Positions 1 through 56,326 are shown, counted from the first letter of the stretch. The stretch: 56,326 bases of DNA from an uncultured archaeon (GCA_964533255.1 CAZHKD010000001.1:1-56326), one strand, 5' to 3'. The notes: generated from the letters alone by a model not told the origin. A program made the numbers and translations.

Positions 1-163
1 AAGCCCTGAACCAGCCCGAATCCATGGGTATCAGGTGATGCAGCTTTCCGAATGATGTCGAATCGGGTTCTATTTTTACTACCCTTGCCTTTCCAAGAGT
101 CTCAGCAATGTCGGGAGACGTTCTGGCTATGGACTCATAGGTCTTTTCCAGACTCCTCCGCAT
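1..163 (-). CDS. hypothetical protein, N-terminal fragment (gene continues beyond left edge of window)
   Basis: Own reading: ATG at 163 on the minus strand is open to position 1 (MRRSLEKTYESIARTSPDIAETLGKARVVKIEPDSTSFGKLHHLIPMDSGWFRA...). It is not in the ORF track because it is truncated. No family recognised. Confidence 0.25.
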   Translation of the reverse strand, partial: MRRSLEKTYESIARTSPDIAETLGKARVVKIEPDSTSFGKLHHLIPMDSGWFRA

Positions 164-203
164 CGTGTCTGAGTAGACTGCAATGAGGTAAGACTTAAAT
201 AGT

Positions 204-473
204 ATGTCTTACAAACCAAAATTTGTGGTAAAAATGAATGTTGTCAGAATCTCTTCAAAAGGGCAGATTGTAATACCTGCAAAACTGAGAAAGGAGCTTG
301 GACTGGAAGTGGGAGATAGGCTGATAGTTGACAGAAAGGAAAATGCAATAATTCTGAAACCTGTTGTAAAGCTATCAAAGCTCAGAGGCGTCGACAAACT
401 AAAAGGTGTGTCTAGGGAAGTGGACGAGATCAGGAAGGAGTGGGACAGGGAGTTTGATGAGGTATCTGTTTGA
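204..473 (+). CDS. vapB: AbrB/SpoVT-family antitoxin (VapB-like)
   Basis: 89 aa. SSKGQIVIPAKLRKELGLEVGDRL is the AbrB/SpoVT swapped-hairpin motif. The 3' end overlaps the downstream PIN gene. The true start may be the internal ATG at 234 (MNVVRISSKGQ). Confidence 0.8.
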   Translation: MSYKPKFVVKMNVVRISSKGQIVIPAKLRKELGLEVGDRLIVDRKENAIILKPVVKLSKLRGVDKLKGVSREVDEIRKEWDREFDEVSV

Positions 474-846
474 CACAAAAGCTCTGATGGCCTTCTTCAA
501 TGATGAAGAAGGAGCAGAGTTTGTGGAGGGAATTTTGGCGGATATAGATGAAAACAAGGCAGAGGGGTTCATATGCTCGATAACTCTCGCTGAAATCTAT
601 TATGTCTATTCGAGGAGGGTCGGAGAAGAATACGCAGGAAAGAGAGTGGAGCAGATAGCTTCTTCGAATCTGAAGGTAATTGCAATAGATGAAGATGTCG
701 CGCTGAAGGCTGGGAAGTATAAGGTGAAAGCCATCCCAATAGCAGACGCCCTTATTGCTGCAGCCGCAGATTCAGTAAACGCAAAGGTTGTTACGGATGA
801 CGAACATTTTGAGAAAGTAGGTGTTGAAGTTATCAGGTTCAGGTAA
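457..846 (+). CDS. vapC: PIN-domain ribonuclease toxin (VapC-like)
   Basis: 129 aa from ATG 457 (MRYLFDTKAL..., early Asp; TLAEIYY; C-terminal DALIAAAA...VVTDDEHF), typical of a PIN domain. It overlaps the antitoxin by 17 nt. The track start at 406 is an out-of-context upstream extension. Confidence 0.8.
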   Translation: MRYLFDTKALMAFFNDEEGAEFVEGILADIDENKAEGFICSITLAEIYYVYSRRVGEEYAGKRVEQIASSNLKVIAIDEDVALKAGKYKVKAIPIADALIAAAADSVNAKVVTDDEHFEKVGVEVIRFR

Positions 847-1003
847 CATCAGCCAGGGTAATGGGTTCAGTATTGGCGGTCTTACACGTCCAAGATAACT
901 TTAATAACTGTGCATCACGTATTACGTACAGCCATCCGCAAACCACTGGAATGACCGAAAACTTTATATACTGATTCCTTCAGTTATTTAAATATCTTTC
1001 GAA

Positions 1004-1015
1004 AAATTTATAATT
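1004..1015 (+). promoter_or_regulatory. TATA-like box upstream of gar1
   Basis: AAATTTATAATT is centred about 20 nt upstream of ATG 1030, consistent with an archaeal TATA and a leaderless or near-leaderless transcript. Confidence 0.4.
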
Positions 1016-1029
1016 CTGGTAGGGGCAGA

Positions 1030-1359
1030 ATGAAAGGCTTGAGGAAGATAGGCAGGGTTCTCCATCTCACAAAGACTGGCAACATAGTTGTGGAGGCCGA
1101 TCCGAAGAATTTACCGAAGATTGGGAGTAATGTAGTTAACAGGAAAAATGAGAAGGTAGGTTTTGTTTATGACATTATTGGGCCAACAAAGTCCCCATTT
1201 GTCATCATCCGCCCCTACGATAGGTCTGCTGAAGTTAATGAGTTATTTGTGGTGAGCGCTCATGGTGGAGAAGGAAAGAGTAAGGGAAAAGGAAATAGAA
1301 AGAAAGGAAGTAGAGAGAGAGGTAGAAAGAAAGGAGCTGGAAAGAGAAGACGTAATTGA
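1030..1359 (+). CDS. gar1: H/ACA RNP protein Gar1 with Gly/Lys/Arg-rich C-terminal tail
   Basis: [23 protein letters not shown]...[21 protein letters not shown] matches the archaeal Gar1 barrel. It lies directly upstream of tfb, as in many Euryarchaeota. The tail is [31 protein letters not shown]. Confidence 0.85.
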
Positions 1360-2257
1360 GACCTGCCCCGAATGCGGCAGTCCAAGGCTCATCAGGGATT
1401 ACAGACGTGGCGAATTCATCTGTCAGGATTGCGGGCTTGTGATTGAGGAAACGTACATCGACTCCGGCCCGGAGTGGAGGGCCTTTGACAGCGAGCAGAA
1501 GGAGAAGCGAAGCAGAGTAGGTGCCCCCGTAACCTACACCATTCACGATAAGGGGCTTTCCACCATAATCGACTGGAGCAACAAGGACTATTACGGCAAG
1601 TCCATCTCGATCAGAAACAGGGCTCAGCTCTTCAGGCTGAGAAAGTGGCAGAGGAGAATCAGGATAAGCAACGCTACCGAGAGAAACCTCGCCTTCGCTC
1701 TCAGCGAACTCGACAGGATGGCTTCCGCTTTAGGCCTGCCCAAGAGCGTAAGGGAGATTGCAGCGGTTGTCTACAGAAAGGCCGTCGACAAGAACCTGAT
1801 AAGGGGCAGGAGCATCGAAGGCGTGGTTGCAGCAGCCCTGTATGCGGCATGCCGCCAGGCAGGGGTGCCAAGAACTCTCGATGAGATTGCAACCTATTCC
1901 AGAGTGGACAGGAAGGAGATTGGAAGGACGTACCGCTTCATTGCCAGGGAGCTCGGCCTGAAACTGATGCCAACAAGCCCCGCTGACTACGTGCCGAGGT
2001 TCTGCGCTGCCCTGAACCTCAGTGGAGAGGTGCAGAAGAAGGCCATCGAAATCATCAAGAAGGCCGAGGAGAAGGAGCTGACCAGCGGAAGAGGGCCTAC
2101 AGGTGTTGCTGCAGCGGCAATCTACATAGCCAGCATCCTGGAAGGTGAGAGGAGAACTCAGAGGGAAGTTGCCGAGGTTGCTGGAGTCACAGAAGTTACA
2201 ATCAGGAACCGCTACAAGGAGCTTGCTGAAAGGCTGGGCATTGAGATAATTCTGTAG
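1262..2257 (+). CDS. tfb: transcription initiation factor TFB (TFIIB homologue)
   Basis: Zn-ribbon CPECGS...CQDCG, B-finger/linker and two cyclin-fold repeats ([13 protein letters not shown]..., AAAIYIAS...[23 protein letters not shown]). The only upstream ATG/GTG is at 1262/1265. Confidence 0.95.
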
Positions 2258-2268
2258 TTGTGGATTGA

Positions 2269-2274
2269 TTTTTT
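2269..2274 (+). terminator. oligo-T tract after tfb
   Basis: T6 lies 12 nt after the tfb stop, with a second T6 at 2291-2296. Archaeal termination typically uses oligo-T. Confidence 0.4.
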
Positions 2275-2418
2275 GCTCATTCACTCCCCATTTTTTACAT
2301 TGCAACCTGTCTCATGCCCTGAAATATCTGCAGACATAGGGTAATTATTGGTCAGTTCGGGTGAGCATTCAGGCTCTCATGACCATAACTTTTTTACCCT
2401 GCACCCGTATGGCGGATT

Positions 2419-3699
2419 GTGGAACCTGGAAAAAAATTTGAAATTATTATTAATGAACTTTCCTCTGTAGTTGGTGAAGATGATGTTCTTACCGGCAACG
2501 CTATCAGGGTCTATGGTTATGATGCCTCTCCCATCGTGACCTCACCGCTGGTCGTGGTTAGGGTTGAAAACGCTCAGGAAGTCTCGGAAGTTCTTAAACT
2601 TGCCTCCGAGTGCAGAATTCCCGTAACACCCCGCGGTGCTGGCACGTCCACGGCTGGAAATTCCGCGGGCAAGGGAATAATTGTGGACATGAAGAAGATG
2701 AACGGGTTCCACATGGATTCGGAATTCATACTTGAAGCTGAAGCTGGCGCTGTTATGGGACATATAAAGGAGTATCTGGAACAGAAAGGATTTTTCCTCC
2801 CTCCAGAGCCGGGAAGCGTTGAGATATGCACGATCGGTGGATTTGTTGCCAACGCTGGAAGCGGCAAGAGGGGGTTGAAGTACGGCACCATCAGGGACTA
2901 CGTTCATGGCGTGGAAGTGGTGCTGCCCGACGGAAGCATAAACTTCGCTGGGACCAAGCATCTTAAGGACTGCGGATATGGTCTGCACTCCCTTTTCGTG
3001 GGCTCTGAAGGAACGCTTGGAGTAATAACCCGGGTTTGGCTGAAGGTGCTCCCGCTGCCAGCTTTCAGGCAGACATTTGTCTGCGAGGTGGAGAAGCTGG
3101 AGGACTGTGTAAGGGCAACTTTGGAGATTCTGAAGCATCTCCCGGATTCAGTGGAGTTTATGGACAGCAAATCAGCTTCTCTGCTCGGTTTCAGCTCAAA
3201 CCTGCTGGCCGTTGAGTTCGCATCGCATATACCTTCCGACTTTGGAGAAGCAGCTAACATTCTGGAGAAATTCGGTAATGTTCACGTCCTCGAAGGAAGT
3301 GAAGAGAAGGAGTTCTGGAAAAAACGCAGCCTGCTCGGTGCTGAACTCGGTGAGGGGAAAAGAGTATATGCTGGCGATGATATTATTGCACCCATTTCAG
3401 AACTGCCATCGGTCATCGAGATCGTGAAAAGCATTGCTGGAAAATACGGGTTCGAGAACTTCTTCTTCGGACACCTCGATACCGGAAACATTCACCCAAT
3501 TATTGTGGGAGAAGAAGAAAAAGGAATCGATTTTTCGAGGGAGCTTTACCGGGAAGTCAAGAGGAGGGGCTGGGACATCGGAGAGCACGGGTATGGAGAG
3601 GTGAGAAAAGACCTCCTTTCGGGCAGGAAGAACCTGATGAAGAAGATCAAGGGTGTTTTAGATCCCCTCGATATTATGAACCCGGGGAGGATTTTATGA
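2419..3699 (+). CDS. FAD-linked oxidase (GlcD / D-lactate dehydrogenase family)
   Basis: 426 aa. FAD-binding PCMH-type region (VVVRVENAQEVSEVLKLASECRIPVTPRGAGTS). The C-terminal ...GEHGYGEVRKD...LDPLDIMNPG is typical of GlcD/Dld. GTG start. Confidence 0.85.
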   Translation: MEPGKKFEIIINELSSVVGEDDVLTGNAIRVYGYDASPIVTSPLVVVRVENAQEVSEVLKLASECRIPVTPRGAGTSTAGNSAGKGIIVDMKKMNGFHMDSEFILEAEAGAVMGHIKEYLEQKGFFLPPEPGSVEICTIGGFVANAGSGKRGLKYGTIRDYVHGVEVVLPDGSINFAGTKHLKDCGYGLHSLFVGSEGTLGVITRVWLKVLPLPAFRQTFVCEVEKLEDCVRATLEILKHLPDSVEFMDSKSASLLGFSSNLLAVEFASHIPSDFGEAANILEKFGNVHVLEGSEEKEFWKKRSLLGAELGEGKRVYAGDDIIAPISELPSVIEIVKSIAGKYGFENFFFGHLDTGNIHPIIVGEEEKGIDFSRELYREVKRRGWDIGEHGYGEVRKDLLSGRKNLMKKIKGVLDPLDIMNPGRIL

Positions 3700-4715
3700 G
3701 GTCTAGAAAGTGTGTTCGCTGCTCAGCTTGCGTTCAGGACTGTCCCATTTATGTGGTCACTCTCTGGGAGCACCTGAGCCCCAAGGGCAGGCTGCTGCTC
3801 AGGGGGGAGAATCTGGAAGATGTCTTCTACACCTGCCTCACCTGTGCTAGGTGTGAAATTTCCTGTCCATCCGGACTCGAGATAGTTGACGATGTGGAGA
3901 ATGAAAGGGCGAGGCTCAGGGGTGAGGGCATCATCCCTCCAAAGCTCCATGAGATAACCCAGAAGGTTCTGAAAACCGGCAACCCCTATGGGTGCGAATC
4001 TTTGAGGTTCGAAGCAGAGGAGTGTGAGTATCTGTATTATCCGGGTTGCAGCACCATATACAGAGCAGGAGAAATATTTGAAAGTGTTTTGAGTGTTCTT
4101 GACTATTTGGAGGTGGACTATTCCGTCGAGTACTCTTACTGCTGTGGCAGCACCCTTTTGCGAACCGGTGAGAGCGGGGAAGCAGCGAGACGGAACTTTG
4201 AAAGCCTGAAGAGTGCCATAGAGCGGACGGGTGCGGAGTACATCATCACCTCGTGCCCCGGCTGCTACAGGACTCTGAAGAAGGACTATGAAAAGCTCTT
4301 CGGAGGGCTTGATGCGGAAATCATCCACATGGTTGAGTTTCTGGATGAGAAGTTCTCCGAAAACAACAGGATAGGTCTCAAGGTAACGTATCACGATTCC
4401 TGCCACCTCGGCAGACACATGGGGGTGTACGACGCCCCTCGAAACGTCCTCAGCAGGATGGTAACTCTGGTGGAAATGAAGAGCAACCGGGAAAAGAGCC
4501 TGTGCTGCGGCGGCGGCGGAGGCGTGAGGGCGGCATATCCCGACCTCTACAGGCTGGTCAGAGAAAAGAGGGTGGACGAAGCGGTTGAGAGTGGAGCGGA
4601 CATCATAGTGACTTCGTGTCCCTTCTGCTACATGAACCTGAAAAAATCGGGCAGGATGGAAGTGCTTGACATCACGATGCTGATTGAGAAGGTGCTGAGA
4701 GGGGATTACCTGTAG
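3696..4715 (+). CDS. Fe-S oxidoreductase with CCG domains (GlcF / HdrD-like partner subunit)
   Basis: Two ferredoxin-like Cys motifs (CVRCSACVQDCP, CLTCARCEISCP) followed by CCG-type motifs (YCCGS..., SLCCGGGGG, SCPFC). It overlaps the upstream FAD subunit by 4 nt. Confidence 0.85.
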   Translation: MRSRKCVRCSACVQDCPIYVVTLWEHLSPKGRLLLRGENLEDVFYTCLTCARCEISCPSGLEIVDDVENERARLRGEGIIPPKLHEITQKVLKTGNPYGCESLRFEAEECEYLYYPGCSTIYRAGEIFESVLSVLDYLEVDYSVEYSYCCGSTLLRTGESGEAARRNFESLKSAIERTGAEYIITSCPGCYRTLKKDYEKLFGGLDAEIIHMVEFLDEKFSENNRIGLKVTYHDSCHLGRHMGVYDAPRNVLSRMVTLVEMKSNREKSLCCGGGGGVRAAYPDLYRLVREKRVDEAVESGADIIVTSCPFCYMNLKKSGRMEVLDITMLIEKVLRGDYL

Positions 4716-4778
4716 CGTAGATGCCTGCAGAATCAATGGGGGATAGGGGTTAAATACCTGCTGTTCCAATTCTCTGCA

Positions 4779-5951
4779 ATGATTGGGATTACCAAGATGG
4801 TTACAGGAGACGCCACGGTATCGGAGTTCCTGACCTACGGAGGAGACAAAAGCAGAATTCCGAAGGCACTGGTGGAGGCGAGCAAAAAAGCAATACCGGT
4901 TACCGTGTGGAACGCAACTTCCAGATGCAATCTGAAGTGCATCCACTGCTACGCTGACGCCGGCGGTAAAAGGGAGGGCGAACTCACGACCGAGGAGGCA
5001 AAGGCCTTTATTGACGATCTCGCCTCAATGAAAGTTCCCGTTCTTCTGTTCAGCGGTGGCGAACCCCTCATGCGAGAGGATATTTTTGAGCTTGCGGAAT
5101 ACGCAGTTTCGAAGGGGATAAGGTGCTCCCTCTCGACAAATGGAACTCTGATAACTCCTGAAATTGCAGAGAAGCTCAAAGAAGCCGGCTTCTCGTACAT
5201 CGGAGTGAGTCTTGACGGCATGCCAGAAACCAACGACAGGTTCAGGGGCCTTAAGGGGGCATTTCAGAAGGCTCTCGAAGGCCTGATAAACGCAAAGGAG
5301 GCAGGATTGCTGACGGGCATCAGGTTTACGGTGACAAAGTACAATTTGAAGGACGTTCCTGAGGTAATTGACCTGCTTGCCGAAAACGACATTCCGAGGT
5401 TCTGCCTGTACCACCTCGTCCCTTCGGGAAGGGCCGACTTCAGGGATGATATCTCCATTAAGGAGAGGCGTGAGCTGATAGACTGGCTTTTTGAAAAGGC
5501 TTTACAGCTTCACGATGATGGCTATAAAACAGAAATCCTTACCGTGGACAACCCGGCGGACGGCATCTACACGTATCTGAAGCTGAAGGAGAATGATGAG
5601 GAGCTTGCGGAAATGGCTTTCGAATTCATGAAGTTCAGGGGTGGAGATAACAGCGGGAAGAGAATAGCGGATGTCGACATGTTCGGCAATATCCATCCAA
5701 ACCAGTTCTGGTGGGATTACACTGTGGGAAATATAAGAACCCAAAAATTCAGCGATATCTGGCTTAAACCGACGGATGAGCTGCTGATAAAGCTGAGAGA
5801 GAAGACTAAGCATCTCAGGGGTGAGAGGTGCGGCAGGTGCAGATTTAAAGAGGTCTGCGGCGGCTTCAGACTTAGAGCTTTGAGGGCCGGTGACTTGTGG
5901 GGAGATGATCCGAGCTGTTATCTTACAAAGGAAGAGATAGGAATTGTCTGA
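4779..5951 (+). CDS. radical SAM/SPASM enzyme, NirJ / AhbC-AhbD (alternative haem biosynthesis) type
   Basis: CNLKCIHCY radical-SAM cluster motif, GGEPL SAM-binding motif, and a C-terminal auxiliary Cys cluster (RCGRCRFKEVCGG). Overall similarity to NirJ/Ahb proteins is recalled from memory. Confidence 0.75.
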   Translation: MIGITKMVTGDATVSEFLTYGGDKSRIPKALVEASKKAIPVTVWNATSRCNLKCIHCYADAGGKREGELTTEEAKAFIDDLASMKVPVLLFSGGEPLMREDIFELAEYAVSKGIRCSLSTNGTLITPEIAEKLKEAGFSYIGVSLDGMPETNDRFRGLKGAFQKALEGLINAKEAGLLTGIRFTVTKYNLKDVPEVIDLLAENDIPRFCLYHLVPSGRADFRDDISIKERRELIDWLFEKALQLHDDGYKTEILTVDNPADGIYTYLKLKENDEELAEMAFEFMKFRGGDNSGKRIADVDMFGNIHPNQFWWDYTVGNIRTQKFSDIWLKPTDELLIKLREKTKHLRGERCGRCRFKEVCGGFRLRALRAGDLWGDDPSCYLTKEEIGIV

Positions 5952-5962
5952 TTTTGAAAAAG

Positions 5963-5996
5963 AGAAACTTAATTTATAGATTATATTTAAGTTTCT
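5963..5996. promoter_or_regulatory. perfect 10-bp inverted repeat enclosing a TATA-like loop
   Basis: AGAAACTTAA (5963-5972) and TTAAGTTTCT (5987-5996) are separated by TTTATAGATTATAT. It sits between the radical-SAM stop (5951) and ATG 6048. Confidence 0.35.
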
Positions 5997-6047
5997 GAAT
6001 TTAATCAAGCGAAAGATTTTAATTATTCTCTACTTCACTGCTGCAGG

Positions 6048-6716
6048 ATGTCGTTAGAGTGCGAAATAATAATGGACGAATTGAGAGATAAATCAATCCT
6101 GATAGAGTCTCACGTTGATTTTCCGTTTTCACTGCTGTTTCACATATCAATTCCACCACCCAGTCACCGCCACATTCTTGTGCTCACAGACTTGGATTAC
6201 TTCAAGGTTCAGAAGCTGTTCAATTTGGTCAACTCCAGTTTCAACTCTGATATAAGCCTGTCAGATTACGATGTGGTCAGAATAGGGAAAACAGAGGAAA
6301 GTGGCGTAATGGAAGTGAGAGCGGAGTACTCGGACAGCGTGGCAATAGTAGAGGGGGTAAAGCAAATCCTTGATTCCATTCAGCATGATGAGGTTTTCGT
6401 CTCAATTCTCAGCCTCTCGACCCTCATAAGGTTTGGCGGAGATGGTTTTCTGAAGAAGTTCTACGAGCTTTCTGCGTGGCTCACAGACAGAAAAATTCTG
6501 TATTCTGGAACTGTAAACCCGGACATGCTTGACGCCCACGAGCTGGCCAGCATAAGGAGCATGTTTGACGTTGTGCTGGAGCTCTACACCGAGGAAGCAT
6601 ACTCAATCTTTGACGAGATATACTTTGCCAAAGTCCTGAAAACCCTCGACCCCAGCCTCAGGCACCGCTGCTACAGCCTGAAGCTCAGCGAAAGTCTCAG
6701 ATTCCACAAGGTGTAG
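6048..6716 (+). CDS. hypothetical protein, DUF835-like / P-loop-less KaiC-RecA-fold candidate
   Basis: 222 aa with no Walker A. The C-terminal block VFVSILSLSTLIRFGGDGFLKKFYELSAWLTDRKILYSGTVNPDMLDAHE parallels VVLLDRLDYLILIHGFDEVLKFLTKLNELVYLTKGILLVVIDPDILSERE in the DUF835-like module of the 49682-53689 protein. Confidence 0.5.
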   Translation: MSLECEIIMDELRDKSILIESHVDFPFSLLFHISIPPPSHRHILVLTDLDYFKVQKLFNLVNSSFNSDISLSDYDVVRIGKTEESGVMEVRAEYSDSVAIVEGVKQILDSIQHDEVFVSILSLSTLIRFGGDGFLKKFYELSAWLTDRKILYSGTVNPDMLDAHELASIRSMFDVVLELYTEEAYSIFDEIYFAKVLKTLDPSLRHRCYSLKLSESLRFHKV

Positions 6717-6769
6717 TCTGATAGGTGTAATCAAAAAAATTATATCCTTTCCCCAATCCAGATAGAGCG

Positions 6770-9490
6770 ATGAGCCTTGAAAAGGAGTATCTGGATATAA
6801 GCTACCTTCCAGAAAACGGTTTTGTGAGGAAGCGCTGCAAAACGTGCGGAAAATACTTCTGGACCGCTGATGATAGAGAGGTCTGCGGCGATCCTCCGTG
6901 CGGAAGCTACACGTTCATAGGTGACCCCGTTTTTAAGAAGAAGATGGATGTTAACGAAATGAGGGAGTACTACCTCTCATTTTTCGAGAAAAGGGGACAT
7001 GAGCGAATTGAGCGCTATCCTGTCGTTGCCAGGTGGAGGGACGACATATACCTCACCATTGCCAGCATCGCCGACTTCCAGCCCTTCGTAACGTCTGGCG
7101 TTGCACCACCTCCCGCTAACCCCCTCACAATTTCCCAGCCGTGCATCAGAATGGACGACCTGGACAGCGTTGGCAGAACCGGCAGGCATCTGACGCTTTT
7201 CGAAATGATGGCCCACCATGCTTTCAACAATCCCAGGGAAGAGATTTACTGGAAGAGCGAGACTGTGGCTTACTGCACGGAACTGCTGAACGAGCTCGGT
7301 GTGGCGAAGGAGGACATAGTTTACAAGGAGGAGCCCTGGGCTGGCGGCGGGAATGCAGGGCCATGCCTGGAGGCCATCGTTGGCGGTCTGGAGGTGGCGA
7401 CGCTGGTCTTCATGAATCTGGAAGTGCACCCAGAAGGGGACATAGAAATCAAGGGTGAGCGGTACAGGAAAATGGATAACTACATAGTTGATACAGGCTA
7501 TGGGCTGGAGCGATTCACCTGGGCCAGTCAGGGGACTGCTACGCTCTACGATGCTGTCTTTGGACAGGTTGTGGATGCGATTCTCGACCACAGCAATGCC
7601 GGCGTCGACAGGAGGGATGAGGAGGTTGCTAGGATCATCGCAGAAAGCTCCAGGCTCGCTGGGGTGATGGGCTCTTTAAGGGGCGAAGCGCTGATGGAGC
7701 TGAGGAGAGGCGTTGCCAGAAAACTCGGCATTCAGGTTGAAGAGCTGGAGAAGATCGTAAAGCCAATGGAGCTTGTTTATGCGCTGGCAGATCACACAAG
7801 AACCATACTCTTCATGCTGGGCGATGGGCTGGTTCCCAGCAACGCCGGGGCAGGCTATCTTGCCAGGCTCATGATTAGGCGCAGCTTCAGGCTTGCCGAG
7901 GAGCTTGAGCTCTCCCTCAGCCTCTACGACATCGTCAGCATCCACAGAGACATACTGAAGGGCTTCACCTTCGATGTGCCCATGGAAACCATTCAGGAGA
8001 TTCTGGAGCTTGAAGAGCGGCGATATCGCGTCACGCTTGAGAGGGGAGTTGGGCTCGTTGAAAGAACGATAGAGCGGAAGGGGAAGATTGAGAAGTCCGA
8101 CCTCATCGAGTTTTACGACTCCCACGGCATCCCAGCTGAGCTGGCGTTGAAGATTGCCGAGAAGAAGGGCGTGGCAGTTGAGATGCCTGAAGACTTCTAC
8201 GCCGAGCTTGCTTCCAGGCACACAAAGGCTGAGAAGAAGGAGAAGAAGAAAATTCTTCAGGCCGAGTATCCTCCAACCGAGAGGCTCTACTACGATTCCA
8301 AGATTCTGAGCTTTGAGGCAGAGGTCATTGGAGTTGAAGCCGATGGAAAGGTCATTCTGAACAGAACCGCGTTCTATCCAGAAAGCGGCGGACAGGACAA
8401 CGATACCGGGTACCTGGAGCTGAACGGAAGGAAGATAGCCGTTACGGATGTGCTGGAAGAGGATGGCGTGGTTGTTCACGTGGTCGACAGCGTTGATGGA
8501 CTGGAGAAGGGGGCGAATGTGAGAGGCTACATAGATGCCGAGAGAAGGTTCAGGCACATGAGGCACCACACCGCAACCCACATACTCCTTTACGCCCTCC
8601 GCAAAGTTCTTGGCAACCACGTCTGGCAGGCCGGAGCCAGAAAGGAGTGGGACAAGGCGAGGCTTGACGTCACCCACTTCAGAAAGCTGAGCGATGATGA
8701 AGTCAGAGAGGTGGAGAGAATTGCCAATGCGGAAGTGATGGCCAACAAGCCCGTCACGTGGGAGATAGTCGACAGAATTGATGCTGAGAAGAAATATGGG
8801 TTCAGGCTGTATCAGGGAGGTGTACCGCCAGGAAAGTACATCAGGGTTGTTAAAGCAGGAGAAGACGTTCAGGCGTGTGGCGGAACTCACGTTAACTCCA
8901 CAGGAGAGATAGGGCTGATCAAAATACTCAGAACGGAATCCATTCAGGATGGCGTCATCAGATTTGAATTTGCTGCCGGAGATGCTGCTTTAGAGCACAT
9001 AGCGAAAGAGGAAGAATACCTGAAGGAGGCAAGCAATCTGCTCAGAGTTGAGCCTGCCATGCTGCCAAAGACGGTTGCGAGGTTCTTTGACGAATGGAAG
9101 AGCCAGAAGAAGGAGATAGAGAGGCTGAAGGATGAGATAGCCAGGCTTAAGGCAGAAATGCTGGGAGAGAAGGCAGAAGAGCTTGCGGGCTTTAAAGTAA
9201 TTGCAGAGATTTTCGAAGGGGAGGACATGCAGACCATTGTCAAGATGGGAGGGTATCTGGCGGAAATGGGCTACGTTGGCTGCCTGATTACAGTCAGGGA
9301 TGGCGTGAAGATGGTGTGCTTCAGTGGAAGTGAAGCCGTGGATGCCAGAGACCTGATTAGGGAGGTAGGAAAGCTGATAAAGGGCGGTGGAGGAGGCAGG
9401 AAAGACCTTGCTCAGGGAGCCGGGCAGATTGAGCCCACCAGAGATGACCTCATGGACGTTCTGTTTGCCTTCCTGAGGGTGAGGGGCTGA
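6770..9490 (+). CDS. alaS: alanyl-tRNA synthetase
   Basis: 906 aa. Archaeal-type class II catalytic core, editing-domain HxxxH/CxxxH motifs (HHTATHIL..., QACGGTHV) and a C-terminal DHHA1-like domain (GGGGGRKDLAQGAG). Confidence 0.97.
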   Translation: MSLEKEYLDISYLPENGFVRKRCKTCGKYFWTADDREVCGDPPCGSYTFIGDPVFKKKMDVNEMREYYLSFFEKRGHERIERYPVVARWRDDIYLTIASIADFQPFVTSGVAPPPANPLTISQPCIRMDDLDSVGRTGRHLTLFEMMAHHAFNNPREEIYWKSETVAYCTELLNELGVAKEDIVYKEEPWAGGGNAGPCLEAIVGGLEVATLVFMNLEVHPEGDIEIKGERYRKMDNYIVDTGYGLERFTWASQGTATLYDAVFGQVVDAILDHSNAGVDRRDEEVARIIAESSRLAGVMGSLRGEALMELRRGVARKLGIQVEELEKIVKPMELVYALADHTRTILFMLGDGLVPSNAGAGYLARLMIRRSFRLAEELELSLSLYDIVSIHRDILKGFTFDVPMETIQEILELEERRYRVTLERGVGLVERTIERKGKIEKSDLIEFYDSHGIPAELALKIAEKKGVAVEMPEDFYAELASRHTKAEKKEKKKILQAEYPPTERLYYDSKILSFEAEVIGVEADGKVILNRTAFYPESGGQDNDTGYLELNGRKIAVTDVLEEDGVVVHVVDSVDGLEKGANVRGYIDAERRFRHMRHHTATHILLYALRKVLGNHVWQAGARKEWDKARLDVTHFRKLSDDEVREVERIANAEVMANKPVTWEIVDRIDAEKKYGFRLYQGGVPPGKYIRVVKAGEDVQACGGTHVNSTGEIGLIKILRTESIQDGVIRFEFAAGDAALEHIAKEEEYLKEASNLLRVEPAMLPKTVARFFDEWKSQKKEIERLKDEIARLKAEMLGEKAEELAGFKVIAEIFEGEDMQTIVKMGGYLAEMGYVGCLITVRDGVKMVCFSGSEAVDARDLIREVGKLIKGGGGGRKDLAQGAGQIEPTRDDLMDVLFAFLRVRG

Positions 9491-9515
9491 ATAACCTGAT
9501 TGAGGGGTCGAATCG

Positions 9516-10277
9516 TTGAAAGTGGAAGCAATACCTCTCAAGCTCCCGGAGATTCGTGAGGGAGACGACATTGCTAGACTGATAGTGGACTCCATTGAGA
9601 TTCAGGATGGAGACGTCGTTGCCATCTGTTCCACAGTGGTTTCTAAGGCTGAAGGAAGGCTCAGGAAGATTGAAGAAATCACACCAGGTGAGGAGGCTTT
9701 AAAGCTTGCAGAAATGCTGGACAAATCGCCGGAATTCGTTCAGGCTGTGCTCGACGAGAGCATCGAAATCTTCTTCACGTCCCCATTTATGCTAACCAGG
9801 GCGAAATGCGGCAACATATGCGTGAATGCTGGCATTGACAACAGCAATGTCAGGGAGGGCTACCTTCTCCTCCTTCCAGAAAACCCCGACAGAAGTGCCG
9901 AGAAGATAAGGGAGAGGATTCAAGAGCTGACGGGGAGAAGGGTTGGAGTCATCGTTACGGACACCAACGGAAGGCCCTTCAGGAAAGGTGTTGTTGGCTT
10001 CGCAATTGGCTCTTCCGGCATAGAAGTCCTGAAAGACTGGAGAGGCGAGAAGGACATCTACGGCAGAGAGCTGGAAGTGACGGTGGAGTGCGTGGCCGAT
10101 GAGCTTGCAGCCTTTGCAAACCTGCTGATGGGCGAGGGAGGAGGCGGAGTCCCGGTGGTCATTATCAGGGGTCTTGATGTTCTTGGAGAGGGCAGCATTT
10201 CGGATGTTTACAGAGCAGAAAATGAAGACGTTATAGCGGGGCGAATAAGGGATAGGCCTGTAAGGAATCAAGGATGA
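9516..10277 (+). CDS. cofE: coenzyme F420:L-glutamate ligase
   Basis: 253 aa. GDVVAICSTVVSKAEGR, NAGIDNSNV and VTDTNGRPFR motifs are typical of CofE. It is adjacent to alaS. Confidence 0.9.
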   Translation: MKVEAIPLKLPEIREGDDIARLIVDSIEIQDGDVVAICSTVVSKAEGRLRKIEEITPGEEALKLAEMLDKSPEFVQAVLDESIEIFFTSPFMLTRAKCGNICVNAGIDNSNVREGYLLLLPENPDRSAEKIRERIQELTGRRVGVIVTDTNGRPFRKGVVGFAIGSSGIEVLKDWRGEKDIYGRELEVTVECVADELAAFANLLMGEGGGGVPVVIIRGLDVLGEGSISDVYRAENEDVIAGRIRDRPVRNQG

Positions 10278-10283
10278 AGGAGA

Positions 10284-11351
10284 ATGAAAAGAAAGGTAGT
10301 TATAGCAGGGGGAAACGTCAGAAACATCGCTGAATCTGCTTTTAAGGCCGGATATGAGGTAATAGCAATTACGAAACACCTGGATGCTGACCTCATGCTC
10401 TACTGCAAGGAAGTCCACCACCTTCAGGATGGAAAGGAGGGAGAAAGGCAGGTTGAAGAGGTTGCACAGCACCACAACGCCCCTGTCGTCCTCTCATCAG
10501 GAATTGAGGATGCGGAAATCGACGCTGAAATTCTTGGATGTGATCCGAAGGTGAGCAGAGGCATAGTCAACAAGCTGAAGTTTTACCGGAAGCTTGAGAA
10601 CGCCGGAATCCCCTTTCCGCAGATTCTGGATGAAGATGATGCAGACTGTCAGAGCGGTGAAAATGGATGCAGGTTCATCCTCAAGCCAGTTAAGGGTGGT
10701 GGAGGGGAGGGGATAGAGTTCGGGATGGAGCCAAAAGAGGGGTACATCCTCCAGAGGTACATCGATGGAATTGCGTGTTCGGTTTCGCTGGTTGTGGGAA
10801 GAGAGCCAGTCCCGGTTGCAGCAAACTACATTCTGCACGGCCTGAAGTGGCTCCACGCAAAGCCCTTCCAGTACTGCGGGAACGTAACACCTTTCCCGGC
10901 CAATGAAGAGCTCTTCAGAACTGCGGTCGAAACCGCATCCCTCTTTGATCTCGCCGGGAGCGTTGGAGTGGATTTCATCCTGGCTGATAAACCCTACGTC
11001 TTGGAGATAAACCCCAGGTTTCAGGGCTCTCTTGACAGCATTGAGTGGGCCTGCGACATTAACCTCTTCAGGCTTCACGTGGATGCCGTGGAGGGGAAAG
11101 GTGAAAAAATCGAAGTAAAGCCGAGGAGATGCGCCTGCAGGGCAATCCTCTTTGCACCCTCAGATATGAACGTGAGGGTTGCGCCAGCGGGCAATCCGCT
11201 TTTCGCAGACATAACCCCCGTTAAAAAAGTGGAAAAGGAGGAACCCCTCATCTCGATTCTCTCCTCTGGAAGCTCCAGAAGTGAGGTTCTTGATAAAGCT
11301 AGAGAGAGAAAAAAGGCCTATCTGGAGATGCAGAGCATGGCTGATGCCTAA
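10284..11351 (+). CDS. ATP-grasp domain protein (predicted carboligase, specific function unknown)
   Basis: 355 aa. N-terminal Rossmann-like pre-ATP-grasp region, a central ILKPVKGGGGEGI glycine-rich loop and a C-terminal VLEINPRFQGS motif typical of the ATP-grasp fold. Confidence 0.75.
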   Translation: MKRKVVIAGGNVRNIAESAFKAGYEVIAITKHLDADLMLYCKEVHHLQDGKEGERQVEEVAQHHNAPVVLSSGIEDAEIDAEILGCDPKVSRGIVNKLKFYRKLENAGIPFPQILDEDDADCQSGENGCRFILKPVKGGGGEGIEFGMEPKEGYILQRYIDGIACSVSLVVGREPVPVAANYILHGLKWLHAKPFQYCGNVTPFPANEELFRTAVETASLFDLAGSVGVDFILADKPYVLEINPRFQGSLDSIEWACDINLFRLHVDAVEGKGEKIEVKPRRCACRAILFAPSDMNVRVAPAGNPLFADITPVKKVEKEEPLISILSSGSSRSEVLDKARERKKAYLEMQSMADA

Positions 11352-11369
11352 ATCGGGGGGAGTAGAGCC

Positions 11370-12194
11370 GTGATGCTGTTTTCCTCCATGTTTCTGTACG
11401 AGTACGCGATTCCCACCCTCTTCCAGGCATGTGTTGAAGCGGGATACGATGGTGTGGAGTTCTGGGTTGAAACGCCCCACTTCTGGCTCATCCGGGAGAA
11501 TTCTGTAAACTCCGCAAGAGTTTCGGGTTCAGCTGCCATCTCAGAGCTGGAAAGATACGCTGAGTTCATTCCTGCGGTTCACGCCCCTGTCCTCGACCTG
11601 AACCCCTGCAGCGTGAACCGGGGTGTTGCAGAGCTGACGCTGAAGGAAACTCTCTACTCGATCGCCCTCTCCAGGAAACTGGATTGTGGACTTGTCACCA
11701 TTCATGCAGGAAGGCGGAGTGCCCTCAGGGAGCCGGTTGAGGAGGACTGGGGTGCCCTTGACAGGTACATCCGGACTTGCTCCCGTTATGCCAGGCTTAA
11801 GGGTGTCAAACTCCTTCTGGAGAATTCAGAGCCCAGAATCAACAGCCTGTGCAGCAGAGCTGAAGATGTTGGAAGGTACGCTTCCAGACACAGCATTGGC
11901 GTTACCTTTGACGTGAGCCACGCCCTCAAAGCGGGAGAATTTGAGAACATGCTGGAACTCATCCACATGGTCGAAAACGTCCATGTGAGCGGATGGGACA
12001 GCTCGGGAAGGCATGTGGCATCCAGAAGGAGCCAGAGGGTTGAAGAGGCTTTGAAGAAAATTGCAGAGGCTGGGTACGATGGCCTCATTACAGTTGAGCT
12101 GGACGACCTTGGCTACGGACTCATGGACTACAGGGCAAAGGTTGAGGAGCTCAGGAAGGAGAGGGAGTTTATTGAGTCCATTTTCCGGAGATGA
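11370..12194 (+). CDS. xylose-isomerase-like TIM-barrel protein (sugar phosphate isomerase/epimerase superfamily)
   Basis: 274 aa. GYDGVEFW..., VTIHAG..., LLLEN..., FDVSHA..., VHVSG..., ITVEL pattern of the AP-endonuclease-2/xylose isomerase-like barrel. Confidence 0.75.
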   Translation: MMLFSSMFLYEYAIPTLFQACVEAGYDGVEFWVETPHFWLIRENSVNSARVSGSAAISELERYAEFIPAVHAPVLDLNPCSVNRGVAELTLKETLYSIALSRKLDCGLVTIHAGRRSALREPVEEDWGALDRYIRTCSRYARLKGVKLLLENSEPRINSLCSRAEDVGRYASRHSIGVTFDVSHALKAGEFENMLELIHMVENVHVSGWDSSGRHVASRRSQRVEEALKKIAEAGYDGLITVELDDLGYGLMDYRAKVEELRKEREFIESIFRR

Positions 12195-12203
12195 AGCTGA
12201 ATT

Positions 12204-12920
12204 TTACTTCAGAAGCTCCATGAACCGCCTTGCGTCGTCGTACATGTAAACGTTGTTGAAAAGCACGTAGCTGTCCTTATCGCAGAATTCCAGCAGCTGC
12301 TTCAGCTCGTCATCGCTGTATTTGTGCCTGTACATTTTCTTATGGGCGCCGTGAAGCCTGAAGTAGTTCATCCCGCCATAGAGGGACTTCTGGATAAAGG
12401 GATCAACTGCGTGAATCAGGTTCAGCTCCTCACAGATGGAAGCGATGCCCTCGTCACTCCACCCTCTGGGCTCCCAGACAAAGATGAACTCCTCATCTAT
12501 GGACGAGAAAAACTCCCGCATGTTCTGCATGCTTTCTTCGCTCTCGGAAAAGCTCTTTGGTGTCTGGAAAACTATTATTCTGGCACTCAGGGCTTTTGCA
12601 GCATCTCTCGTCACCTCATACGCCTCGAACACTTCGTGTGTGGGCTTGAAGAAACCGCAGTTCTCGCCGGAAATGCCCGCTTTCCTGTAAGTGGGGCTGG
12701 TGGGAAGATGGGTGATTTTCTGCCAGGCTTTGACGGTGAACTCAAAATCTTCAGGTGCTTTTTTCCGCCACCCCTTCAGAGTTTCCGCAGATAGGGGCTT
12801 GTAGAAGGTTTTCTGAACCTCAACGAGTCTGAACTCCTGGAAGTACTTCTGCATGGAGACAGGAAAACCGCAGCATCCTGTTTTGATTTCAAACTTCAAA
12901 TCTCGGGCATGCCCGCTCAT
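12204..12920 (-). CDS. DUF72 family protein
   Basis: From internal ATG 12920 (MSGHARDLKFEIKTGCCGFPV...FRLVEVQKTFYKP...FEFTVKAWQKITH...FVWEPRGWS...YFRLHG), the characteristic DUF72 pattern. The track ORF extends 39 codons further upstream without support. Confidence 0.8.
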   Translation of the reverse strand: MSGHARDLKFEIKTGCCGFPVSMQKYFQEFRLVEVQKTFYKPLSAETLKGWRKKAPEDFEFTVKAWQKITHLPTSPTYRKAGISGENCGFFKPTHEVFEAYEVTRDAAKALSARIIVFQTPKSFSESEESMQNMREFFSSIDEEFIFVWEPRGWSDEGIASICEELNLIHAVDPFIQKSLYGGMNYFRLHGAHKKMYRHKYSDDELKQLLEFCDKDSYVLFNNVYMYDDARRFMELLK

Positions 12921-13089
12921 GGTAAAACACCCTTTTGAAGGGTAAACCGGCACATGATGTTGGATCAGAGCTGGACTGAGGGCTGGTGCAGAACTCCGCT
13001 CTTCCGTGGTCTTCCATGAAATAAAGGCACTCCCCACACACAGGCATAAAAACTGGCGGTCTAAAAAGGTATAAAAGTTATCCGAGAAG

Positions 13090-13869
13090 TTACCTGAAGT
13101 ACCTCAGATCCTCATCACTCTTCCACTGCTGCATCGAGGCCTCCTGAATCTCCTTGATCTGTGCAATCAGCCTCTCCATCTCCTTGGCTCTCTCCTCAAG
13201 TGCTTCAACGCTCACATCTATGTGGAGTATTTTCATGAGAACATCCAGCACGGCTTTCGCACTCTTGGGATCCACCATGTAGCCGGAAGTTACACCCATA
13301 AGGCACGCAGCTTCAATTCCCTCAAGCTGAGAGACGCCAAGAAGCAAACCTGAAGCTCCTATGATGCCTCCACCGGGCTCGTTGGCCTCAAATTTCACAC
13401 CGTATTTTTTGAGCTCTTCCATGAGTTCTCTGCTGTTCGCAGCTCCCAAAACGTAGGGCTCGTCAACAAGCCTTCCTATTCCATAGCCGCCGAGGGTGAA
13501 TATCCTCTTAACTCCGAACTTCCTGGCTATGTCCAGATACGCATTTACAAGCTCGTAGTGGCCTTCGCTGCTTATGCTCTGGAAGTCTCCAACAAGTATC
13601 AGCATGTCAGGGGCGTTGTTGTGGGCTCTGACGGCATAAACTTCGTTCTTCGGCATTCTGATCAGCCCGTCCTCCATCACCATGACCTGGGGCGGGAAGT
13701 GGTGGGAGTAAATTTCCACAACCTTCTCCGCGTCCAGCTCCTTAACCAGGTGGTCTGCTACGAGCTTCCCCACATGACCGATGCCGGGCAGACCTTCGAT
13801 GAATATGGGGTCTTTCAGACCCAGCTCCTCTGGAGCCTTTATCATCCGCACATCAACTCTCTGGAGCAT
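13090..13869 (-). CDS. PAC2-family proteasome assembly chaperone homologue
   Basis: 259 aa. PIFIEGLPGIGHVGKLVADHL...LGGYG...GASGLLLG matches the archaeal PAC2/PbaA-B family. Confidence 0.8.
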   Translation of the reverse strand: MLQRVDVRMIKAPEELGLKDPIFIEGLPGIGHVGKLVADHLVKELDAEKVVEIYSHHFPPQVMVMEDGLIRMPKNEVYAVRAHNNAPDMLILVGDFQSISSEGHYELVNAYLDIARKFGVKRIFTLGGYGIGRLVDEPYVLGAANSRELMEELKKYGVKFEANEPGGGIIGASGLLLGVSQLEGIEAACLMGVTSGYMVDPKSAKAVLDVLMKILHIDVSVEALEERAKEMERLIAQIKEIQEASMQQWKSDEDLRYFR

Positions 13870-14050
13870 TATGGCACCTCCTAAGGGCGAAGAAGCCCAA
13901 CTCCTTTCTCAGCATCCTCCTGTATTTACCGTAAGGGTCCTCAGGAGAGAAACGGGGAGGAATCGGCATGTAAGTCTTTCCACCGCACAGGCATACATCT
14001 TTCAAAGTATATCTGCCGCACTCGCAGCACTTCCTTATGTTCACCTTCAT
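13853..14050 (-). CDS. nop10: H/ACA RNP protein Nop10
   Basis: 65 aa. Zn-ribbon CCECGRYTLKDVCLCGG followed by PPRFSPEDPYGKYRR. It lies in the conserved position downstream of aIF2alpha. Confidence 0.9.
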   Translation of the reverse strand: MKVNIRKCCECGRYTLKDVCLCGGKTYMPIPPRFSPEDPYGKYRRMLRKELGFFALRRCHNAPES

Positions 14051-14877
14051 CAGGCAGCCTCCCTGACGAACTCGCCCTCTCCACCAAGCTTCTTTATTGT
14101 CTTGAGAACTCTATCCGCTGCGGTCTTGAGGGTTTTTTCTGCGGTCTTGTAATCCTCACATTCAAGCACTATTCTGTAGCGCGGAGCTCCGATATACTCG
14201 ATTTCAAACTCCACGTCATCTTTCTTTATCCTGTAAACTTCTGAGAGTGCCTTCTTTATCCTCTCTATCCCATCAGGAGCTGTGCTTTTCAGAATGAAGT
14301 ACCCCCTAACCTTGACCCTGGGCGGTTTGATGTTCTCCCTGGCAATCTCGCCTATCGCCTTTGCAAGCTCCTCGCCGGCTATCGGGATGAGCACCTCGTA
14401 GCCCTCGTATGCTGCTTCCTCGAAGGCTGCGTAAATGGAGTCGTACTCCTTCATGAGCTTCCTGCCAATCTCCATCAGCTCATCTCTGCCCACTCCAGCC
14501 TGCTGTCCGGCTATCTCCAGCCACTTGAAGGCCCTCATCTCACCCTTCCACTGCTGGATCTTCTCCTTCCTCTGCCTTTCGTTGACGTCCTTTATGCTGA
14601 GATCGATGTGTCCCCTCTTCGGGTTGATGTCCAGAACCTTGCAGACCACCTTCTGCCCCTTCTTGACGTAATCCCTTATGTCCTTGATCCATCCAGGAGC
14701 TACCTCGCTGATGTGAACCATTCCCTCCTTGTTCTCGTACTCATCCAGGCTCACAAAGGCTCCGAAATCGAGAACACGCGTGACAGTACCTATGACTATC
14801 TCACCCCTTGAGGGGAATCCCTGCCTCTTTATGACAAGCTTATCCTCACGCTTCTCTTCACGTCTCTCTTCACTCAT
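14050..14877 (-). CDS. eif2a: translation initiation factor aIF2 alpha subunit
   Basis: S1 domain (GEIVIGTVTRVLDFGAFVSLDEYENKEGMVHISEV), helical domain and C-terminal alpha-beta domain. Start chosen at ATG 14877 (MSEERR...); the track ORF begins 20 codons earlier at 14937. Confidence 0.9.
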   Translation of the reverse strand: MSEERREEKREDKLVIKRQGFPSRGEIVIGTVTRVLDFGAFVSLDEYENKEGMVHISEVAPGWIKDIRDYVKKGQKVVCKVLDINPKRGHIDLSIKDVNERQRKEKIQQWKGEMRAFKWLEIAGQQAGVGRDELMEIGRKLMKEYDSIYAAFEEAAYEGYEVLIPIAGEELAKAIGEIARENIKPPRVKVRGYFILKSTAPDGIERIKKALSEVYRIKKDDVEFEIEYIGAPRYRIVLECEDYKTAEKTLKTAADRVLKTIKKLGGEGEFVREAA

Positions 14878-14982
14878 CCCTTGCAGCTTGTTGCCGATGG
14901 AATTTAAAGGTTGCCTACCCTGGTTTCCAACACTCACTTTTAAATCCCTTGAAAATCTTTTGAGAACTCAAAATCCAGAAAT

Positions 14983-15396
14983 TCAGTCGAGAACGTGCTT
15001 TTCCAGAACGTAGCAGTAAAATTTCCCTTCAAGAACGGTCTCGCTGCCCTTTCTCACCACCACATCCACCACATGCTTCTTTCCGGAAACCTCCACAACC
15101 CTGGCTTCAGCTTCTATGACATCTCCAACCCTCACGGGCTTTGTGAATCTAACTTCAGCCTTGCCCAGCACAACATTTGGATGGTTCACAGCCACCATGG
15201 CTGCAAGGTCAGCGCAGCCGAAGGTGAAGCCGCCGTGTATGAGCCCTTTCTCATCAACCGCCATCTCGGGGCCGCACTCCAGCTTAACCCTTGAGTAGCC
15301 ATCATCCAGCTCAACAACGCTGCCCACCAGGCACATGGATGCGAGCCTGTGGGTCTTCAACTCCTCAGACTTCTCGGGTTTTCCAGCCATCATCAT
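14983..15396 (-). CDS. hotdog-fold thioesterase (PaaI family)
   Basis: 137 aa. GLIHGGFTFGCADLAAMVAV is the PaaI/4HBT-type catalytic region. Its start overlaps the stop of the ASCH gene by 4 nt. Confidence 0.8.
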   Translation of the reverse strand: MMMAGKPEKSEELKTHRLASMCLVGSVVELDDGYSRVKLECGPEMAVDEKGLIHGGFTFGCADLAAMVAVNHPNVVLGKAEVRFTKPVRVGDVIEAEARVVEVSGKKHVVDVVVRKGSETVLEGKFYCYVLEKHVLD

Positions 15397-15722
15397 TCCA
15401 CCACCGTGAAGTGGACAACCGTAACGAACTCCTCCTCATCCATGTTACCGTATATCCTCTTCAGGGCCTTTATAAGCTCATCCCTGCTGGAGAAGCCATC
15501 CCTCTTCGCATCATCATCACTCAGCTCCTTAACCCTCTTCACCACCACCTTGTCCACCCTCGCTCTGGCAAAGGGGCGGTAATTGGCTGTCAGCTCCACT
15601 ATCCTGCCTACCGGGTAGCTCTTTATCCCCCTTCTAACTGTCGTAACCTTGGCTCCGCTCTTTATCGCCTCAACGTACTCCTCATCGAAGTTAATTCTCC
15701 TCTCCTCTTTCATACCCCTCAT
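15393..15722 (-). CDS. ASCH-domain protein (PUA-like fold)
   Basis: 109 aa. INFDEEYVEAIKSGAKVTTVRRG...ARARVDKVVVKRVKELSDDDAKRDGF matches the ASCH pattern. Its start lies inside the 3' end of tmcA (32-nt overlap, or 23 nt if ATG 15713 is used). Confidence 0.8.
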   Translation of the reverse strand: MRGMKEERRINFDEEYVEAIKSGAKVTTVRRGIKSYPVGRIVELTANYRPFARARVDKVVVKRVKELSDDDAKRDGFSSRDELIKALKRIYGNMDEEEFVTVVHFTVVE

Positions 15723-18024
15723 AGTAATGCCTCCAGAGCTTCTGAAGGGCCTTCAAAAGGGTTCTGAAGGACTTCTCAGCTCTGATTTCATGCCAGGGCT
15801 TTAGCTGAAGACATTTGGCAACGACAACGTACTCCTCGTCCTCATCAAGCTCGATTCTCTCGCTCCTGGAGTAGTGGTACCTAACCAGAGGTCTGGCGAC
15901 GTCGGAAACGTACTCGTAGAGGCTCATTCCTCCGAAGTACTTCTTCATCCTCTTCCTCTCCACCCTACCGAAATCTGGTTTTGACACGTTTGAATCCCTC
16001 AGCAAACTATTCAGGAGCAGCACAGCTGTTTCGGTCTCAAGATCCCTGAGCTCATCGCTCAGGTATTCCACAAGTCTCCTTATGAAATCGGAGCTGAGCT
16101 CCTCAACAATGCTCTCCACATGCATTTTCAGGGGTTTCAGGACTATAACAGTGTGCTCACCCGAAATCTCGTTCCTCTGGGGAGTTATGTGGATGGGCGT
16201 AAAGCCGTTCTTTATCCAGAAGCGAAGGAGCTCAGGTGAGACTCCAAAACCGCTTCCGGCCCAGTCCAGATCGCTTCTCCTGGCGTAATCCACAACGGCA
16301 TTCAGGGCGAAGGTGCCGATTCCCATGTCCATGACCGCAGGATGCGTTGCTATTCTGACGATCCTGATGCCCTTGAGCTTTGGAAAGCCGTAGTTCCAGT
16401 AGTGCTTCAGCACCAGATCAGGAATTATCTGCCCCTTCGGCTTGTAGCCCGAGGCTATTTTTTCGATTACATCCTCATCCATGCCGCCCTCAACGGCGAC
16501 GTGGAGGGAGCAAACCGTCTTGCCATTCACCTTAACGCGGAACGGGAGGTGGTTGGGCATGTCCGAGAGGATGACAAGATCGGAGGGGCGGTTTCTGTAG
16601 TGGGCAAGAACGTATATGCCGAAGAACTCCCTCAAAAGCCCTTCGTCCTCCATGAGCCTGTCCTTATCGATGGCCTCAAACTCCAGATTGCCCTTCTTTA
16701 TGCTCTCCACGTCCTCCTCATTCAGCTCCGCCGGCTGAGCGTCCAGCAGCAGCACGTCGTAAAGCCACCTCTCGATGGGGTCGTCTCTGCCGTACCTTAT
16801 GGGCTCCTCCAGGTGAACCTTCTGAATCTCAACGCTCTCATCCGCCTCAAGCCTCTTCATGAACCTTATGCTGAAGCCCCTGCCTGCCCCCTCGTAGCCG
16901 TGGATTGTGGAGGAGAATATGGTGTACCTAACTCCTTCAGTGATCTCCCACAGCACAGGCACGTCGATGCTGGCAGCCTCGTCGACGATTATTATGTCCG
17001 CATAGTCCTTCTCCACCAGCGCTCTTCTGGGAACCGTGTACTCCACCCTGGCAAACTTGCTGTTAACAACAGTCACCATTCCGTTGCTCTCCTTCACCTT
17101 GAAGTCCCGCATCCCCTGCCTCACCAGCCCCTTCATCAGGAACTTGAAAAAGACCTGAACGCTCTGCGGTGTTGGTGCAACAACCATAATCCTGACAGGC
17201 CTCTTCAGCACCCTCTGCATCCTGGAAATCAGGTATGGCGTAACTATGCCCAGCACCGCCGTCTTGCCCCTTCCCCTGTCCGCCGTTATGACCACAGCCT
17301 TCCTCTCCTTCGCCCTGTCGAAGAATGTCTCGAAGAGCTGGAGAACCCTAACCTGGTCCTGGGTGGCGCATAGCTTGTAGAGCTTCTTCTTTATCTCCCT
17401 CTCCTCAGCAGGGATTTCTATTTCCTCCCTGGACTCTCTCCTTTTGCTGAACTCGTATTTCTTCAGAATCTTTCTCCTGTCTGCGTCGAAAATTATTATG
17501 CCCTCGCTTTCCAGGCTTCGCCTGATGAAGCGCCTGTAGAAGCGGGGGGTGACGTCTTCGATGCTGTAGGGCTCGCTTATCAGCTCCTCGTGCCACTTCC
17601 CAACCAGGTCATTCCAGGTTTGAAGTGGAGGAGAGAGGACGATTATTATTCCTCCCTCCGCAATCGTTTCCACTATTATTCCCAGGTCGTTGGGATGAAA
17701 GCCTTCGGTGAGGTCGAGGATCAGGGATGAGTATGTCTCTCCAAGGACTTTTGGAGATTCCTTGAAGTGCATGAACTTTCCTTCGAACTTATCTCTGGCG
17801 ATCTCAAGAAAAGCGCTCCTGCCGACGATTAGGAGGCTATTTTTATCCGATTCACCCCCATGCTCACTTCTCTCTTGGAGATGTGCGGCATACACCTTTT
17901 TGGCCAGCTTTAGCAGCCTGTCGTTCAGTTCGGAGGAGCAGAGAAAGACTGCGTACCTGTGCCTGTTCTCAGCAGCGTTTCTGCAGGCCCTTCGCACCTC
18001 TTCCAGCAGTGCCTTCACTGTCAT
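15691..18024 (-). CDS. tmcA: tRNA/RNA cytidine N4-acetyltransferase (TmcA / Nat10-Kre33 homologue)
   Basis: 777 aa from ATG 18024. DUF1726-like N-domain, helicase P-loop (ADRGRGKTAVLG), DEAA Walker B (IIIVDEAASI), C-terminal GNAT (RIVRIATHPAVMDMGIG) and tRNA-binding tail. The longer track ORF would run into the divergent GNAT gene. Confidence 0.9.
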   Translation of the reverse strand: MTVKALLEEVRRACRNAAENRHRYAVFLCSSELNDRLLKLAKKVYAAHLQERSEHGGESDKNSLLIVGRSAFLEIARDKFEGKFMHFKESPKVLGETYSSLILDLTEGFHPNDLGIIVETIAEGGIIIVLSPPLQTWNDLVGKWHEELISEPYSIEDVTPRFYRRFIRRSLESEGIIIFDADRRKILKKYEFSKRRESREEIEIPAEEREIKKKLYKLCATQDQVRVLQLFETFFDRAKERKAVVITADRGRGKTAVLGIVTPYLISRMQRVLKRPVRIMVVAPTPQSVQVFFKFLMKGLVRQGMRDFKVKESNGMVTVVNSKFARVEYTVPRRALVEKDYADIIIVDEAASIDVPVLWEITEGVRYTIFSSTIHGYEGAGRGFSIRFMKRLEADESVEIQKVHLEEPIRYGRDDPIERWLYDVLLLDAQPAELNEEDVESIKKGNLEFEAIDKDRLMEDEGLLREFFGIYVLAHYRNRPSDLVILSDMPNHLPFRVKVNGKTVCSLHVAVEGGMDEDVIEKIASGYKPKGQIIPDLVLKHYWNYGFPKLKGIRIVRIATHPAVMDMGIGTFALNAVVDYARRSDLDWAGSGFGVSPELLRFWIKNGFTPIHITPQRNEISGEHTVIVLKPLKMHVESIVEELSSDFIRRLVEYLSDELRDLETETAVLLLNSLLRDSNVSKPDFGRVERKRMKKYFGGMSLYEYVSDVARPLVRYHYSRSERIELDEDEEYVVVAKCLQLKPWHEIRAEKSFRTLLKALQKLWRHYYEGYERGEEN

Positions 18025-18109
18025 CTCTTCCGCTTCTTCGGCATTGAATAAAAGGATTATCACAGAATTATTATTCTGGGTTATCAGGAGTAATGTGTTG
18101 TTAACTCTC

Positions 18110-18128
18110 CCATTACGGCCATTACGGC
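18110..18128. repeat. tandem 9-nt direct repeat (CCATTACGG x2)
   Basis: Read directly: CCATTACGGCCATTACGG, immediately upstream of TTTTTTATATT (18134-18144), in the tmcA / GNAT divergent intergenic region. Confidence 0.6.
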
Positions 18129-18163
18129 AAAAATTTTTTATATTGTCCCAGTAAGCTGGAGGA

Positions 18164-18610
18164 GTGGAGTTTGAAATTCGGGAGATGTCAGATGATGAGG
18201 TGGAGGACGTAATCCACCTTGAATACGACATCCTCGGATACAGCGCCTTCGCCCAGCTCTCCATGACCGACTACAAAAAGAAGGTTCTGGTTGCGGTAAA
18301 TAACGGCGAGATAATCGGCGTGGCGGTTCTCTACTGGAACGACGAGATGTTCTGCCTGGGAAGCGTTGCCGTAAAGGAGGAATGGAGGGGCAAGGGGATT
18401 GGCAAATCGCTGATAAGGAAAGCTGCAGAGATGGCCTCTCAGCTCGGTTACGATTCAGTCATGCTCGAAGTTAACACCGCGAACAGCATTGCGGTGGAGA
18501 TTTACAGAAGGGTTGGATTCAGGATTGCGGAAATAATAAAGCACTACTACGGGATAGGGAAGCACGCCTACCGCATGATGCTGCAGGTTCAGCAGGTCCA
18601 GGGCTCCTAG
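18164..18610 (+). CDS. GNAT-family N-acetyltransferase (RimI-like)
   Basis: 148 aa. VAVKEEWRGKGIGKSLI (acetyl-CoA binding Q/RxxGxG/A) and EVNTANSIAVEIYRRVGF. The start is GTG 18164, or ATG 18185. Confidence 0.85.
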   Translation: MEFEIREMSDDEVEDVIHLEYDILGYSAFAQLSMTDYKKKVLVAVNNGEIIGVAVLYWNDEMFCLGSVAVKEEWRGKGIGKSLIRKAAEMASQLGYDSVMLEVNTANSIAVEIYRRVGFRIAEIIKHYYGIGKHAYRMMLQVQQVQGS

Positions 18611-18651
18611 GCCAGCTCCAGTCCTCTTGGCAATCAGAATCCCAGCAAGCC

Positions 18652-19710
18652 TCAGGAATGGGACTTCTTCTCTTTCAGAGCCCGCTTTAGTGGAGGAGTC
18701 ATCACTGGCTTCTCCCTCAGGATGCCTTCGGGTCTGTAGTACAGGATCAGGAGCATTGCTATGCCGAAGAGGATGTATTCCAGCCACGTAGCCTCGAAGG
18801 GAAGATTTAGCATCGTTTTTATCTCGAATTTGTAAACAGTCAGGAATTGTTTTGCCAGAACGAATGAAAAGACTCCGAGAGCAACGCCTCTGTTGTTGCC
18901 CATGCCGCCAAGCAAAAGCATGAGGAAGGGGAAGAATGTCCACTCGACCCTGTTGAATGTCGTGGCAATGACATTGACGCTGTAGAATGAGTAGAGCGCT
19001 CCTGCAATGGCTGCAACAGCCGATCCAATAGCGACGGTCTTTACTCTGATGGTCATTATGTTCTTGCCAAAGGCCTCCACAACATCCTCGTTTTCCCTCA
19101 TGGCTTTCAGCAATCTGCCGTAAGGGGATGTGAGAAGCCTCTCCACGAAAAGATAAACCAGAATGGCTGTGATAAGAGCAACTACTGTGAAAGCCAGAAA
19201 TCTCAGCTCTCCCGGGAGCCATGCCAGTATGTCGGGCACGCTCACGCCGTAGTAGCCTCCGATGATGGCAGGATTGTAATTTGAGACCATGAATATCACT
19301 TCGCTTATTGCCAGGAGGGTTATGGCAAGATAGTCGTGCCTCAGCTTGGCGCTGGGGAGTATGAAGAGGGCCCCGGTCAATGCCCCAACCAGAGCAGCAA
19401 TAATCAGCGATAGGACAAAAATCGCCAGTCCGAAAAAGGGGTTCTGGGCAATCATGGGGTTCACTACGCTTTTCAGGGCTCCACTGGCTTCGATTATGTC
19501 CCCCTCAACTCCGAAAATTGCTATGAGGATCCTGTTTACTACGCCTCCAGCAGCTATCGCTCCCATCAAAACGGCCAATGCCCTTCCGAAGTTGGGTATT
19601 CCTGCGTAACCGTACTCAATATTCAGGCTCAGGGTTACTATCAGATACAGCGAAGTCCAGAGAATTACATCTAGGATGAAGAACTCCTGCGCCATGTTCT
19701 CTTCCTCCAT
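18652..19710 (-). CDS. livM: branched-chain amino acid ABC transporter permease (LivM type)
   Basis: 352 aa polytopic membrane protein with the LivM-type conserved core (GYAGIPNFG..., SPYGRLLKAMRENEDVVEAFG). The start may be ATG 19695. Confidence 0.9.
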   Translation of the reverse strand: MEEENMAQEFFILDVILWTSLYLIVTLSLNIEYGYAGIPNFGRALAVLMGAIAAGGVVNRILIAIFGVEGDIIEASGALKSVVNPMIAQNPFFGLAIFVLSLIIAALVGALTGALFILPSAKLRHDYLAITLLAISEVIFMVSNYNPAIIGGYYGVSVPDILAWLPGELRFLAFTVVALITAILVYLFVERLLTSPYGRLLKAMRENEDVVEAFGKNIMTIRVKTVAIGSAVAAIAGALYSFYSVNVIATTFNRVEWTFFPFLMLLLGGMGNNRGVALGVFSFVLAKQFLTVYKFEIKTMLNLPFEATWLEYILFGIAMLLILYYRPEGILREKPVMTPPLKRALKEKKSHS

Positions 19711-20594
19711 ATTTCCAATCCCGCAATACCGCTTGGGGCCACCATAAGGGCAATTATCAGGATTACAAGGGAAATAACCTTGCTGTAAACCAGTATTGAA
19801 GGCCCGAATACCTTGGAGAGGTAGAATGTAACCATGGATTCAGACAGGCCGATGATGTATCCGCCAGTCAGCGCCCCGTAGATGCTGCTTATTCCACCCA
19901 CTATGCTTGCAGCAAAAATTGAAACTATGATTATGGCGCCGGTAGCCGGGACTATTTCCTGTCTGAAGGGTAAGAGTGTGCCTGCAACAGCAGCGAGGGA
20001 GCCTGAGAGAAACCAGGAGAAAATTCGAGTGTATTCAACGTTCACGCCCATAATTTCAGCAAGAGCCGGGTTTTCCATGGATGCACGCAAAGCGATGCCG
20101 AATTTGGTTTTGTAGAGAAGCAGAAACAATGAAAGCAGGAGTGCCAGGATCGCGAGACTTGATATTACAAGTATTGCGTCCATGCCCAGAATCTTGAAGT
20201 CCATGGGGGTGAATATGAATTTTCTCGTGCTCTTCCCGGAGAGGACTCCAAGGGTTTCGGAGTATGCACCAAGAACACCCAGAAGAATGAGGTCTACTGC
20301 CAGGGTTGCAATCATCAAAATAACTATCATGGCCTCTTTATGTATCATTGGTCTGAGGACTAAGATGTATATTGCAATGCCCAGAACTCCGCCCAGAATG
20401 AATGAAACGGGGATTGTACCATACGGATGAATTCCGAAGAGTAGCCATAATGTCAGAGAGATGTATGAACCAAAAACTGCCATTGTTCCCTGAGCGAAGT
20501 TGGGTACTCCGGTGGTTATGTAAGTTATGGTCAGCCCTATACTCAGCAGTGCCAAAAGGTTCGAGTACACAAGTGCTCCCTCTATAACGACCAT
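19671..20594 (-). CDS. livH: branched-chain amino acid ABC transporter permease (LivH type)
   Basis: 307 aa. LSIGLTITYITTGVPNFAQG... and ALRASMENPALAEIMGVN are typical of LivH. Confidence 0.9.
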   Translation of the reverse strand: MVVIEGALVYSNLLALLSIGLTITYITTGVPNFAQGTMAVFGSYISLTLWLLFGIHPYGTIPVSFILGGVLGIAIYILVLRPMIHKEAMIVILMIATLAVDLILLGVLGAYSETLGVLSGKSTRKFIFTPMDFKILGMDAILVISSLAILALLLSLFLLLYKTKFGIALRASMENPALAEIMGVNVEYTRIFSWFLSGSLAAVAGTLLPFRQEIVPATGAIIIVSIFAASIVGGISSIYGALTGGYIIGLSESMVTFYLSKVFGPSILVYSKVISLVILIIALMVAPSGIAGLEIWRKRTWRRSSSS

Positions 20595-20615
20595 GGTTGC
20601 GGCGTAACCCTAAAG

Positions 20616-20623
20616 TTTATAAA
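20616..20623. promoter_or_regulatory. single palindromic TATA box shared by divergent livH and binding-protein genes
   Basis: TTTATAAA sits in the centre of a 50-nt intergenic region, about 25-26 nt from both ATG 20594 (minus) and ATG 20645 (plus). Confidence 0.4.
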
Positions 20624-20644
20624 TTTTAATGTAATTTCTAGAGC

Positions 20645-21961
20645 ATGCGATGGTTGAAGATATTTGCCGTAGTGTTCTTGGCGGCGGTTCTCCTCGCTGG
20701 TTGCGCCCAGCAGGAGAAGCCAGTGGAGAAGCCAACACCAACTCCTGCGGAGACGCCCCAACCCACCCCGACAAAGCCAGCAGAGGTGGAGATTCCGCTG
20801 GGTCTGCTGGTGGACCTTTCAGGACCCTTGACGACCTATGGTGAGGATATCAAGACAACTGTAACGATCGCCAGTGAGAGGATTAATGCCTATTTCGAGA
20901 AAAACGGTAAACCATACAGGGTTAAGCTTTACGTTGAGGACACGAGAGTCGATCCGAAAATAGCTCTGGACAAGGTCATGACTCTGCACAGCAAGGGTGT
21001 CAAGCTCATAATCGGCCCGATGGGTAGTGGAGAGGTGAAAAATGTCATTGAGTACGTGAGGTCAAACAAGATAATCCTCGGCTCTCCATCGTCAACGGCA
21101 GCTCCCAAGTATATAGGTGTCACATCTCCTGAAGAGAAGAAGTACGTGTTCAGGTTCGTCGCCACCGACGCTTTCCAGACCAAGGCAATTGCAAAGCTGG
21201 CTGAGGAGCTTGGTGTTAAAGCTGTGGTTATAACTTACCTCGGTAATGCCTGGGGTAAGGGACTTGAGGAGTATGGTAAGGCCGAATTCGAGAAACTCGG
21301 CATCGAGGTAGGGGCCTCTGTTGAATATCCGGACCCGCCCCCGGCAGACTTCACGCCATATATAGCCACAATCGAGGATGCCGTAAAAGACCTGCTCAAA
21401 AAATACAACCCTGAAGAGGTCGCTGTGGTGACGTTCAGCTATGAAGAAGTGGCTACGATGCTCGCACAGATGAAGGACGACTCGGTTCTGTTGACCGTCA
21501 AATGGATTGGCAGTGATGGTACTGCGAAGAGCAACAAGGTCATAGAAGACGTGCCTGAGAAGGCCAGCAAGGTTGGACTTTACAGCACAGTCTCAGAGAC
21601 GAGGGGTGGAGCAGCCTTTGAGGACCTCAAGAAGGTCTATGCCGAAAGGACTGGTGGTAAAGAGCCCAAGAGCTACGGTCTGAACGCTTACGATGCCGCG
21701 TGGGTTTTCGCCCTGTCCTTTGCTGAGGTTTACGACAAGCTCGGCAAGTATGATGCGGACGAAATGGCCAAGACAATTCCGGAAGTTGCCGAGAAGTACA
21801 GCAAGGGCGAGTACGGTGTCGAACCTGTCAGCGGACCCGTTAAGTTTGATGAGTATAACGATAGGGTTGGAACTGAATACAGAATCTACGCAGTCAAGGA
21901 GGGAGCCTGGACTGAAGCTGGAGTATGGAGCTTCGAAACCAACTCGATCAAGTGGACCTGA
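20645..21961 (+). CDS. ABC transporter substrate-binding lipoprotein (LivJ/K, type I periplasmic binding fold)
   Basis: 438 aa. Signal peptide plus lipobox (LLAGCAQQ), a Thr/Pro-rich linker (PTPTPAETPQPTPTKP), then a Leu/Ile/Val-binding-protein-like fold. Confidence 0.9.
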   Translation: MRWLKIFAVVFLAAVLLAGCAQQEKPVEKPTPTPAETPQPTPTKPAEVEIPLGLLVDLSGPLTTYGEDIKTTVTIASERINAYFEKNGKPYRVKLYVEDTRVDPKIALDKVMTLHSKGVKLIIGPMGSGEVKNVIEYVRSNKIILGSPSSTAAPKYIGVTSPEEKKYVFRFVATDAFQTKAIAKLAEELGVKAVVITYLGNAWGKGLEEYGKAEFEKLGIEVGASVEYPDPPPADFTPYIATIEDAVKDLLKKYNPEEVAVVTFSYEEVATMLAQMKDDSVLLTVKWIGSDGTAKSNKVIEDVPEKASKVGLYSTVSETRGGAAFEDLKKVYAERTGGKEPKSYGLNAYDAAWVFALSFAEVYDKLGKYDADEMAKTIPEVAEKYSKGEYGVEPVSGPVKFDEYNDRVGTEYRIYAVKEGAWTEAGVWSFETNSIKWT

Positions 21962-22721
21962 CGCTGAAGTCAACGCGCTTGTAACGGAAGAGATCACCAA
22001 GAACTTCGGTGGGTTGAGAGCCCTGGATGGGGTTAGTGTAGAAGTGCCTAAAGGTGGCATAACGCTGATAATCGGCCCCAACGGCAGCGGAAAGACGACG
22101 CTGATAAATGTGGTGACAGGGTTCATCAAAGCCGATGCTGGCAGAATAACCTTTGAGGGTGTGGACATCACCAATAAAGCACCACATGACAGGTTCAAAC
22201 TGGGTATCGTCAGAACTTTCCAGACGCCTCATCCTCTGAAGAAGCTGACCGTGCTGGAAAACCTGCTGATAGCCGACGCTGGCTACGGCGAGAGAGTCAG
22301 CGAAGCCTTCAGTGGAAAATGGCTCAAAAGGGAAGAAGAGCTGGTGGATAAAGCTTTCAGTATTCTCAATTTTTTGGGCATTGAGCACCTATGGAGCGAC
22401 TGGGCAATGAATCTGAGTGGCGGGCAGCTCAGACTGCTCGAAATTGGCAGAGCACTGATGTGCGATGCAAAGCTCATCATCATGGATGAGCCCATTGCCG
22501 GAGTCGCCCCAGCACTGGCTCACAGCATACTGCGGAAGCTGAAGGACCTGGCAAAAGATGGTATTTCGTTCATGATAGTGGAGCACAGGCTCGACATAAT
22601 TCTCGATTACGTCGACAGAGTGTACGTGATGGCCAACGGCAGGATTGTTGCTGAGGGCAGGGGAAGGGAAATTCTTAATAATCCAGAAGTTATTGAGGTG
22701 TATCTTGGTGCTCAGGGCTGA
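21849..22721 (+). CDS. livG: branched-chain amino acid ABC transporter ATP-binding protein (LivG type); start uncertain
   Basis: Walker [10 protein letters not shown], signature [11 protein letters not shown], Walker B LIIMDEP. Homology begins near 21978, just after the binding-protein stop, but the nearest in-frame start codons are ATG 21849 and TTG 21867. Confidence 0.85.
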
Positions 22722-23412
22722 GAAGCTGTCGGCTGGATATAAGGAACTGCACATTCTCTTCGAGGTAGATGCAAATGTGGAGAGGAAGAAGATAACCACT
22801 GTAGTTGGCCCTAACGGCAGTGGCAAAAGCACTTTCCTGAAATCAATATTTGGCCTCACCACCATCCACTCGGGGAGGGTGATATACAACGACAGGGACG
22901 TCACAACAACGCCTCCCCACGAGAGGACGAAGATGGGGATCGCATATCTGCCGCAGGTGGACAACGTCTTCACCAATCTCACCGTTGAGGAAAATCTGAA
23001 GATTGCGGGCTACACGCTGGATAACGGTGAATATAAAGACAGGAGAGACCTCGCCCTTGACGTCTTCCCCGAGCTCGAGTACAGGCTGAACCAGAAGGCA
23101 GGAACCCTCAGCGGAGGAGAGAGGCAGTTCCTTGCCATAGCCACCGCCCTCATCAGAAAAGCGGAACTGCTGATGCTGGATGAGCCGACAGCCATGCTTT
23201 CTCCAAAGTTCGCCAACACGATTTTCGACAAGATAATCGAGCTGAAGGACAGACTCGGCCTCACGATACTTCTGGTGGAGCAGAACGTCAAAAAAGCCCT
23301 TGAGATAAGCGATAACGCATACCTCCTCATCAGCGGGAGAGTTGCTTTCGAAGGAAAGGCGGAAGAGCTTCTGGACCACGAGAAGTTTGAACAGCTCTGT
23401 ATTGGGATTTGA
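22708..23412 (+). CDS. livF: branched-chain amino acid ABC transporter ATP-binding protein (LivF type)
   Basis: Start at GTG 22708 (or TTG 22705), preceded by GAGGTG. Walker [10 protein letters not shown], signature [11 protein letters not shown], Walker B LLMLDEP. It overlaps the livG stop by 14 nt. Confidence 0.9.
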
Positions 23413-23445
23413 TTTCTCATTTTTTACTTTCAGATTGTTTTCTGT

Positions 23446-24138
23446 CTACTCACGGGAAATTATCCTTCCGATGTGGGTCAGGATTTTCTTTTCCGCTCTC
23501 CTTATGTTCTTGGAAATTCCGGCCTTTGAGATCCCGAACTCCCTCGCCAGCTTCGTTATGTTTACCTTCCTGGGATCTTCATAAAACCCCTGCTTTATGG
23601 CCGCCTTCAGAATTGATTTCTCTGCAGGTGTGAGCTCGTCGATTGCCCTCATCAGGTCGGCAAGTATTGATGAGTGGCTTATTATTCTGGAGAAGTCCTC
23701 AACGGTAATCCTGTTCTGGTTGCGTATGACGAACTGGTTGTTCTTCTCCAAATCATGCAGAGCCCTCTCAACATCCATCTTTGTGTCAAAACCCACCTGC
23801 CAGAGCTCGCTCCCGTTCCTGACGTGGAACGGCCCGACGATGTAGCCGTGATTTCGCCTTATGGCCCTCATTGCATCGGTATAGTCTATCTCAACCCTGA
23901 CGGAAGCTATGTTTCTCTCTTTAGAAAGAAAATCCAGCTTGTGAAACTTCGGCTGAGATTGCAAGGCATAAATTGCATTCTGAAGCTCATCGGAGTCCTT
24001 TGCCATAATATAGCCACGGATAATGAAGGAATTAGCTCCAAAATCCCAGTATGTACCGAAATACGAGACGTCAAGATCGTCTGAGGTGTTCACAAACGGG
24101 CAGTCGTACTGAAGCATATCAATTGTGAGGACGTACAT
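23446..24138 (-). CDS. HTH_10 (bacterio-opsin-activator-type) transcription regulator
   Basis: From ATG 24138, 230 aa. The C-terminal LTPAEKSILKAAIKQGFYEDPRKVNITKLAREFGISKAGISKNIRRAEKKI is the Bat-type HTH. Confidence 0.7.
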   Translation of the reverse strand: MYVLTIDMLQYDCPFVNTSDDLDVSYFGTYWDFGANSFIIRGYIMAKDSDELQNAIYALQSQPKFHKLDFLSKERNIASVRVEIDYTDAMRAIRRNHGYIVGPFHVRNGSELWQVGFDTKMDVERALHDLEKNNQFVIRNQNRITVEDFSRIISHSSILADLMRAIDELTPAEKSILKAAIKQGFYEDPRKVNITKLAREFGISKAGISKNIRRAEKKILTHIGRIISRE

Positions 24139-24273
24139 GGTAATTTCACTATTTGTTATGATATATATAAGTCTTAGGTGAGGTGTGGGACAACTCGATA
24201 AAACTTCATCGTTCCCGAGCCCGGCCAGAACACGATACGAAAAATACATTAATTTCATCGAATTCTACACCAC

Positions 24274-25350
24274 ATGGAATTGTTCTCACCCTTAGAGCTT
24301 GGCAGCTTTACAGCAGAAAACAGGATCGTAAAGTCGGCCACAGCAGAATCCATGGCGGATGATGACGGTTTTGTGACGGAGGGCTTTGTTCAGTTCTACA
24401 GAAGGCTTGCCGAAGGTAGGGCAGGGGCCGTCATCACGGGACACATGTTTGTCACGGATGACGGAAAAGCCCACAGGAAGATGACCGGCATAAGCAGTGA
24501 CGAGCACATCGGCGGTTTGAAAAGAATGGTTGAGGAAGTGAGAAACGTCAACAGCTCGCAGATTCTTATTGCGCAAATCTCCCATGCGGGAAGGCAGGGG
24601 CTTAACCCTGTGGCCCCATCTCCCGTCCATGATCCGGTCATGAGGGTTACTCCCAGAGAGCTCACGAAAGAGGAGATAGAGCGGATAATTGATGCATTTG
24701 GTGCTGCAGCTCGAAGGGCTCAAAAGGCAGGGTTTGACGCGGTTCAGCTCCACGCAGCCCACGGGTACCTCCTGAGCGAGTTCATATCTCCCCACACAAA
24801 CCGCAGAAAGGACGAGTACGGTAGGGAGAGGGCGAAAATTCTCCTTGACATAAAGGAGAGGATAGACGAAAAAAGCAGAATTCCGGTTCTGGTCAAGATG
24901 AACGCCACCGACTTCATTCCGGGAGGCCTTGAAATCGGTGAAGCGGTGAGAATTGCAAAACTGCTCGAGAAAGCAGGTTTCGAGGCAATAGAGGTGAGCG
25001 GGGGGATGTTTGAGTCTGCACACCACACCGGTTACAACGTCGTGTGCCAGAAGGTCTCGAAGAGCGGCGAGGGATATTTCAGGGAGTTTGCCAGGAAGAT
25101 TAAGGAAGCGGTGAGCATACCGGTTATAGCAGTCGGAGGAATCAGGAGCAAAACCTTTGCGGAATGGCTGATTAAAGAGGGTTACGCTGACATGGTGTCC
25201 ATGGCCAGACCGCTGATAAGGGACCCATTCCTCCCGCTCAGGTGGATGCAGGGTGAAAGTGAGGCGAGTGACTGCAGGTCGTGTAACCTGTGTCTGAGAA
25301 GTGTCTCAGCTAGGGAAGTGGGCTGCCAAAGCGTGCTTGAAGAGTCCTGA
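24274..25350 (+). CDS. NADH:flavin oxidoreductase (Old Yellow Enzyme family)
   Basis: 358 aa. FMN-binding TIM barrel motifs (GFDAVQLHAAHGYLLSEFISPHTNRRKDEYG, VGGIR..., ADMVSMARPLIRDP) and a C-terminal Cys-rich tail (CRSCNLCL...C). Confidence 0.85.
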   Translation: MELFSPLELGSFTAENRIVKSATAESMADDDGFVTEGFVQFYRRLAEGRAGAVITGHMFVTDDGKAHRKMTGISSDEHIGGLKRMVEEVRNVNSSQILIAQISHAGRQGLNPVAPSPVHDPVMRVTPRELTKEEIERIIDAFGAAARRAQKAGFDAVQLHAAHGYLLSEFISPHTNRRKDEYGRERAKILLDIKERIDEKSRIPVLVKMNATDFIPGGLEIGEAVRIAKLLEKAGFEAIEVSGGMFESAHHTGYNVVCQKVSKSGEGYFREFARKIKEAVSIPVIAVGGIRSKTFAEWLIKEGYADMVSMARPLIRDPFLPLRWMQGESEASDCRSCNLCLRSVSAREVGCQSVLEES

Positions 25351-25573
25351 AAGTTCGGAAATTTTCTTAACCAAGCTGTCTTTCAAGGTCAAAACCTGTC
25401 ACCCATCACTTTATATGGCATGCAGCGCTGCCCTGTTTTCATCGGCATTTCTCATATGGGTGTGTGATGCCCACTCAACGCCTCTCTCTGGGAATCGGAT
25501 TCTATGGTTTTAACGGTTTCACAGACGTGAAGAAATAGAAAGAATTTCAAATACCGGAATTGAAAGAAAACCG

Positions 25574-26323
25574 ATGAAGCCCATCATCGGCGTCGTCCAC
25601 CTCAGGCCCCTCCCGGGAGCTCCGCTGCACAGCGATTTCGCTGAGGTTCTTGACGCTGCCGTGAAGGATGCGAGAGCGCTGGAGGAGGGAGGAGTTGATG
25701 CCCTGCTCATCGAGAACTTCGGAGACGTGCCCTTCCTCAAAACCGCCCCGCCCGAAACCGTTGCCTGCATGACTGTCATTGCGAAAGAAATTGCCAGAGA
25801 AACTTCTCTCCCCCTGGGAATAAACGTTCTCAGAAATGATGTCGTTGCGGCCATTGCCATCGCAAAAGCTGTGAACGCGGACTTTGTCAGAGCCAATCAG
25901 CTCATATTCCCATCCTTCATGCCCGAAGGGTTCATGGATGCCAATCCTGGTGAAGTTCTCAGATACAAGAGACAGATAGGCTGCAGGGCAATGATTTTTG
26001 CAGACGTAAGAGTGAAGCACTCCGTTCAGCTGGCAAAGCTTGAGGACTTCGCCGAGAACTTCGAAAGGAGCCTGGCGGATGCGGCCATAATAACCGGGAC
26101 ATCAACCGGTTCTGCTCCGGATTTTAGAACTGTATCCAGAGCAAAAAGGCTTTTCAAAGCTCCCGTACTGGTTGGAAGCGGCGTAAACACCGAAAACGTT
26201 TCGGAATTCCTTAAGCTGTGCGATGGCGTAATCGTAGGTACTTATTTCAAAAAATCTGGGAGAGTTGAGGCTGAGAGGGTGAGGAGCCTGGTTAGAATTG
26301 CAAAAGCTTTTAAACATTTTTAG
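25574..26323 (+). CDS. BtpA/SgcQ-family TIM-barrel protein
   Basis: 249 aa. IIGVVHLRPLPGAP...EEGGVDALLIENFGDVPF...GINVLRND...GSGV is typical of the BtpA family. Confidence 0.8.
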   Translation: MKPIIGVVHLRPLPGAPLHSDFAEVLDAAVKDARALEEGGVDALLIENFGDVPFLKTAPPETVACMTVIAKEIARETSLPLGINVLRNDVVAAIAIAKAVNADFVRANQLIFPSFMPEGFMDANPGEVLRYKRQIGCRAMIFADVRVKHSVQLAKLEDFAENFERSLADAAIITGTSTGSAPDFRTVSRAKRLFKAPVLVGSGVNTENVSEFLKLCDGVIVGTYFKKSGRVEAERVRSLVRIAKAFKHF

Positions 26324-26337
26324 GTGAGTCTAAAAAT

Positions 26338-28311
26338 GTGAAGTGCCATTCGTGCAGCGAAGCAAGTGAGGTCACGGAAGCCAGACACCGAGTTCTGCTG
26401 GTTGGCAGCCCGAACGTGGGAAAGAGCACGATTTTCTTCCATCTCACAGGGAAGTATGCGACGGTATCGAACTACCCCGGCACAACCGTTGAAATTGCCA
26501 GAGGGAAAATTCCAGAGCTTGACGCCGAGGTCATCGACACGCCGGGCATGTACTCCCTCATGTCCATAACTGAGGAGGAGAGGGTGGCAAAGAAGATGCT
26601 CTTTGAGGGAGGCGCTGTCATCGTCCATGTTGTGGATGCGAAGAACATCGACAGAATGCTTCCCTTCACTCTTCAGCTGATTGACGCTGGCTTTAACGCC
26701 ATTCTCGTCCTGAACGCCATGGATGAGGCCGAAAGGGCAGGTCTTGTTATAGACATAGAAAAGCTCAGAAGAAGGCTTGGGACGCCTGTAGTTCCCACGG
26801 TTGCCACCAAGAAGAAGGGGGTAAGAGAGCTTAAGGAGGAGATTGCAAAAGCTCTGGAGGGGCTGGAACAATTGAAACCGGATGCACCAGAAGATCACGG
26901 AAATTGGACCCTGAACTCCAGCCTGGAAAAGAGCATTCAGAGAATATCTTCAGCCCTTTCTGAAAAGCACCCTGTGAGCAAGAGGGTGCTGGCTTTGCTT
27001 CTTCTTGCCGGCGACCCAGACGTGGGGAGCATGCTGGAGCCCCATGAGCTGGAGGTGGTGGGAAAAGAGCTTGAGGGGTTGAGGATACGATACGGCCAGT
27101 CCCCAGCTTATCGCATCGCCATGGAGTATGAGAGGCTAGCAGAGAAAATACTGGACGGCGTTGTATCTCAGCGTGAAGCCAGAAGGAGCTTTGCTGACAA
27201 ACTTGGAGAGCTAACGCTGAACCCCATCTTCGCAATTCCCATGTCCCTGCTGACCCTCTACGCCCTCTACCTCTTCGCCGGAGTGATTGGAGCCCAGATT
27301 CTCGTGGATGCAATAGAGGGGTGGTTTGAGGCCAGCATCAACACAGCCCTCAACGCCTGGCTGGAGGCGAACGTTCCAAATTACTGGCTGAGGGAGCTCG
27401 TGGGAGGGGATTACGGTATCATAACCCTGGCCTTCAGATACGCAATAGCCATAGTCCTTCCCGTGGTTGCTTCATTCTTCCTGATATTCTCAATCATCGA
27501 GGATTCCGGCTACCTGCCACGAATGGCCTTTCTGCTGGACGGGCTCTTCAAGAAAGTTGGGCTCAGCGGGAGAGCGGTAATTCCTCTGCTTCTGGGCTTT
27601 GGGTGCGGAACCATGGCCACCATAGTTACCAGAGTCCTCGAATCCAGAAGGGAGAGGATGATTGCAACGCTGATGCTCGCTGTAGCCATACCATGCTCAG
27701 CCCAGCTCGGCGTGATTATGGCGGTGGCTCCCGACTTCACAGCCATTCTGCTCTGGGCCTTCTTCGTTTTCGGCGTTCTGCTTACCGTGGGCTTTCTCGC
27801 CTCGCAGTTCATGCCCGGGGAGAAGCCGGTGTTCTTCATGGAAATCCCGCCCCTCAGAATGCCCTCGGCAAGGAATGTACTCGTGAAGACCTTAACACGG
27901 CTCGAATGGTACTTCAAGGAAGTCCTGCCCATCTTCGTAATTGCAAGCGTCCTCATCTGGGCTGGCAGACTCACCGGCGTTTTCCAGCTCCTCATATCGC
28001 TGCTGAGCGTTCCGGCAATGGCTATTGGTCTGCCGGCCGAGTCAGCGGTGGTCTTCCTCTACGGATTCTTCAGGAGGGACTACGGAGCTGCGGGGCTTTA
28101 CGACATAGTGGGGCAGGGAATGATGGACTACAGTCAGATTGTGGTGGCCATGATTGCTCTTACACTATTCGTCCCATGCGTAGCCCAGTTTGGTGTTATG
28201 GTCAGGGAGAGGGGCATCCGCTTTGCTGCTCTGACCTTCATAATTTCAGCTCTGGTTGCATTTGGCGCAGGTTATTTAGCCAGCGCGATTCTTACAGCAA
28301 TGGGGGTATAA
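26338..28311 (+). CDS. feoB: ferrous iron transporter FeoB
   Basis: 657 aa, GTG start. N-terminal G-domain (GSPNVGKST, DTPG, NAMD) followed by the polytopic FeoB membrane domain with gate motifs. Confidence 0.95.
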   Translation: MKCHSCSEASEVTEARHRVLLVGSPNVGKSTIFFHLTGKYATVSNYPGTTVEIARGKIPELDAEVIDTPGMYSLMSITEEERVAKKMLFEGGAVIVHVVDAKNIDRMLPFTLQLIDAGFNAILVLNAMDEAERAGLVIDIEKLRRRLGTPVVPTVATKKKGVRELKEEIAKALEGLEQLKPDAPEDHGNWTLNSSLEKSIQRISSALSEKHPVSKRVLALLLLAGDPDVGSMLEPHELEVVGKELEGLRIRYGQSPAYRIAMEYERLAEKILDGVVSQREARRSFADKLGELTLNPIFAIPMSLLTLYALYLFAGVIGAQILVDAIEGWFEASINTALNAWLEANVPNYWLRELVGGDYGIITLAFRYAIAIVLPVVASFFLIFSIIEDSGYLPRMAFLLDGLFKKVGLSGRAVIPLLLGFGCGTMATIVTRVLESRRERMIATLMLAVAIPCSAQLGVIMAVAPDFTAILLWAFFVFGVLLTVGFLASQFMPGEKPVFFMEIPPLRMPSARNVLVKTLTRLEWYFKEVLPIFVIASVLIWAGRLTGVFQLLISLLSVPAMAIGLPAESAVVFLYGFFRRDYGAAGLYDIVGQGMMDYSQIVVAMIALTLFVPCVAQFGVMVRERGIRFAALTFIISALVAFGAGYLASAILTAMGV

Positions 28312-28313
28312 AG

Positions 28314-28949
28314 TTGAGGGGTGCAGAGAGGTGGAGTGAGGAAGTTGAGAATTCCCTCAAGAACATCTGGATTGCGGAGTTTGAGGAAAACAGGCATGTA
28401 AGCAGAGATGAAGTGGAAAAGCTGGATGAGCTCCTGAAAGATGGTTTTGTGGAAGTTAAAGGCGGCAGAATTGCGCTGACGGAGAAGGGAAAGGGTGTTG
28501 CGGAGAGAGTAATCCGCCTCCACAGGCTTGCTGAGAGACTCCTTATCGACGTGCTCGGAACAGCAGAGAGCTCAGTGGAGCAGAACGCATGCAGATTTGA
28601 ACACTTCCTGAGCAGGGAAGTGGAGGAGGCGATCTGCACGCTCCTCGGCCACCCCGAAATATGTCCTCACGGACAGCGAATTCCTAAGGGCAGGTGCTGC
28701 GAGGAGAGGGAAGAAGAAGTAAAGAGAGTAATTTACAGGCTGAGTGAGCTGAATCCCGGAGAGGCTGGGGAAATAAAGTACATAGCCGGAGATGAAAGGA
28801 TTCTGAAGAAGGTCATAGCAGTTGGCCTGCTGCCCGGTAAGAAAGTTAAGGTCGTCAGGGTCTTTCCCGGAGCCATAATACAGGCCGGCAATACTCAGTT
28901 TGCTGTGGATGAGGAGATAGCAGATACGATTTACGTCCTGAAGGTCTGA
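28314..28949 (+). CDS. DtxR/MntR-family metal-dependent repressor with C-terminal FeoA/SH3-like domain
   Basis: TTG start 3 nt after the feoB stop. wHTH, a metal-binding/dimerisation region (HRLAERLL...EQNACRFEHFLS...LGHPEICPHGQRIP) and a FeoA-like tail (LSELNPGEAGEIKYI...GLLPGKKVKVV). The upstream 237 codons of the track ORF overlap feoB and are an artefact. Confidence 0.8.
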   Translation: MRGAERWSEEVENSLKNIWIAEFEENRHVSRDEVEKLDELLKDGFVEVKGGRIALTEKGKGVAERVIRLHRLAERLLIDVLGTAESSVEQNACRFEHFLSREVEEAICTLLGHPEICPHGQRIPKGRCCEEREEEVKRVIYRLSELNPGEAGEIKYIAGDERILKKVIAVGLLPGKKVKVVRVFPGAIIQAGNTQFAVDEEIADTIYVLKV

Positions 28950-28955
28950 AAAGCA

Positions 28956-29564
28956 GTGGTAGCAGTTGTTATGATTCTGAAGGGGAAGCACTCCACAGTT
29001 TTCGTGAAGGGTGGTGTTGCCAGAAAGGTTTTCCACCCGGAGTTCAGGCTTAATTTCTGGAAGGAGGCGAGGTTTCTGGTAGCTCTACAGCCCTTTCATT
29101 TCGTTCCCAGGCTTTATGCCATTATTCCTGAGAAGTTAACCGTGGAAATGGAGTTTGTAGAGGGCAAGACCATAGGAGAACTCGTCAGAACTGGCAATAT
29201 AGATGAACTCAAGATTACAGCCCTCAGAACTGCCGAAATATGCAGAACACTGGATGTGCTCGGGATACAGAAGGAGGAGATGAACCATCCGGACAAGCAC
29301 GTGATTTTGAGCTGGGACGTGAAAGGGGGCGAAGAACGTGTAAACGTTAAGCTAATCGATTTTGAGAGGTCGAAGGAGAGCGGGAAGCCGTCGAACCTGA
29401 CCCAGTTCATTGTGTATCTTCTCCGAAAGAGGGTTATCGTAAATCGGAGAGATGAGGTGATATCTCTACTGAAATCGTACAAAGCAGGCTATTCCGAGGA
29501 AACGTATCTGAAAATTATCAATCTTTTGATGGAAAGCTTTAAGTACCAGGAAATAAGAGGCTGA
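28956..29564 (+). CDS. small atypical protein-kinase-fold protein (Bud32/RIO-like, degenerate catalytic motifs)
   Basis: 202 aa. An N-lobe-like segment ([18 protein letters not shown]...FWKEARFL), hinge MEFVEGKT, a catalytic-loop position reading NHPDKHVIL, and DFE in place of DFG. Confidence 0.5.
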
Positions 29565-29574
29565 GAAATTAGAT

Positions 29575-29790
29575 TTGGAGGTGGATTTAGTGGATTTCGA
29601 AAGTAGACCTCCTGTAGAGGTCGGAGACGTAAGAAGCGTAAAAATTGAAGCATTAGGAAGCGGCGGCGACGGAATTGCAAGAATTGGTGGATTCGTAGTG
29701 TTTGTTCCGGGAACGAAGGTTAATGATGAAGTGACTGTAAGGATCACCAAGGTTTTGAGAAAGTACGCTTTTGCAGAAGTGGTTGAGTAG
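29575..29790 (+). CDS. TRAM-domain protein
   Basis: 71 aa. [58 protein letters not shown] is a canonical stand-alone archaeal TRAM domain. Confidence 0.8.
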
Positions 29791-29799
29791 TCAGAGTTG

Positions 29800-30099
29800 T
29801 CAGAGTTTTGAGATTATCTCGGAAATTCTGGAAATTCGTTCTTCCAGTTCTTTTATATCTTTTTTGAGCTTTTTTATGTTCAGTTCGGCACCTTCTCTCA
29901 GCACAGCGCCATACTGTGTCGGTTCAATTATTCCAGACTGCTCAAGAACGCGAAGCGAGTACCTTACCTTGTGACGGGGCATGTTCAGAAGCTCAGCCAG
30001 CTTGAAGATTCCTATGGGCTGGTTAGATTTAACAGCTTCGAGAACTTCAAGATGCCTCAGGGCTATTTCAGCTTCCTGTTTAAGCTTCCTCAAAACCAT
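29800..30099 (-). CDS. winged-helix transcription regulator
   Basis: 99 aa. LEVLEAVKSNQPIGIFKLAELLNMPRHKVRYSLRVLEQSGII (wHTH) followed by a coiled-coil tail. Confidence 0.65.
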   Translation of the reverse strand: MVLRKLKQEAEIALRHLEVLEAVKSNQPIGIFKLAELLNMPRHKVRYSLRVLEQSGIIEPTQYGAVLREGAELNIKKLKKDIKELEERISRISEIISKL

Positions 30100-30174
30100 G
30101 CCTCAATGTTCATATCAAAATATTAAAATGTAACTGCTCAACTTTTCAACTTCTGATTCCTCTGCCTCCAACCC

Positions 30175-30930
30175 TCACTCAACCTCCGTGCGGGAGAAAA
30201 GGAATGAAGAGAGTGTGAGGAACATGGGGCAGCTCAGAACTATGACTGCGATGCTCAGAGCTGGATTGAAAAAGGCGTATCCTGTTGTACTCCATCTGAG
30301 CGCGTCAACTGAGTAAGACAGGGGGTTGAGCATGGCCAGAGCCTCAACAAAGCCGGGCAGCTCGCTCAACGGGAAAAGGGCTCCTGACAGAAAGAAGATG
30401 GGAAAGACGAAGAAGTTCACAACTATCTGAAATCCGTGGATGTCCCGCATTACCGTTGAAATGGCAATTCCGATGGCCGTGAAGGTAAGGGCTGTAAGGA
30501 AGAGCAGCACAGGGAATAGCAGAAGATTGCTTCCGGCTGGTCTGAATCCAATAAGCATGCTGACGGCCACCATTATCAAACCCTGCACGAAGGCCGTTGT
30601 TGCCCCTCCAAGAGCTCTGCCCAGGGCAATAGAGAAGCGACTTGCAGGAGAGACCATTATTTCCCGCAGAAAGCCGAACTGCCTGTCCCAGACCACCGAA
30701 ACTCCCGAGAAAACGCCGGTGAAAAGCACCACCATTGCCGCTATGCCGGGGGATATGAAGTTAACGTAATTGATCTCAACTCCCTGAAATTCAACCCGTC
30801 TGAAACCAAGGCTGAAGAAGGCCAGGAAGAAGAAAGGCATGCCTATGCTGCCAAAAACCCTGCTTTTAGCCCTCATGTACCTTTTCAGATCCCTCAGCCA
30901 CAAGACATAAACTGCATCAAGCTCCCCCAT
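30175..30930 (-). CDS. ABC-2 type transporter permease
   Basis: 251 aa with six predicted TM segments. REIMVSPASRFSIALGRALGG is typical of ABC-2 exporters. There is 1 nt between it and the upstream ATPase gene. Confidence 0.85.
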   Translation of the reverse strand: MGELDAVYVLWLRDLKRYMRAKSRVFGSIGMPFFFLAFFSLGFRRVEFQGVEINYVNFISPGIAAMVVLFTGVFSGVSVVWDRQFGFLREIMVSPASRFSIALGRALGGATTAFVQGLIMVAVSMLIGFRPAGSNLLLFPVLLFLTALTFTAIGIAISTVMRDIHGFQIVVNFFVFPIFFLSGALFPLSELPGFVEALAMLNPLSYSVDALRWSTTGYAFFNPALSIAVIVLSCPMFLTLSSFLFSRTEVE

Positions 30931-30931
30931 T

Positions 30932-31867
30932 TCAATCCCCCGGTGCCGAATCGGCTGAAAGAGTTATGAAAACGTCCTCCAGTGTGGGCTTTCTGACTTC
31001 GACTCCTTTCACATTAACGCCTCTTAAAGTCCTCAGAACGTCCATAACTTCCGGAAGTGTTTCTGAAGCCCTTTTCACGTGCATTTCAATAACGCTGCCG
31101 TTCAGGGAGATGTGAGTAGCAAGGTCAGCGAGACTATCTGCAACAGCCTTAAGCCTTTCAGAATTCACGTCAAAACTCAGAACTATAACCTCCTCTCCAA
31201 TTCTCTCCTTCAGCGACTGTGGCGAGTCCAGTGCCACAATTTTCCCGCTCCGCATCACCGCAACCCTGTCGCAGAGCTTCTCAGCCTCATCCATGTAGTG
31301 AGTCGACAGGATTATCGTCACGTCCTCCGAGATATCCTCTATATGCTCCCATATCGTTCTTCTTGTCGCCGCGTCCAGGCCGAGGGTGGGCTCATCAAGA
31401 ATCAGGATGTCGGGAGAGTGCATTATGCCCCTCACAACCTCAAGCTTCCTCTTCATCCCGCCGCTGAGCTTTTTCACCTGTACGTTTCTGTAATCTTCGA
31501 GATTGACGAGTTCCAGCAGCTCATCTATTCTGTTCCTTCGCTCATTCCTGCTCATTCCGTAAAGCCTGCCGTGTAAGTCGAGATTCTCGAATACCGTGAG
31601 CTCAACGTCCAGCGTTGACTCCTGAAAAACGACCCCCAGCCTCTCCCTCACCCTCCTGGCGTCTTTCCTGACGCTGTAGCCCTCCACAAGTGCGTCACCG
31701 CTGGTGGGTTTCAGAAGAGTGCACAGTATTTTCATCGTCGTCGTTTTCCCAGCCCCGTTTGGGCCAAGCAATCCGAAAATCTCTCCTTTTTCGACAGAGA
31801 AGCTTATTGAGTCAACTGCCACGACGCTGCCAAAAACCTTCACGAGGTCCTGTACCACCACGGACAT
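30932..31867 (-). CDS. ABC transporter ATP-binding protein (DrrA/CcmA-like exporter ATPase)
   Basis: 311 aa. Walker A GPNGAGKTT, signature LSGGMKRKLEV, Walker B ILILDEPT, H-loop STHYMDE. Confidence 0.9.
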   Translation of the reverse strand: MSVVVQDLVKVFGSVVAVDSISFSVEKGEIFGLLGPNGAGKTTTMKILCTLLKPTSGDALVEGYSVRKDARRVRERLGVVFQESTLDVELTVFENLDLHGRLYGMSRNERRNRIDELLELVNLEDYRNVQVKKLSGGMKRKLEVVRGIMHSPDILILDEPTLGLDAATRRTIWEHIEDISEDVTIILSTHYMDEAEKLCDRVAVMRSGKIVALDSPQSLKERIGEEVIVLSFDVNSERLKAVADSLADLATHISLNGSVIEMHVKRASETLPEVMDVLRTLRGVNVKGVEVRKPTLEDVFITLSADSAPGD

Positions 31868-31885
31868 TTTCGGCCGTGAAAAACC

Positions 31886-32245
31886 TTAACGGTGAAGATC
31901 CTTCTCTTCCACGCCCAGAACCGCCAGAAAAACGTTGGCCTTGACGGTCATTTCAAAATAGTTCATGTCTGGCTCGAGAACGGCAAATTTTTTGGGAACG
32001 GGGATGCAGAGCCGCTCTCCCGAGCAATAACGGTATCTCCCATGCCTGTCCACAACGACTCTGAGCCTGCTGGGGCGTTTTCTGTTTACGACGATGAAAA
32101 TATTGCTTCCGTTGTTCTGCCTGACGATTTCCATCAGTTTCTCCGTGTTGTATTTCCTGAAGAGGCAGCGACAGATTTTTTCAGCAACATGGTTGCCTAC
32201 ATGAATTTCTGAGGAATCCTCATCCATGACCTCGAGCTCCAACAT
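31886..32245 (-). CDS. hypothetical protein
   Basis: About 119 aa from ATG 32245 (MLELEVMDEDSSEIHVGNHV...). The longer track ORF would overlap rlmE. No family recognised. It has the same orientation as its neighbours and is tightly packed with them. Confidence 0.45.
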   Translation of the reverse strand: MLELEVMDEDSSEIHVGNHVAEKICRCLFRKYNTEKLMEIVRQNNGSNIFIVVNRKRPSRLRVVVDRHGRYRYCSGERLCIPVPKKFAVLEPDMNYFEMTVKANVFLAVLGVEEKDLHR

Positions 32246-32334
32246 TCCATCATCAATTGGACAGGTAGGATATAAGCCTTTTCCTCTTTTGAAATTTCTC
32301 TTTTTCTCAGCTTGTGTAAAATTACAGTTGGTAA

Positions 32335-32961
32335 TTAATCCCGATCCGATCGTTCCGCCCTCTTTGGTCTCCATCTTCCACCAAACCCCTTTCCAATGAA
32401 ATACGTTTCTGCACTCCTCTTCCTCGATGCCTGCGGGGAGTGGAATTTTTTGAATCTGAAATGGGGCTTTAACTCCTTCTGAAACTTTCCGATTTCCTCG
32501 CCCTGAAAGACCTTGACAACAAAGTTCCCTCCGGGTTTCAGAACCTCTTTAGCTATGCTGAAAGCAGCCCTTGCCAGCTCGACGCTTATGAAGTGGTCCA
32601 TTGACCACTTTCCTGTTATCTTGGGTGCTGCATCGCTTATCACCACATCGAACTCACTTCTGACCTCTTTTATCTTTTCGAGGGTTTCCTTTTTCGTTAT
32701 GTCGCCCCTGATGAAGGTCACACCTTCGATGGGGGGCATCGGATTTAAATCGACGGCTACCACATCCGCACCGAGCTTCACAGCCACCTGACTCCATCCG
32801 CCTGGAGACGCGCCGAGATCAAGAACAGAGTAACCTTTTTTGATGATTCCGAATTTACTGTTTATCTGTAAGAGTTTGAAGGCTGCTCTGCTTCTGTAGC
32901 CTTTCTTTTTCGCCTCCCAGTAGTAGTAGTCCTGTCTGTCGTCAACTCTCCTTGGCTTCAT
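32335..32961 (-). CDS. rlmE: 23S rRNA 2'-O-ribose methyltransferase RlmE/FtsJ
   Basis: YYYWEAKKKGYRSRAAFKLLQINSKFGIIKKGYSVLDLGASPGGWSQV, DVVISDAAP and VVKVFQGE are the FtsJ/RlmE motifs. Start taken at ATG 32961. Confidence 0.9.
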   Translation of the reverse strand: MKPRRVDDRQDYYYWEAKKKGYRSRAAFKLLQINSKFGIIKKGYSVLDLGASPGGWSQVAVKLGADVVAVDLNPMPPIEGVTFIRGDITKKETLEKIKEVRSEFDVVISDAAPKITGKWSMDHFISVELARAAFSIAKEVLKPGGNFVVKVFQGEEIGKFQKELKPHFRFKKFHSPQASRKRSAETYFIGKGFGGRWRPKRAERSDRD

Positions 32962-33370
32962 TCCGCTCCCCAACCACGCTGACAGCTACCCTTCGATTTC
33001 TTGGGCCATCCAGCTCCACGAAAAGCACCCTCTGCCAGGTTCCCAGCACGGGTCTTCCACCATCTACTGGAATGACGATGCTGTTGCCCAGCAATGTGGC
33101 CCTCAGGTGGGCATCGGCATTGCTGTCGATAACGTCATGCCTGTACCCTGCTCCACGTGGAATGAGCTTCTCCAGCATCGTCTCGAGGTCTTCCAGCAAG
33201 CCTTTCTCACCCTCGTTGAGAACCACAGCCGTTGTGGTGTGGATGGAATAAATTACGGCGATTCCGTTCTGGACATTGCTTCTCCTAACCTCTTCCACAA
33301 CCCTATCTGTGATATCCACGATTTCTACCCGTCTGCCGGTTTTTATTACTATCTCGTTCACCATGTTCAT
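32942..33370 (-). CDS. YjbQ/UPF0047 family protein (secondary thiamine-phosphate synthase family)
   Basis: 142 aa. VEIVDITDRV...IAVIYSIHTTTAVVLNE...DAHLRATLLGNSIVIPV...GTWQRVLFVELDGPR is the characteristic YjbQ pattern. Confidence 0.85.
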   Translation of the reverse strand: MNMVNEIVIKTGRRVEIVDITDRVVEEVRRSNVQNGIAVIYSIHTTTAVVLNEGEKGLLEDLETMLEKLIPRGAGYRHDVIDSNADAHLRATLLGNSIVIPVDGGRPVLGTWQRVLFVELDGPRNRRVAVSVVGERNEAKES

Positions 33371-34563
33371 GGAACTCTGACGAAGTACTCTTTAAAACCT
33401 TCGCGCCCCTCCTGACTTTCCAGCCTCTGCAGCCTGATCTCTCCAAAATCAATCCTGCGAATACGTTCTCTGATATTGGTGGAAACAGCAAGTTCCTTCC
33501 TCTCAAAGTCTATGGATTCAAGCAGACCCATTCCCAAGTATCTATCACCATATAGTCCGACAAGAAGACCTTTAAGCTCTCCAACGGACACGATATTTAC
33601 TTCCTGGACTTCAAAGATTTCACAGAGGCTTTTAATCACGCTCGGAGAGAGCTTCTGAGGCGTTGAGGTGAAAACATTCAGAAAGTCATATCCCCTTTCA
33701 GAATAAACAACGGAATCGATGATTCCGTCAAGATTCACCTCCTCCCCACTGAATAGAGACGTGTTTCCCAGCTTGACCTCGCCTCCAGCTCTGAAAACCC
33801 TTATAAAGCTCCCATTCAGCTTCTCCCTGTATAGCTCCTCCCTGATTTCACATCTCAGCTCTCTGCTCCTCCTCTTCACAACAAATGACTCAACCCGTAC
33901 TGTATCGAAACCGTCCAAGTAGTAGGGTGCATCACCGAAGCAGGCAATTACTTCAGGTTCAAGAATTTCCAGCTTTGCAAGCTTGTAGTCTCTAGCCTTC
34001 CTCCCTCTCACCCAGCCAGTGGAGTCGAAGATTGCCCTGTCCCCTCTCCGCAACCTCTTAAGTTTTGAGATGGCCTTAAGGCACAGACTCTCCCTTCCCG
34101 CAGGCGATATGCTGCCGATGAAGCATCCATCATGCATCTGTAGCTGGGAGATGTGGAGAACCCTGCTGGTTGTGAAGGCGTATCCCATGGCTCCGGGATG
34201 TGCGATGTCGCTCTGCCCTACATCAAAATCGAAAACGTCTTTGCTCCCTTCCATTCTGTTTACAAGAAACGTGGCAAGGCTGCTCTTTCCGCTGTCAACA
34301 TCTCCGAAAATGAAGATGCTGTTGAAGTCTGACCTCGCCAGCTTCTCCCAGCTCTTCGGAATGGTGGAGCCGTTGAGCCGGATGTAGTTGCCCGAAATTC
34401 TGATCAGTGACTTCTCCAGAATGAAAACCGGCACAACTCTGCCCTTTGGAACCTTCAGCCTCTCAACGGGACAGCCGAATACTTCCGCTCTGCCTTCTAC
34501 CTCAATTTCAGCCTCGCCCTCCACAAGCAGGGTTGAGTTGGGAGTCTCTTCGAACTCCGTCAT
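33367..34563 (-). CDS. Clp1/Grc3-family polynucleotide 5'-kinase homologue
   Basis: 398 aa. P-loop IFIFGDVDSGKSSLATFLVNR, FDFDVGQSD (Walker B-like / clasp), with N- and C-terminal beta domains as in archaeal Clp1. Confidence 0.8.
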   Translation of the reverse strand: MTEFEETPNSTLLVEGEAEIEVEGRAEVFGCPVERLKVPKGRVVPVFILEKSLIRISGNYIRLNGSTIPKSWEKLARSDFNSIFIFGDVDSGKSSLATFLVNRMEGSKDVFDFDVGQSDIAHPGAMGYAFTTSRVLHISQLQMHDGCFIGSISPAGRESLCLKAISKLKRLRRGDRAIFDSTGWVRGRKARDYKLAKLEILEPEVIACFGDAPYYLDGFDTVRVESFVVKRRSRELRCEIREELYREKLNGSFIRVFRAGGEVKLGNTSLFSGEEVNLDGIIDSVVYSERGYDFLNVFTSTPQKLSPSVIKSLCEIFEVQEVNIVSVGELKGLLVGLYGDRYLGMGLLESIDFERKELAVSTNIRERIRRIDFGEIRLQRLESQEGREGFKEYFVRVP

Positions 34564-35432
34564 TGCTCCATCCGGATCAGAACCTTCCTCATCTCAGGCT
34601 GGGTCTCTATCAGCTTGGTCAGGTTGTAGTCACCCATTATGGAGATGCTCAGATCGTCCGTGTTCTTTACGTAATTGTATGCGGTCTGATTCCCTCTCAC
34701 GAAGAAAACATTTGGCTCGGTGAAGTGCATGGCAACAACCTTTTCATAATAGCTGCCGTTCATGCGGTAGGCGACTGCATAGAAGTCAGCTGAAACGTTT
34801 CCAGACATTATACTTTTCAACACATCTCCCCTGAACACCAGCATGAATTCAGCGGAACCGATTTGGGAAGTGTAGTTGGTAATGGCCAGGTCTCCGCTCT
34901 TTTTATCATTATACACGTCCACTGCATCGAGAACGGCTGAATATGTTCCCAGGAGAATCGGAGAGGTCTGTAAAATGGCAGCATAGGGCCCGTTAACACG
35001 AACTTCGAGCCCATCATAACTTTCCTTGTCAGTATAGGAGAAGTAGGCCTTTTTCTTTCCGATATCTATCATGTAAAGGACGCTACCGTCCGTGTAGTTG
35101 TAGGATACCACCATTTCCCGGATAGATGCACCGGATGAAAGGGTGAAATGCCTGAAAACCTGATCTTTAAACACGTTCTTCAGGTAGGCGTTTGCGAGAA
35201 TCATGAGGCTTGAATTTGGTGTGAAGTTGAAGTAAATAATCTCATCCCCATTTGCATACCTCAGCAACTCAACTCCAGCCCCCAGCTCAGCTTTTATCTC
35301 CCTTCCCGGCGAAGTGCCGCCTCTGAAAGCGTATGCCAGAACCGAACCGACCATGATCAGTGCCAGCAAGAATGCGAGGAGCTTTGCTGATCTGCTCTGC
35401 ATTTTGTTTACCATGCTGCCCTCTACAACCAC
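34560..35432 (-). CDS. membrane-anchored extracytoplasmic protein, function unknown
   Basis: 290 aa. N-terminal signal-anchor (AKLLAFLLALIMVGSVLAYAF) followed by a beta-rich domain. 4-nt overlap with clp1-like gene. The start could be ATG at codon 7 or 11. Confidence 0.6.
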   Translation of the reverse strand: MVVEGSMVNKMQSRSAKLLAFLLALIMVGSVLAYAFRGGTSPGREIKAELGAGVELLRYANGDEIIYFNFTPNSSLMILANAYLKNVFKDQVFRHFTLSSGASIREMVVSYNYTDGSVLYMIDIGKKKAYFSYTDKESYDGLEVRVNGPYAAILQTSPILLGTYSAVLDAVDVYNDKKSGDLAITNYTSQIGSAEFMLVFRGDVLKSIMSGNVSADFYAVAYRMNGSYYEKVVAMHFTEPNVFFVRGNQTAYNYVKNTDDLSISIMGDYNLTKLIETQPEMRKVLIRMEQ

Positions 35433-35730
35433 TGGTAAATAAAATTTTGTCTGTGGGTGGGTTTCAGGTGGGGGCCAGAGGTTACAGAGAAATGAGTGGG
35501 TGGGCTTGACAGTCCTTCCACCTTACGGGAAGTTGTCCTTACTATGAGCTTCAGCAGCCCTGTCTTCAAGCACCCAGACGGGGTCAAAAAGTTTCAGCGA
35601 CCTCAGGAATTCCTCATCCATGTATGTTCCAACATGGTTATTGATTTCGAATGCTGGCAATTTGGATTTAGGAGTCCAAAAAGCGCAAAAATTATATCCT
35701 GAATCCCGCAGCATCAACGGAGGTGTTATC

Positions 35731-35901
35731 ATGCCAGCTGTAGTTGATGCTGAAAAATGCACTGCATGTGGGACATGTGTAGATGAATGTCCCGTAGGTG
35801 CGATTGAGCTTGAGGATGTGGCCGTGGTGGATGCAGACGCATGTACTGAGTGCGGTACATGCGTGGACGTCTGCCCGAGCGACGCGATAACAATTGAGTG
35901 A
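35731..35901 (+). CDS. 2x[4Fe-4S] ferredoxin
   Basis: 56 aa from ATG 35731 (MPAVVDAEKCTACGTCVDECP...ADACTECGTCVDVCP). Two CxxCxxCxxxCP motifs. Confidence 0.85.
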   Translation: MPAVVDAEKCTACGTCVDECPVGAIELEDVAVVDADACTECGTCVDVCPSDAITIE

Positions 35902-35920
35902 CCCTTTCATTCGCTACATC

Positions 35921-35928
35921 TTTTTTTT
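35921..35928 (+). terminator. oligo-T tract after ferredoxin gene
   Basis: T8 run 20 nt after the stop at 35901. Confidence 0.45.
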
Positions 35929-35976
35929 CACCACAAATTTTTTAATTGGCTGACGTAATTTTTTGGGGGAGACTTC

Positions 35977-36612
35977 ATGGGAATCATACTCAGTCTGAAG
36001 AAGAGGTTCGGGTTTATTTTCAGGTGGATATTCAAGAAGGACAAAATGCGTATCGGCATTTACGGCCCGCCCAATGCCGGGAAAACGACGCTGGCAAACA
36101 GGATTCTGAGAGACTGGACTGGCGATGTAATAGGCTCTGCAAGCGAGATTCCTCATGAGACGAGAAGGGCCAGGCTGAGGGAAGGCGTGAAGATTGAGGT
36201 GGACGGGAAGAGCCTTACCCTCGACATAGTTGACACCCCGGGCCTGGCAACCAAAATCGACTTCCACGACTTTCTGAAGTTCGGTCTGAGTGAGGAGGAG
36301 GCGAAGAGAAGGGCGAAAGAGGCGACAGAGGGTGTTATAGAGGCGATAAAGTGGTTAGATGATCTCGACGGCATACTGCTGGTCATGGATTCAACCGAAG
36401 ACCCTTACACCCAGGTGAACGTCACCATAGTCGGTAACATCGAAGCCAGAAACCTGCCCCTGCTCATAGTGGCCAACAAGATTGACCTTCCAAACGCGTC
36501 GCCGGCCAGAATAAAGGCAGCGTTCCCGCAGCATCCTGTCGTCCCCATTTCTGCGCTGAAGGGTCTGAACATAGACAGCCTGTACAAGGCCATGGCGGAG
36601 AGGTTCGGGTGA
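35977..36612 (+). CDS. small GTP-binding protein (TRAFAC class, Era/EngB-like) with N-terminal amphipathic extension
   Basis: 211 aa. G1 [10 protein letters not shown]3 DTPG, G4 NKID, G5 SAL. ATG 35977 is preceded by GGGGGAG at about -8. First gene of the archaeal GTPase-DUF2073-Zn-ribbon triad. Confidence 0.85.
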
Positions 36613-36637
36613 TGCATATGAAATTGAGTGTGACGGG

Positions 36638-37000
36638 GTGACGGGGATGGAAGGAGTTCAGCTCAATCTCATATCCAAGGAAAGGCTGGAAAAAATGCCT
36701 TCCATGGAGAAGCTCAGGATGATTCTGGACAGCGTGAAAGAGGGCAAGATAGTGGTGCTGGAGAGCGGTTTGACGCCTGAGGAGGAGGCGAAGCTCATCG
36801 AGCTCACCATGCTGGAAATAGACCACGAGAACTTCGTCGGGATAGAGGTGGAGTCCTACCCCCATAAGGAGAAATCTTTCTTCAGCAAAATACTCGGGAA
36901 GAAAGGTGGGAGGCTGACAGTTATCGGCCCTGCCAACCGCCTTAAGACCCTTTCCAAGCAGGAGGATCTGATTACCGCCCTAGTTCAGCTCGGTGAATAA
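36638..37000 (+). CDS. DUF2073-family protein
   Basis: 120 aa. LISKERLEKMPSMEKLRMILDSVKEGKIVVLESGLTPEEEAKLIELTM matches the archaeal DUF2073 family as I recall it. Conserved position after the GTPase. Confidence 0.7.
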   Translation: MTGMEGVQLNLISKERLEKMPSMEKLRMILDSVKEGKIVVLESGLTPEEEAKLIELTMLEIDHENFVGIEVESYPHKEKSFFSKILGKKGGRLTVIGPANRLKTLSKQEDLITALVQLGE

Positions 37001-37016
37001 TCTTTGGTGAAAGACA

Positions 37017-37337
37017 ATGCCCCACCAATGCACGAAATGCGGAAAGGAGTATGCTGATGGAGACGTTCGCATACTCAGCGGATGCGAGTGCGGAAACAAC
37101 AGGTTCCTCTACGTTCCGAAGGTTAAAAGGGAGAAGGAGGAGCAGGTTGAGGAAATCAAGGAGCAGCTTTCTGAGATGGGTATTGAGAGCGTCAAGATTC
37201 TTGCCCCGGGCATGTACGAGATAAACCTTGAAAGAATTCTGGAGCGGGACGAGATCGTCATTGCGCTGCAGGAAGACGGGAGGTACGTTATCCACCTTCC
37301 ATCTCTTTTGAAGAGGAGAAAGGAGAAAAAACAGTGA
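37017..37337 (+). CDS. Zn-ribbon protein (DUF2072-like)
   Basis: 106 aa. CTKCGKEY...CECG zinc ribbon followed by a charged helical region. Third member of the conserved triad. Confidence 0.7.
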   Translation: MPHQCTKCGKEYADGDVRILSGCECGNNRFLYVPKVKREKEEQVEEIKEQLSEMGIESVKILAPGMYEINLERILERDEIVIALQEDGRYVIHLPSLLKRRKEKKQ

Positions 37338-37654
37338 GCGGGTTTCGTAGGATCGTCAGGTAAAGTCAGACATGCAGTGATGGCCTCCACTAACCAACAT
37401 GCTTTACCTCCTGGGTGGGCTGAGCGCGCTTGCTCGGAGCGCGAAGCAAAAGCAAGTGGCTCAAATCTGATGGTGGGAGAAAAAGGTTTTCTTACGCAGT
37501 TCATCCCGCAATCTAAAGATTGGATATTTCTTGCTGATCAGTGTTAACAAAAATACAACTGAATTATTATATAACTTAAATAAACTATTTAAAAATTTAC
37601 CAAAACAAAAAACCCAAAGTTTAAAAACTGTTCTCTGCTCAGTATTATTTGCTC

Positions 37655-38911
37655 ATGAATAATGACTACTGGGACCCCAAAATCGAACTGATGAGCAGAA
37701 AAGACCTCGAGAATTTGCAGTTAAAACGGCTGAGGTGGCAGATAAGGAGGTGTTATGAGAACTCTCTGTTCTACAGAGTCAAGTTTAAAAAAGCCGGCGT
37801 ATCTCCGGAAGACATAAGAACGCTGGACGACTTGGAAAAGTTCCCATTCGTGTTCAAGGGCGAGCTCAGGGATGAACAGAGGAGATTTGGCGTTAACAGG
37901 TACCTTGTTACCAGAGACAAGCTTGTAGAAGCATATCCAACTTCCGGAACCACAGGAGAGCCGGTTCTCAACTTCTGGACAGAGATGGACAGGGAGTACA
38001 TAATCGACGTTACGGCCAGAACTCTCTGGAGCATGGGATTGAGGAGCGATGACGTCGTTCACAACGCCTTCAAGTACGAGCTCTGGGCAGTTGGCATGGC
38101 AATTCATCGAGCTGTCCAGAAGATTGGAGGATTCGTCCTGCCTATCGGCGACGGGAAGCTGATGAGGCAGATTGAGTTTCTGGTCAATATGTCGCCTACG
38201 GCCATCTTCTCAACGCCTACGCTGGCACTTAAAATAGGAAGTAAACTCCACGAGCTCGGATACAGTGGTGACGATCTGACCCTGGAATTCGGTGCTTTTG
38301 GTGGCGAGCCCGGAGCAGGCATACCTTCCACCAGAAAAAAGATAGAAAAGCTGCTGGGAATCGATGCCTACGACTACTACGGGCTCATGGAAATTGCGCC
38401 CACCTTCGCCTCTGAGTGCACGGAGAAGGCCGGCCTTCACTGGAGCGAAGATTACCATCTGGTGGAGATCGTCGACCCGAAAACCAGTGAAAGGGTTGGA
38501 GAGGGGGAGAAGGGCGTCGTCGTGATTACGCATCTGTCCAAAGAGGCCACACCCATGGTAAGGTACTGGACCGGAGACATAGCCAGACTGGAATACGAGA
38601 AGTGCTCCTGCGGCAGAACGCACGCCAGGTCTCCGGGCGGGATAGTTGGCAGAACTGACGATATGATAATTTACCACGGGATAAGCTTCTACCCCAGCGA
38701 AATCGAAGAAGTTTTGCGTCTCTTCCCTGAAGTTGGCACTGAATACACAATTACTCTGACCGATCAGGACAGATGTGTTGTAGAAATAGAGCTTGACCCT
38801 AACTTCGCCTCCCAAAGAAGGGACGTGTACTCCCTAAGACAGGAGATTTCCGAATACCTTACCAGCTTCTTTGGCGTCCCCATTGAGGTGGAGATAAAAA
38901 ATATCAACTGA
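37655..38911 (+). CDS. paaK: phenylacetate-CoA ligase family protein (PaaK / coenzyme F390 synthetase-like)
   Basis: About 418 aa from ATG 37655. YWDPKIELMSRKDLENLQLKRLRWQI, TSGTTGEP (AMP-binding P-loop) and the C-terminal GRTDDMII motif. Confidence 0.9.
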   Translation: MNNDYWDPKIELMSRKDLENLQLKRLRWQIRRCYENSLFYRVKFKKAGVSPEDIRTLDDLEKFPFVFKGELRDEQRRFGVNRYLVTRDKLVEAYPTSGTTGEPVLNFWTEMDREYIIDVTARTLWSMGLRSDDVVHNAFKYELWAVGMAIHRAVQKIGGFVLPIGDGKLMRQIEFLVNMSPTAIFSTPTLALKIGSKLHELGYSGDDLTLEFGAFGGEPGAGIPSTRKKIEKLLGIDAYDYYGLMEIAPTFASECTEKAGLHWSEDYHLVEIVDPKTSERVGEGEKGVVVITHLSKEATPMVRYWTGDIARLEYEKCSCGRTHARSPGGIVGRTDDMIIYHGISFYPSEIEEVLRLFPEVGTEYTITLTDQDRCVVEIELDPNFASQRRDVYSLRQEISEYLTSFFGVPIEVEIKNIN

Positions 38912-38915
38912 AGTG

Positions 38916-40613
38916 TTAAATCTGTTTCTTCCACCCTCTGAGCTTATAGTACTCCTCAAGCATGGCTTTAAAGCTCTCTTCGTCAACAGCAAATTCCCTG
39001 TCGTATTTTCTCAGTGGTTTGAAGAAGGTGGATGGCGGCCTCTCACTTATAACCCCTTCTCTGATGTTGAACTCTCTGGTTAGATTGTGAATTCTTTCTC
39101 CGGCTTTCTTGAGCTCCTCCACACTTGTTTTCCTGCCGGTAACGATGCTCAGCAGTTCAGCAATCTCCTTCCAGCCCATTCCAATGATCGGCAGGCACAA
39201 AAACCTGCAGAAAACCAGAGAATCGACGACGCAGTAGAAGTCCTCCAGGTCCTTAACCAGCGCCGCCTGACCTTCAGGGGAGAATCTATCCAGAACCCCT
39301 GTAAGGTTGGGGCGATAGGCGCAGCTTCGCATGTGGCAGGCTCCTCTTTGTGATGTTACATACGCTAGAGCCATGCTGTAAAGGCCCCGTGGATCGTAAG
39401 CTGGTGGTTCCAGCCCCTTCACGTGCACCGGCTCGGTGGAGGCGTTGAGCAGCTTCGCAGCCCTCATAACTCCCTCGGCAAGTATGTCACCTACACCTTC
39501 TCTGAAGGCTATTTTTCTAAGCAACTCCAGAATTGCCTCGCCATCGCCGAATCCAATCCTCTCTTCAACCTCTCCATTCTCGCTGCACGCCATCAGGAAT
39601 GCTATGGCGTTGCCGGCAGAAATGACGTCCATTCCGAACCTGTCACAGAGGTCGTTGGCCCTGATTATTGATTCCAGATCGCTGTTGTAGCAGAGAGAGC
39701 CGAAGGAGAACAGGGTTTCGTACTCCGGCCCTTCAACCTTCAAGTCTCCAATCCTGGTTACCTTCCCGCACGCAACAACGCAGGCGTAGCATGCAGTGTT
39801 TCTCTCAACGTACTTCTGCATGGCCTCAGCATTTATGCTCTCGAAGCCTTCAAAGCTCCCCTCCTGCCAGTACTTGGTGGGCAGAACTCCGGCTTCGTTC
39901 GTCAAAGCCATTATGCCCGGTGTGCCGTACTTCGTCATTCCCTGAAGGTTGCTGACAACGTTTTGATTCAGCCACCTCCGGAATTCCTTCAGTTTTTCGG
40001 GCTCAGCCACCTCCACTTTCCCGCTGCCCCTGACAACAATTCCCTTCAGATTTTTTGAGCCCATGACTGCTCCAGCTCCAGCCCTGCCGAACTGCCTGCC
40101 TTTTCTGTGACTTATGCAGGCGAATCTGACGAGGTTTTCTCCGGCCTGCCCTATCGCAAGGACTTCACCGCCTTCGTCTTTTCTGAGGATTTCCTCAGTT
40201 TCGTGGCTGTCCTTCCCCCAGAGGTGGGATGCGTCTTTTACCTGGATGTTCCTGTCTTCCACAAGGATGTAAACGGGCCTGTCGGCTTTTCCGGTTATGA
40301 ACAGGAAATCTATGCCTGTTTTTCTCATCTCGTAAGCGATGAAGCCGCCGCACTGGGATTCTCCATATCCGCCTGTCATGGGGGATTTGAAGACGCAGGT
40401 CATTCTTGATGCTCCGGACAGAGCTATCCCGTTGAGGGGGCCGATTCCGAATATCAGTGCGTTATCTGGATGGAAGGGGTCTATCTTTGGTGGAATTTCG
40501 AAAAGGAGTTTTGTAGCAACTCCTTTTCCACCGATGTACTCTTTCACCCAGTTTGCTGGCAGTTCAGATACTTTAACAGCAGGTTCGGACAGATTGATTC
40601 TGGCGACGAGCAT
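38916..40613 (-). CDS. aor: aldehyde:ferredoxin oxidoreductase family (tungstopterin enzyme)
   Basis: 565 aa. N-terminal AOR domain (EYIGGKGVATKLL, GPLNG...SGASR), [4Fe-4S] Cys ligands and pterin-binding motifs (GxxxCxxC-type ACYACVVACGK; DSLVFCRF). Confidence 0.9.
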   Translation of the reverse strand: MLVARINLSEPAVKVSELPANWVKEYIGGKGVATKLLFEIPPKIDPFHPDNALIFGIGPLNGIALSGASRMTCVFKSPMTGGYGESQCGGFIAYEMRKTGIDFLFITGKADRPVYILVEDRNIQVKDASHLWGKDSHETEEILRKDEGGEVLAIGQAGENLVRFACISHRKGRQFGRAGAGAVMGSKNLKGIVVRGSGKVEVAEPEKLKEFRRWLNQNVVSNLQGMTKYGTPGIMALTNEAGVLPTKYWQEGSFEGFESINAEAMQKYVERNTACYACVVACGKVTRIGDLKVEGPEYETLFSFGSLCYNSDLESIIRANDLCDRFGMDVISAGNAIAFLMACSENGEVEERIGFGDGEAILELLRKIAFREGVGDILAEGVMRAAKLLNASTEPVHVKGLEPPAYDPRGLYSMALAYVTSQRGACHMRSCAYRPNLTGVLDRFSPEGQAALVKDLEDFYCVVDSLVFCRFLCLPIIGMGWKEIAELLSIVTGRKTSVEELKKAGERIHNLTREFNIREGVISERPPSTFFKPLRKYDREFAVDEESFKAMLEEYYKLRGWKKQI

Positions 40614-40769
40614 GCTATCCCTCCTGACACAAACATGTGGGAGTAAGCTTTCAGTACGATTATTCCTTATAAATTTTTAGCAGGGTTCAGCGATTCCGCT
40701 CAGCTCGTCAACCCGCATGAGGCTAGGTAGCACACCCCTCACTTGCGCATCCCAGTCCACCCACACAAA

Positions 40770-41612
40770 TTAAAAAATCGCGAGGACATCAATGGTTGCT
40801 CCGAGAAACACAAGTCCCAGATAAATGTCCGAGAACCTGTAGTTTTTTATCGCGTAGTCTGTTGATCTCAACAGCAGTCTGCTGAGGTAAATCATGACTG
40901 CGCCTCCAGAAGCCGATAACAGCAGGTAAAAAACTCCGAGTTCCGTGAAGTAGAGGAAGAGGATTATTGAAAAGCCAACAAGCACATACGTGCTTAGGGC
41001 AATGTACTTTCTTGCCCTGACGTTATCCACAACGGCCGGCAGCATTGGCACCCCCGCTCTCATGTAGTCCCTTTTGTGGGCAAGGGCAAAGCTCCAGAAG
41101 TGGGATGGTGTCCAGAGAAAAACCAGAAAGGACATGGCTAAAGCCAGCGTAGAGAGTTCGCTCTCAGCAGCTGCAAAGCCTGCCAGAACCGCGCAGCTTC
41201 CAGCCCAACCACCCACAACCACACTTGTCCAGCTCCTCCTCTTCAACAGGATTGTGTAGATACCCACGTATATGAACGCTCCGAGAAGGGCGAAAAAGGC
41301 TGTGGCGAAATTGATCATCGCTGCCACTGCAATCCCGGATGCCACCAGCAGACAGCCCGAAAACAGAGCAGTCTCAGGCCTGACGAGTCCACGTGGCAGA
41401 GGTCTGCTTTTTGTGCGATTCATGAGGGTGTCGATGTCCACATCGAAGTAGTTGTTGAGGGCTGCAGCCCCCGAACTTGCCAGAAATCCGGAAATCGATA
41501 GGAGCAATGCTGTGCCCACGCTGTATCCGCCACCCATAAGGTAAGATAAAAGAGCAATAAAAACCGAAAAAATTCCTATCTTGGGCTTGAATATCTGAAT
41601 CCCCGCCTCCAT
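40770..41612 (-). CDS. ctaB: protohaem IX farnesyltransferase (haem O synthase)
   Basis: 280 aa UbiA-family membrane protein. NNYFDVDIDTLMNRTKSRPLPRG is the CtaB/CyoE Asp-rich motif. It lies 16 nt downstream of oxidase subunit I. Confidence 0.9.
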   Translation of the reverse strand: MEAGIQIFKPKIGIFSVFIALLSYLMGGGYSVGTALLLSISGFLASSGAAALNNYFDVDIDTLMNRTKSRPLPRGLVRPETALFSGCLLVASGIAVAAMINFATAFFALLGAFIYVGIYTILLKRRSWTSVVVGGWAGSCAVLAGFAAAESELSTLALAMSFLVFLWTPSHFWSFALAHKRDYMRAGVPMLPAVVDNVRARKYIALSTYVLVGFSIILFLYFTELGVFYLLLSASGGAVMIYLSRLLLRSTDYAIKNYRFSDIYLGLVFLGATIDVLAIF

Positions 41613-41628
41613 GATCCTTTGAAGCGCT

Positions 41629-43242
41629 TCACCTGAGGTTCGGCAGCACTGGTGGCGCGCCAGGAGAGGCCATGTTTATTATCTGCAGCGTCGGCATTAC
41701 ATAGGCCACGAGGATAAGCAATATTGCAATTGCTGTGAAGAGTTTGAAGTTGTCAACCATCCCAGCAGGGCCAAGATTTTCCACTGTGCCATCTTTTAAC
41801 GCCACCGACTCTCTTTCACCCGAAACGGCAGTTCTGGCAATGTTGTACAGCAGAAGCACTACGCTTGCAAACATCAGAAATCCTCCTGCAGCAGCCGCAG
41901 CAAGGTATGGTGTCCAGATAGATGTCATGGGGGTGCCATACGTCACATCGTACGTCCTTCTCGGTGACCCCAGAACTCCAAGGTAAAGCATCGAGGTTGA
42001 AAACACTATTACTCCCGCAAACCACATGTACACCTGGATTAGTGCCAGCCTGCTGCTGAACAGCCGCCTACCAAGAATCTGTGGTACAAGGACATAAGAC
42101 AGTCCCATAAACGTCAGGGCTACTGCCGAACCCACAGTCAGGTGGAAGTGTCCCGGAACCCATGCAGTGTTGTGGACAACGTAATTGAGGTTGTATCCGG
42201 CGTTAACCGCTCCGGTGGCGCCGCCCAGTGCAAAGAGGATCATGGCAAGGGCTATGGAGGCAAAGGTCGGGTCCTTCCATGGAAGCCTGAGTATCCACCC
42301 AAACAGTCCGCTCCCTCCCCTGAGCCTTGCTCCCATCTCCATCGTCGCCGTAACTGTGAAGGCCGTTATCAGGCTTGGAACAAAAACCGAATAGGTTGTC
42401 GCCGTGTGAAGGTATTTCCATGCTTCCTCTATCCCGGGATCCATGAACTGGTGATGGTAGCCGACCGGTGTGGAGAAGAGGATGAAGAGGACAAAAACGA
42501 CTCTGGCGAGGGTGTCGCTGAAAATTCTGACGTTGAGAATCTTGGGGAGCACAGTGTACCACACGATGTAAACGGGCAGAAGCCAGAAGTAGACCAGCGG
42601 ATGTCCGAAGTACCAGAAGAGGTTCCTGGCCAGAAGCGGATCGATTCTTTCAGTAATCCCCAGTGACCAAGGAATCAGTAAGAACAGCGCTTCTGCTGCG
42701 ATTCCGACGGTTGCGAGTATCCATATTATGAGTGTCGCGACCACGCCGAACACGTCAAGAGGTAGTTTTTTGCCGGCATTTCCCTGCAACCTCCACTTCC
42801 TGACTGTCACGAGCACATTAGCTGTGAAAAACCAGGTTCCAACGATGAGCAGTGTAGCACCTATGTAGAACGCAGGAGAAGCCATCATTGGCGGATAGAA
42901 TGTGTAGAGAACGTTTGCCTTTCCGAGAAGTATTGTCACCGCCGCCATCGCAGCCCCAGCTGTGGCCAATCCGAATCCAAGGGCATTGAGGGAAGGATAC
43001 GTCCCGATTCCAAGGCTCCTGTTCACCACAAACAGTGCGAGGGACATTATGAAGAACGTGGTGAAAACGAGGGCCATGAGAACACCGTGTCCGGTTAGAG
43101 CCATGTAATACGTTTTTGCTGGGACAATATCTATTCCTGGAACTCTCTCCAGAACCTGAAACAGGCCGAAAATGGCTCCAAGGCCGAGAGCGATGAACGA
43201 CAGTGCAAACCCGAACTTTATGTAGAACCTGTCGTCAGGCAC
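41629..43242 (-). CDS. cbaA: haem-copper oxidase subunit I, B-family (ba3-like)
   Basis: 537 aa, about 12-13 TM. FGHPLVYFW (His-Tyr cross-link spacing H-x3-Y), HTATTYSVFVPS, and VHNTAWVPGHFHLTV (haem a3/b His pair) resemble Thermus ba3 subunit I as I recall it. Confidence 0.9.
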   Translation of the reverse strand: MPDDRFYIKFGFALSFIALGLGAIFGLFQVLERVPGIDIVPAKTYYMALTGHGVLMALVFTTFFIMSLALFVVNRSLGIGTYPSLNALGFGLATAGAAMAAVTILLGKANVLYTFYPPMMASPAFYIGATLLIVGTWFFTANVLVTVRKWRLQGNAGKKLPLDVFGVVATLIIWILATVGIAAEALFLLIPWSLGITERIDPLLARNLFWYFGHPLVYFWLLPVYIVWYTVLPKILNVRIFSDTLARVVFVLFILFSTPVGYHHQFMDPGIEEAWKYLHTATTYSVFVPSLITAFTVTATMEMGARLRGGSGLFGWILRLPWKDPTFASIALAMILFALGGATGAVNAGYNLNYVVHNTAWVPGHFHLTVGSAVALTFMGLSYVLVPQILGRRLFSSRLALIQVYMWFAGVIVFSTSMLYLGVLGSPRRTYDVTYGTPMTSIWTPYLAAAAAGGFLMFASVVLLLYNIARTAVSGERESVALKDGTVENLGPAGMVDNFKLFTAIAILLILVAYVMPTLQIINMASPGAPPVLPNLR

Positions 43243-43717
43243 TCCTCACACCTCCCTCAACAACAAGTTTGGCCTTCATCAGATGGTGTCCCTGACCGCA
43301 GTACTCGTTGCAGATGATCAGATACGCTCCAGCCTTCTCGAACTTTGCAGAAACAACAGAGATGTAGCCGGGCATCACCATTGTCTGAACATTCGTGCCA
43401 ACGACCTGAAAGCCATGAACGGCGTCTGGACTTGTGATGTAGAAGGTAACCTTTGCACCCACTGGTATGACGATTTCATTGGGTAGGAATGTCCACATCC
43501 TTGCAACCATATACACTCTGTACTCCTCTCCGGGAATCACCTCCTCAACCCTTGGGCTGGCAAATCTGCTATCTTCCCCTATTTTTTTCGGGTCTATCAC
43601 CTCAGCCCTGTGAGGTGTCTGAATGCCCACCGAAAATCCGTAGTAACCAACAATTACCAAAAACACTGCCACCATCGCAACACTGAAAAGTATCCACCCT
43701 GTTTCATACCTGTTCAT
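43235..43717 (-). CDS. cbaB: haem-copper oxidase subunit II with CuA centre
   Basis: 160 aa from ATG 43717. One N-terminal TM helix and a cupredoxin domain with CuA ligands (VHGFQV ... CNEYCGQGHHLM). 8-nt overlap with subunit I. Confidence 0.9.
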   Translation of the reverse strand: MNRYETGWILFSVAMVAVFLVIVGYYGFSVGIQTPHRAEVIDPKKIGEDSRFASPRVEEVIPGEEYRVYMVARMWTFLPNEIVIPVGAKVTFYITSPDAVHGFQVVGTNVQTMVMPGYISVVSAKFEKAGAYLIICNEYCGQGHHLMKAKLVVEGGVRSA

Positions 43718-43860
43718 GGAATAATCCCTCCTACGCTCTGATTTTTCAGGAGAACTCCAAAGTACATCCAGAGCCAAATCACTGCAATCAGCAGAGCCAG
43801 CAGCGACATTACTGCAACCGTTCCAACCGGTTTAAAGGTCTCAGGCGAGATCTCCTCCAT
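43714..43860 (-). CDS. 48-aa single-TM protein, candidate oxidase subunit IIa (CbaD-like); not in ORF track
   Basis: Own translation: MEEISPETFKPVGTVAVMSLLALLIAVIWLWMYFGVLLKNQSVGGIIP. GGGGGGAG sits 3 nt upstream of ATG 43860, and the stop overlaps the subunit II ATG (ATGA). Length, MEE start and TM helix resemble Thermus ba3 subunit IIa, from memory. Confidence 0.55.
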   Translation of the reverse strand: MEEISPETFKPVGTVAVMSLLALLIAVIWLWMYFGVLLKNQSVGGIIP

Positions 43861-43884
43861 TTTCTCCCCCCTTTAATATTTCTC

Positions 43885-43913
43885 TAACCGGTTAGATTTG
43901 AGTCTTACCGGTA
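43885..43913. promoter_or_regulatory. two ACCGGT-core palindromes between TATA box and oxidase operon start
   Basis: TAACCGGTTA (43885-43894) and TACCGGTA (43906-43913) have centres 20 nt apart. On the minus strand they lie downstream of GTTTATAATT (43915-43924) and upstream of ATG 43860. Confidence 0.4.
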
Positions 43914-44215
43914 TGTTTATAATTCTTACGATCCTCGCAGCAAAAGCCTTTTTCCCGAAATCAACATCTAACCTCAACAAATGCCCATCTTCCGGATGGG
44001 GGGCCACGGATAACCAGAGACGATCAGAAAGAGGAACTTCAGGAGCACCAAAGACTGGGGAGGGAGCCACCGTGTGAAGTGTTTCCGGCTATGCCCGGGG
44101 CAGTTCAACGGGTGAAAAGTCATTTCGGATGCTGCAGTTTGAGGACACCCTCAAAACATTTATATACTCCTCTGCCGAATCCTCAAAAACCGAAACTGAA
44201 AAGGAGGAGTTGGAA

Positions 44216-44473
44216 TTGGCTGAGATAACGGAAGTTAGAATATACAAGGCGAAATCTGAAGGAGCTGTAAAGGCGTATGCCTCTGTGAGTTTGGATAACG
44301 AGTTTGTTGTGAAGGGGATTAAGGTTCTGGAAGGAGAAAATGGCCTCTGGGTCAGCATGCCCAGCAGAAAGGGAAAGGATGGGACTTTCCAGGACATCTT
44401 CCATCCGGCTAGCAAGGAGGCCAGGGACAAAATAGTTAATGCTGTGCTGGAAGCGTACAGGCAGCAGGTCTGA
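44216..44473 (+). CDS. spoVG: SpoVG-family protein
   Basis: 85 aa from TTG 44216, with AAGGAGGAG ending 7-8 nt upstream. (M)AEITEVRIYKAKSEGAVKAYASVSLDNEFVVKGIKVLEGENGLWVSMPSRKGKDGTFQDIFHP aligns closely with bacterial SpoVG (MEVTDVRLR...KA.ASIT.D..FVVHDI.V..G..GLFVAMPS). Confidence 0.85.
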   Translation: MAEITEVRIYKAKSEGAVKAYASVSLDNEFVVKGIKVLEGENGLWVSMPSRKGKDGTFQDIFHPASKEARDKIVNAVLEAYRQQV

Positions 44474-44476
44474 GAC

Positions 44477-44508
44477 AGCCTGAAAGGTCGGACAGTTATA
44501 TTCAGGCT
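44477..44508 (+). terminator. hairpin plus T-rich tract after spoVG
   Basis: AGCCTGAA (44477-44484) pairs with TTCAGGCT (44501-44508) across a 16-nt loop, followed by ATTTTAAATTT. Confidence 0.35.
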
Positions 44509-44570
44509 ATTTTAAATTTAATATATTGCCATTAAAAAAATTTATTAACTTTGGCTTTTTCACTTCATTC

Positions 44571-44984
44571 ATGGAAGAAGGTGTCACACGCATCGGCGTC
44601 AGCCTGCCCAAGAACTTGCTAGATGAATTCGACAGCATCATAGAGACCAGAGGATACTCTTCCAGAAGTGAGGCTATCAGGGACGCCATCAGGAGCTACA
44701 TATCTGAGTACAAGTGGATGGAGAAGGAGGAAGGGGAGATAATAGGTGTCGTTAATGTCATTTACGACCACCACATGAAGGGCGTTACAGACGCCCTCAT
44801 AGACCTTCAGCATGAATTCGGAAGGATAATCTCCACCACCCTTCACGTCCACCTGGACAAGGATAGCTGTCTGGAGATGATACTCGTAAAGGGAGAGATG
44901 CGGGAAATCAAGAAACTTGTGGACAAAATAACTGCCCTTAGGGGAGTCATGAACGTGAAGCTGATAACAGCGCTCAAAGAATGA
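44571..44984 (+). CDS. nikR: nickel-responsive regulator NikR
   Basis: 137 aa from ATG 44571. Ribbon-helix-helix ([19 protein letters not shown]...[14 protein letters not shown]) and a C-terminal ACT-like metal-binding domain with H...H...C motifs ([13 protein letters not shown]). Confidence 0.9.
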
Positions 44985-45001
44985 AGACGTGAAGAAATTC
45001 A

Positions 45002-45829
45002 ATGAAGGAATTTAATTTAATCCTCGTAGCCCTCTTTTTCAGCCTTCATCAGGTGGTCATCAGGAAGGGTACTGAGGAGGGCGACCTGAATTCCGGGATA
45101 TTCATAAGTCTGCTAACGAGCTCTGTCATATTTCTAACGCTATCAGTGGGCAGATTTTATTTTGACCGCGCTTTTCTTCTTGTTATGGCTACTGCCGGAG
45201 TCCTCCACTTTCTTGTTGCGAGAACCGCCTTTTACCACAGCATAGACAGGGTTGGAGCAAATGTTGCAGGCCCACTTTCCGCCACGAGGATGTACTTCGC
45301 TGTCCTCTTCGGAGCCATCTTTTTCCAGGAGGAGATAACTGCCAAGATACTCCTGATGACAACCTTAATCTTTACGGGCATATTTCTGCTTTCAAAGCCT
45401 GACAGCATCCGGAGAGACACGGTGGGAATCCTCCTAGGCATCGCAACTGGGCTGGCTGCCAGCTTTTCATCAGTTCTCGTTAAAGCAGGCATGCAGATAT
45501 ACGGAGATGCTGTCTGGGCGTCGGCGATAGGATACACATCCTCCACCATACTTTATGCTGCTCTCATGAGGGGTAAAGCGCTCACTTTCAACAGAAACCA
45601 CATCTATTTTGCTCTGGGCGGCTTGCTGGTAGGGGTGGGACATTATCTGCGTTACGATGCTCTTATGACAGTACCTGTCAGCGTTGTTGAGCCGGTGCTG
45701 AGCATATATCCCCTCTTTACCATACTCCTTAGCTACGCTCTAATCCGGGAGCTCGAATCCTTCTCATCACGTGTGATTGCCGGAGCGGTCTTCATAATTC
45801 TGGGCGTAGATATTTACTTCTTCAGCTGA
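45002..45829 (+). CDS. EamA/DMT-superfamily transporter
   Basis: 275 aa, about 10 TM, with two EamA-like repeats. Confidence 0.85.
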   Translation: MKEFNLILVALFFSLHQVVIRKGTEEGDLNSGIFISLLTSSVIFLTLSVGRFYFDRAFLLVMATAGVLHFLVARTAFYHSIDRVGANVAGPLSATRMYFAVLFGAIFFQEEITAKILLMTTLIFTGIFLLSKPDSIRRDTVGILLGIATGLAASFSSVLVKAGMQIYGDAVWASAIGYTSSTILYAALMRGKALTFNRNHIYFALGGLLVGVGHYLRYDALMTVPVSVVEPVLSIYPLFTILLSYALIRELESFSSRVIAGAVFIILGVDIYFFS

Positions 45830-46371
45830 CTCCATGCATGGAGTACTCGCTGCACGACTGTTAGATGTGAGAGGACCACGAGCAGCAGCAGAGCTTCATA
45901 AATGTAGCCGGTCACCAGTCCGGCGATAATTATCAGAGCCCTCTCCCCCCTCTCGGCAATTCCAACGTCGCACCTCTCAATCACGTTCTCGGCCCTCGCC
46001 CTAGTATAGCTCACCATCAGCGAGCCGAGAAGCGCCAGCGATACCACCAGCCAGTCGAGGCCCGCTATTCCGAAGGCTATCAGAATTGCCGCATCTACGT
46101 ATCTGTCTGCCACGCTATCCAGTATACCTCCAAATCTCGTGACCATTCCGGTGTTTCTTGCTAAAGCACCGTCCAGCAGATCCAGAAATCCGCTGAAAGC
46201 GAGAAGAACGGCACCCACTATAAAATCAGACCTCGCAATAAAAAAAGATGAAAGGATGCCGAGGGAGAGGGCGGTGGCGGTGACGTGATTTGGCCTGACG
46301 CCGATTCTGGATAGGGCGTTCGCCAGCGGGTTGACAAAAGGGGTGATGGAGCCTTTGAGCCTTCCCAGCAT
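45814..46371 (-). CDS. CDP-alcohol phosphatidyltransferase family protein (archaeal lipid head-group synthase type)
   Basis: 185 aa. DLLDGALAR...GGILDSVADR fits D-x2-D-G-x2-A-R...G-x3-D-x3-D. Confidence 0.85.
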   Translation of the reverse strand: MLGRLKGSITPFVNPLANALSRIGVRPNHVTATALSLGILSSFFIARSDFIVGAVLLAFSGFLDLLDGALARNTGMVTRFGGILDSVADRYVDAAILIAFGIAGLDWLVVSLALLGSLMVSYTRARAENVIERCDVGIAERGERALIIIAGLVTGYIYEALLLLVVLSHLTVVQRVLHAWSQLKK

Positions 46372-46401
46372 ATTCAGAAAATTAAGGGGTGGGATATAAA
46401 A

Positions 46402-46974
46402 TTACTTCCAGATTTTGCCTCGATAGTAACCCGTCACCGGACATCCAAGGCAGAGGTTGTTTTCGTAGTAGTCACAGTTCATGCAATCAGGATTGCACGA
46501 TGGGTTCTCACCCTTGTTTACGAAAAGCTTTATCGGCACGACCGTGTCCTTTTCAGCCCTCACTATTATTCCCACTTCAAGATCGTGGACGTCCGGATTT
46601 GGCCTTATGTGCTGATCCACTATGGCCTCCAGAGTTGAGAGGTCTTCGCCTATGAACATTAGGGAGAGGTTCTTGTTCCCCGCAACAATGTATCCGTTAA
46701 GGAAGAATGGACACTTTTCAAAGACCTTTATGAGCTCCCTGGGATACCTGCACTTGATGTCTACCTTTAACACATACAGCCCGGCATTTTTGAGGTTTAT
46801 GCCGTATGTGTGGCTTACTATGCCCATCTCCTTCATCCTCTTTATCCTCGCCCCTACTGATGGCTGCGACAGCCCCACCAGCTTGGCAATCTCGTTTTGC
46901 GATGCGTCTGGGTCGTTCTCCAGTATTTCCAGAATCTTTTTATCCTTTTCATCCAGCTCAAAAACGCCAGTCAT
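46402..46974 (-). CDS. Lrp/AsnC-family regulator with Cys-rich C-terminal extension
   Basis: 190 aa from ATG 46974. HTH (LDEKDKKILEILENDPDASQNEIAKLVGLSQPSVGARIKRM), a RAM-like middle, then CNPDCMNCDYYENNLCLGCP. Confidence 0.8.
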   Translation of the reverse strand: MTGVFELDEKDKKILEILENDPDASQNEIAKLVGLSQPSVGARIKRMKEMGIVSHTYGINLKNAGLYVLKVDIKCRYPRELIKVFEKCPFFLNGYIVAGNKNLSLMFIGEDLSTLEAIVDQHIRPNPDVHDLEVGIIVRAEKDTVVPIKLFVNKGENPSCNPDCMNCDYYENNLCLGCPVTGYYRGKIWK

Positions 46975-47045
46975 ACATTTTCCCCCACTCAAGCACCGGC
47001 ACCAATCTTATAAATAATTAGCGAAATTCGTTGTTTGTTGATAAC

Positions 47046-47063
47046 TTATTTATTGTTAAATAA
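47046..47063. promoter_or_regulatory. AT-rich palindrome (Lrp-box-like) upstream of the Lrp/AsnC gene
   Basis: TTATTTA-ttgt-TAAATAA is a perfect 7-bp inverted repeat upstream of the TATA-like CTTATAAATAATTA (47006-47019) on the minus-strand promoter. Confidence 0.35.
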
Positions 47064-47319
47064 CCCACTATGAGGTGGCATTGCTTCACAGGTATCCGAA
47101 GAAATACGAAATATTGAAATTAAAACCGTGCAGCATTCCGCAATGTGTAAGGGCCTTGCCTGAAGACCGGGTAAATGTCGGGTGAAGCTCTTCAGTGCCC
47201 GATCAGGAGAGCGCTGTCGGATTCAGAATTGTGAGAGAGTAATGAAGGGCGCTTCGTGTTTGTCAGAGGAAAGCATCTCGGAGAACGGGCACGAATCCGG
47301 GTGGCACCATTTTTCGTGA

Positions 47320-47874
47320 TCAATTTTTGATGGTGCCGCATTTTGTGACGATGTGGTTATAGAACATTAGGGGCATTGGCAGTGCCAAGTTTGAATTTGC
47401 TACGCGTATAAGCAGTAAAACATTGTGAAGGCTCGTTAGAGCCAAAACAAGAGAGGAGATAATCGCCCCCAAAATCAATCCGTAATAAACGCCTTTCGCA
47501 AAAGCGCCTGATAATTTTGATATATCTATTTTAATGATGATCATAGAGAACACCATTACAACGGAAAGTTTGAAAAATGCCATTAATGCTGGTGAGGTCT
47601 CAAATAAGTATACAATCGTGGGATTCAGTTCAAAAAACTCTCCACTGCTGAGACCAAGATAGGTTGTGATCAAGTCTGCAATGTTGAATGTATTGAGCAT
47701 CACAGCCAGGAAATAAGCCAATCTTTTATCAGTAATGGTTTTATTGAGCTTTTGCAAGACCCACAGGTCTCTCGTACCAGCATGTGTGTGGTTTTTCCGG
47801 ATTCTTGAGTGACTGCCACATCTCCGGTGTCTGGCTACAGTATCCAAATTCTCTGAGCCAATTACTTTATTCAT
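47320..47874 (-). CDS. DUF5658-like small membrane protein with basic N-terminal region
   Basis: 184 aa. FNIADLITTYLGLSSGEFFELNP resembles the DUF5658 signature (D..T..GL..G..E.NP), and 3-4 TM helices follow. The N-terminal 45 aa are Arg/His-rich. AT-rich gene. Confidence 0.55.
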   Translation of the reverse strand: MNKVIGSENLDTVARHRRCGSHSRIRKNHTHAGTRDLWVLQKLNKTITDKRLAYFLAVMLNTFNIADLITTYLGLSSGEFFELNPTIVYLFETSPALMAFFKLSVVMVFSMIIIKIDISKLSGAFAKGVYYGLILGAIISSLVLALTSLHNVLLLIRVANSNLALPMPLMFYNHIVTKCGTIKN

Positions 47875-47935
47875 ATTTTAGAATTAATTTTTCACCATGT
47901 ATTATCTTAAAGAAAATTAAATGCCAAAATATAGT

Positions 47936-47942
47936 AAAAAAA
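47936..47942 (-). terminator. oligo-T (T7 on minus strand) after KaiC-like gene
   Basis: A7 on the plus strand, 9 nt downstream (minus sense) of the stop at 47951-47953. Suggests the DUF5658-like gene is a separate transcription unit. Confidence 0.45.
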
Positions 47943-47950
47943 GCAAAAGT

Positions 47951-48733
47951 CTATTGATGTATCCTCACAATTCGTGACCCTGACAAATGTCCAGGTAAAA
48001 ACACATCAAGTACCTTTATTCCTGCGTGCGTGATGATGTATTCCCTGACCTCTTTTGAGTGGTTCGTTAACCTCATCTTCACGATTCGCATTAGATTCAC
48101 GACCTCTCCTCTTTCTCTTAAAAGCAGCCGTTTAAGTTCAATAATCCCGTCAAAGAGATGGTCAATCTCGGGAAATCTGTGCCCTAGAAGTACGAGTGCG
48201 GTGGAACCGTTGTTCCTTATGATATTCAGCAGATGGGTAGCTCTACCCAACCTCTCGATGCCTCTCTCACATAGAAGCAGAAATTCAGTTAGAGAGTCTA
48301 TTACAACCACATCCGCAACGTTTTCAGCAAGAGCAGCTGGCAGCTCTTCCAAATAATCAGAGATAATTGTTATTTTGTAATGGGGAGAGTGCTCCTGTCC
48401 GCTGGATAGGGGCCTTTGGGTCGGTATCGGCTCTATTCTAACGGGCAGGAAGTACCTGAACAAGAGCTGCTCAGTTTCAAGATATTTTTTAAAATCCCAC
48501 CCAAAAAAATTAGCTGTATTTAAGAGGGACTCTACACTCTGGCTCGTGGAAATGTAAAGGCAGCTCAGGTTCTGCTGCAGACAGGAATAGGTGAACTGAA
48601 GTGCGGCAATTGTTTTTCCAGTGCCAGATGCACCGAGCAAGGTAACCACATAATCTTTTGGAATTCCCCAATTGAGCATTTCATCAAGGCCTTCTATCCC
48701 CGTTTTAATTTTCTCAGCCGACATCAACATCAC
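47951..48733 (-). CDS. single-domain KaiC-like (RecA-superfamily) ATPase
   Basis: 260 aa. TGIEGLDEMLNWGIPKDYVVTLLGASGTGKTIAALQF (Walker A), VVVIDSLTE (Walker B), STALVLLGH. The GTG/ATG start lies 3 nt after the cytochrome stop. Confidence 0.85.
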   Translation of the reverse strand: MMLMSAEKIKTGIEGLDEMLNWGIPKDYVVTLLGASGTGKTIAALQFTYSCLQQNLSCLYISTSQSVESLLNTANFFGWDFKKYLETEQLLFRYFLPVRIEPIPTQRPLSSGQEHSPHYKITIISDYLEELPAALAENVADVVVIDSLTEFLLLCERGIERLGRATHLLNIIRNNGSTALVLLGHRFPEIDHLFDGIIELKRLLLRERGEVVNLMRIVKMRLTNHSKEVREYIITHAGIKVLDVFLPGHLSGSRIVRIHQ

Positions 48734-48736
48734 CTT

Positions 48737-49201
48737 TCAGTTACTCCCCATCCTCTCAGCCCATTCAACTCTCTCAACAGAAAGGCCAACTGACCATTTA
48801 CCGTCCCCTCCAGGTGCTGCGTCTATGCTGATAACTGTCCTTCTCCTTCCGACTCTCTGAGCTTTAGGGCCAGGGATATGACAGAATTCGCAAGAAGCGA
48901 CGGAGAGATGGGCATAGGCATGGCAGTCAACACATTCCATACTTATGGTCGAATGTGGAGCGATAGCTTCTTCAAAGGGTTTGCGGAATTTAACTGCGTG
49001 ACACGTTCTGCAGTCTTCAGAATCTGCTCTTTCGGGGTCACCCCAGCTTTTATGAGACGGTGATGAATCGAGCTGGTAATATTCATCGGCATGGCAGAAG
49101 CTGCACCTAACCTCACTGTAGGCTGAAACGTGATCGGATGGAATGAACATGGGCAGCAGGGCGCCGGCAAAGGCAATTGCAAAGGTCAAGTACTTGATCA
49201 T
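48737..49201 (-). CDS. secreted or membrane-anchored tetrahaem c-type cytochrome
   Basis: 154 aa. N-terminal signal sequence (MIKYLTFAIAFAGALLPMFIP) and four CxxCH motifs (CSFCH, CRTCH, CVDCH, CEFCH at aa 33, 64, 90, 104), with additional His residues available as distal ligands. Confidence 0.85.
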   Translation of the reverse strand: MIKYLTFAIAFAGALLPMFIPSDHVSAYSEVRCSFCHADEYYQLDSSPSHKSWGDPERADSEDCRTCHAVKFRKPFEEAIAPHSTISMECVDCHAYAHLSVASCEFCHIPGPKAQRVGRRRTVISIDAAPGGDGKWSVGLSVERVEWAERMGSN

Positions 49202-49212
49202 AAACCAGCACC

Positions 49213-49566
49213 TTATCTTTTTAGATTATTTTTTATTTTAGTAGCTAGAATTTCTTTAGTCTCCTCCTTTGCAGACTCTATTACTTCAGAGACATCGAAG
49301 ACATTTTTCAGGTATCTATTGCTTTTAGCGAGGTCAATCAGCCCGATAAGGGCATCTGCAAATGAATCAATGGCTTCATGAGGCAAATTCAGCTTGACCT
49401 GTATGGGATTCCGAAGGCCGTTAAACCAAACTTTCAGGACGACCATATCTGAGCTGGAGCTGTCACGGGGTTCAAGTTCAAAAACAGAGATGTCTTCTAA
49501 GCAGAGGTACGTGTGATTAACTCTGAGGTACGGCATCGTCACCACCTCAGTAATTTTTGTGGCCAT
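49213..49566 (-). CDS. hypothetical protein (117 aa), first gene of the cytochrome/KaiC operon
   Basis: ATG 49566 lies about 24 nt downstream of a TATA-like box, and there are 11 nt (containing GGTG) between its stop and the cytochrome ATG. No family recognised. Predicted beta-rich N-half and helical C-half. Confidence 0.55.
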   Translation of the reverse strand: MATKITEVVTMPYLRVNHTYLCLEDISVFELEPRDSSSSDMVVLKVWFNGLRNPIQVKLNLPHEAIDSFADALIGLIDLAKSNRYLKNVFDVSEVIESAKEETKEILATKIKNNLKR

Positions 49567-49583
49567 TATTGTAATAATAAGGA

Positions 49584-49596
49584 TAATTTAAAAAAT
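49584..49596 (-). promoter_or_regulatory. TATA-like box of the hyp117-cytochrome-KaiC operon
   Basis: ATTTTTTAAATTA (minus-strand sense) is centred about 24 nt upstream of ATG 49566, suggesting a leaderless transcript. Confidence 0.45.
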
Positions 49597-49607
49597 AGTG
49601 CAAATTC

Positions 49608-49650
49608 GTGTTAAGAGACGTTAAAGCACGTTAAAGAAAAAACGTTAATG
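49608..49650 (-). promoter_or_regulatory. array of four phased direct repeats (consensus ACGTTAA(A/T)G)
   Basis: The GTTAA cores begin at 49610, 49620, 49630 and 49644 (spacing 10, 10, 14 nt): gtGTTAAg, acGTTAAag, acGTTAAag, acGTTAAtg. They lie upstream of the TATA box of the operon and immediately downstream of the sensor gene stop. Confidence 0.55.
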
Positions 49651-49681
49651 ACGGGTTCAAAAATGATAAACCTGAATGGAG

Positions 49682-52600
49682 TTACAACAACTCTTTCCCC
49701 CTGTCCGTAAGCTCGAGAACCTTGTATCTGCCAATTTTTCTCTCGATAATAAGTCCAAGACTCTTCAACTCTTTCAGTTTCTTTGTTGCCGTAGGGCGTG
49801 TTATATTGAAGGCCCTCATGATGTCTTTATGGGCTGGATTTCTGCCCAGATCGTTCTGTCTCTGTATGTATCTCAGAATGTCAAAAAGGTCCTCCTTCAG
49901 TTTAATCCGGTACTTGGGCTCTATCCTTTTGACCTCTTTCTCCAGCCGCACGCGTTCCCGTTCTGAAAGGATGTCCGGGTCGATTACAACCAAAAGGATG
50001 CCCTTGGTCAAATACACCAGTTCATTCAGCTTGGTAAGGAACTTCAAAACCTCATCGAAGCCGTGAATCAGTATTAAGTAGTCCAGCCTGTCCAAGAGCA
50101 CGACGTTGTTTCTGGACATGAAGTCTTCAACAATTTTCTCAAGAAGTAAAAGTTCTGGACGTACTATACCCTTTCCTTTCTTCTTCTCGCTAATCCAGAG
50201 AATCTCCACATCCTCACCAACTAATTTCTCAATCTCCTCTGGCGGAGTTCTGCTGATCACCATGGCTTTGTATCCAATGTCAATCAGATTTCTGAGAACA
50301 TCTGAACCTCTGTCCAGAGTCTTATCCAGAATCAGGTAGCTTCTTCCCCTCTCAATATTGTAATTCAGAGCCTTCAGCCTGAGCCTCTCCTCGGCTTCCT
50401 TAATTTCAGTTATATCTACAAGAACCTTCAGGTTCCCGACATAGCGGCCGTTCTCTATGATAGGGGTGGCGCTGACAATAACGTGCAGCTCCCGCTCTCC
50501 AGCATTTAACACCGCATTGAACCTCACCCTCTCACCGTTTCTTACTCTGCGATTCTCCTCTCTTATTTTCCCTTCGCAGTCAGGGGAGAAAATCTCAGAC
50601 CAGTGCTTTCCTATAAGCTCCTCTTTGGAGCTGCCGAGCATTTCAAGCATGCGGGGGTTGGCAAACGTTATGTATCCATCTTCATCCTCTATTAGAATAC
50701 CTTCTTCCATGCTCTGGACGATTTTCTCATTAAACTCCTTCAACCGTCTTATCTCTTCCTCCGCTTTCTTCCGATCGATTGCCGTGGATAGCGTATTGGC
50801 AACTGCTTGCAGAAAATTGATATCGTCCGCACTAAAATTTCTTTTTTTGGTTGTGTATGCCCCTAAAACGCCAAATACCTTAACCTTCCCCGGAATAACG
50901 GTGCTTATTCCGCTGACAAAGTCTAGCTGTGCTGAGGCCGGTACTTTGAAACTCCCGGTGGGAAGGTCTTTCACAATGAAAGGCTCATCCGACTTCAGAG
51001 TTTGCGCAATCAGAGGGTGGGAACTGATATCAAACGTTCTCACCTGCAATTCATCCTTCAGTCCGGTAACTGCACGTACCAGCACATCCCTCCCACTCGG
51101 AGAGAGTTCCAGAATCTCGACATAATCCACTTCGAGGCTCTGTGCAACGAGCTCAGCGGCCTCATTCATGAGCACATCGAGGTCAGCACCTGACAAAGCC
51201 AGCCCACTCAGTTTTGAGAGGGCTACGTGATGGCGAACCTCCCATGTTTTCATGATAACTTTTCTGACCCTTTCAGTATCAAGCCAGCCCCTGTTCAACC
51301 TCTCAATAATTTCCTCTATTTTCTGGATTTGTTCTTGCATTTTGACGGCAGCTTCCCTGTCCTCAACAGTTGCCTCAGTCATGGCAAGCAGAGCAGTAAG
51401 CGGGTCGCCGATCTCGTCGATTAGCGTAGCGAACTGGTATATGTTCTCCTCGATTTGCTCAACGGCCTTTCTACTAATCTCTTCCAACTCAATGTTCCTG
51501 ACCGCAAACCCGATATCGTTGGATATCGTCTCCAGCAGTTCGAGCTCTTCAATACTCAATTCAGCCTCCGTTCCCTGATATAGTATGAGCACGCCCCTTG
51601 GGACTCCGTCAACAACCATGGGGAAAAACAGAACCTGCTTCACACCCCACTGACCGGCTAAGCAATTTCTGCACTTCTCCGCTCGCCCTTTGACTACTTT
51701 ACCGCCTCTGACAACCTCATTCAACACCTCGCAGTGATCCACTTCAGGCAGGGTCTGTCCGCAGGAAGTAGCGGTTACGATCTCGCCGTTCTCGATAAGA
51801 CCTATTCTGGCGGATATGAACTCATGAAGACTGGTAAGCTCCATACATACCTTCTCTAAAAGCCTTTGCCGGTCTTTTTCCTGGACAATTATCCTTCCAA
51901 TTCTGATTAGTCCTTTGAGGAGCATTTCCCGCCTTTTTATATCTGTTATATCTCTTGAAATCACAAGGCAGTGCCTGTCCCCCCTCAGCTCAAGAGGGAC
52001 AAAAGAATTTATGAAGTGCCTGCCTTCTCTGCTGTCCTCGAACGCGATCCGCTTATTCTCCTTTATGGCCTTGAGGGCATAATTCATCCTCCTCTCTGCA
52101 ACATCTCTGGGGAGCACATGGTAGACGCTCTTCCCGACGGGATTGATGCCGAGACTCTCAATCATCGCAGGATTGGCTTCGATAATGACTCCATCCTCTC
52201 TGACTATTCCGACGATGTTGGGAGTGTTCTGGAATATCATTCTGTATTTTTCCTCGCTTCTTCTCAGCTCTTCCTGAAGTTCTTTCAGCTCAGTTATGTC
52301 GGTGTATATTCCAAAAGCCTCTGTTCTATCCCCTGCCTTAATCGGAACTCCTGTCAAAATAAAGTACTTTTCCCCGAAAGCCGTCTTCCTGCAAACCTCC
52401 GCCCGTACGAACTCACCGGATAGCACAATTCTGTTTAGCTCCTTTGCCTCTGCTAGCCTCTCGGGAGGCACAATAATCTCATCAAGTTTCCTTCCCGTAA
52501 CTTCAGACTTAGGATACCCAAACACCCGCTCAAAGGCAGGGTTTACGTCCTTTATTACCGGTTCACCATCAGCAAATTCCACGATTACAGAGGGATCGGA

Positions 52601-53689
52601 TATGTTTTCGAATAGAGCCCTAAACCTGTTTCCCTCCTCCTTCAGCCTCTCATGAGACCTCTTTAGCTCCGTTATGTCCTTCAAAAAGTCCACCATGTAT
52701 TTTTTGTCTCCGGCATCCACCTGCATGCCCACGATATCAAGAACCCTCCTGCTGCCATCGGGCAGCACGATCTCGTATCCCTCGATTCTTCCCGCCAGCT
52801 TTCCTTCAGATGCGATGGTCTCTTGAACGGATTTTTTAAGAGTGCTGTAAGCTCTTACGCTTCTTCTCTCTTCGGGCAAAAGCTGAAATATCACGTCCCA
52901 GATTTCCCTTCCAATAACATCTTCCCTCTTTAACCCGGTCAGCCTCTCTGCTGCTCTGTTCCACTCTACAATCCGACCCCTCTCATCCTTCACGGCTATG
53001 CCAACTGTGGTGTTCTGAAGCAGGGCATTATATCTATCCCTGAGACTCCTGAATTCATCCAGAATCTTCTTCTTGGTTACAATGCCATCTCTCAACCTCT
53101 TGTAAACCTCCCTGTCGACTTCCCTGCCCAAGAAAACATGGGGTGGGAGGTAGTACGGGTTGTCGTGAATGGTGTCCTGGAGAACCACTGTCGGGTGTGT
53201 CAGAATGGCACTGACCAATCTATCAGCTTCAGACATCTCCTCGCTGTACAGACATAGAGCAACGGTTTTGCTCTGATGCAGAAAGTGGTTCAGCTTTGCC
53301 TCGTACTCCGTGAGCCTCTCGACTCCGGGTACGTCAGCTAAAGCCCAGGTCATGTCACTAGCCATCCTTAATCCTCTGAAACCCTCATTGATTGCCTGTT
53401 TTTCCATCTCCTCGATCAGCCGAATCACCTCATCTGGCTGGAAACTTTTGTTCCCGAGATACATTTCTTCTGAAGTCAGAAAAACCAGCTGGTCTGAAGG
53501 TTGCCGGGGGATGTCGAATTTCGCTAACGAGGATAAGACCTCATCCCGGGTTCTCTCATCCAGGATACATACGCACTTCTCATTTTTCCTGAAACCTTCT
53601 AGTAGGAACTGAGTGAGAGTTGAGAGCTGTTCTTCACGGCTTCTGAAAATTGCACACATGTGGTCGTGAAGAGAAGGTTTAAGCCTCAT
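49682..53689 (-). CDS. 1335-aa multidomain one-component sensor-regulator: MEDS - PAS x3 - GAF - DHp-like hairpin - GAF - PAS - DUF835 - wHTH
   Basis: Start at ATG 53689 (AT-rich promoter upstream). MEDS (HDHMCAIFRSREEQLSTLTQFLLEGFRKNEKCVCIL..., aa 1-185). PAS repeats at about aa 215-340, 350-470 and 478-588. GAF at about 595-735. HisKA-like helix with Asp in the His position at aa 740-805. GAF at about 820-972. PAS at about 980-1097. DUF835-like module at about 1110-1258. C-terminal wHTH (NPAHKDIMRAFNITRPTATKKLKELKSLGLI). Confidence 0.9.
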   Translation of the reverse strand: MRLKPSLHDHMCAIFRSREEQLSTLTQFLLEGFRKNEKCVCILDERTRDEVLSSLAKFDIPRQPSDQLVFLTSEEMYLGNKSFQPDEVIRLIEEMEKQAINEGFRGLRMASDMTWALADVPGVERLTEYEAKLNHFLHQSKTVALCLYSEEMSEADRLVSAILTHPTVVLQDTIHDNPYYLPPHVFLGREVDREVYKRLRDGIVTKKKILDEFRSLRDRYNALLQNTTVGIAVKDERGRIVEWNRAAERLTGLKREDVIGREIWDVIFQLLPEERRSVRAYSTLKKSVQETIASEGKLAGRIEGYEIVLPDGSRRVLDIVGMQVDAGDKKYMVDFLKDITELKRSHERLKEEGNRFRALFENISDPSVIVEFADGEPVIKDVNPAFERVFGYPKSEVTGRKLDEIIVPPERLAEAKELNRIVLSGEFVRAEVCRKTAFGEKYFILTGVPIKAGDRTEAFGIYTDITELKELQEELRRSEEKYRMIFQNTPNIVGIVREDGVIIEANPAMIESLGINPVGKSVYHVLPRDVAERRMNYALKAIKENKRIAFEDSREGRHFINSFVPLELRGDRHCLVISRDITDIKRREMLLKGLIRIGRIIVQEKDRQRLLEKVCMELTSLHEFISARIGLIENGEIVTATSCGQTLPEVDHCEVLNEVVRGGKVVKGRAEKCRNCLAGQWGVKQVLFFPMVVDGVPRGVLILYQGTEAELSIEELELLETISNDIGFAVRNIELEEISRKAVEQIEENIYQFATLIDEIGDPLTALLAMTEATVEDREAAVKMQEQIQKIEEIIERLNRGWLDTERVRKVIMKTWEVRHHVALSKLSGLALSGADLDVLMNEAAELVAQSLEVDYVEILELSPSGRDVLVRAVTGLKDELQVRTFDISSHPLIAQTLKSDEPFIVKDLPTGSFKVPASAQLDFVSGISTVIPGKVKVFGVLGAYTTKKRNFSADDINFLQAVANTLSTAIDRKKAEEEIRRLKEFNEKIVQSMEEGILIEDEDGYITFANPRMLEMLGSSKEELIGKHWSEIFSPDCEGKIREENRRVRNGERVRFNAVLNAGERELHVIVSATPIIENGRYVGNLKVLVDITEIKEAEERLRLKALNYNIERGRSYLILDKTLDRGSDVLRNLIDIGYKAMVISRTPPEEIEKLVGEDVEILWISEKKKGKGIVRPELLLLEKIVEDFMSRNNVVLLDRLDYLILIHGFDEVLKFLTKLNELVYLTKGILLVVIDPDILSERERVRLEKEVKRIEPKYRIKLKEDLFDILRYIQRQNDLGRNPAHKDIMRAFNITRPTATKKLKELKSLGLIIERKIGRYKVLELTDRGKELL

Positions 53690-53699
53690 TATAATATAA

Positions 53700-53725
53700 T
53701 CATATATAACATTATTTAAAATTTT
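53700..53725 (-). promoter_or_regulatory. AT-rich promoter region with TATA-like boxes for the sensor gene
   Basis: The minus-strand sense reads TTTTAAATAATGTTATATATGATTATATTATA-ATG. TATA candidates lie about 17 and 29 nt upstream of ATG 53689. Confidence 0.35.
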
Positions 53726-54041
53726 TGAAAAGTGAAATCCAGTAGATCGACTACGCGATAAGGTGATAAGACAAAAACTGGCTCTTTCCGTCGGACATTC
53801 TCGACATGGTTGCTGAGAACGACTCTGATGAGAACATTCCAATGGTCAGATGGCGAGGACTTCAAAAATGGCCAAAAGGAGGAGGGTGCAACGCTAAAAA
53901 GATCGCTTCGAGCCGTCAGCACTCAAATCTGAAGAATTGTAAAGTTTTCTAAAGATTATTAAAGCGTTTCAGGGCCTCTGGGATATTAATTTACGGGCGT
54001 CTTAGGAAAGTAACTTTTTATTTTTCGAGGTCGAATATTAT

Positions 54042-55424
54042 TTGGTGATGCGCATGAGAGCATGGCTTGTGGCGGCGGTATTATTGTTGGTATTGGTGCC
54101 AGCATTCGCAGCGGCATCCAGCATGGATGATGAGAAGGAAAAGATGAGTGAAGACATGATGGGAGAACACGGAGGGGCCGCAAATGCTACTCCTGGAGCA
54201 CCCATGGGTCCCATGGGGCCTGCAACCCCGCAGAAATGGCAGGAACGCAGGGAGGAGTTCAGAGAGAAAATGAAAGAAAGGGCTGAGGAAATGAGGGAGA
54301 AGTACAGGGAGAGAGCAGAGGAAATGAGGGAGAGAATGAAGGAAAGGGCAGAGAAGTATCACGAGTTCAGGGAGAAGTACGAGAAGGAGAGGGAGGAGTA
54401 CATGAAGATGAGAGGGGATCTAAAAGGTGAGAGGTTCGAACATGCCAAGCGCTTTGTCCATGCTGGCGGTAACATGGGCATAGCATACCTCGAGAGGCTG
54501 AGAATTTACGTTGAGAACACTCCAAGGATCTCTAATGAAAGCAGGGCAGAGATACTGGCTCAGATAGACGAGTACATATCGCTGCTGGATGAGAAGGTAA
54601 GCAGGGTGAACAATTCAACCACGCCAGAAGAGCTGAGAGAGGCAGTAAAAGAGCTGAGAGATACTTGGAAGGACGTCAGAAAGGGTATAAAGAGTATTGT
54701 TGGCCAGATAGTGGCTGCAAAGCTCGAAACAGTTATCGACAGGGCAGAGCTTGTGGAAAGCAGGCTTGATGAAAAGATTATTGCCTTGCAGGAAGCTGGT
54801 TATGATACCTCCAGCCTCGAAGCGCTGCTGAGTGATTACTCGGAAAAGATTGACCTCGCGAAAGAGAAGATTCAGGAGGCGAAGGAGAAGTTCAGAGCTG
54901 CGGGAAGCGCTGAGGATGTGGATGAGTTGTTCCGTGAAGGGGACAGCCTGCTTAAGGAGGCAAACAGATACCTGAGAGAGGCTTTTAAGGACATCAAGGA
55001 GTTTGTTAAGGAGCTGAAGCCGGGAATCAGGGAGGGAAGGATATTCTTCGGAGGTAAGGCAGGAGAGGTGTGGGCAAGTGGCGACGGGATTGCAGAAGTA
55101 AATGGAGATGCAATTGTTCGCGTCAGCGGAGAAGGTACGTTGGAGATTACTCCTGCAGATGCGGTGGTCACGGTTGTGGGCTTTGGGGAGAAGAGCGTCG
55201 CTGACAACACTGTAACCTTCACCGGGGAGGGCAAAGCAGTTATCAGGGGCAAGGATATAACAGTTAGGATAGAAGGGGAGGACGTTAAGCTATTCGCCAA
55301 GGGCAAGGGCAGTCTGTATCTGGAAGGAGAAGGATACTACAGGGTAAAGAAGCTGCCAGAGGAGGAGATGAGTGAGGAAATAGAGTTTGAAGGAAGCGTG
55401 ACAGTTGACTTCGGAGGGGAGTGA
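54042..55424 (+). CDS. secreted coiled-coil protein with beta-rich Gly-repeat C-terminal domain
   Basis: 460 aa; the real start is probably ATG 54048 or 54054. Signal peptide MRMRAWLVAAVLLLVLVPAFAAASS, a Met/His/Pro-rich segment, repeated ERAEEMRE(K/R) heptad-like units, a long helical region, then a GxG-rich beta region (GDGIAEVNGDAIVRVSGEGTLEI...). Confidence 0.7.
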   Translation: MVMRMRAWLVAAVLLLVLVPAFAAASSMDDEKEKMSEDMMGEHGGAANATPGAPMGPMGPATPQKWQERREEFREKMKERAEEMREKYRERAEEMRERMKERAEKYHEFREKYEKEREEYMKMRGDLKGERFEHAKRFVHAGGNMGIAYLERLRIYVENTPRISNESRAEILAQIDEYISLLDEKVSRVNNSTTPEELREAVKELRDTWKDVRKGIKSIVGQIVAAKLETVIDRAELVESRLDEKIIALQEAGYDTSSLEALLSDYSEKIDLAKEKIQEAKEKFRAAGSAEDVDELFREGDSLLKEANRYLREAFKDIKEFVKELKPGIREGRIFFGGKAGEVWASGDGIAEVNGDAIVRVSGEGTLEITPADAVVTVVGFGEKSVADNTVTFTGEGKAVIRGKDITVRIEGEDVKLFAKGKGSLYLEGEGYYRVKKLPEEEMSEEIEFEGSVTVDFGGE

Positions 55425-55425
55425 G

Positions 55426-55683
55426 GTGCGGAAGGCGATAGTGCTGGTGCTGGTAGTCTCAGCCTTATTCCTCGGATGCGTCCAGGAGGCAAAGCAGAAG
55501 TCACCTGTCTCCACCCCCACACCAACTCCAGAACCAACACCGACACCCACGCCGACGCCCGCACAAACCCAGGAGAGCGTGGTGCAGGACCAGGACATTC
55601 AACAGGCGATTAGCGATATTCAGGAAATCGAATCCCTCATGAGCGAGCTGCAGCAACTCGACAACCTGACATTTCAGATCTAA
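55426..55683 (+). CDS. small lipoprotein with (Thr-Pro)n linker
   Basis: 85 aa from GTG 55426, 1 nt after the upstream stop and preceded by GGAGGGGAG. Lipobox LFLGC, then STPTPTPEPTPTPTPTP and an acidic helical tail. Confidence 0.6.
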   Translation: MRKAIVLVLVVSALFLGCVQEAKQKSPVSTPTPTPEPTPTPTPTPAQTQESVVQDQDIQQAISDIQEIESLMSELQQLDNLTFQI

Positions 55684-55688
55684 AGGAC

Positions 55689-55701
55689 TTTTTTATTTTT
55701 T
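55689..55701. terminator. T6-A-T6 tract between convergent genes
   Basis: TTTTTTATTTTTT lies 6 nt after the stop at 55683. A further AT-rich tract precedes the convergent gene end at 55773. Confidence 0.45.
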
Positions 55702-55772
55702 ATTAAGAACTGGTTACTTTGGCAGTTTGTAAGCAATTATATTACAAAATTTCAGTAAATAAATTTTTTTAC

Positions 55773-56326
55773 TTATTTGATGAAGAAACTGTATATCCCA
55801 AAGACCCTCCATACCACATCCAGCATGAGCCCCCTCTTCTCTTTCAGCAACCTCCATAACATGCTATAGCCGTACTCATCTCTGACCAGCTTTAAAATGG
55901 CATCCAAAACTTCCCGGTTATCTTTTAAGAAGCTGTAAGCTCTCCGGGGAGACGAGTAAAACATCATGCTCAGTCTTCTTGCGTATTCGAGTTCTGACCA
56001 GATCTCCCCTGCAATTCTGATGTCGTACTCCTTCAGTTCTGCTTCGCCTTCCATCGCCCTTTCGAGCACTTCGCTGGCTATAACGCCACTTTTAACTGCA
56101 TAATATATCCCCTCGCCAGTGAGGGGGTCAGCAAGGGCTGCAGCGTCGCCAGTGAGCACTACGCGATCGGTTGAGAGCTTTGATGCTCCGTCAAATACCG
56201 GAAGCAATGAGCCGTATCTTGCCTCGTCCACCACCTTTCCTGCAATATTCTGCTTTTCAAGAAAAGCAGTGTAGTACTTTCTGATGTTCCTGACCTTGCC
56301 TCTCAGCCCACCAATACCAACAGAAA
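55773..56326 (-). CDS. geranylgeranyl reductase family FAD-dependent oxidoreductase, C-terminal part (gene continues beyond right edge)
   Basis: VVLTGDAAALADPLTGEGIYYAVKSGVIASE is the GGR/FixC-type FAD motif. My reading of the frame upstream of the track start (56234) stays open to the window end (...GIGGLRGKVRNIRKYYTAFLEKQNIAGKV...). Confidence 0.85.
   Translation of the reverse strand, partial: SVGIGGLRGKVRNIRKYYTAFLEKQNIAGKVVDEARYGSLLPVFDGASKLSTDRVVLTGDAAALADPLTGEGIYYAVKSGVIASEVLERAMEGEAELKEYDIRIAGEIWSELEYARRLSMMFYSSPRRAYSFLKDNREVLDAILKLVRDEYGYSMLWRLLKEKRGLMLDVVWRVFGIYSFFIK

Follow-up and report, generated by a model that had tools for sequence, protein, structure and literature searches.

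Archaea have been proposed to signal through a network of KaiC-family proteins and inactivated KaiC (iKaiC) modules (Makarova, Galperin and Koonin 2017, mBio 8:e01959-17, as outlined by Galperin et al. 2018, PMC5847659). A locus of an uncultured archaeon raises the question of whether such signalling operates there and, if so, whether it is of a kind not previously described. The window (the whole 56,326-nt stretch analysed, GCA_964533255.1 CAZHKD010000001.1:1-56326) carries at 47320-53689 an operon encoding a KaiC-like protein (KaiC*) and a predicted exported cytochrome, next to the gene for a large sensor-regulator. A preliminary description named it an undescribed KaiC-centred redox signalling module. 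Both 'KaiC-centred' and 'redox' are inferences. The statement that no KaiC-like ATPase coupled to a multihaem cytochrome and a MEDS/DUF835 regulator was known agrees with a full-text search (KaiC plus 'multiheme cytochrome'), which returned no paper joining these two in a gene cluster. The locus is a new, narrowly distributed form of the proposed KaiC/iKaiC signalling and not a new kind, because that network has already been published as a proposal.

Gene organisation and occurrence

Five ORFs make up the locus, all on the minus strand and where the preliminary description had placed them:

47320..47874, minus strand: 184-aa membrane protein of the DUF5658 family (PF18902, E 1.2e-10; 42.5 bits, threshold 25.2)
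47951..48733, minus strand: KaiC*, a P-loop protein of the KaiC family with one domain (probably starting at 48724)
48737..49201, minus strand: tetrahaem c-type cytochrome, 154 aa, predicted to be exported (CSFCH, CRTCH, CVDCH, CEFCH)
49213..49536, minus strand: X, a small protein of the cytoplasm, with 107 aa when read from Met11 (the 117-aa ORF first described reaches 49566)
49682..53689, minus strand: sensor-regulator, 1335 aa, cytoplasmic

An independent metagenome assembly (L019, JGI 3300023440) is 99.8% identical at the nucleotide level and matches in gene order and in the 1335-aa call. Together with ORF reading and Pfam profile searches, it bears out the strand, the gaps and the domain calls first proposed, the gaps of 115, 11 and 3 nt being right for ORFs with the starts then used. 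Genes for haem biosynthesis and a haem-copper oxidase are also present in the window.

In searches that covered 5.8 billion protein clusters as well as 1.84 billion representatives, the module turned up in two lineages only. Outside the window's own, the block X–cytochrome–KaiC*–DUF5658 was found solely on contigs from Juan de Fuca crustal fluid, which probably belong to Archaeoglobi. Its order and tight spacing are kept in L001-L004, L011 and L012 of that lineage; amino acid identity between the window and L001 is 49% for X, 37% for the cytochrome, 61% for KaiC* and 46% for DUF5658. The locus is a real regulator-plus-operon unit, very rare, whose sensor and operon are probably functionally linked. 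The idea of co-occurring genes thus stands in so far as the block recurs in a second lineage with a linked sensor; confined to two lineages, it is not a general system, and while homologues do co-localise, no cytochrome gene lies near the closest KaiC* paralogues (P0004 and P0005).

The sensor-regulator

Pfam searches of the whole protein and of ten fragments gave the order MEDS, three PAS, GAF, hairpin, GAF, PAS, DUF835 and winged helix-turn-helix (wHTH), all encoded on the minus strand:

53192..53665, residues 9-166: MEDS (PF14417, Pfam E ~1e-38 to 7.5e-40)
residues ~219-585: three PAS domains (Pfam)
residues ~605-732: first GAF domain, GAF1 (Pfam)
51662..51763: Cys cluster within GAF1 (C643, C653, C673-x2-C676), from sequence reading
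51278..51436, residues 752-804: His-less DHp-like hairpin (HisKA 23 bits, below the cut-off of 26.9)
residues 835-973: second GAF domain (Pfam)
residues 986-1095: fourth PAS domain (Pfam)
49934..50314, residues 1126-1252: DUF835 (PF05763, Pfam E ~3.5e-28 to 1.5e-29)
49688..49918, residues ~1258-1334: C-terminal wHTH of the Csa3/CARF3 type (PADLOC PDLC01879, E 1.6e-7)

Several Pfam wHTH families also match the C-terminus at or just under threshold (DUF6293_C, 26.9 bits against 27). Pfam and PADLOC thereby confirm the architecture given in the preliminary description: a MEDS start, a DUF835 and wHTH end, four PAS and two GAF domains, a His-less hairpin and neither kinase nor receiver. A two-component histidine kinase was considered and rejected: HisKA stays below its cut-off, manual alignment of the H-box IDEIGDPL to HE[LI]RTPL puts Asp758 at the phospho-His position, and Pfam finds neither HATPase_c nor REC in the protein. 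With its PAS and GAF domains joined to a putatively DNA-binding wHTH in a single polypeptide predicted to be cytoplasmic, the protein has the make-up of a one-component regulator. Hydropathy analysis shows one hydrophobic window (residues 686-704), which falls within GAF1, and the sensor is likely to lack a membrane-spanning segment. The GAF1 Cys cluster is a candidate redox, metal or cofactor site, and a TATA-like TTTTAAATAA lies ~30 nt upstream of the sensor ATG at 53689.

MEDS and DUF835 are both listed as iKaiC domains (PMC5847659), so the sensor itself holds two KaiC-family modules. Its MEDS domain lacks a Walker A motif; an hhalign comparison of MEDS with a KaiC alignment covers the region of Walker A and beta1-alpha1-beta2 (probability 43%, E 2.6e-4), and that of DUF835, run as a lone sequence, gave no clear result. 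At this locus a KaiC-family gene adjoins a gene in which MEDS and DUF835 modules are fused to domains for input and output, as in the proposed network.

KaiC*: Walker motifs without the catalytic glutamates

KaiC* matches PF06745 over residues 9-242 (131.6 bits against a cut-off of 26.6, E 3.9e-38), and its best PDB sequence matches are the CI and CII domains of KaiC (E down to 3.6e-29). It probably starts at ATG 48724 (MSAEK...), since homologue lengths and an upstream AAGGTGA fit this start. Walker A (GASGTGKT, G34-T41) and Walker B (VVVIDS; VVVID146) are invariant in the homologue alignment, and the protein holds a Ser/Pro/Gln-rich insertion of ~25 aa.

The preliminary description called KaiC* a Walker-intact ATPase. 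The first part is right, but the second is weakened by the replacement of the catalytic Glu-Glu with Ser-Gln: Ser64-Gln65 (ISTSQS) stand where canonical homologues read ISLEED, and in HMMER alignments fall opposite the EE of KaiC CI and CII (FEES/YEES; E77/E78 and E318/E319). Loss of the pair is common to P0002, P0004, P0005 and P0006, with SQ throughout the clade of the window protein. These features suggest that KaiC* is probably a nucleotide-binding switch or scaffold and not an active ATPase; the loss of the glutamates could equally signal a decaying protein.

An identity as a circadian KaiC was rejected: KaiC* is a single 260-aa domain scoring 94 bits against an equivalog cut-off of 408. 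Alignments read by eye place Asp-His at the positions of S431/T432, and family scans of eight proteins in or next to the locus found neither KaiA nor KaiB. The gene that follows the paralogue P0005 encodes a protein with weak DUF835/KaiC matches and a C-terminal membrane anchor. Of six canonical KaiC homologues that are more distant, four have a gene of the KaiC superfamily or a MEDS gene immediately upstream; a cytochrome gene was never found beside any of the six.

The tetrahaem cytochrome

Four CxxCH motifs and a hydrophobic, signal-like N-terminal segment (residues 1-20) are present, as expected of the Sec-exported tetrahaem cytochrome c first proposed. Read by eye, cleavage would fall between VSA and Y, a site kept in L001. 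The C-terminal domain (~35 aa) is conserved and has no haem motif. Matches to the Pfam c7, c3 and NapC families lie just under threshold (Cytochrome_C7, 23.4 against 24.8), whilst the L001 orthologue scores 25.6 against the same Cytochrome_C7 cut-off. The mature protein has only three conserved His outside the motifs and no conserved Met, giving seven conserved His for four CxxCH; by this count one haem appears to lack a conserved sixth ligand inside the protein.

A profile of the two cytochrome sequences has 8e5g_A as its best PDB match (E 2e-4). The L001 cytochrome (P0026) alone matches the same entry with E 0.006; the window cytochrome alone gives no 8e5g match, its best being 1m1p, a small tetrahaem cytochrome (E 0.37). 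8E5G is AvECN, a tetrahaem nanowire subunit of Archaeoglobus veneficus (PMC12954529; PMC11176372). In some cytochrome filaments a haem is ligated by a His of the neighbouring subunit (PMC12954529; bioRxiv 10.1101/2025.10.22.684050), and the mechanism of their secretion and assembly is named as an unsolved question (bioRxiv 10.1101/2025.10.22.684050).

These matches raise the alternative of an envelope electron-transfer operon in which the cytochrome is the effector, as a small extracytoplasmic carrier or polymer subunit, and KaiC* is no signalling hub; X, KaiC* and DUF5658 would place, assemble or gate the cytochrome, and the sensor would be the operon's transcriptional regulator. The AvECN match of the two-sequence profile speaks for it, and seven conserved His for four haems would fit a His supplied by an adjacent subunit. 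KaiC-family proteins work in surface-structure machines (ArlH/FlaH, which KaiC* matches at ~49 bits), the machinery of filament secretion and assembly is an acknowledged gap, and the window holds the haem biosynthesis and haem-copper oxidase genes. Yet the window cytochrome finds no 8e5g match by itself and is half the size of AvECN, its AF2 model (pLDDT 38) makes fold comparison impossible, KaiC*, lacking its glutamates, is ill suited to the part of an assembly motor, and genes for secretion or assembly are absent nearby. We consider this alternative unlikely, though well worth keeping in mind.

X and the DUF5658 protein

X was first described as a 117-aa orphan, and neither term survives. 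Its translation most likely starts at Met11 (ATG 49536): a Shine-Dalgarno sequence, GAGGTGGTGA, precedes this ATG at 49539-48 and every homologue opens with MPFL. The predicted protein of 107 aa belongs to a family of four members, the others being three clusters among the 1.84 billion representatives (P0021, P0022 and P0023 at 49%, 37% and 36% identity). No Pfam family matches X at threshold. Structure prediction, which had been suggested for it, yielded a PH-like beta-sandwich with a long C-terminal helix (AF2 mean pLDDT 86.7, from an alignment of four sequences only), but for a kinship with bacterial PH-like (bPH/DUF1696-like) domains the structural matches are weak: Foldseek lists bacterial PH, kindlin PH and the FAK FERM C-lobe at TM 0.37-0.45, with 3dcx best (E 0.026, probability 0.99, TM 0.37) and the FAK FERM C-lobe at TM 0.45. 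In Geoglobus sp. UBA235 (L014) and in L020, the X homologue is part of a gene array reminiscent of mobile elements, with small Zn-ribbon genes around it and, in Geoglobus, also an MCM helicase gene; no cytochrome or KaiC gene lies beside them within the 20 kb of L014 or the mere 1.3 kb of L020.

The last protein, described earlier as a DUF5658-like membrane protein, is just that, with its PF18902 match above threshold and, by hydropathy, a basic cytoplasmic N-terminus of ~55 aa followed by at least three hydrophobic segments. An oligo-T tract and a TATA-like TTTAAGATAA of its own lie upstream of its gene.

Promoters and intergenic repeats

The operon lies directly downstream of the sensor gene and is promoted separately from it. 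Two elements occupy the region in front of X:

49564..49598, minus strand: core promoter serving the X operon, with a TATA-like TTTTTTAAATTA at 49584-49595 and then ATCCTTATTATTACAATAATG, conserved with L001
49609..49648, minus strand: phased repeats, three TTAACG and one TTAACA, upstream of the operon's TATA-like box

The core promoter matches L001 at 29 of 35 nt (83%), compared with 62-66% nucleotide identity across the coding DNA of the module, and is non-coding because its ATG in L001 is out of frame with X. The phased repeats reported earlier in the 115-nt gap are real: TTAACG at 49643-48, 49629-34 and 49619-24 and TTAACA at 49609-14 are spaced 14/10/10, and the paired TTAAC-type pattern occurs twice where 100 shuffles led to an expectation of 0. 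The array is a candidate set of regulator-binding sites; it is not kept in L001, which has just two spaced TTAAC motifs. Oligo-T tracts at 49636-49643 and 49658-49664, beside and just upstream of the array, could terminate the sensor transcript.

The sensor, the block and mobile DNA

In L001, an orthologue of the sensor is encoded 8.5 kb upstream of the block and in the same orientation. It is shorter (771 aa) and MEDS is absent from its listed domains, so a contact between MEDS and KaiC* cannot be essential. Identity is 67-76% over residues 831-1335, reaching 76% in the last 204 (the DUF835 end and wHTH). The interval between the L001 sensor and block contains a cassette of 7,867 nt flanked by 36-nt direct repeats, which argues for an insertion into a formerly adjacent pair; sensor and block were probably once adjacent in this lineage too. 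Apart from one weak ABC-transporter-family match, no other gene is common to the window and the L001 neighbourhood.

The four operon genes stand apart from their host in composition (GC3 0.44-0.48, where the sensor gene and the flanking genes have 0.55-0.61), and a few Archaeoglobi-like lineages probably gained the block as an accessory unit by horizontal transfer. The block might accordingly be nothing but mobile-element cargo or the remnant of an integrated element, its link with the sensor coincidental because it landed beside an unrelated PAS/GAF regulator or travelled with one, its genes under no need to cooperate and KaiC* perhaps degenerating. Besides the composition, an extremely narrow distribution and the missing catalytic residues of KaiC* would suit such an origin, as would the setting: L001 encodes an AAA_14/DUF4143 ATPase and an MCM helicase 2.5-5 kb downstream of the block, X homologues occur in mobile-element-like arrays, and in L012 a VapBC pair and an IS (insertion sequence) fragment lie at the block edge. 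Against this, protein divergence of 40-60% has left all four ORFs intact in both lineages, and retention of the Walker and CxxCH motifs and the distal His along with the ORFs argues for purifying selection. The promoter is conserved above the level of coding DNA, and the sensor is the sole other gene kept nearby, apparently adjacent at first; no integrase, att site or tRNA was found in the window, and searches of IMG/VR and PHROGs returned no matches. On balance, mere cargo seems improbable, if far from negligible.

The narrow and patchy distribution, and surroundings in L001 and L012 that are rich in mobile-element-type genes, might also call to mind an anti-virus or anti-plasmid defence system, or some other conflict system, built on a KaiC/P-loop protein, and KaiC* has a weak PADLOC match to mad8 (E 3.5e-4). 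PADLOC nevertheless gives no convincing component, the sensor matching only a generic Csa3-type wHTH, and nuclease, toxin and other effector domains are absent. We know of no precedent for an exported cytochrome in a defence system, which also counts against this explanation, and we regard it as very improbable.

A proposed regulator-plus-target unit

The explanation that we favour, and hold tentatively at somewhat less than an even chance, is that the locus is a regulator-plus-target unit assembled from KaiC-superfamily parts. KaiC* would act as a nucleotide-dependent switch or scaffold, neither motor nor kinase, binding the MEDS and DUF835 modules of the sensor through RecA-fold oligomerisation, and DUF5658, X or both would tie it to the envelope. 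The state of the extracytoplasmic cytochrome would be integrated with cytoplasmic signals received by the PAS and GAF domains, and the output would be transcription driven from the conserved promoter and the TTAACG array in front of X. This reading draws on the domain calls and the iKaiC listing of MEDS and DUF835, the block and promoter kept in two lineages, the probable former adjacency of the sensor in L001, the KaiC-superfamily or MEDS neighbours of distant homologues, the SQ of KaiC*, the His count of the cytochrome, the GC3 of the operon genes and the independent assembly. Weighing against it, conserved order in two lineages could reflect shared descent or a single transfer rather than functional selection; L001 lacks the array as such and a listed MEDS domain in its sensor; in L012, of the same species as L001, a rearrangement marked by an IS fragment has removed DUF5658 and left X, cytochrome and KaiC*; X homologues stand without these partners in mobile-element-like surroundings; and the paralogues P0004 and P0005 have no cytochrome.

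A stronger version, which strikes us as distinctly unlikely, would make the locus an undescribed trans-envelope redox or ligand pathway running from the cytochrome through DUF5658 and X to KaiC* and the sensor wHTH. A cytochrome haem with an open or exchangeable site would report extracellular redox state or ligand to DUF5658; DUF5658 and the PH-like adaptor X would shift KaiC*, itself catalytically dead, in its nucleotide state or its oligomeric state; and KaiC*, docked on MEDS and DUF835, would set the activity of the wHTH at the TTAACG/promoter region. If true, it would provide the first worked-out case of the proposed archaeal KaiC signalling hub, with an extracytoplasmic cytochrome as input.

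Comparison with known systems

Like the window cytochrome, for which export is predicted, AvECN is a small exported archaeal protein with four CxxCH haems, and the window cytochrome's family shows weak similarity to it over haem motifs 1-3, including a P-x-HK-x-x-G segment. AvECN is 262 aa long compared with 154 aa, the window protein adds its haem-motif-free C-terminal domain, and for the window cytochrome taken alone the match falls short of significance. Small tetrahaem and c7-type cytochromes are a further point of reference, given the near-threshold c7/c3/NapC Pfam scores of the window family.

With KaiABC, the locus shares the KaiC fold and Walker motifs of KaiC*, but clock KaiC is double-domain with EE whereas KaiC* is single-domain with SQ, and has Asp-His at the phospho-sites. 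ArlH/FlaH are closer in being single-domain KaiC-family proteins that bind partners nucleotide-dependently at the membrane and have no clock role; KaiC* nevertheless scores 49.4 and 48.7 bits against the NCBIfam ArlH/FlaH models, far under their cut-offs of 215 and 194, archaellum genes are absent nearby and its partners are others.

The sensor resembles DcmR-type MEDS regulators (Anantharaman and Aravind 2005) and RsbA-type anti-sigma regulators in being a cytoplasmic regulator with an N-terminal MEDS domain. It differs from both in its PAS/GAF, DUF835 and wHTH architecture, and scores 54.9 bits against the NCBIfam RsbA model, far under the cut-off of 210. Methanogen PAS/GAF redox sensors of the MsmS/RdmS type are haem- or Cys-based and Geobacter chemoreceptors carry periplasmic c-haem domains; these proteins act as kinases or chemoreceptors and hold the sensing haem in their own polypeptide. 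The likeness is one of concept (redox or ligand sensing by a GAF Cys or haem site, or by an exported open-site c-haem); at the present locus, the cytochrome is a protein of its own and the regulator lacks a kinase domain.

The closest precedent is the proposed KaiC/iKaiC network, with which the locus shares a single-domain KaiC-family gene adjoining a PAS/GAF–HTH protein with inactivated modules, a pairing of KaiC with iKaiC or MEDS seen also in the distant homologues. We found no account in the literature of a cytochrome, PH-like protein or DUF5658 as KaiC partners, although the text of the 2017 proposal itself could mention them. The locus departs from the network in three respects: the catalytic Glu pair is missing even from the 'active' partner, KaiC*; two different iKaiC modules sit at opposite ends of a single polypeptide; and besides KaiC* the operon encodes a tetrahaem cytochrome predicted to be exported, a predicted PH-like protein and DUF5658.

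The sensor-regulator

All genes of the module had been placed on the minus strand in the preliminary description, and five ORFs were confirmed there: the sensor and, after it, an operon (47320-49536) encoding a small protein (X), a cytochrome, a KaiC-like protein with Ser-Gln in place of the catalytic Glu-Glu (KaiC*) and a DUF5658 protein. Pfam searches with the whole sensor and with ten fragments of it gave the following layout.

49682-53689, minus strand: sensor, 1335 aa
Sensor residues 9-166: MEDS domain (E 1e-38)
Sensor residues about 219-585: three PAS domains (Pfam)
Sensor residues about 605-732: first GAF domain, GAF1 (Pfam)
Sensor residues 752-804: HisKA-like hairpin (23 bits, under the 26.9 cut-off)
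Sensor residues 835-973: second GAF domain, GAF2 (Pfam)
Sensor residues 986-1095: fourth PAS domain (Pfam)
Sensor residues 1126-1252: DUF835 domain (E 3.5e-28)
C-terminal end of sensor: winged HTH (wHTH), best match to Csa3/CARF3-type models (E 1.6e-7)

The earlier domain calls were upheld, as was the absence of a kinase or receiver, with neither HATPase_c nor REC detected by Pfam in the whole protein or the fragments. The H-box of the hairpin reads IDEIGDPL, and manual alignment to the canonical H-box puts Asp758 at the phospho-His position. Having no phospho-accepting His, kinase domain or receiver, the sensor is not, on its sequence, a two-component protein. A membrane segment is unlikely, because the only strongly hydrophobic window falls within GAF1, a domain that also carries a Cys cluster (C643/C653/C673/C676). 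The ATG at 53689 is a plausible start, with a TATA-like TTTTAAATAA ~30 nt upstream, and an independent assembly of the locus (L019, JGI sample 3300023440; 99.8% nucleotide identity across 8 kb) has identical gene order and the same 1335-aa gene call. Divergent from the sensor gene lies one for a 460-aa signal-peptide protein with charged coiled-coil-like repeats (54042-55424, plus strand), followed by one for a small protein with a (TP)n linker (55405-55683, plus strand); neither protein is assigned to a family.

The MEDS and DUF835 assignments stand, and PMC5847659 already lists both domains among the inactivated relatives of KaiC (iKaiC) in the KaiC network proposed for archaea. In a profile comparison, MEDS aligns with the Walker A/beta1-alpha1-beta2 region of KaiC, the motif itself being missing (E 2.6e-4, probability 43%).

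The KaiC-like protein

KaiC* matches PF06745 with 131.6 bits and retains Walker A (GASGTGKT) and Walker B (VVVID), as expected of the Walker-intact ATPase first described, but alignments show that the catalytic Glu pair is lost, and the label ATPase is probably wrong. Canonical archaeal homologues have ISLEED at this position and KaiC CI/CII have FEES/YEES; KaiC* and its relatives P0002, P0004 and P0005 read I(S/T)TSQ(S/N), and a further relative, P0006, reads ISASHD. Another mark of the clade is a Ser/Pro/Gln-rich insertion of ~25 residues. From the loss of the Glu pair and the established catalysis of RecA and KaiC, we infer that KaiC* binds nucleotide and hydrolyses it poorly or not at all; it is probably a hydrolysis-dead, nucleotide-binding protein. 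An exact look-up of the ORF in its first-read form gave no match, probably owing to start-codon choice.

The nearest homologue, P0002 (61%), comes from crustal-fluid contigs of the Juan de Fuca Ridge, and metagenomes from this source are rich in Archaeoglobi genomes. Next come P0004 (58%) and P0005 (55%), both from GCA_003935005.1 and neither with a cytochrome at its locus. P0004 stands alone, whilst the gene after P0005 (positions 10757-11428 of its locus, L008) encodes a 223-aa protein that has a C-terminal membrane anchor and weak DUF835/DUF7090/KaiC matches, possibly a pseudo-KaiC partner tethered to the membrane. Neither this protein nor the 88-aa partner of P0005 shows kinship with X or with the C-terminus of the sensor, and that possibility was rejected. 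P0005 lies ~4.5 kb from a SpoVG-NikR pair (L008 15229-16408) that also flanks the window locus (44129-44984; 70% and 54% amino acid identity), and its locus may be the positional counterpart of ours with another partner set.

Further afield, for four of six distant KaiC homologues that retain the catalytic Glu pair, the gene directly upstream encodes a KaiC-superfamily or MEDS protein (in a fifth, the upstream gene is truncated by the contig end), whilst none of the six has a cytochrome neighbour. Given these upstream genes, pairing of KaiC with iKaiC/MEDS proteins is a recurrent arrangement at the level of gene order and agrees with the published proposal. Cytochrome, X and DUF5658 are features peculiar to the KaiC* clade.

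The small protein X

X had been described as a 117-aa orphan. The ORF is real, but it has three clusters of homologues (106-110 aa, 36-49% identity) among 1.84 billion representatives searched exhaustively with HMMER, although a word-index protein search returned the query alone. Two long HMMER matches, P0024 and P0025, were discarded as low-complexity repeat proteins. The start also moves, almost certainly to Met11 (ATG 49536): 49539-49548 holds a strong Shine-Dalgarno sequence, GAGGTGGTGA, all homologues begin MPFL, and the ATG further upstream belongs to a non-coding block shared with the Juan de Fuca contig L001, where that ATG is out of frame. In L001 itself a perfect 45-nt tandem duplication (9037-9126) takes in the first codons of X together with their ribosome-binding site; L012, a strain-level variant of that contig (97-99% identical), lacks it, and it may reflect either a difference between strains or an error of assembly.

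The structure prediction proposed at the outset gave a confident AlphaFold2 model (pLDDT 86.7) with five strands, a helix, a short strand and a long C-terminal helix, but Foldseek returned only weak PH-like matches (bacterial PH/DUF1696, kindlin PH and the FAK FERM C-lobe; best E 0.026, TM 0.37-0.45), and a BFVD fold search gave no significant match.

The cytochrome and the DUF5658 protein

A tetrahaem, Sec-exported cytochrome had been proposed, and four CxxCH motifs (CSFCH, CRTCH, CVDCH and CEFCH) can indeed be read behind a signal-like N-terminus, with a cleavage site that we place at VSA|Y and that is kept in L001. Pfam c7/c3/NapC models match at threshold. A conserved C-terminal segment of ~35 residues carries no haem motif. 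Outside the motifs, the mature orthologues have just three His residues in common and no Met, and one haem would therefore be without a conserved sixth ligand inside the protein, a shortfall that would fit a haem that is five-coordinate and open to ligands, or one ligated by another subunit.

The best match of a two-sequence cytochrome profile was PDB 8e5g (E 2e-4; 0.006 with the L001 orthologue alone), which the window cytochrome alone did not match. This structure is AvECN, the tetrahaem nanowire subunit of Archaeoglobus veneficus, according to PMC12954529 and PMC11176372. Because the sequence similarity is weak and the AlphaFold2 model of the cytochrome is unusable (pLDDT 38), a relationship to AvECN is only a lead. 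The DUF5658 protein scores above threshold, and its N-terminal ~55 residues form a basic stretch, after which come hydrophobic segments; our literature search found no mention of DUF5658.

Elsewhere in the window, a haem o synthase gene adjoins divergent haem-copper oxidase subunits I and II (40770-43777, minus strand) and an AhbC-type radical-SAM gene of the alternative haem pathway lies at 4779-5951 (plus strand), a notable gene content for a presumably subsurface archaeon.

The operon could be an envelope electron-transfer accessory unit that the sensor merely regulates, a possibility that we regard as unlikely.

A second lineage

The refuting observation named in advance, that homologues never co-localise, was not made: at the P0002 locus in L001 the same four genes follow one another in the same order at short distances (X 49%, cytochrome 37%, KaiC 61%, DUF5658 46%). 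Among 5.8 billion protein clusters searched with a profile, the cytochrome was recovered in two only, and the block is carried by two lineages only.

L001 also encodes a 771-aa sensor orthologue on the same strand, 8.5 kb upstream of the block, with 67% identity over the last ~500 residues of the sensor (from 831, GAF2 onward) and 76% over the last 204 (the end of DUF835 and the wHTH). Between it and X lie 7,867 nt with seven genes for acyl-CoA metabolism and transport (including two AMP-dependent ligases, an enoyl-CoA hydratase, MaoC dehydratases and an SSF transporter). A 36-nt direct repeat, 94% identical (619-654 and 8486-8521), brackets this cassette, one copy straight after the sensor stop codon and the other upstream of X, and the simplest reading is therefore that the cassette was inserted between a once-adjacent sensor and operon. 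When every window ORF was compared with the L001 neighbourhood, the genes in common were the sensor and the four operon genes only, besides one weak ABC-transporter-family match.

Intergenic repeats and promoter

The phased repeats reported upstream of the operon are present, in a paired pattern absent from all 100 shuffles.

49609-49648: repeat array, TTAACG three times and TTAACA once (spacing 14/10/10)
49564-49681: candidate regulatory fragment upstream of X, with the TTAACG array and the motif ATCCTTATTATTACAATAA

The array is absent from every fetched locus, L001 having two spaced TTAAC motifs instead. The 35-nt core promoter of the X operon is 83% identical between window and L001 (coding DNA: 62-66% in the operon, 74% at the sensor 3' end). 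No copy of the array precedes the sensor gene, which leaves autoregulation via this site unsupported. The KaiC*-DUF5658 spacer (47875-47950) contains an oligo-T tract and TTCTTTAAG, which resembles the TTCTTTAAC unit of the array; DUF5658 may therefore carry a related promoter of its own, with a motif count not above chance.

Mobility and the edges of the locus

L012 diverges from L001 ~90 nt past the KaiC stop codon and carries an IS transposase C-terminal fragment and VapC/VapB (PIN/AbrB) genes where DUF5658 would be (10378-11564), whilst AAA_14/DUF4143 and MCM genes lie downstream of the block in L001, at 2.5-5 kb. The other X homologues, in Geoglobus sp. UBA235 (L014) and in L020, sit among small, overlapping Zn-ribbon genes, and no cytochrome or KaiC gene was seen near them within the 20 kb of L014 or the mere 1.3 kb of L020. 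The Geoglobus copy is ~4 kb from an MCM helicase gene; an exonuclease-like ORF is also close to the X homologue array there (9500-16600). These arrays look like an integrated plasmid or virus-like element. In the window, GC3 is 0.44-0.48 for the operon genes and 0.55-0.61 for the sensor and flanking genes. The narrow distribution, the KaiC* paralogues lacking cytochromes, the IS fragment and VapBC in L012, the X arrays, the AAA_14/DUF4143 and MCM genes of L001 and the GC3 difference suggest that the block was horizontally acquired and X recruited from a mobile-element gene pool.

Most of these features would also suit mobile-element cargo whose link to the sensor is coincidental, a reading that we think unlikely; sensor and block are found together in both lineages. 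A defence system is barely credible, and it was set aside along with a viral reading, there being no meaningful PADLOC, PHROGs or IMG/VR match.

Downstream of DUF5658, 327 nt (46993-47319) contain no ORF of at least 60 aa, perhaps because the block of distinct composition ends here; Rfam and tRNA scans found nothing there or in the rest of the window. Beyond lies a gene for an Lrp/AsnC-type wHTH regulator (46402-46992, minus strand) with an unusual Cys-rich C-terminal tail, CNPDCMNCDYYENNLCLGCP, which could be a metal or Fe-S site.

A possible mechanism and its relation to known systems

From the gene content, domains, residue losses, conservation and insertion signature observed, we favour, at somewhat less than an even chance, a regulator-plus-target unit in which KaiC-family modules supply the coupling and the state of the cytochrome feeds transcription. 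The interactions, redox input, DNA site and signalling direction are all put forward conditionally. The PAS/GAF-wHTH sensor would control the adjacent operon promoter; KaiC*, impaired in hydrolysis, would be a nucleotide-dependent switch or scaffold that binds the MEDS and DUF835 modules of the sensor and is tethered to the envelope via DUF5658 and/or X; and the state of the exported cytochrome would thereby reach transcription. The full trans-envelope route, from cytochrome to KaiC to wHTH, seems to us quite improbable.

The distribution is very narrow and the organism uncultivated; that it is Archaeoglobi-like is suggested by the Juan de Fuca origin of the relatives, by the X homologue in Geoglobus and by the gene content of the window. 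The locus unites within 6.4 kb two different pseudo-KaiC modules, a nucleotide-binding KaiC, a DNA-binding output, a conserved promoter and an envelope redox protein, and yields questions for in vitro work on KaiC-module pairing, nucleotide binding without hydrolysis as a signal and the target of the wHTH. If the cytochrome is truly coupled, extracytoplasmic redox state would be relayed to transcription in subsurface Archaeoglobi-type archaea without a two-component system. If not, the locus is a warning that KaiC-family "ATPases" may be without catalytic residues and that an apparent orphan may be a mis-started gene of a rare family found elsewhere in mobile-element-like arrays.

Support for the archaea-specific KaiC/iKaiC network proposal is still mostly a matter of genomic associations. 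The module had been called a candidate undescribed KaiC-centred redox signalling module: its coupling of KaiC with multihaem cytochromes is indeed unreported in the papers found, a search that did not extend to the text of Makarova et al. (2017), but the KaiC/iKaiC signal network as such is already published, having been proposed in 2017 as related in PMC5847659. KaiC* is not a circadian KaiC, as it has a single domain and lacks the catalytic EE and the phospho-sites, and its locus has no KaiA or KaiB; nor is it ArlH/FlaH, against whose models it scores far under the cut-offs. It is the proposed KaiC/iKaiC network that the locus works like, and there it can be filed.
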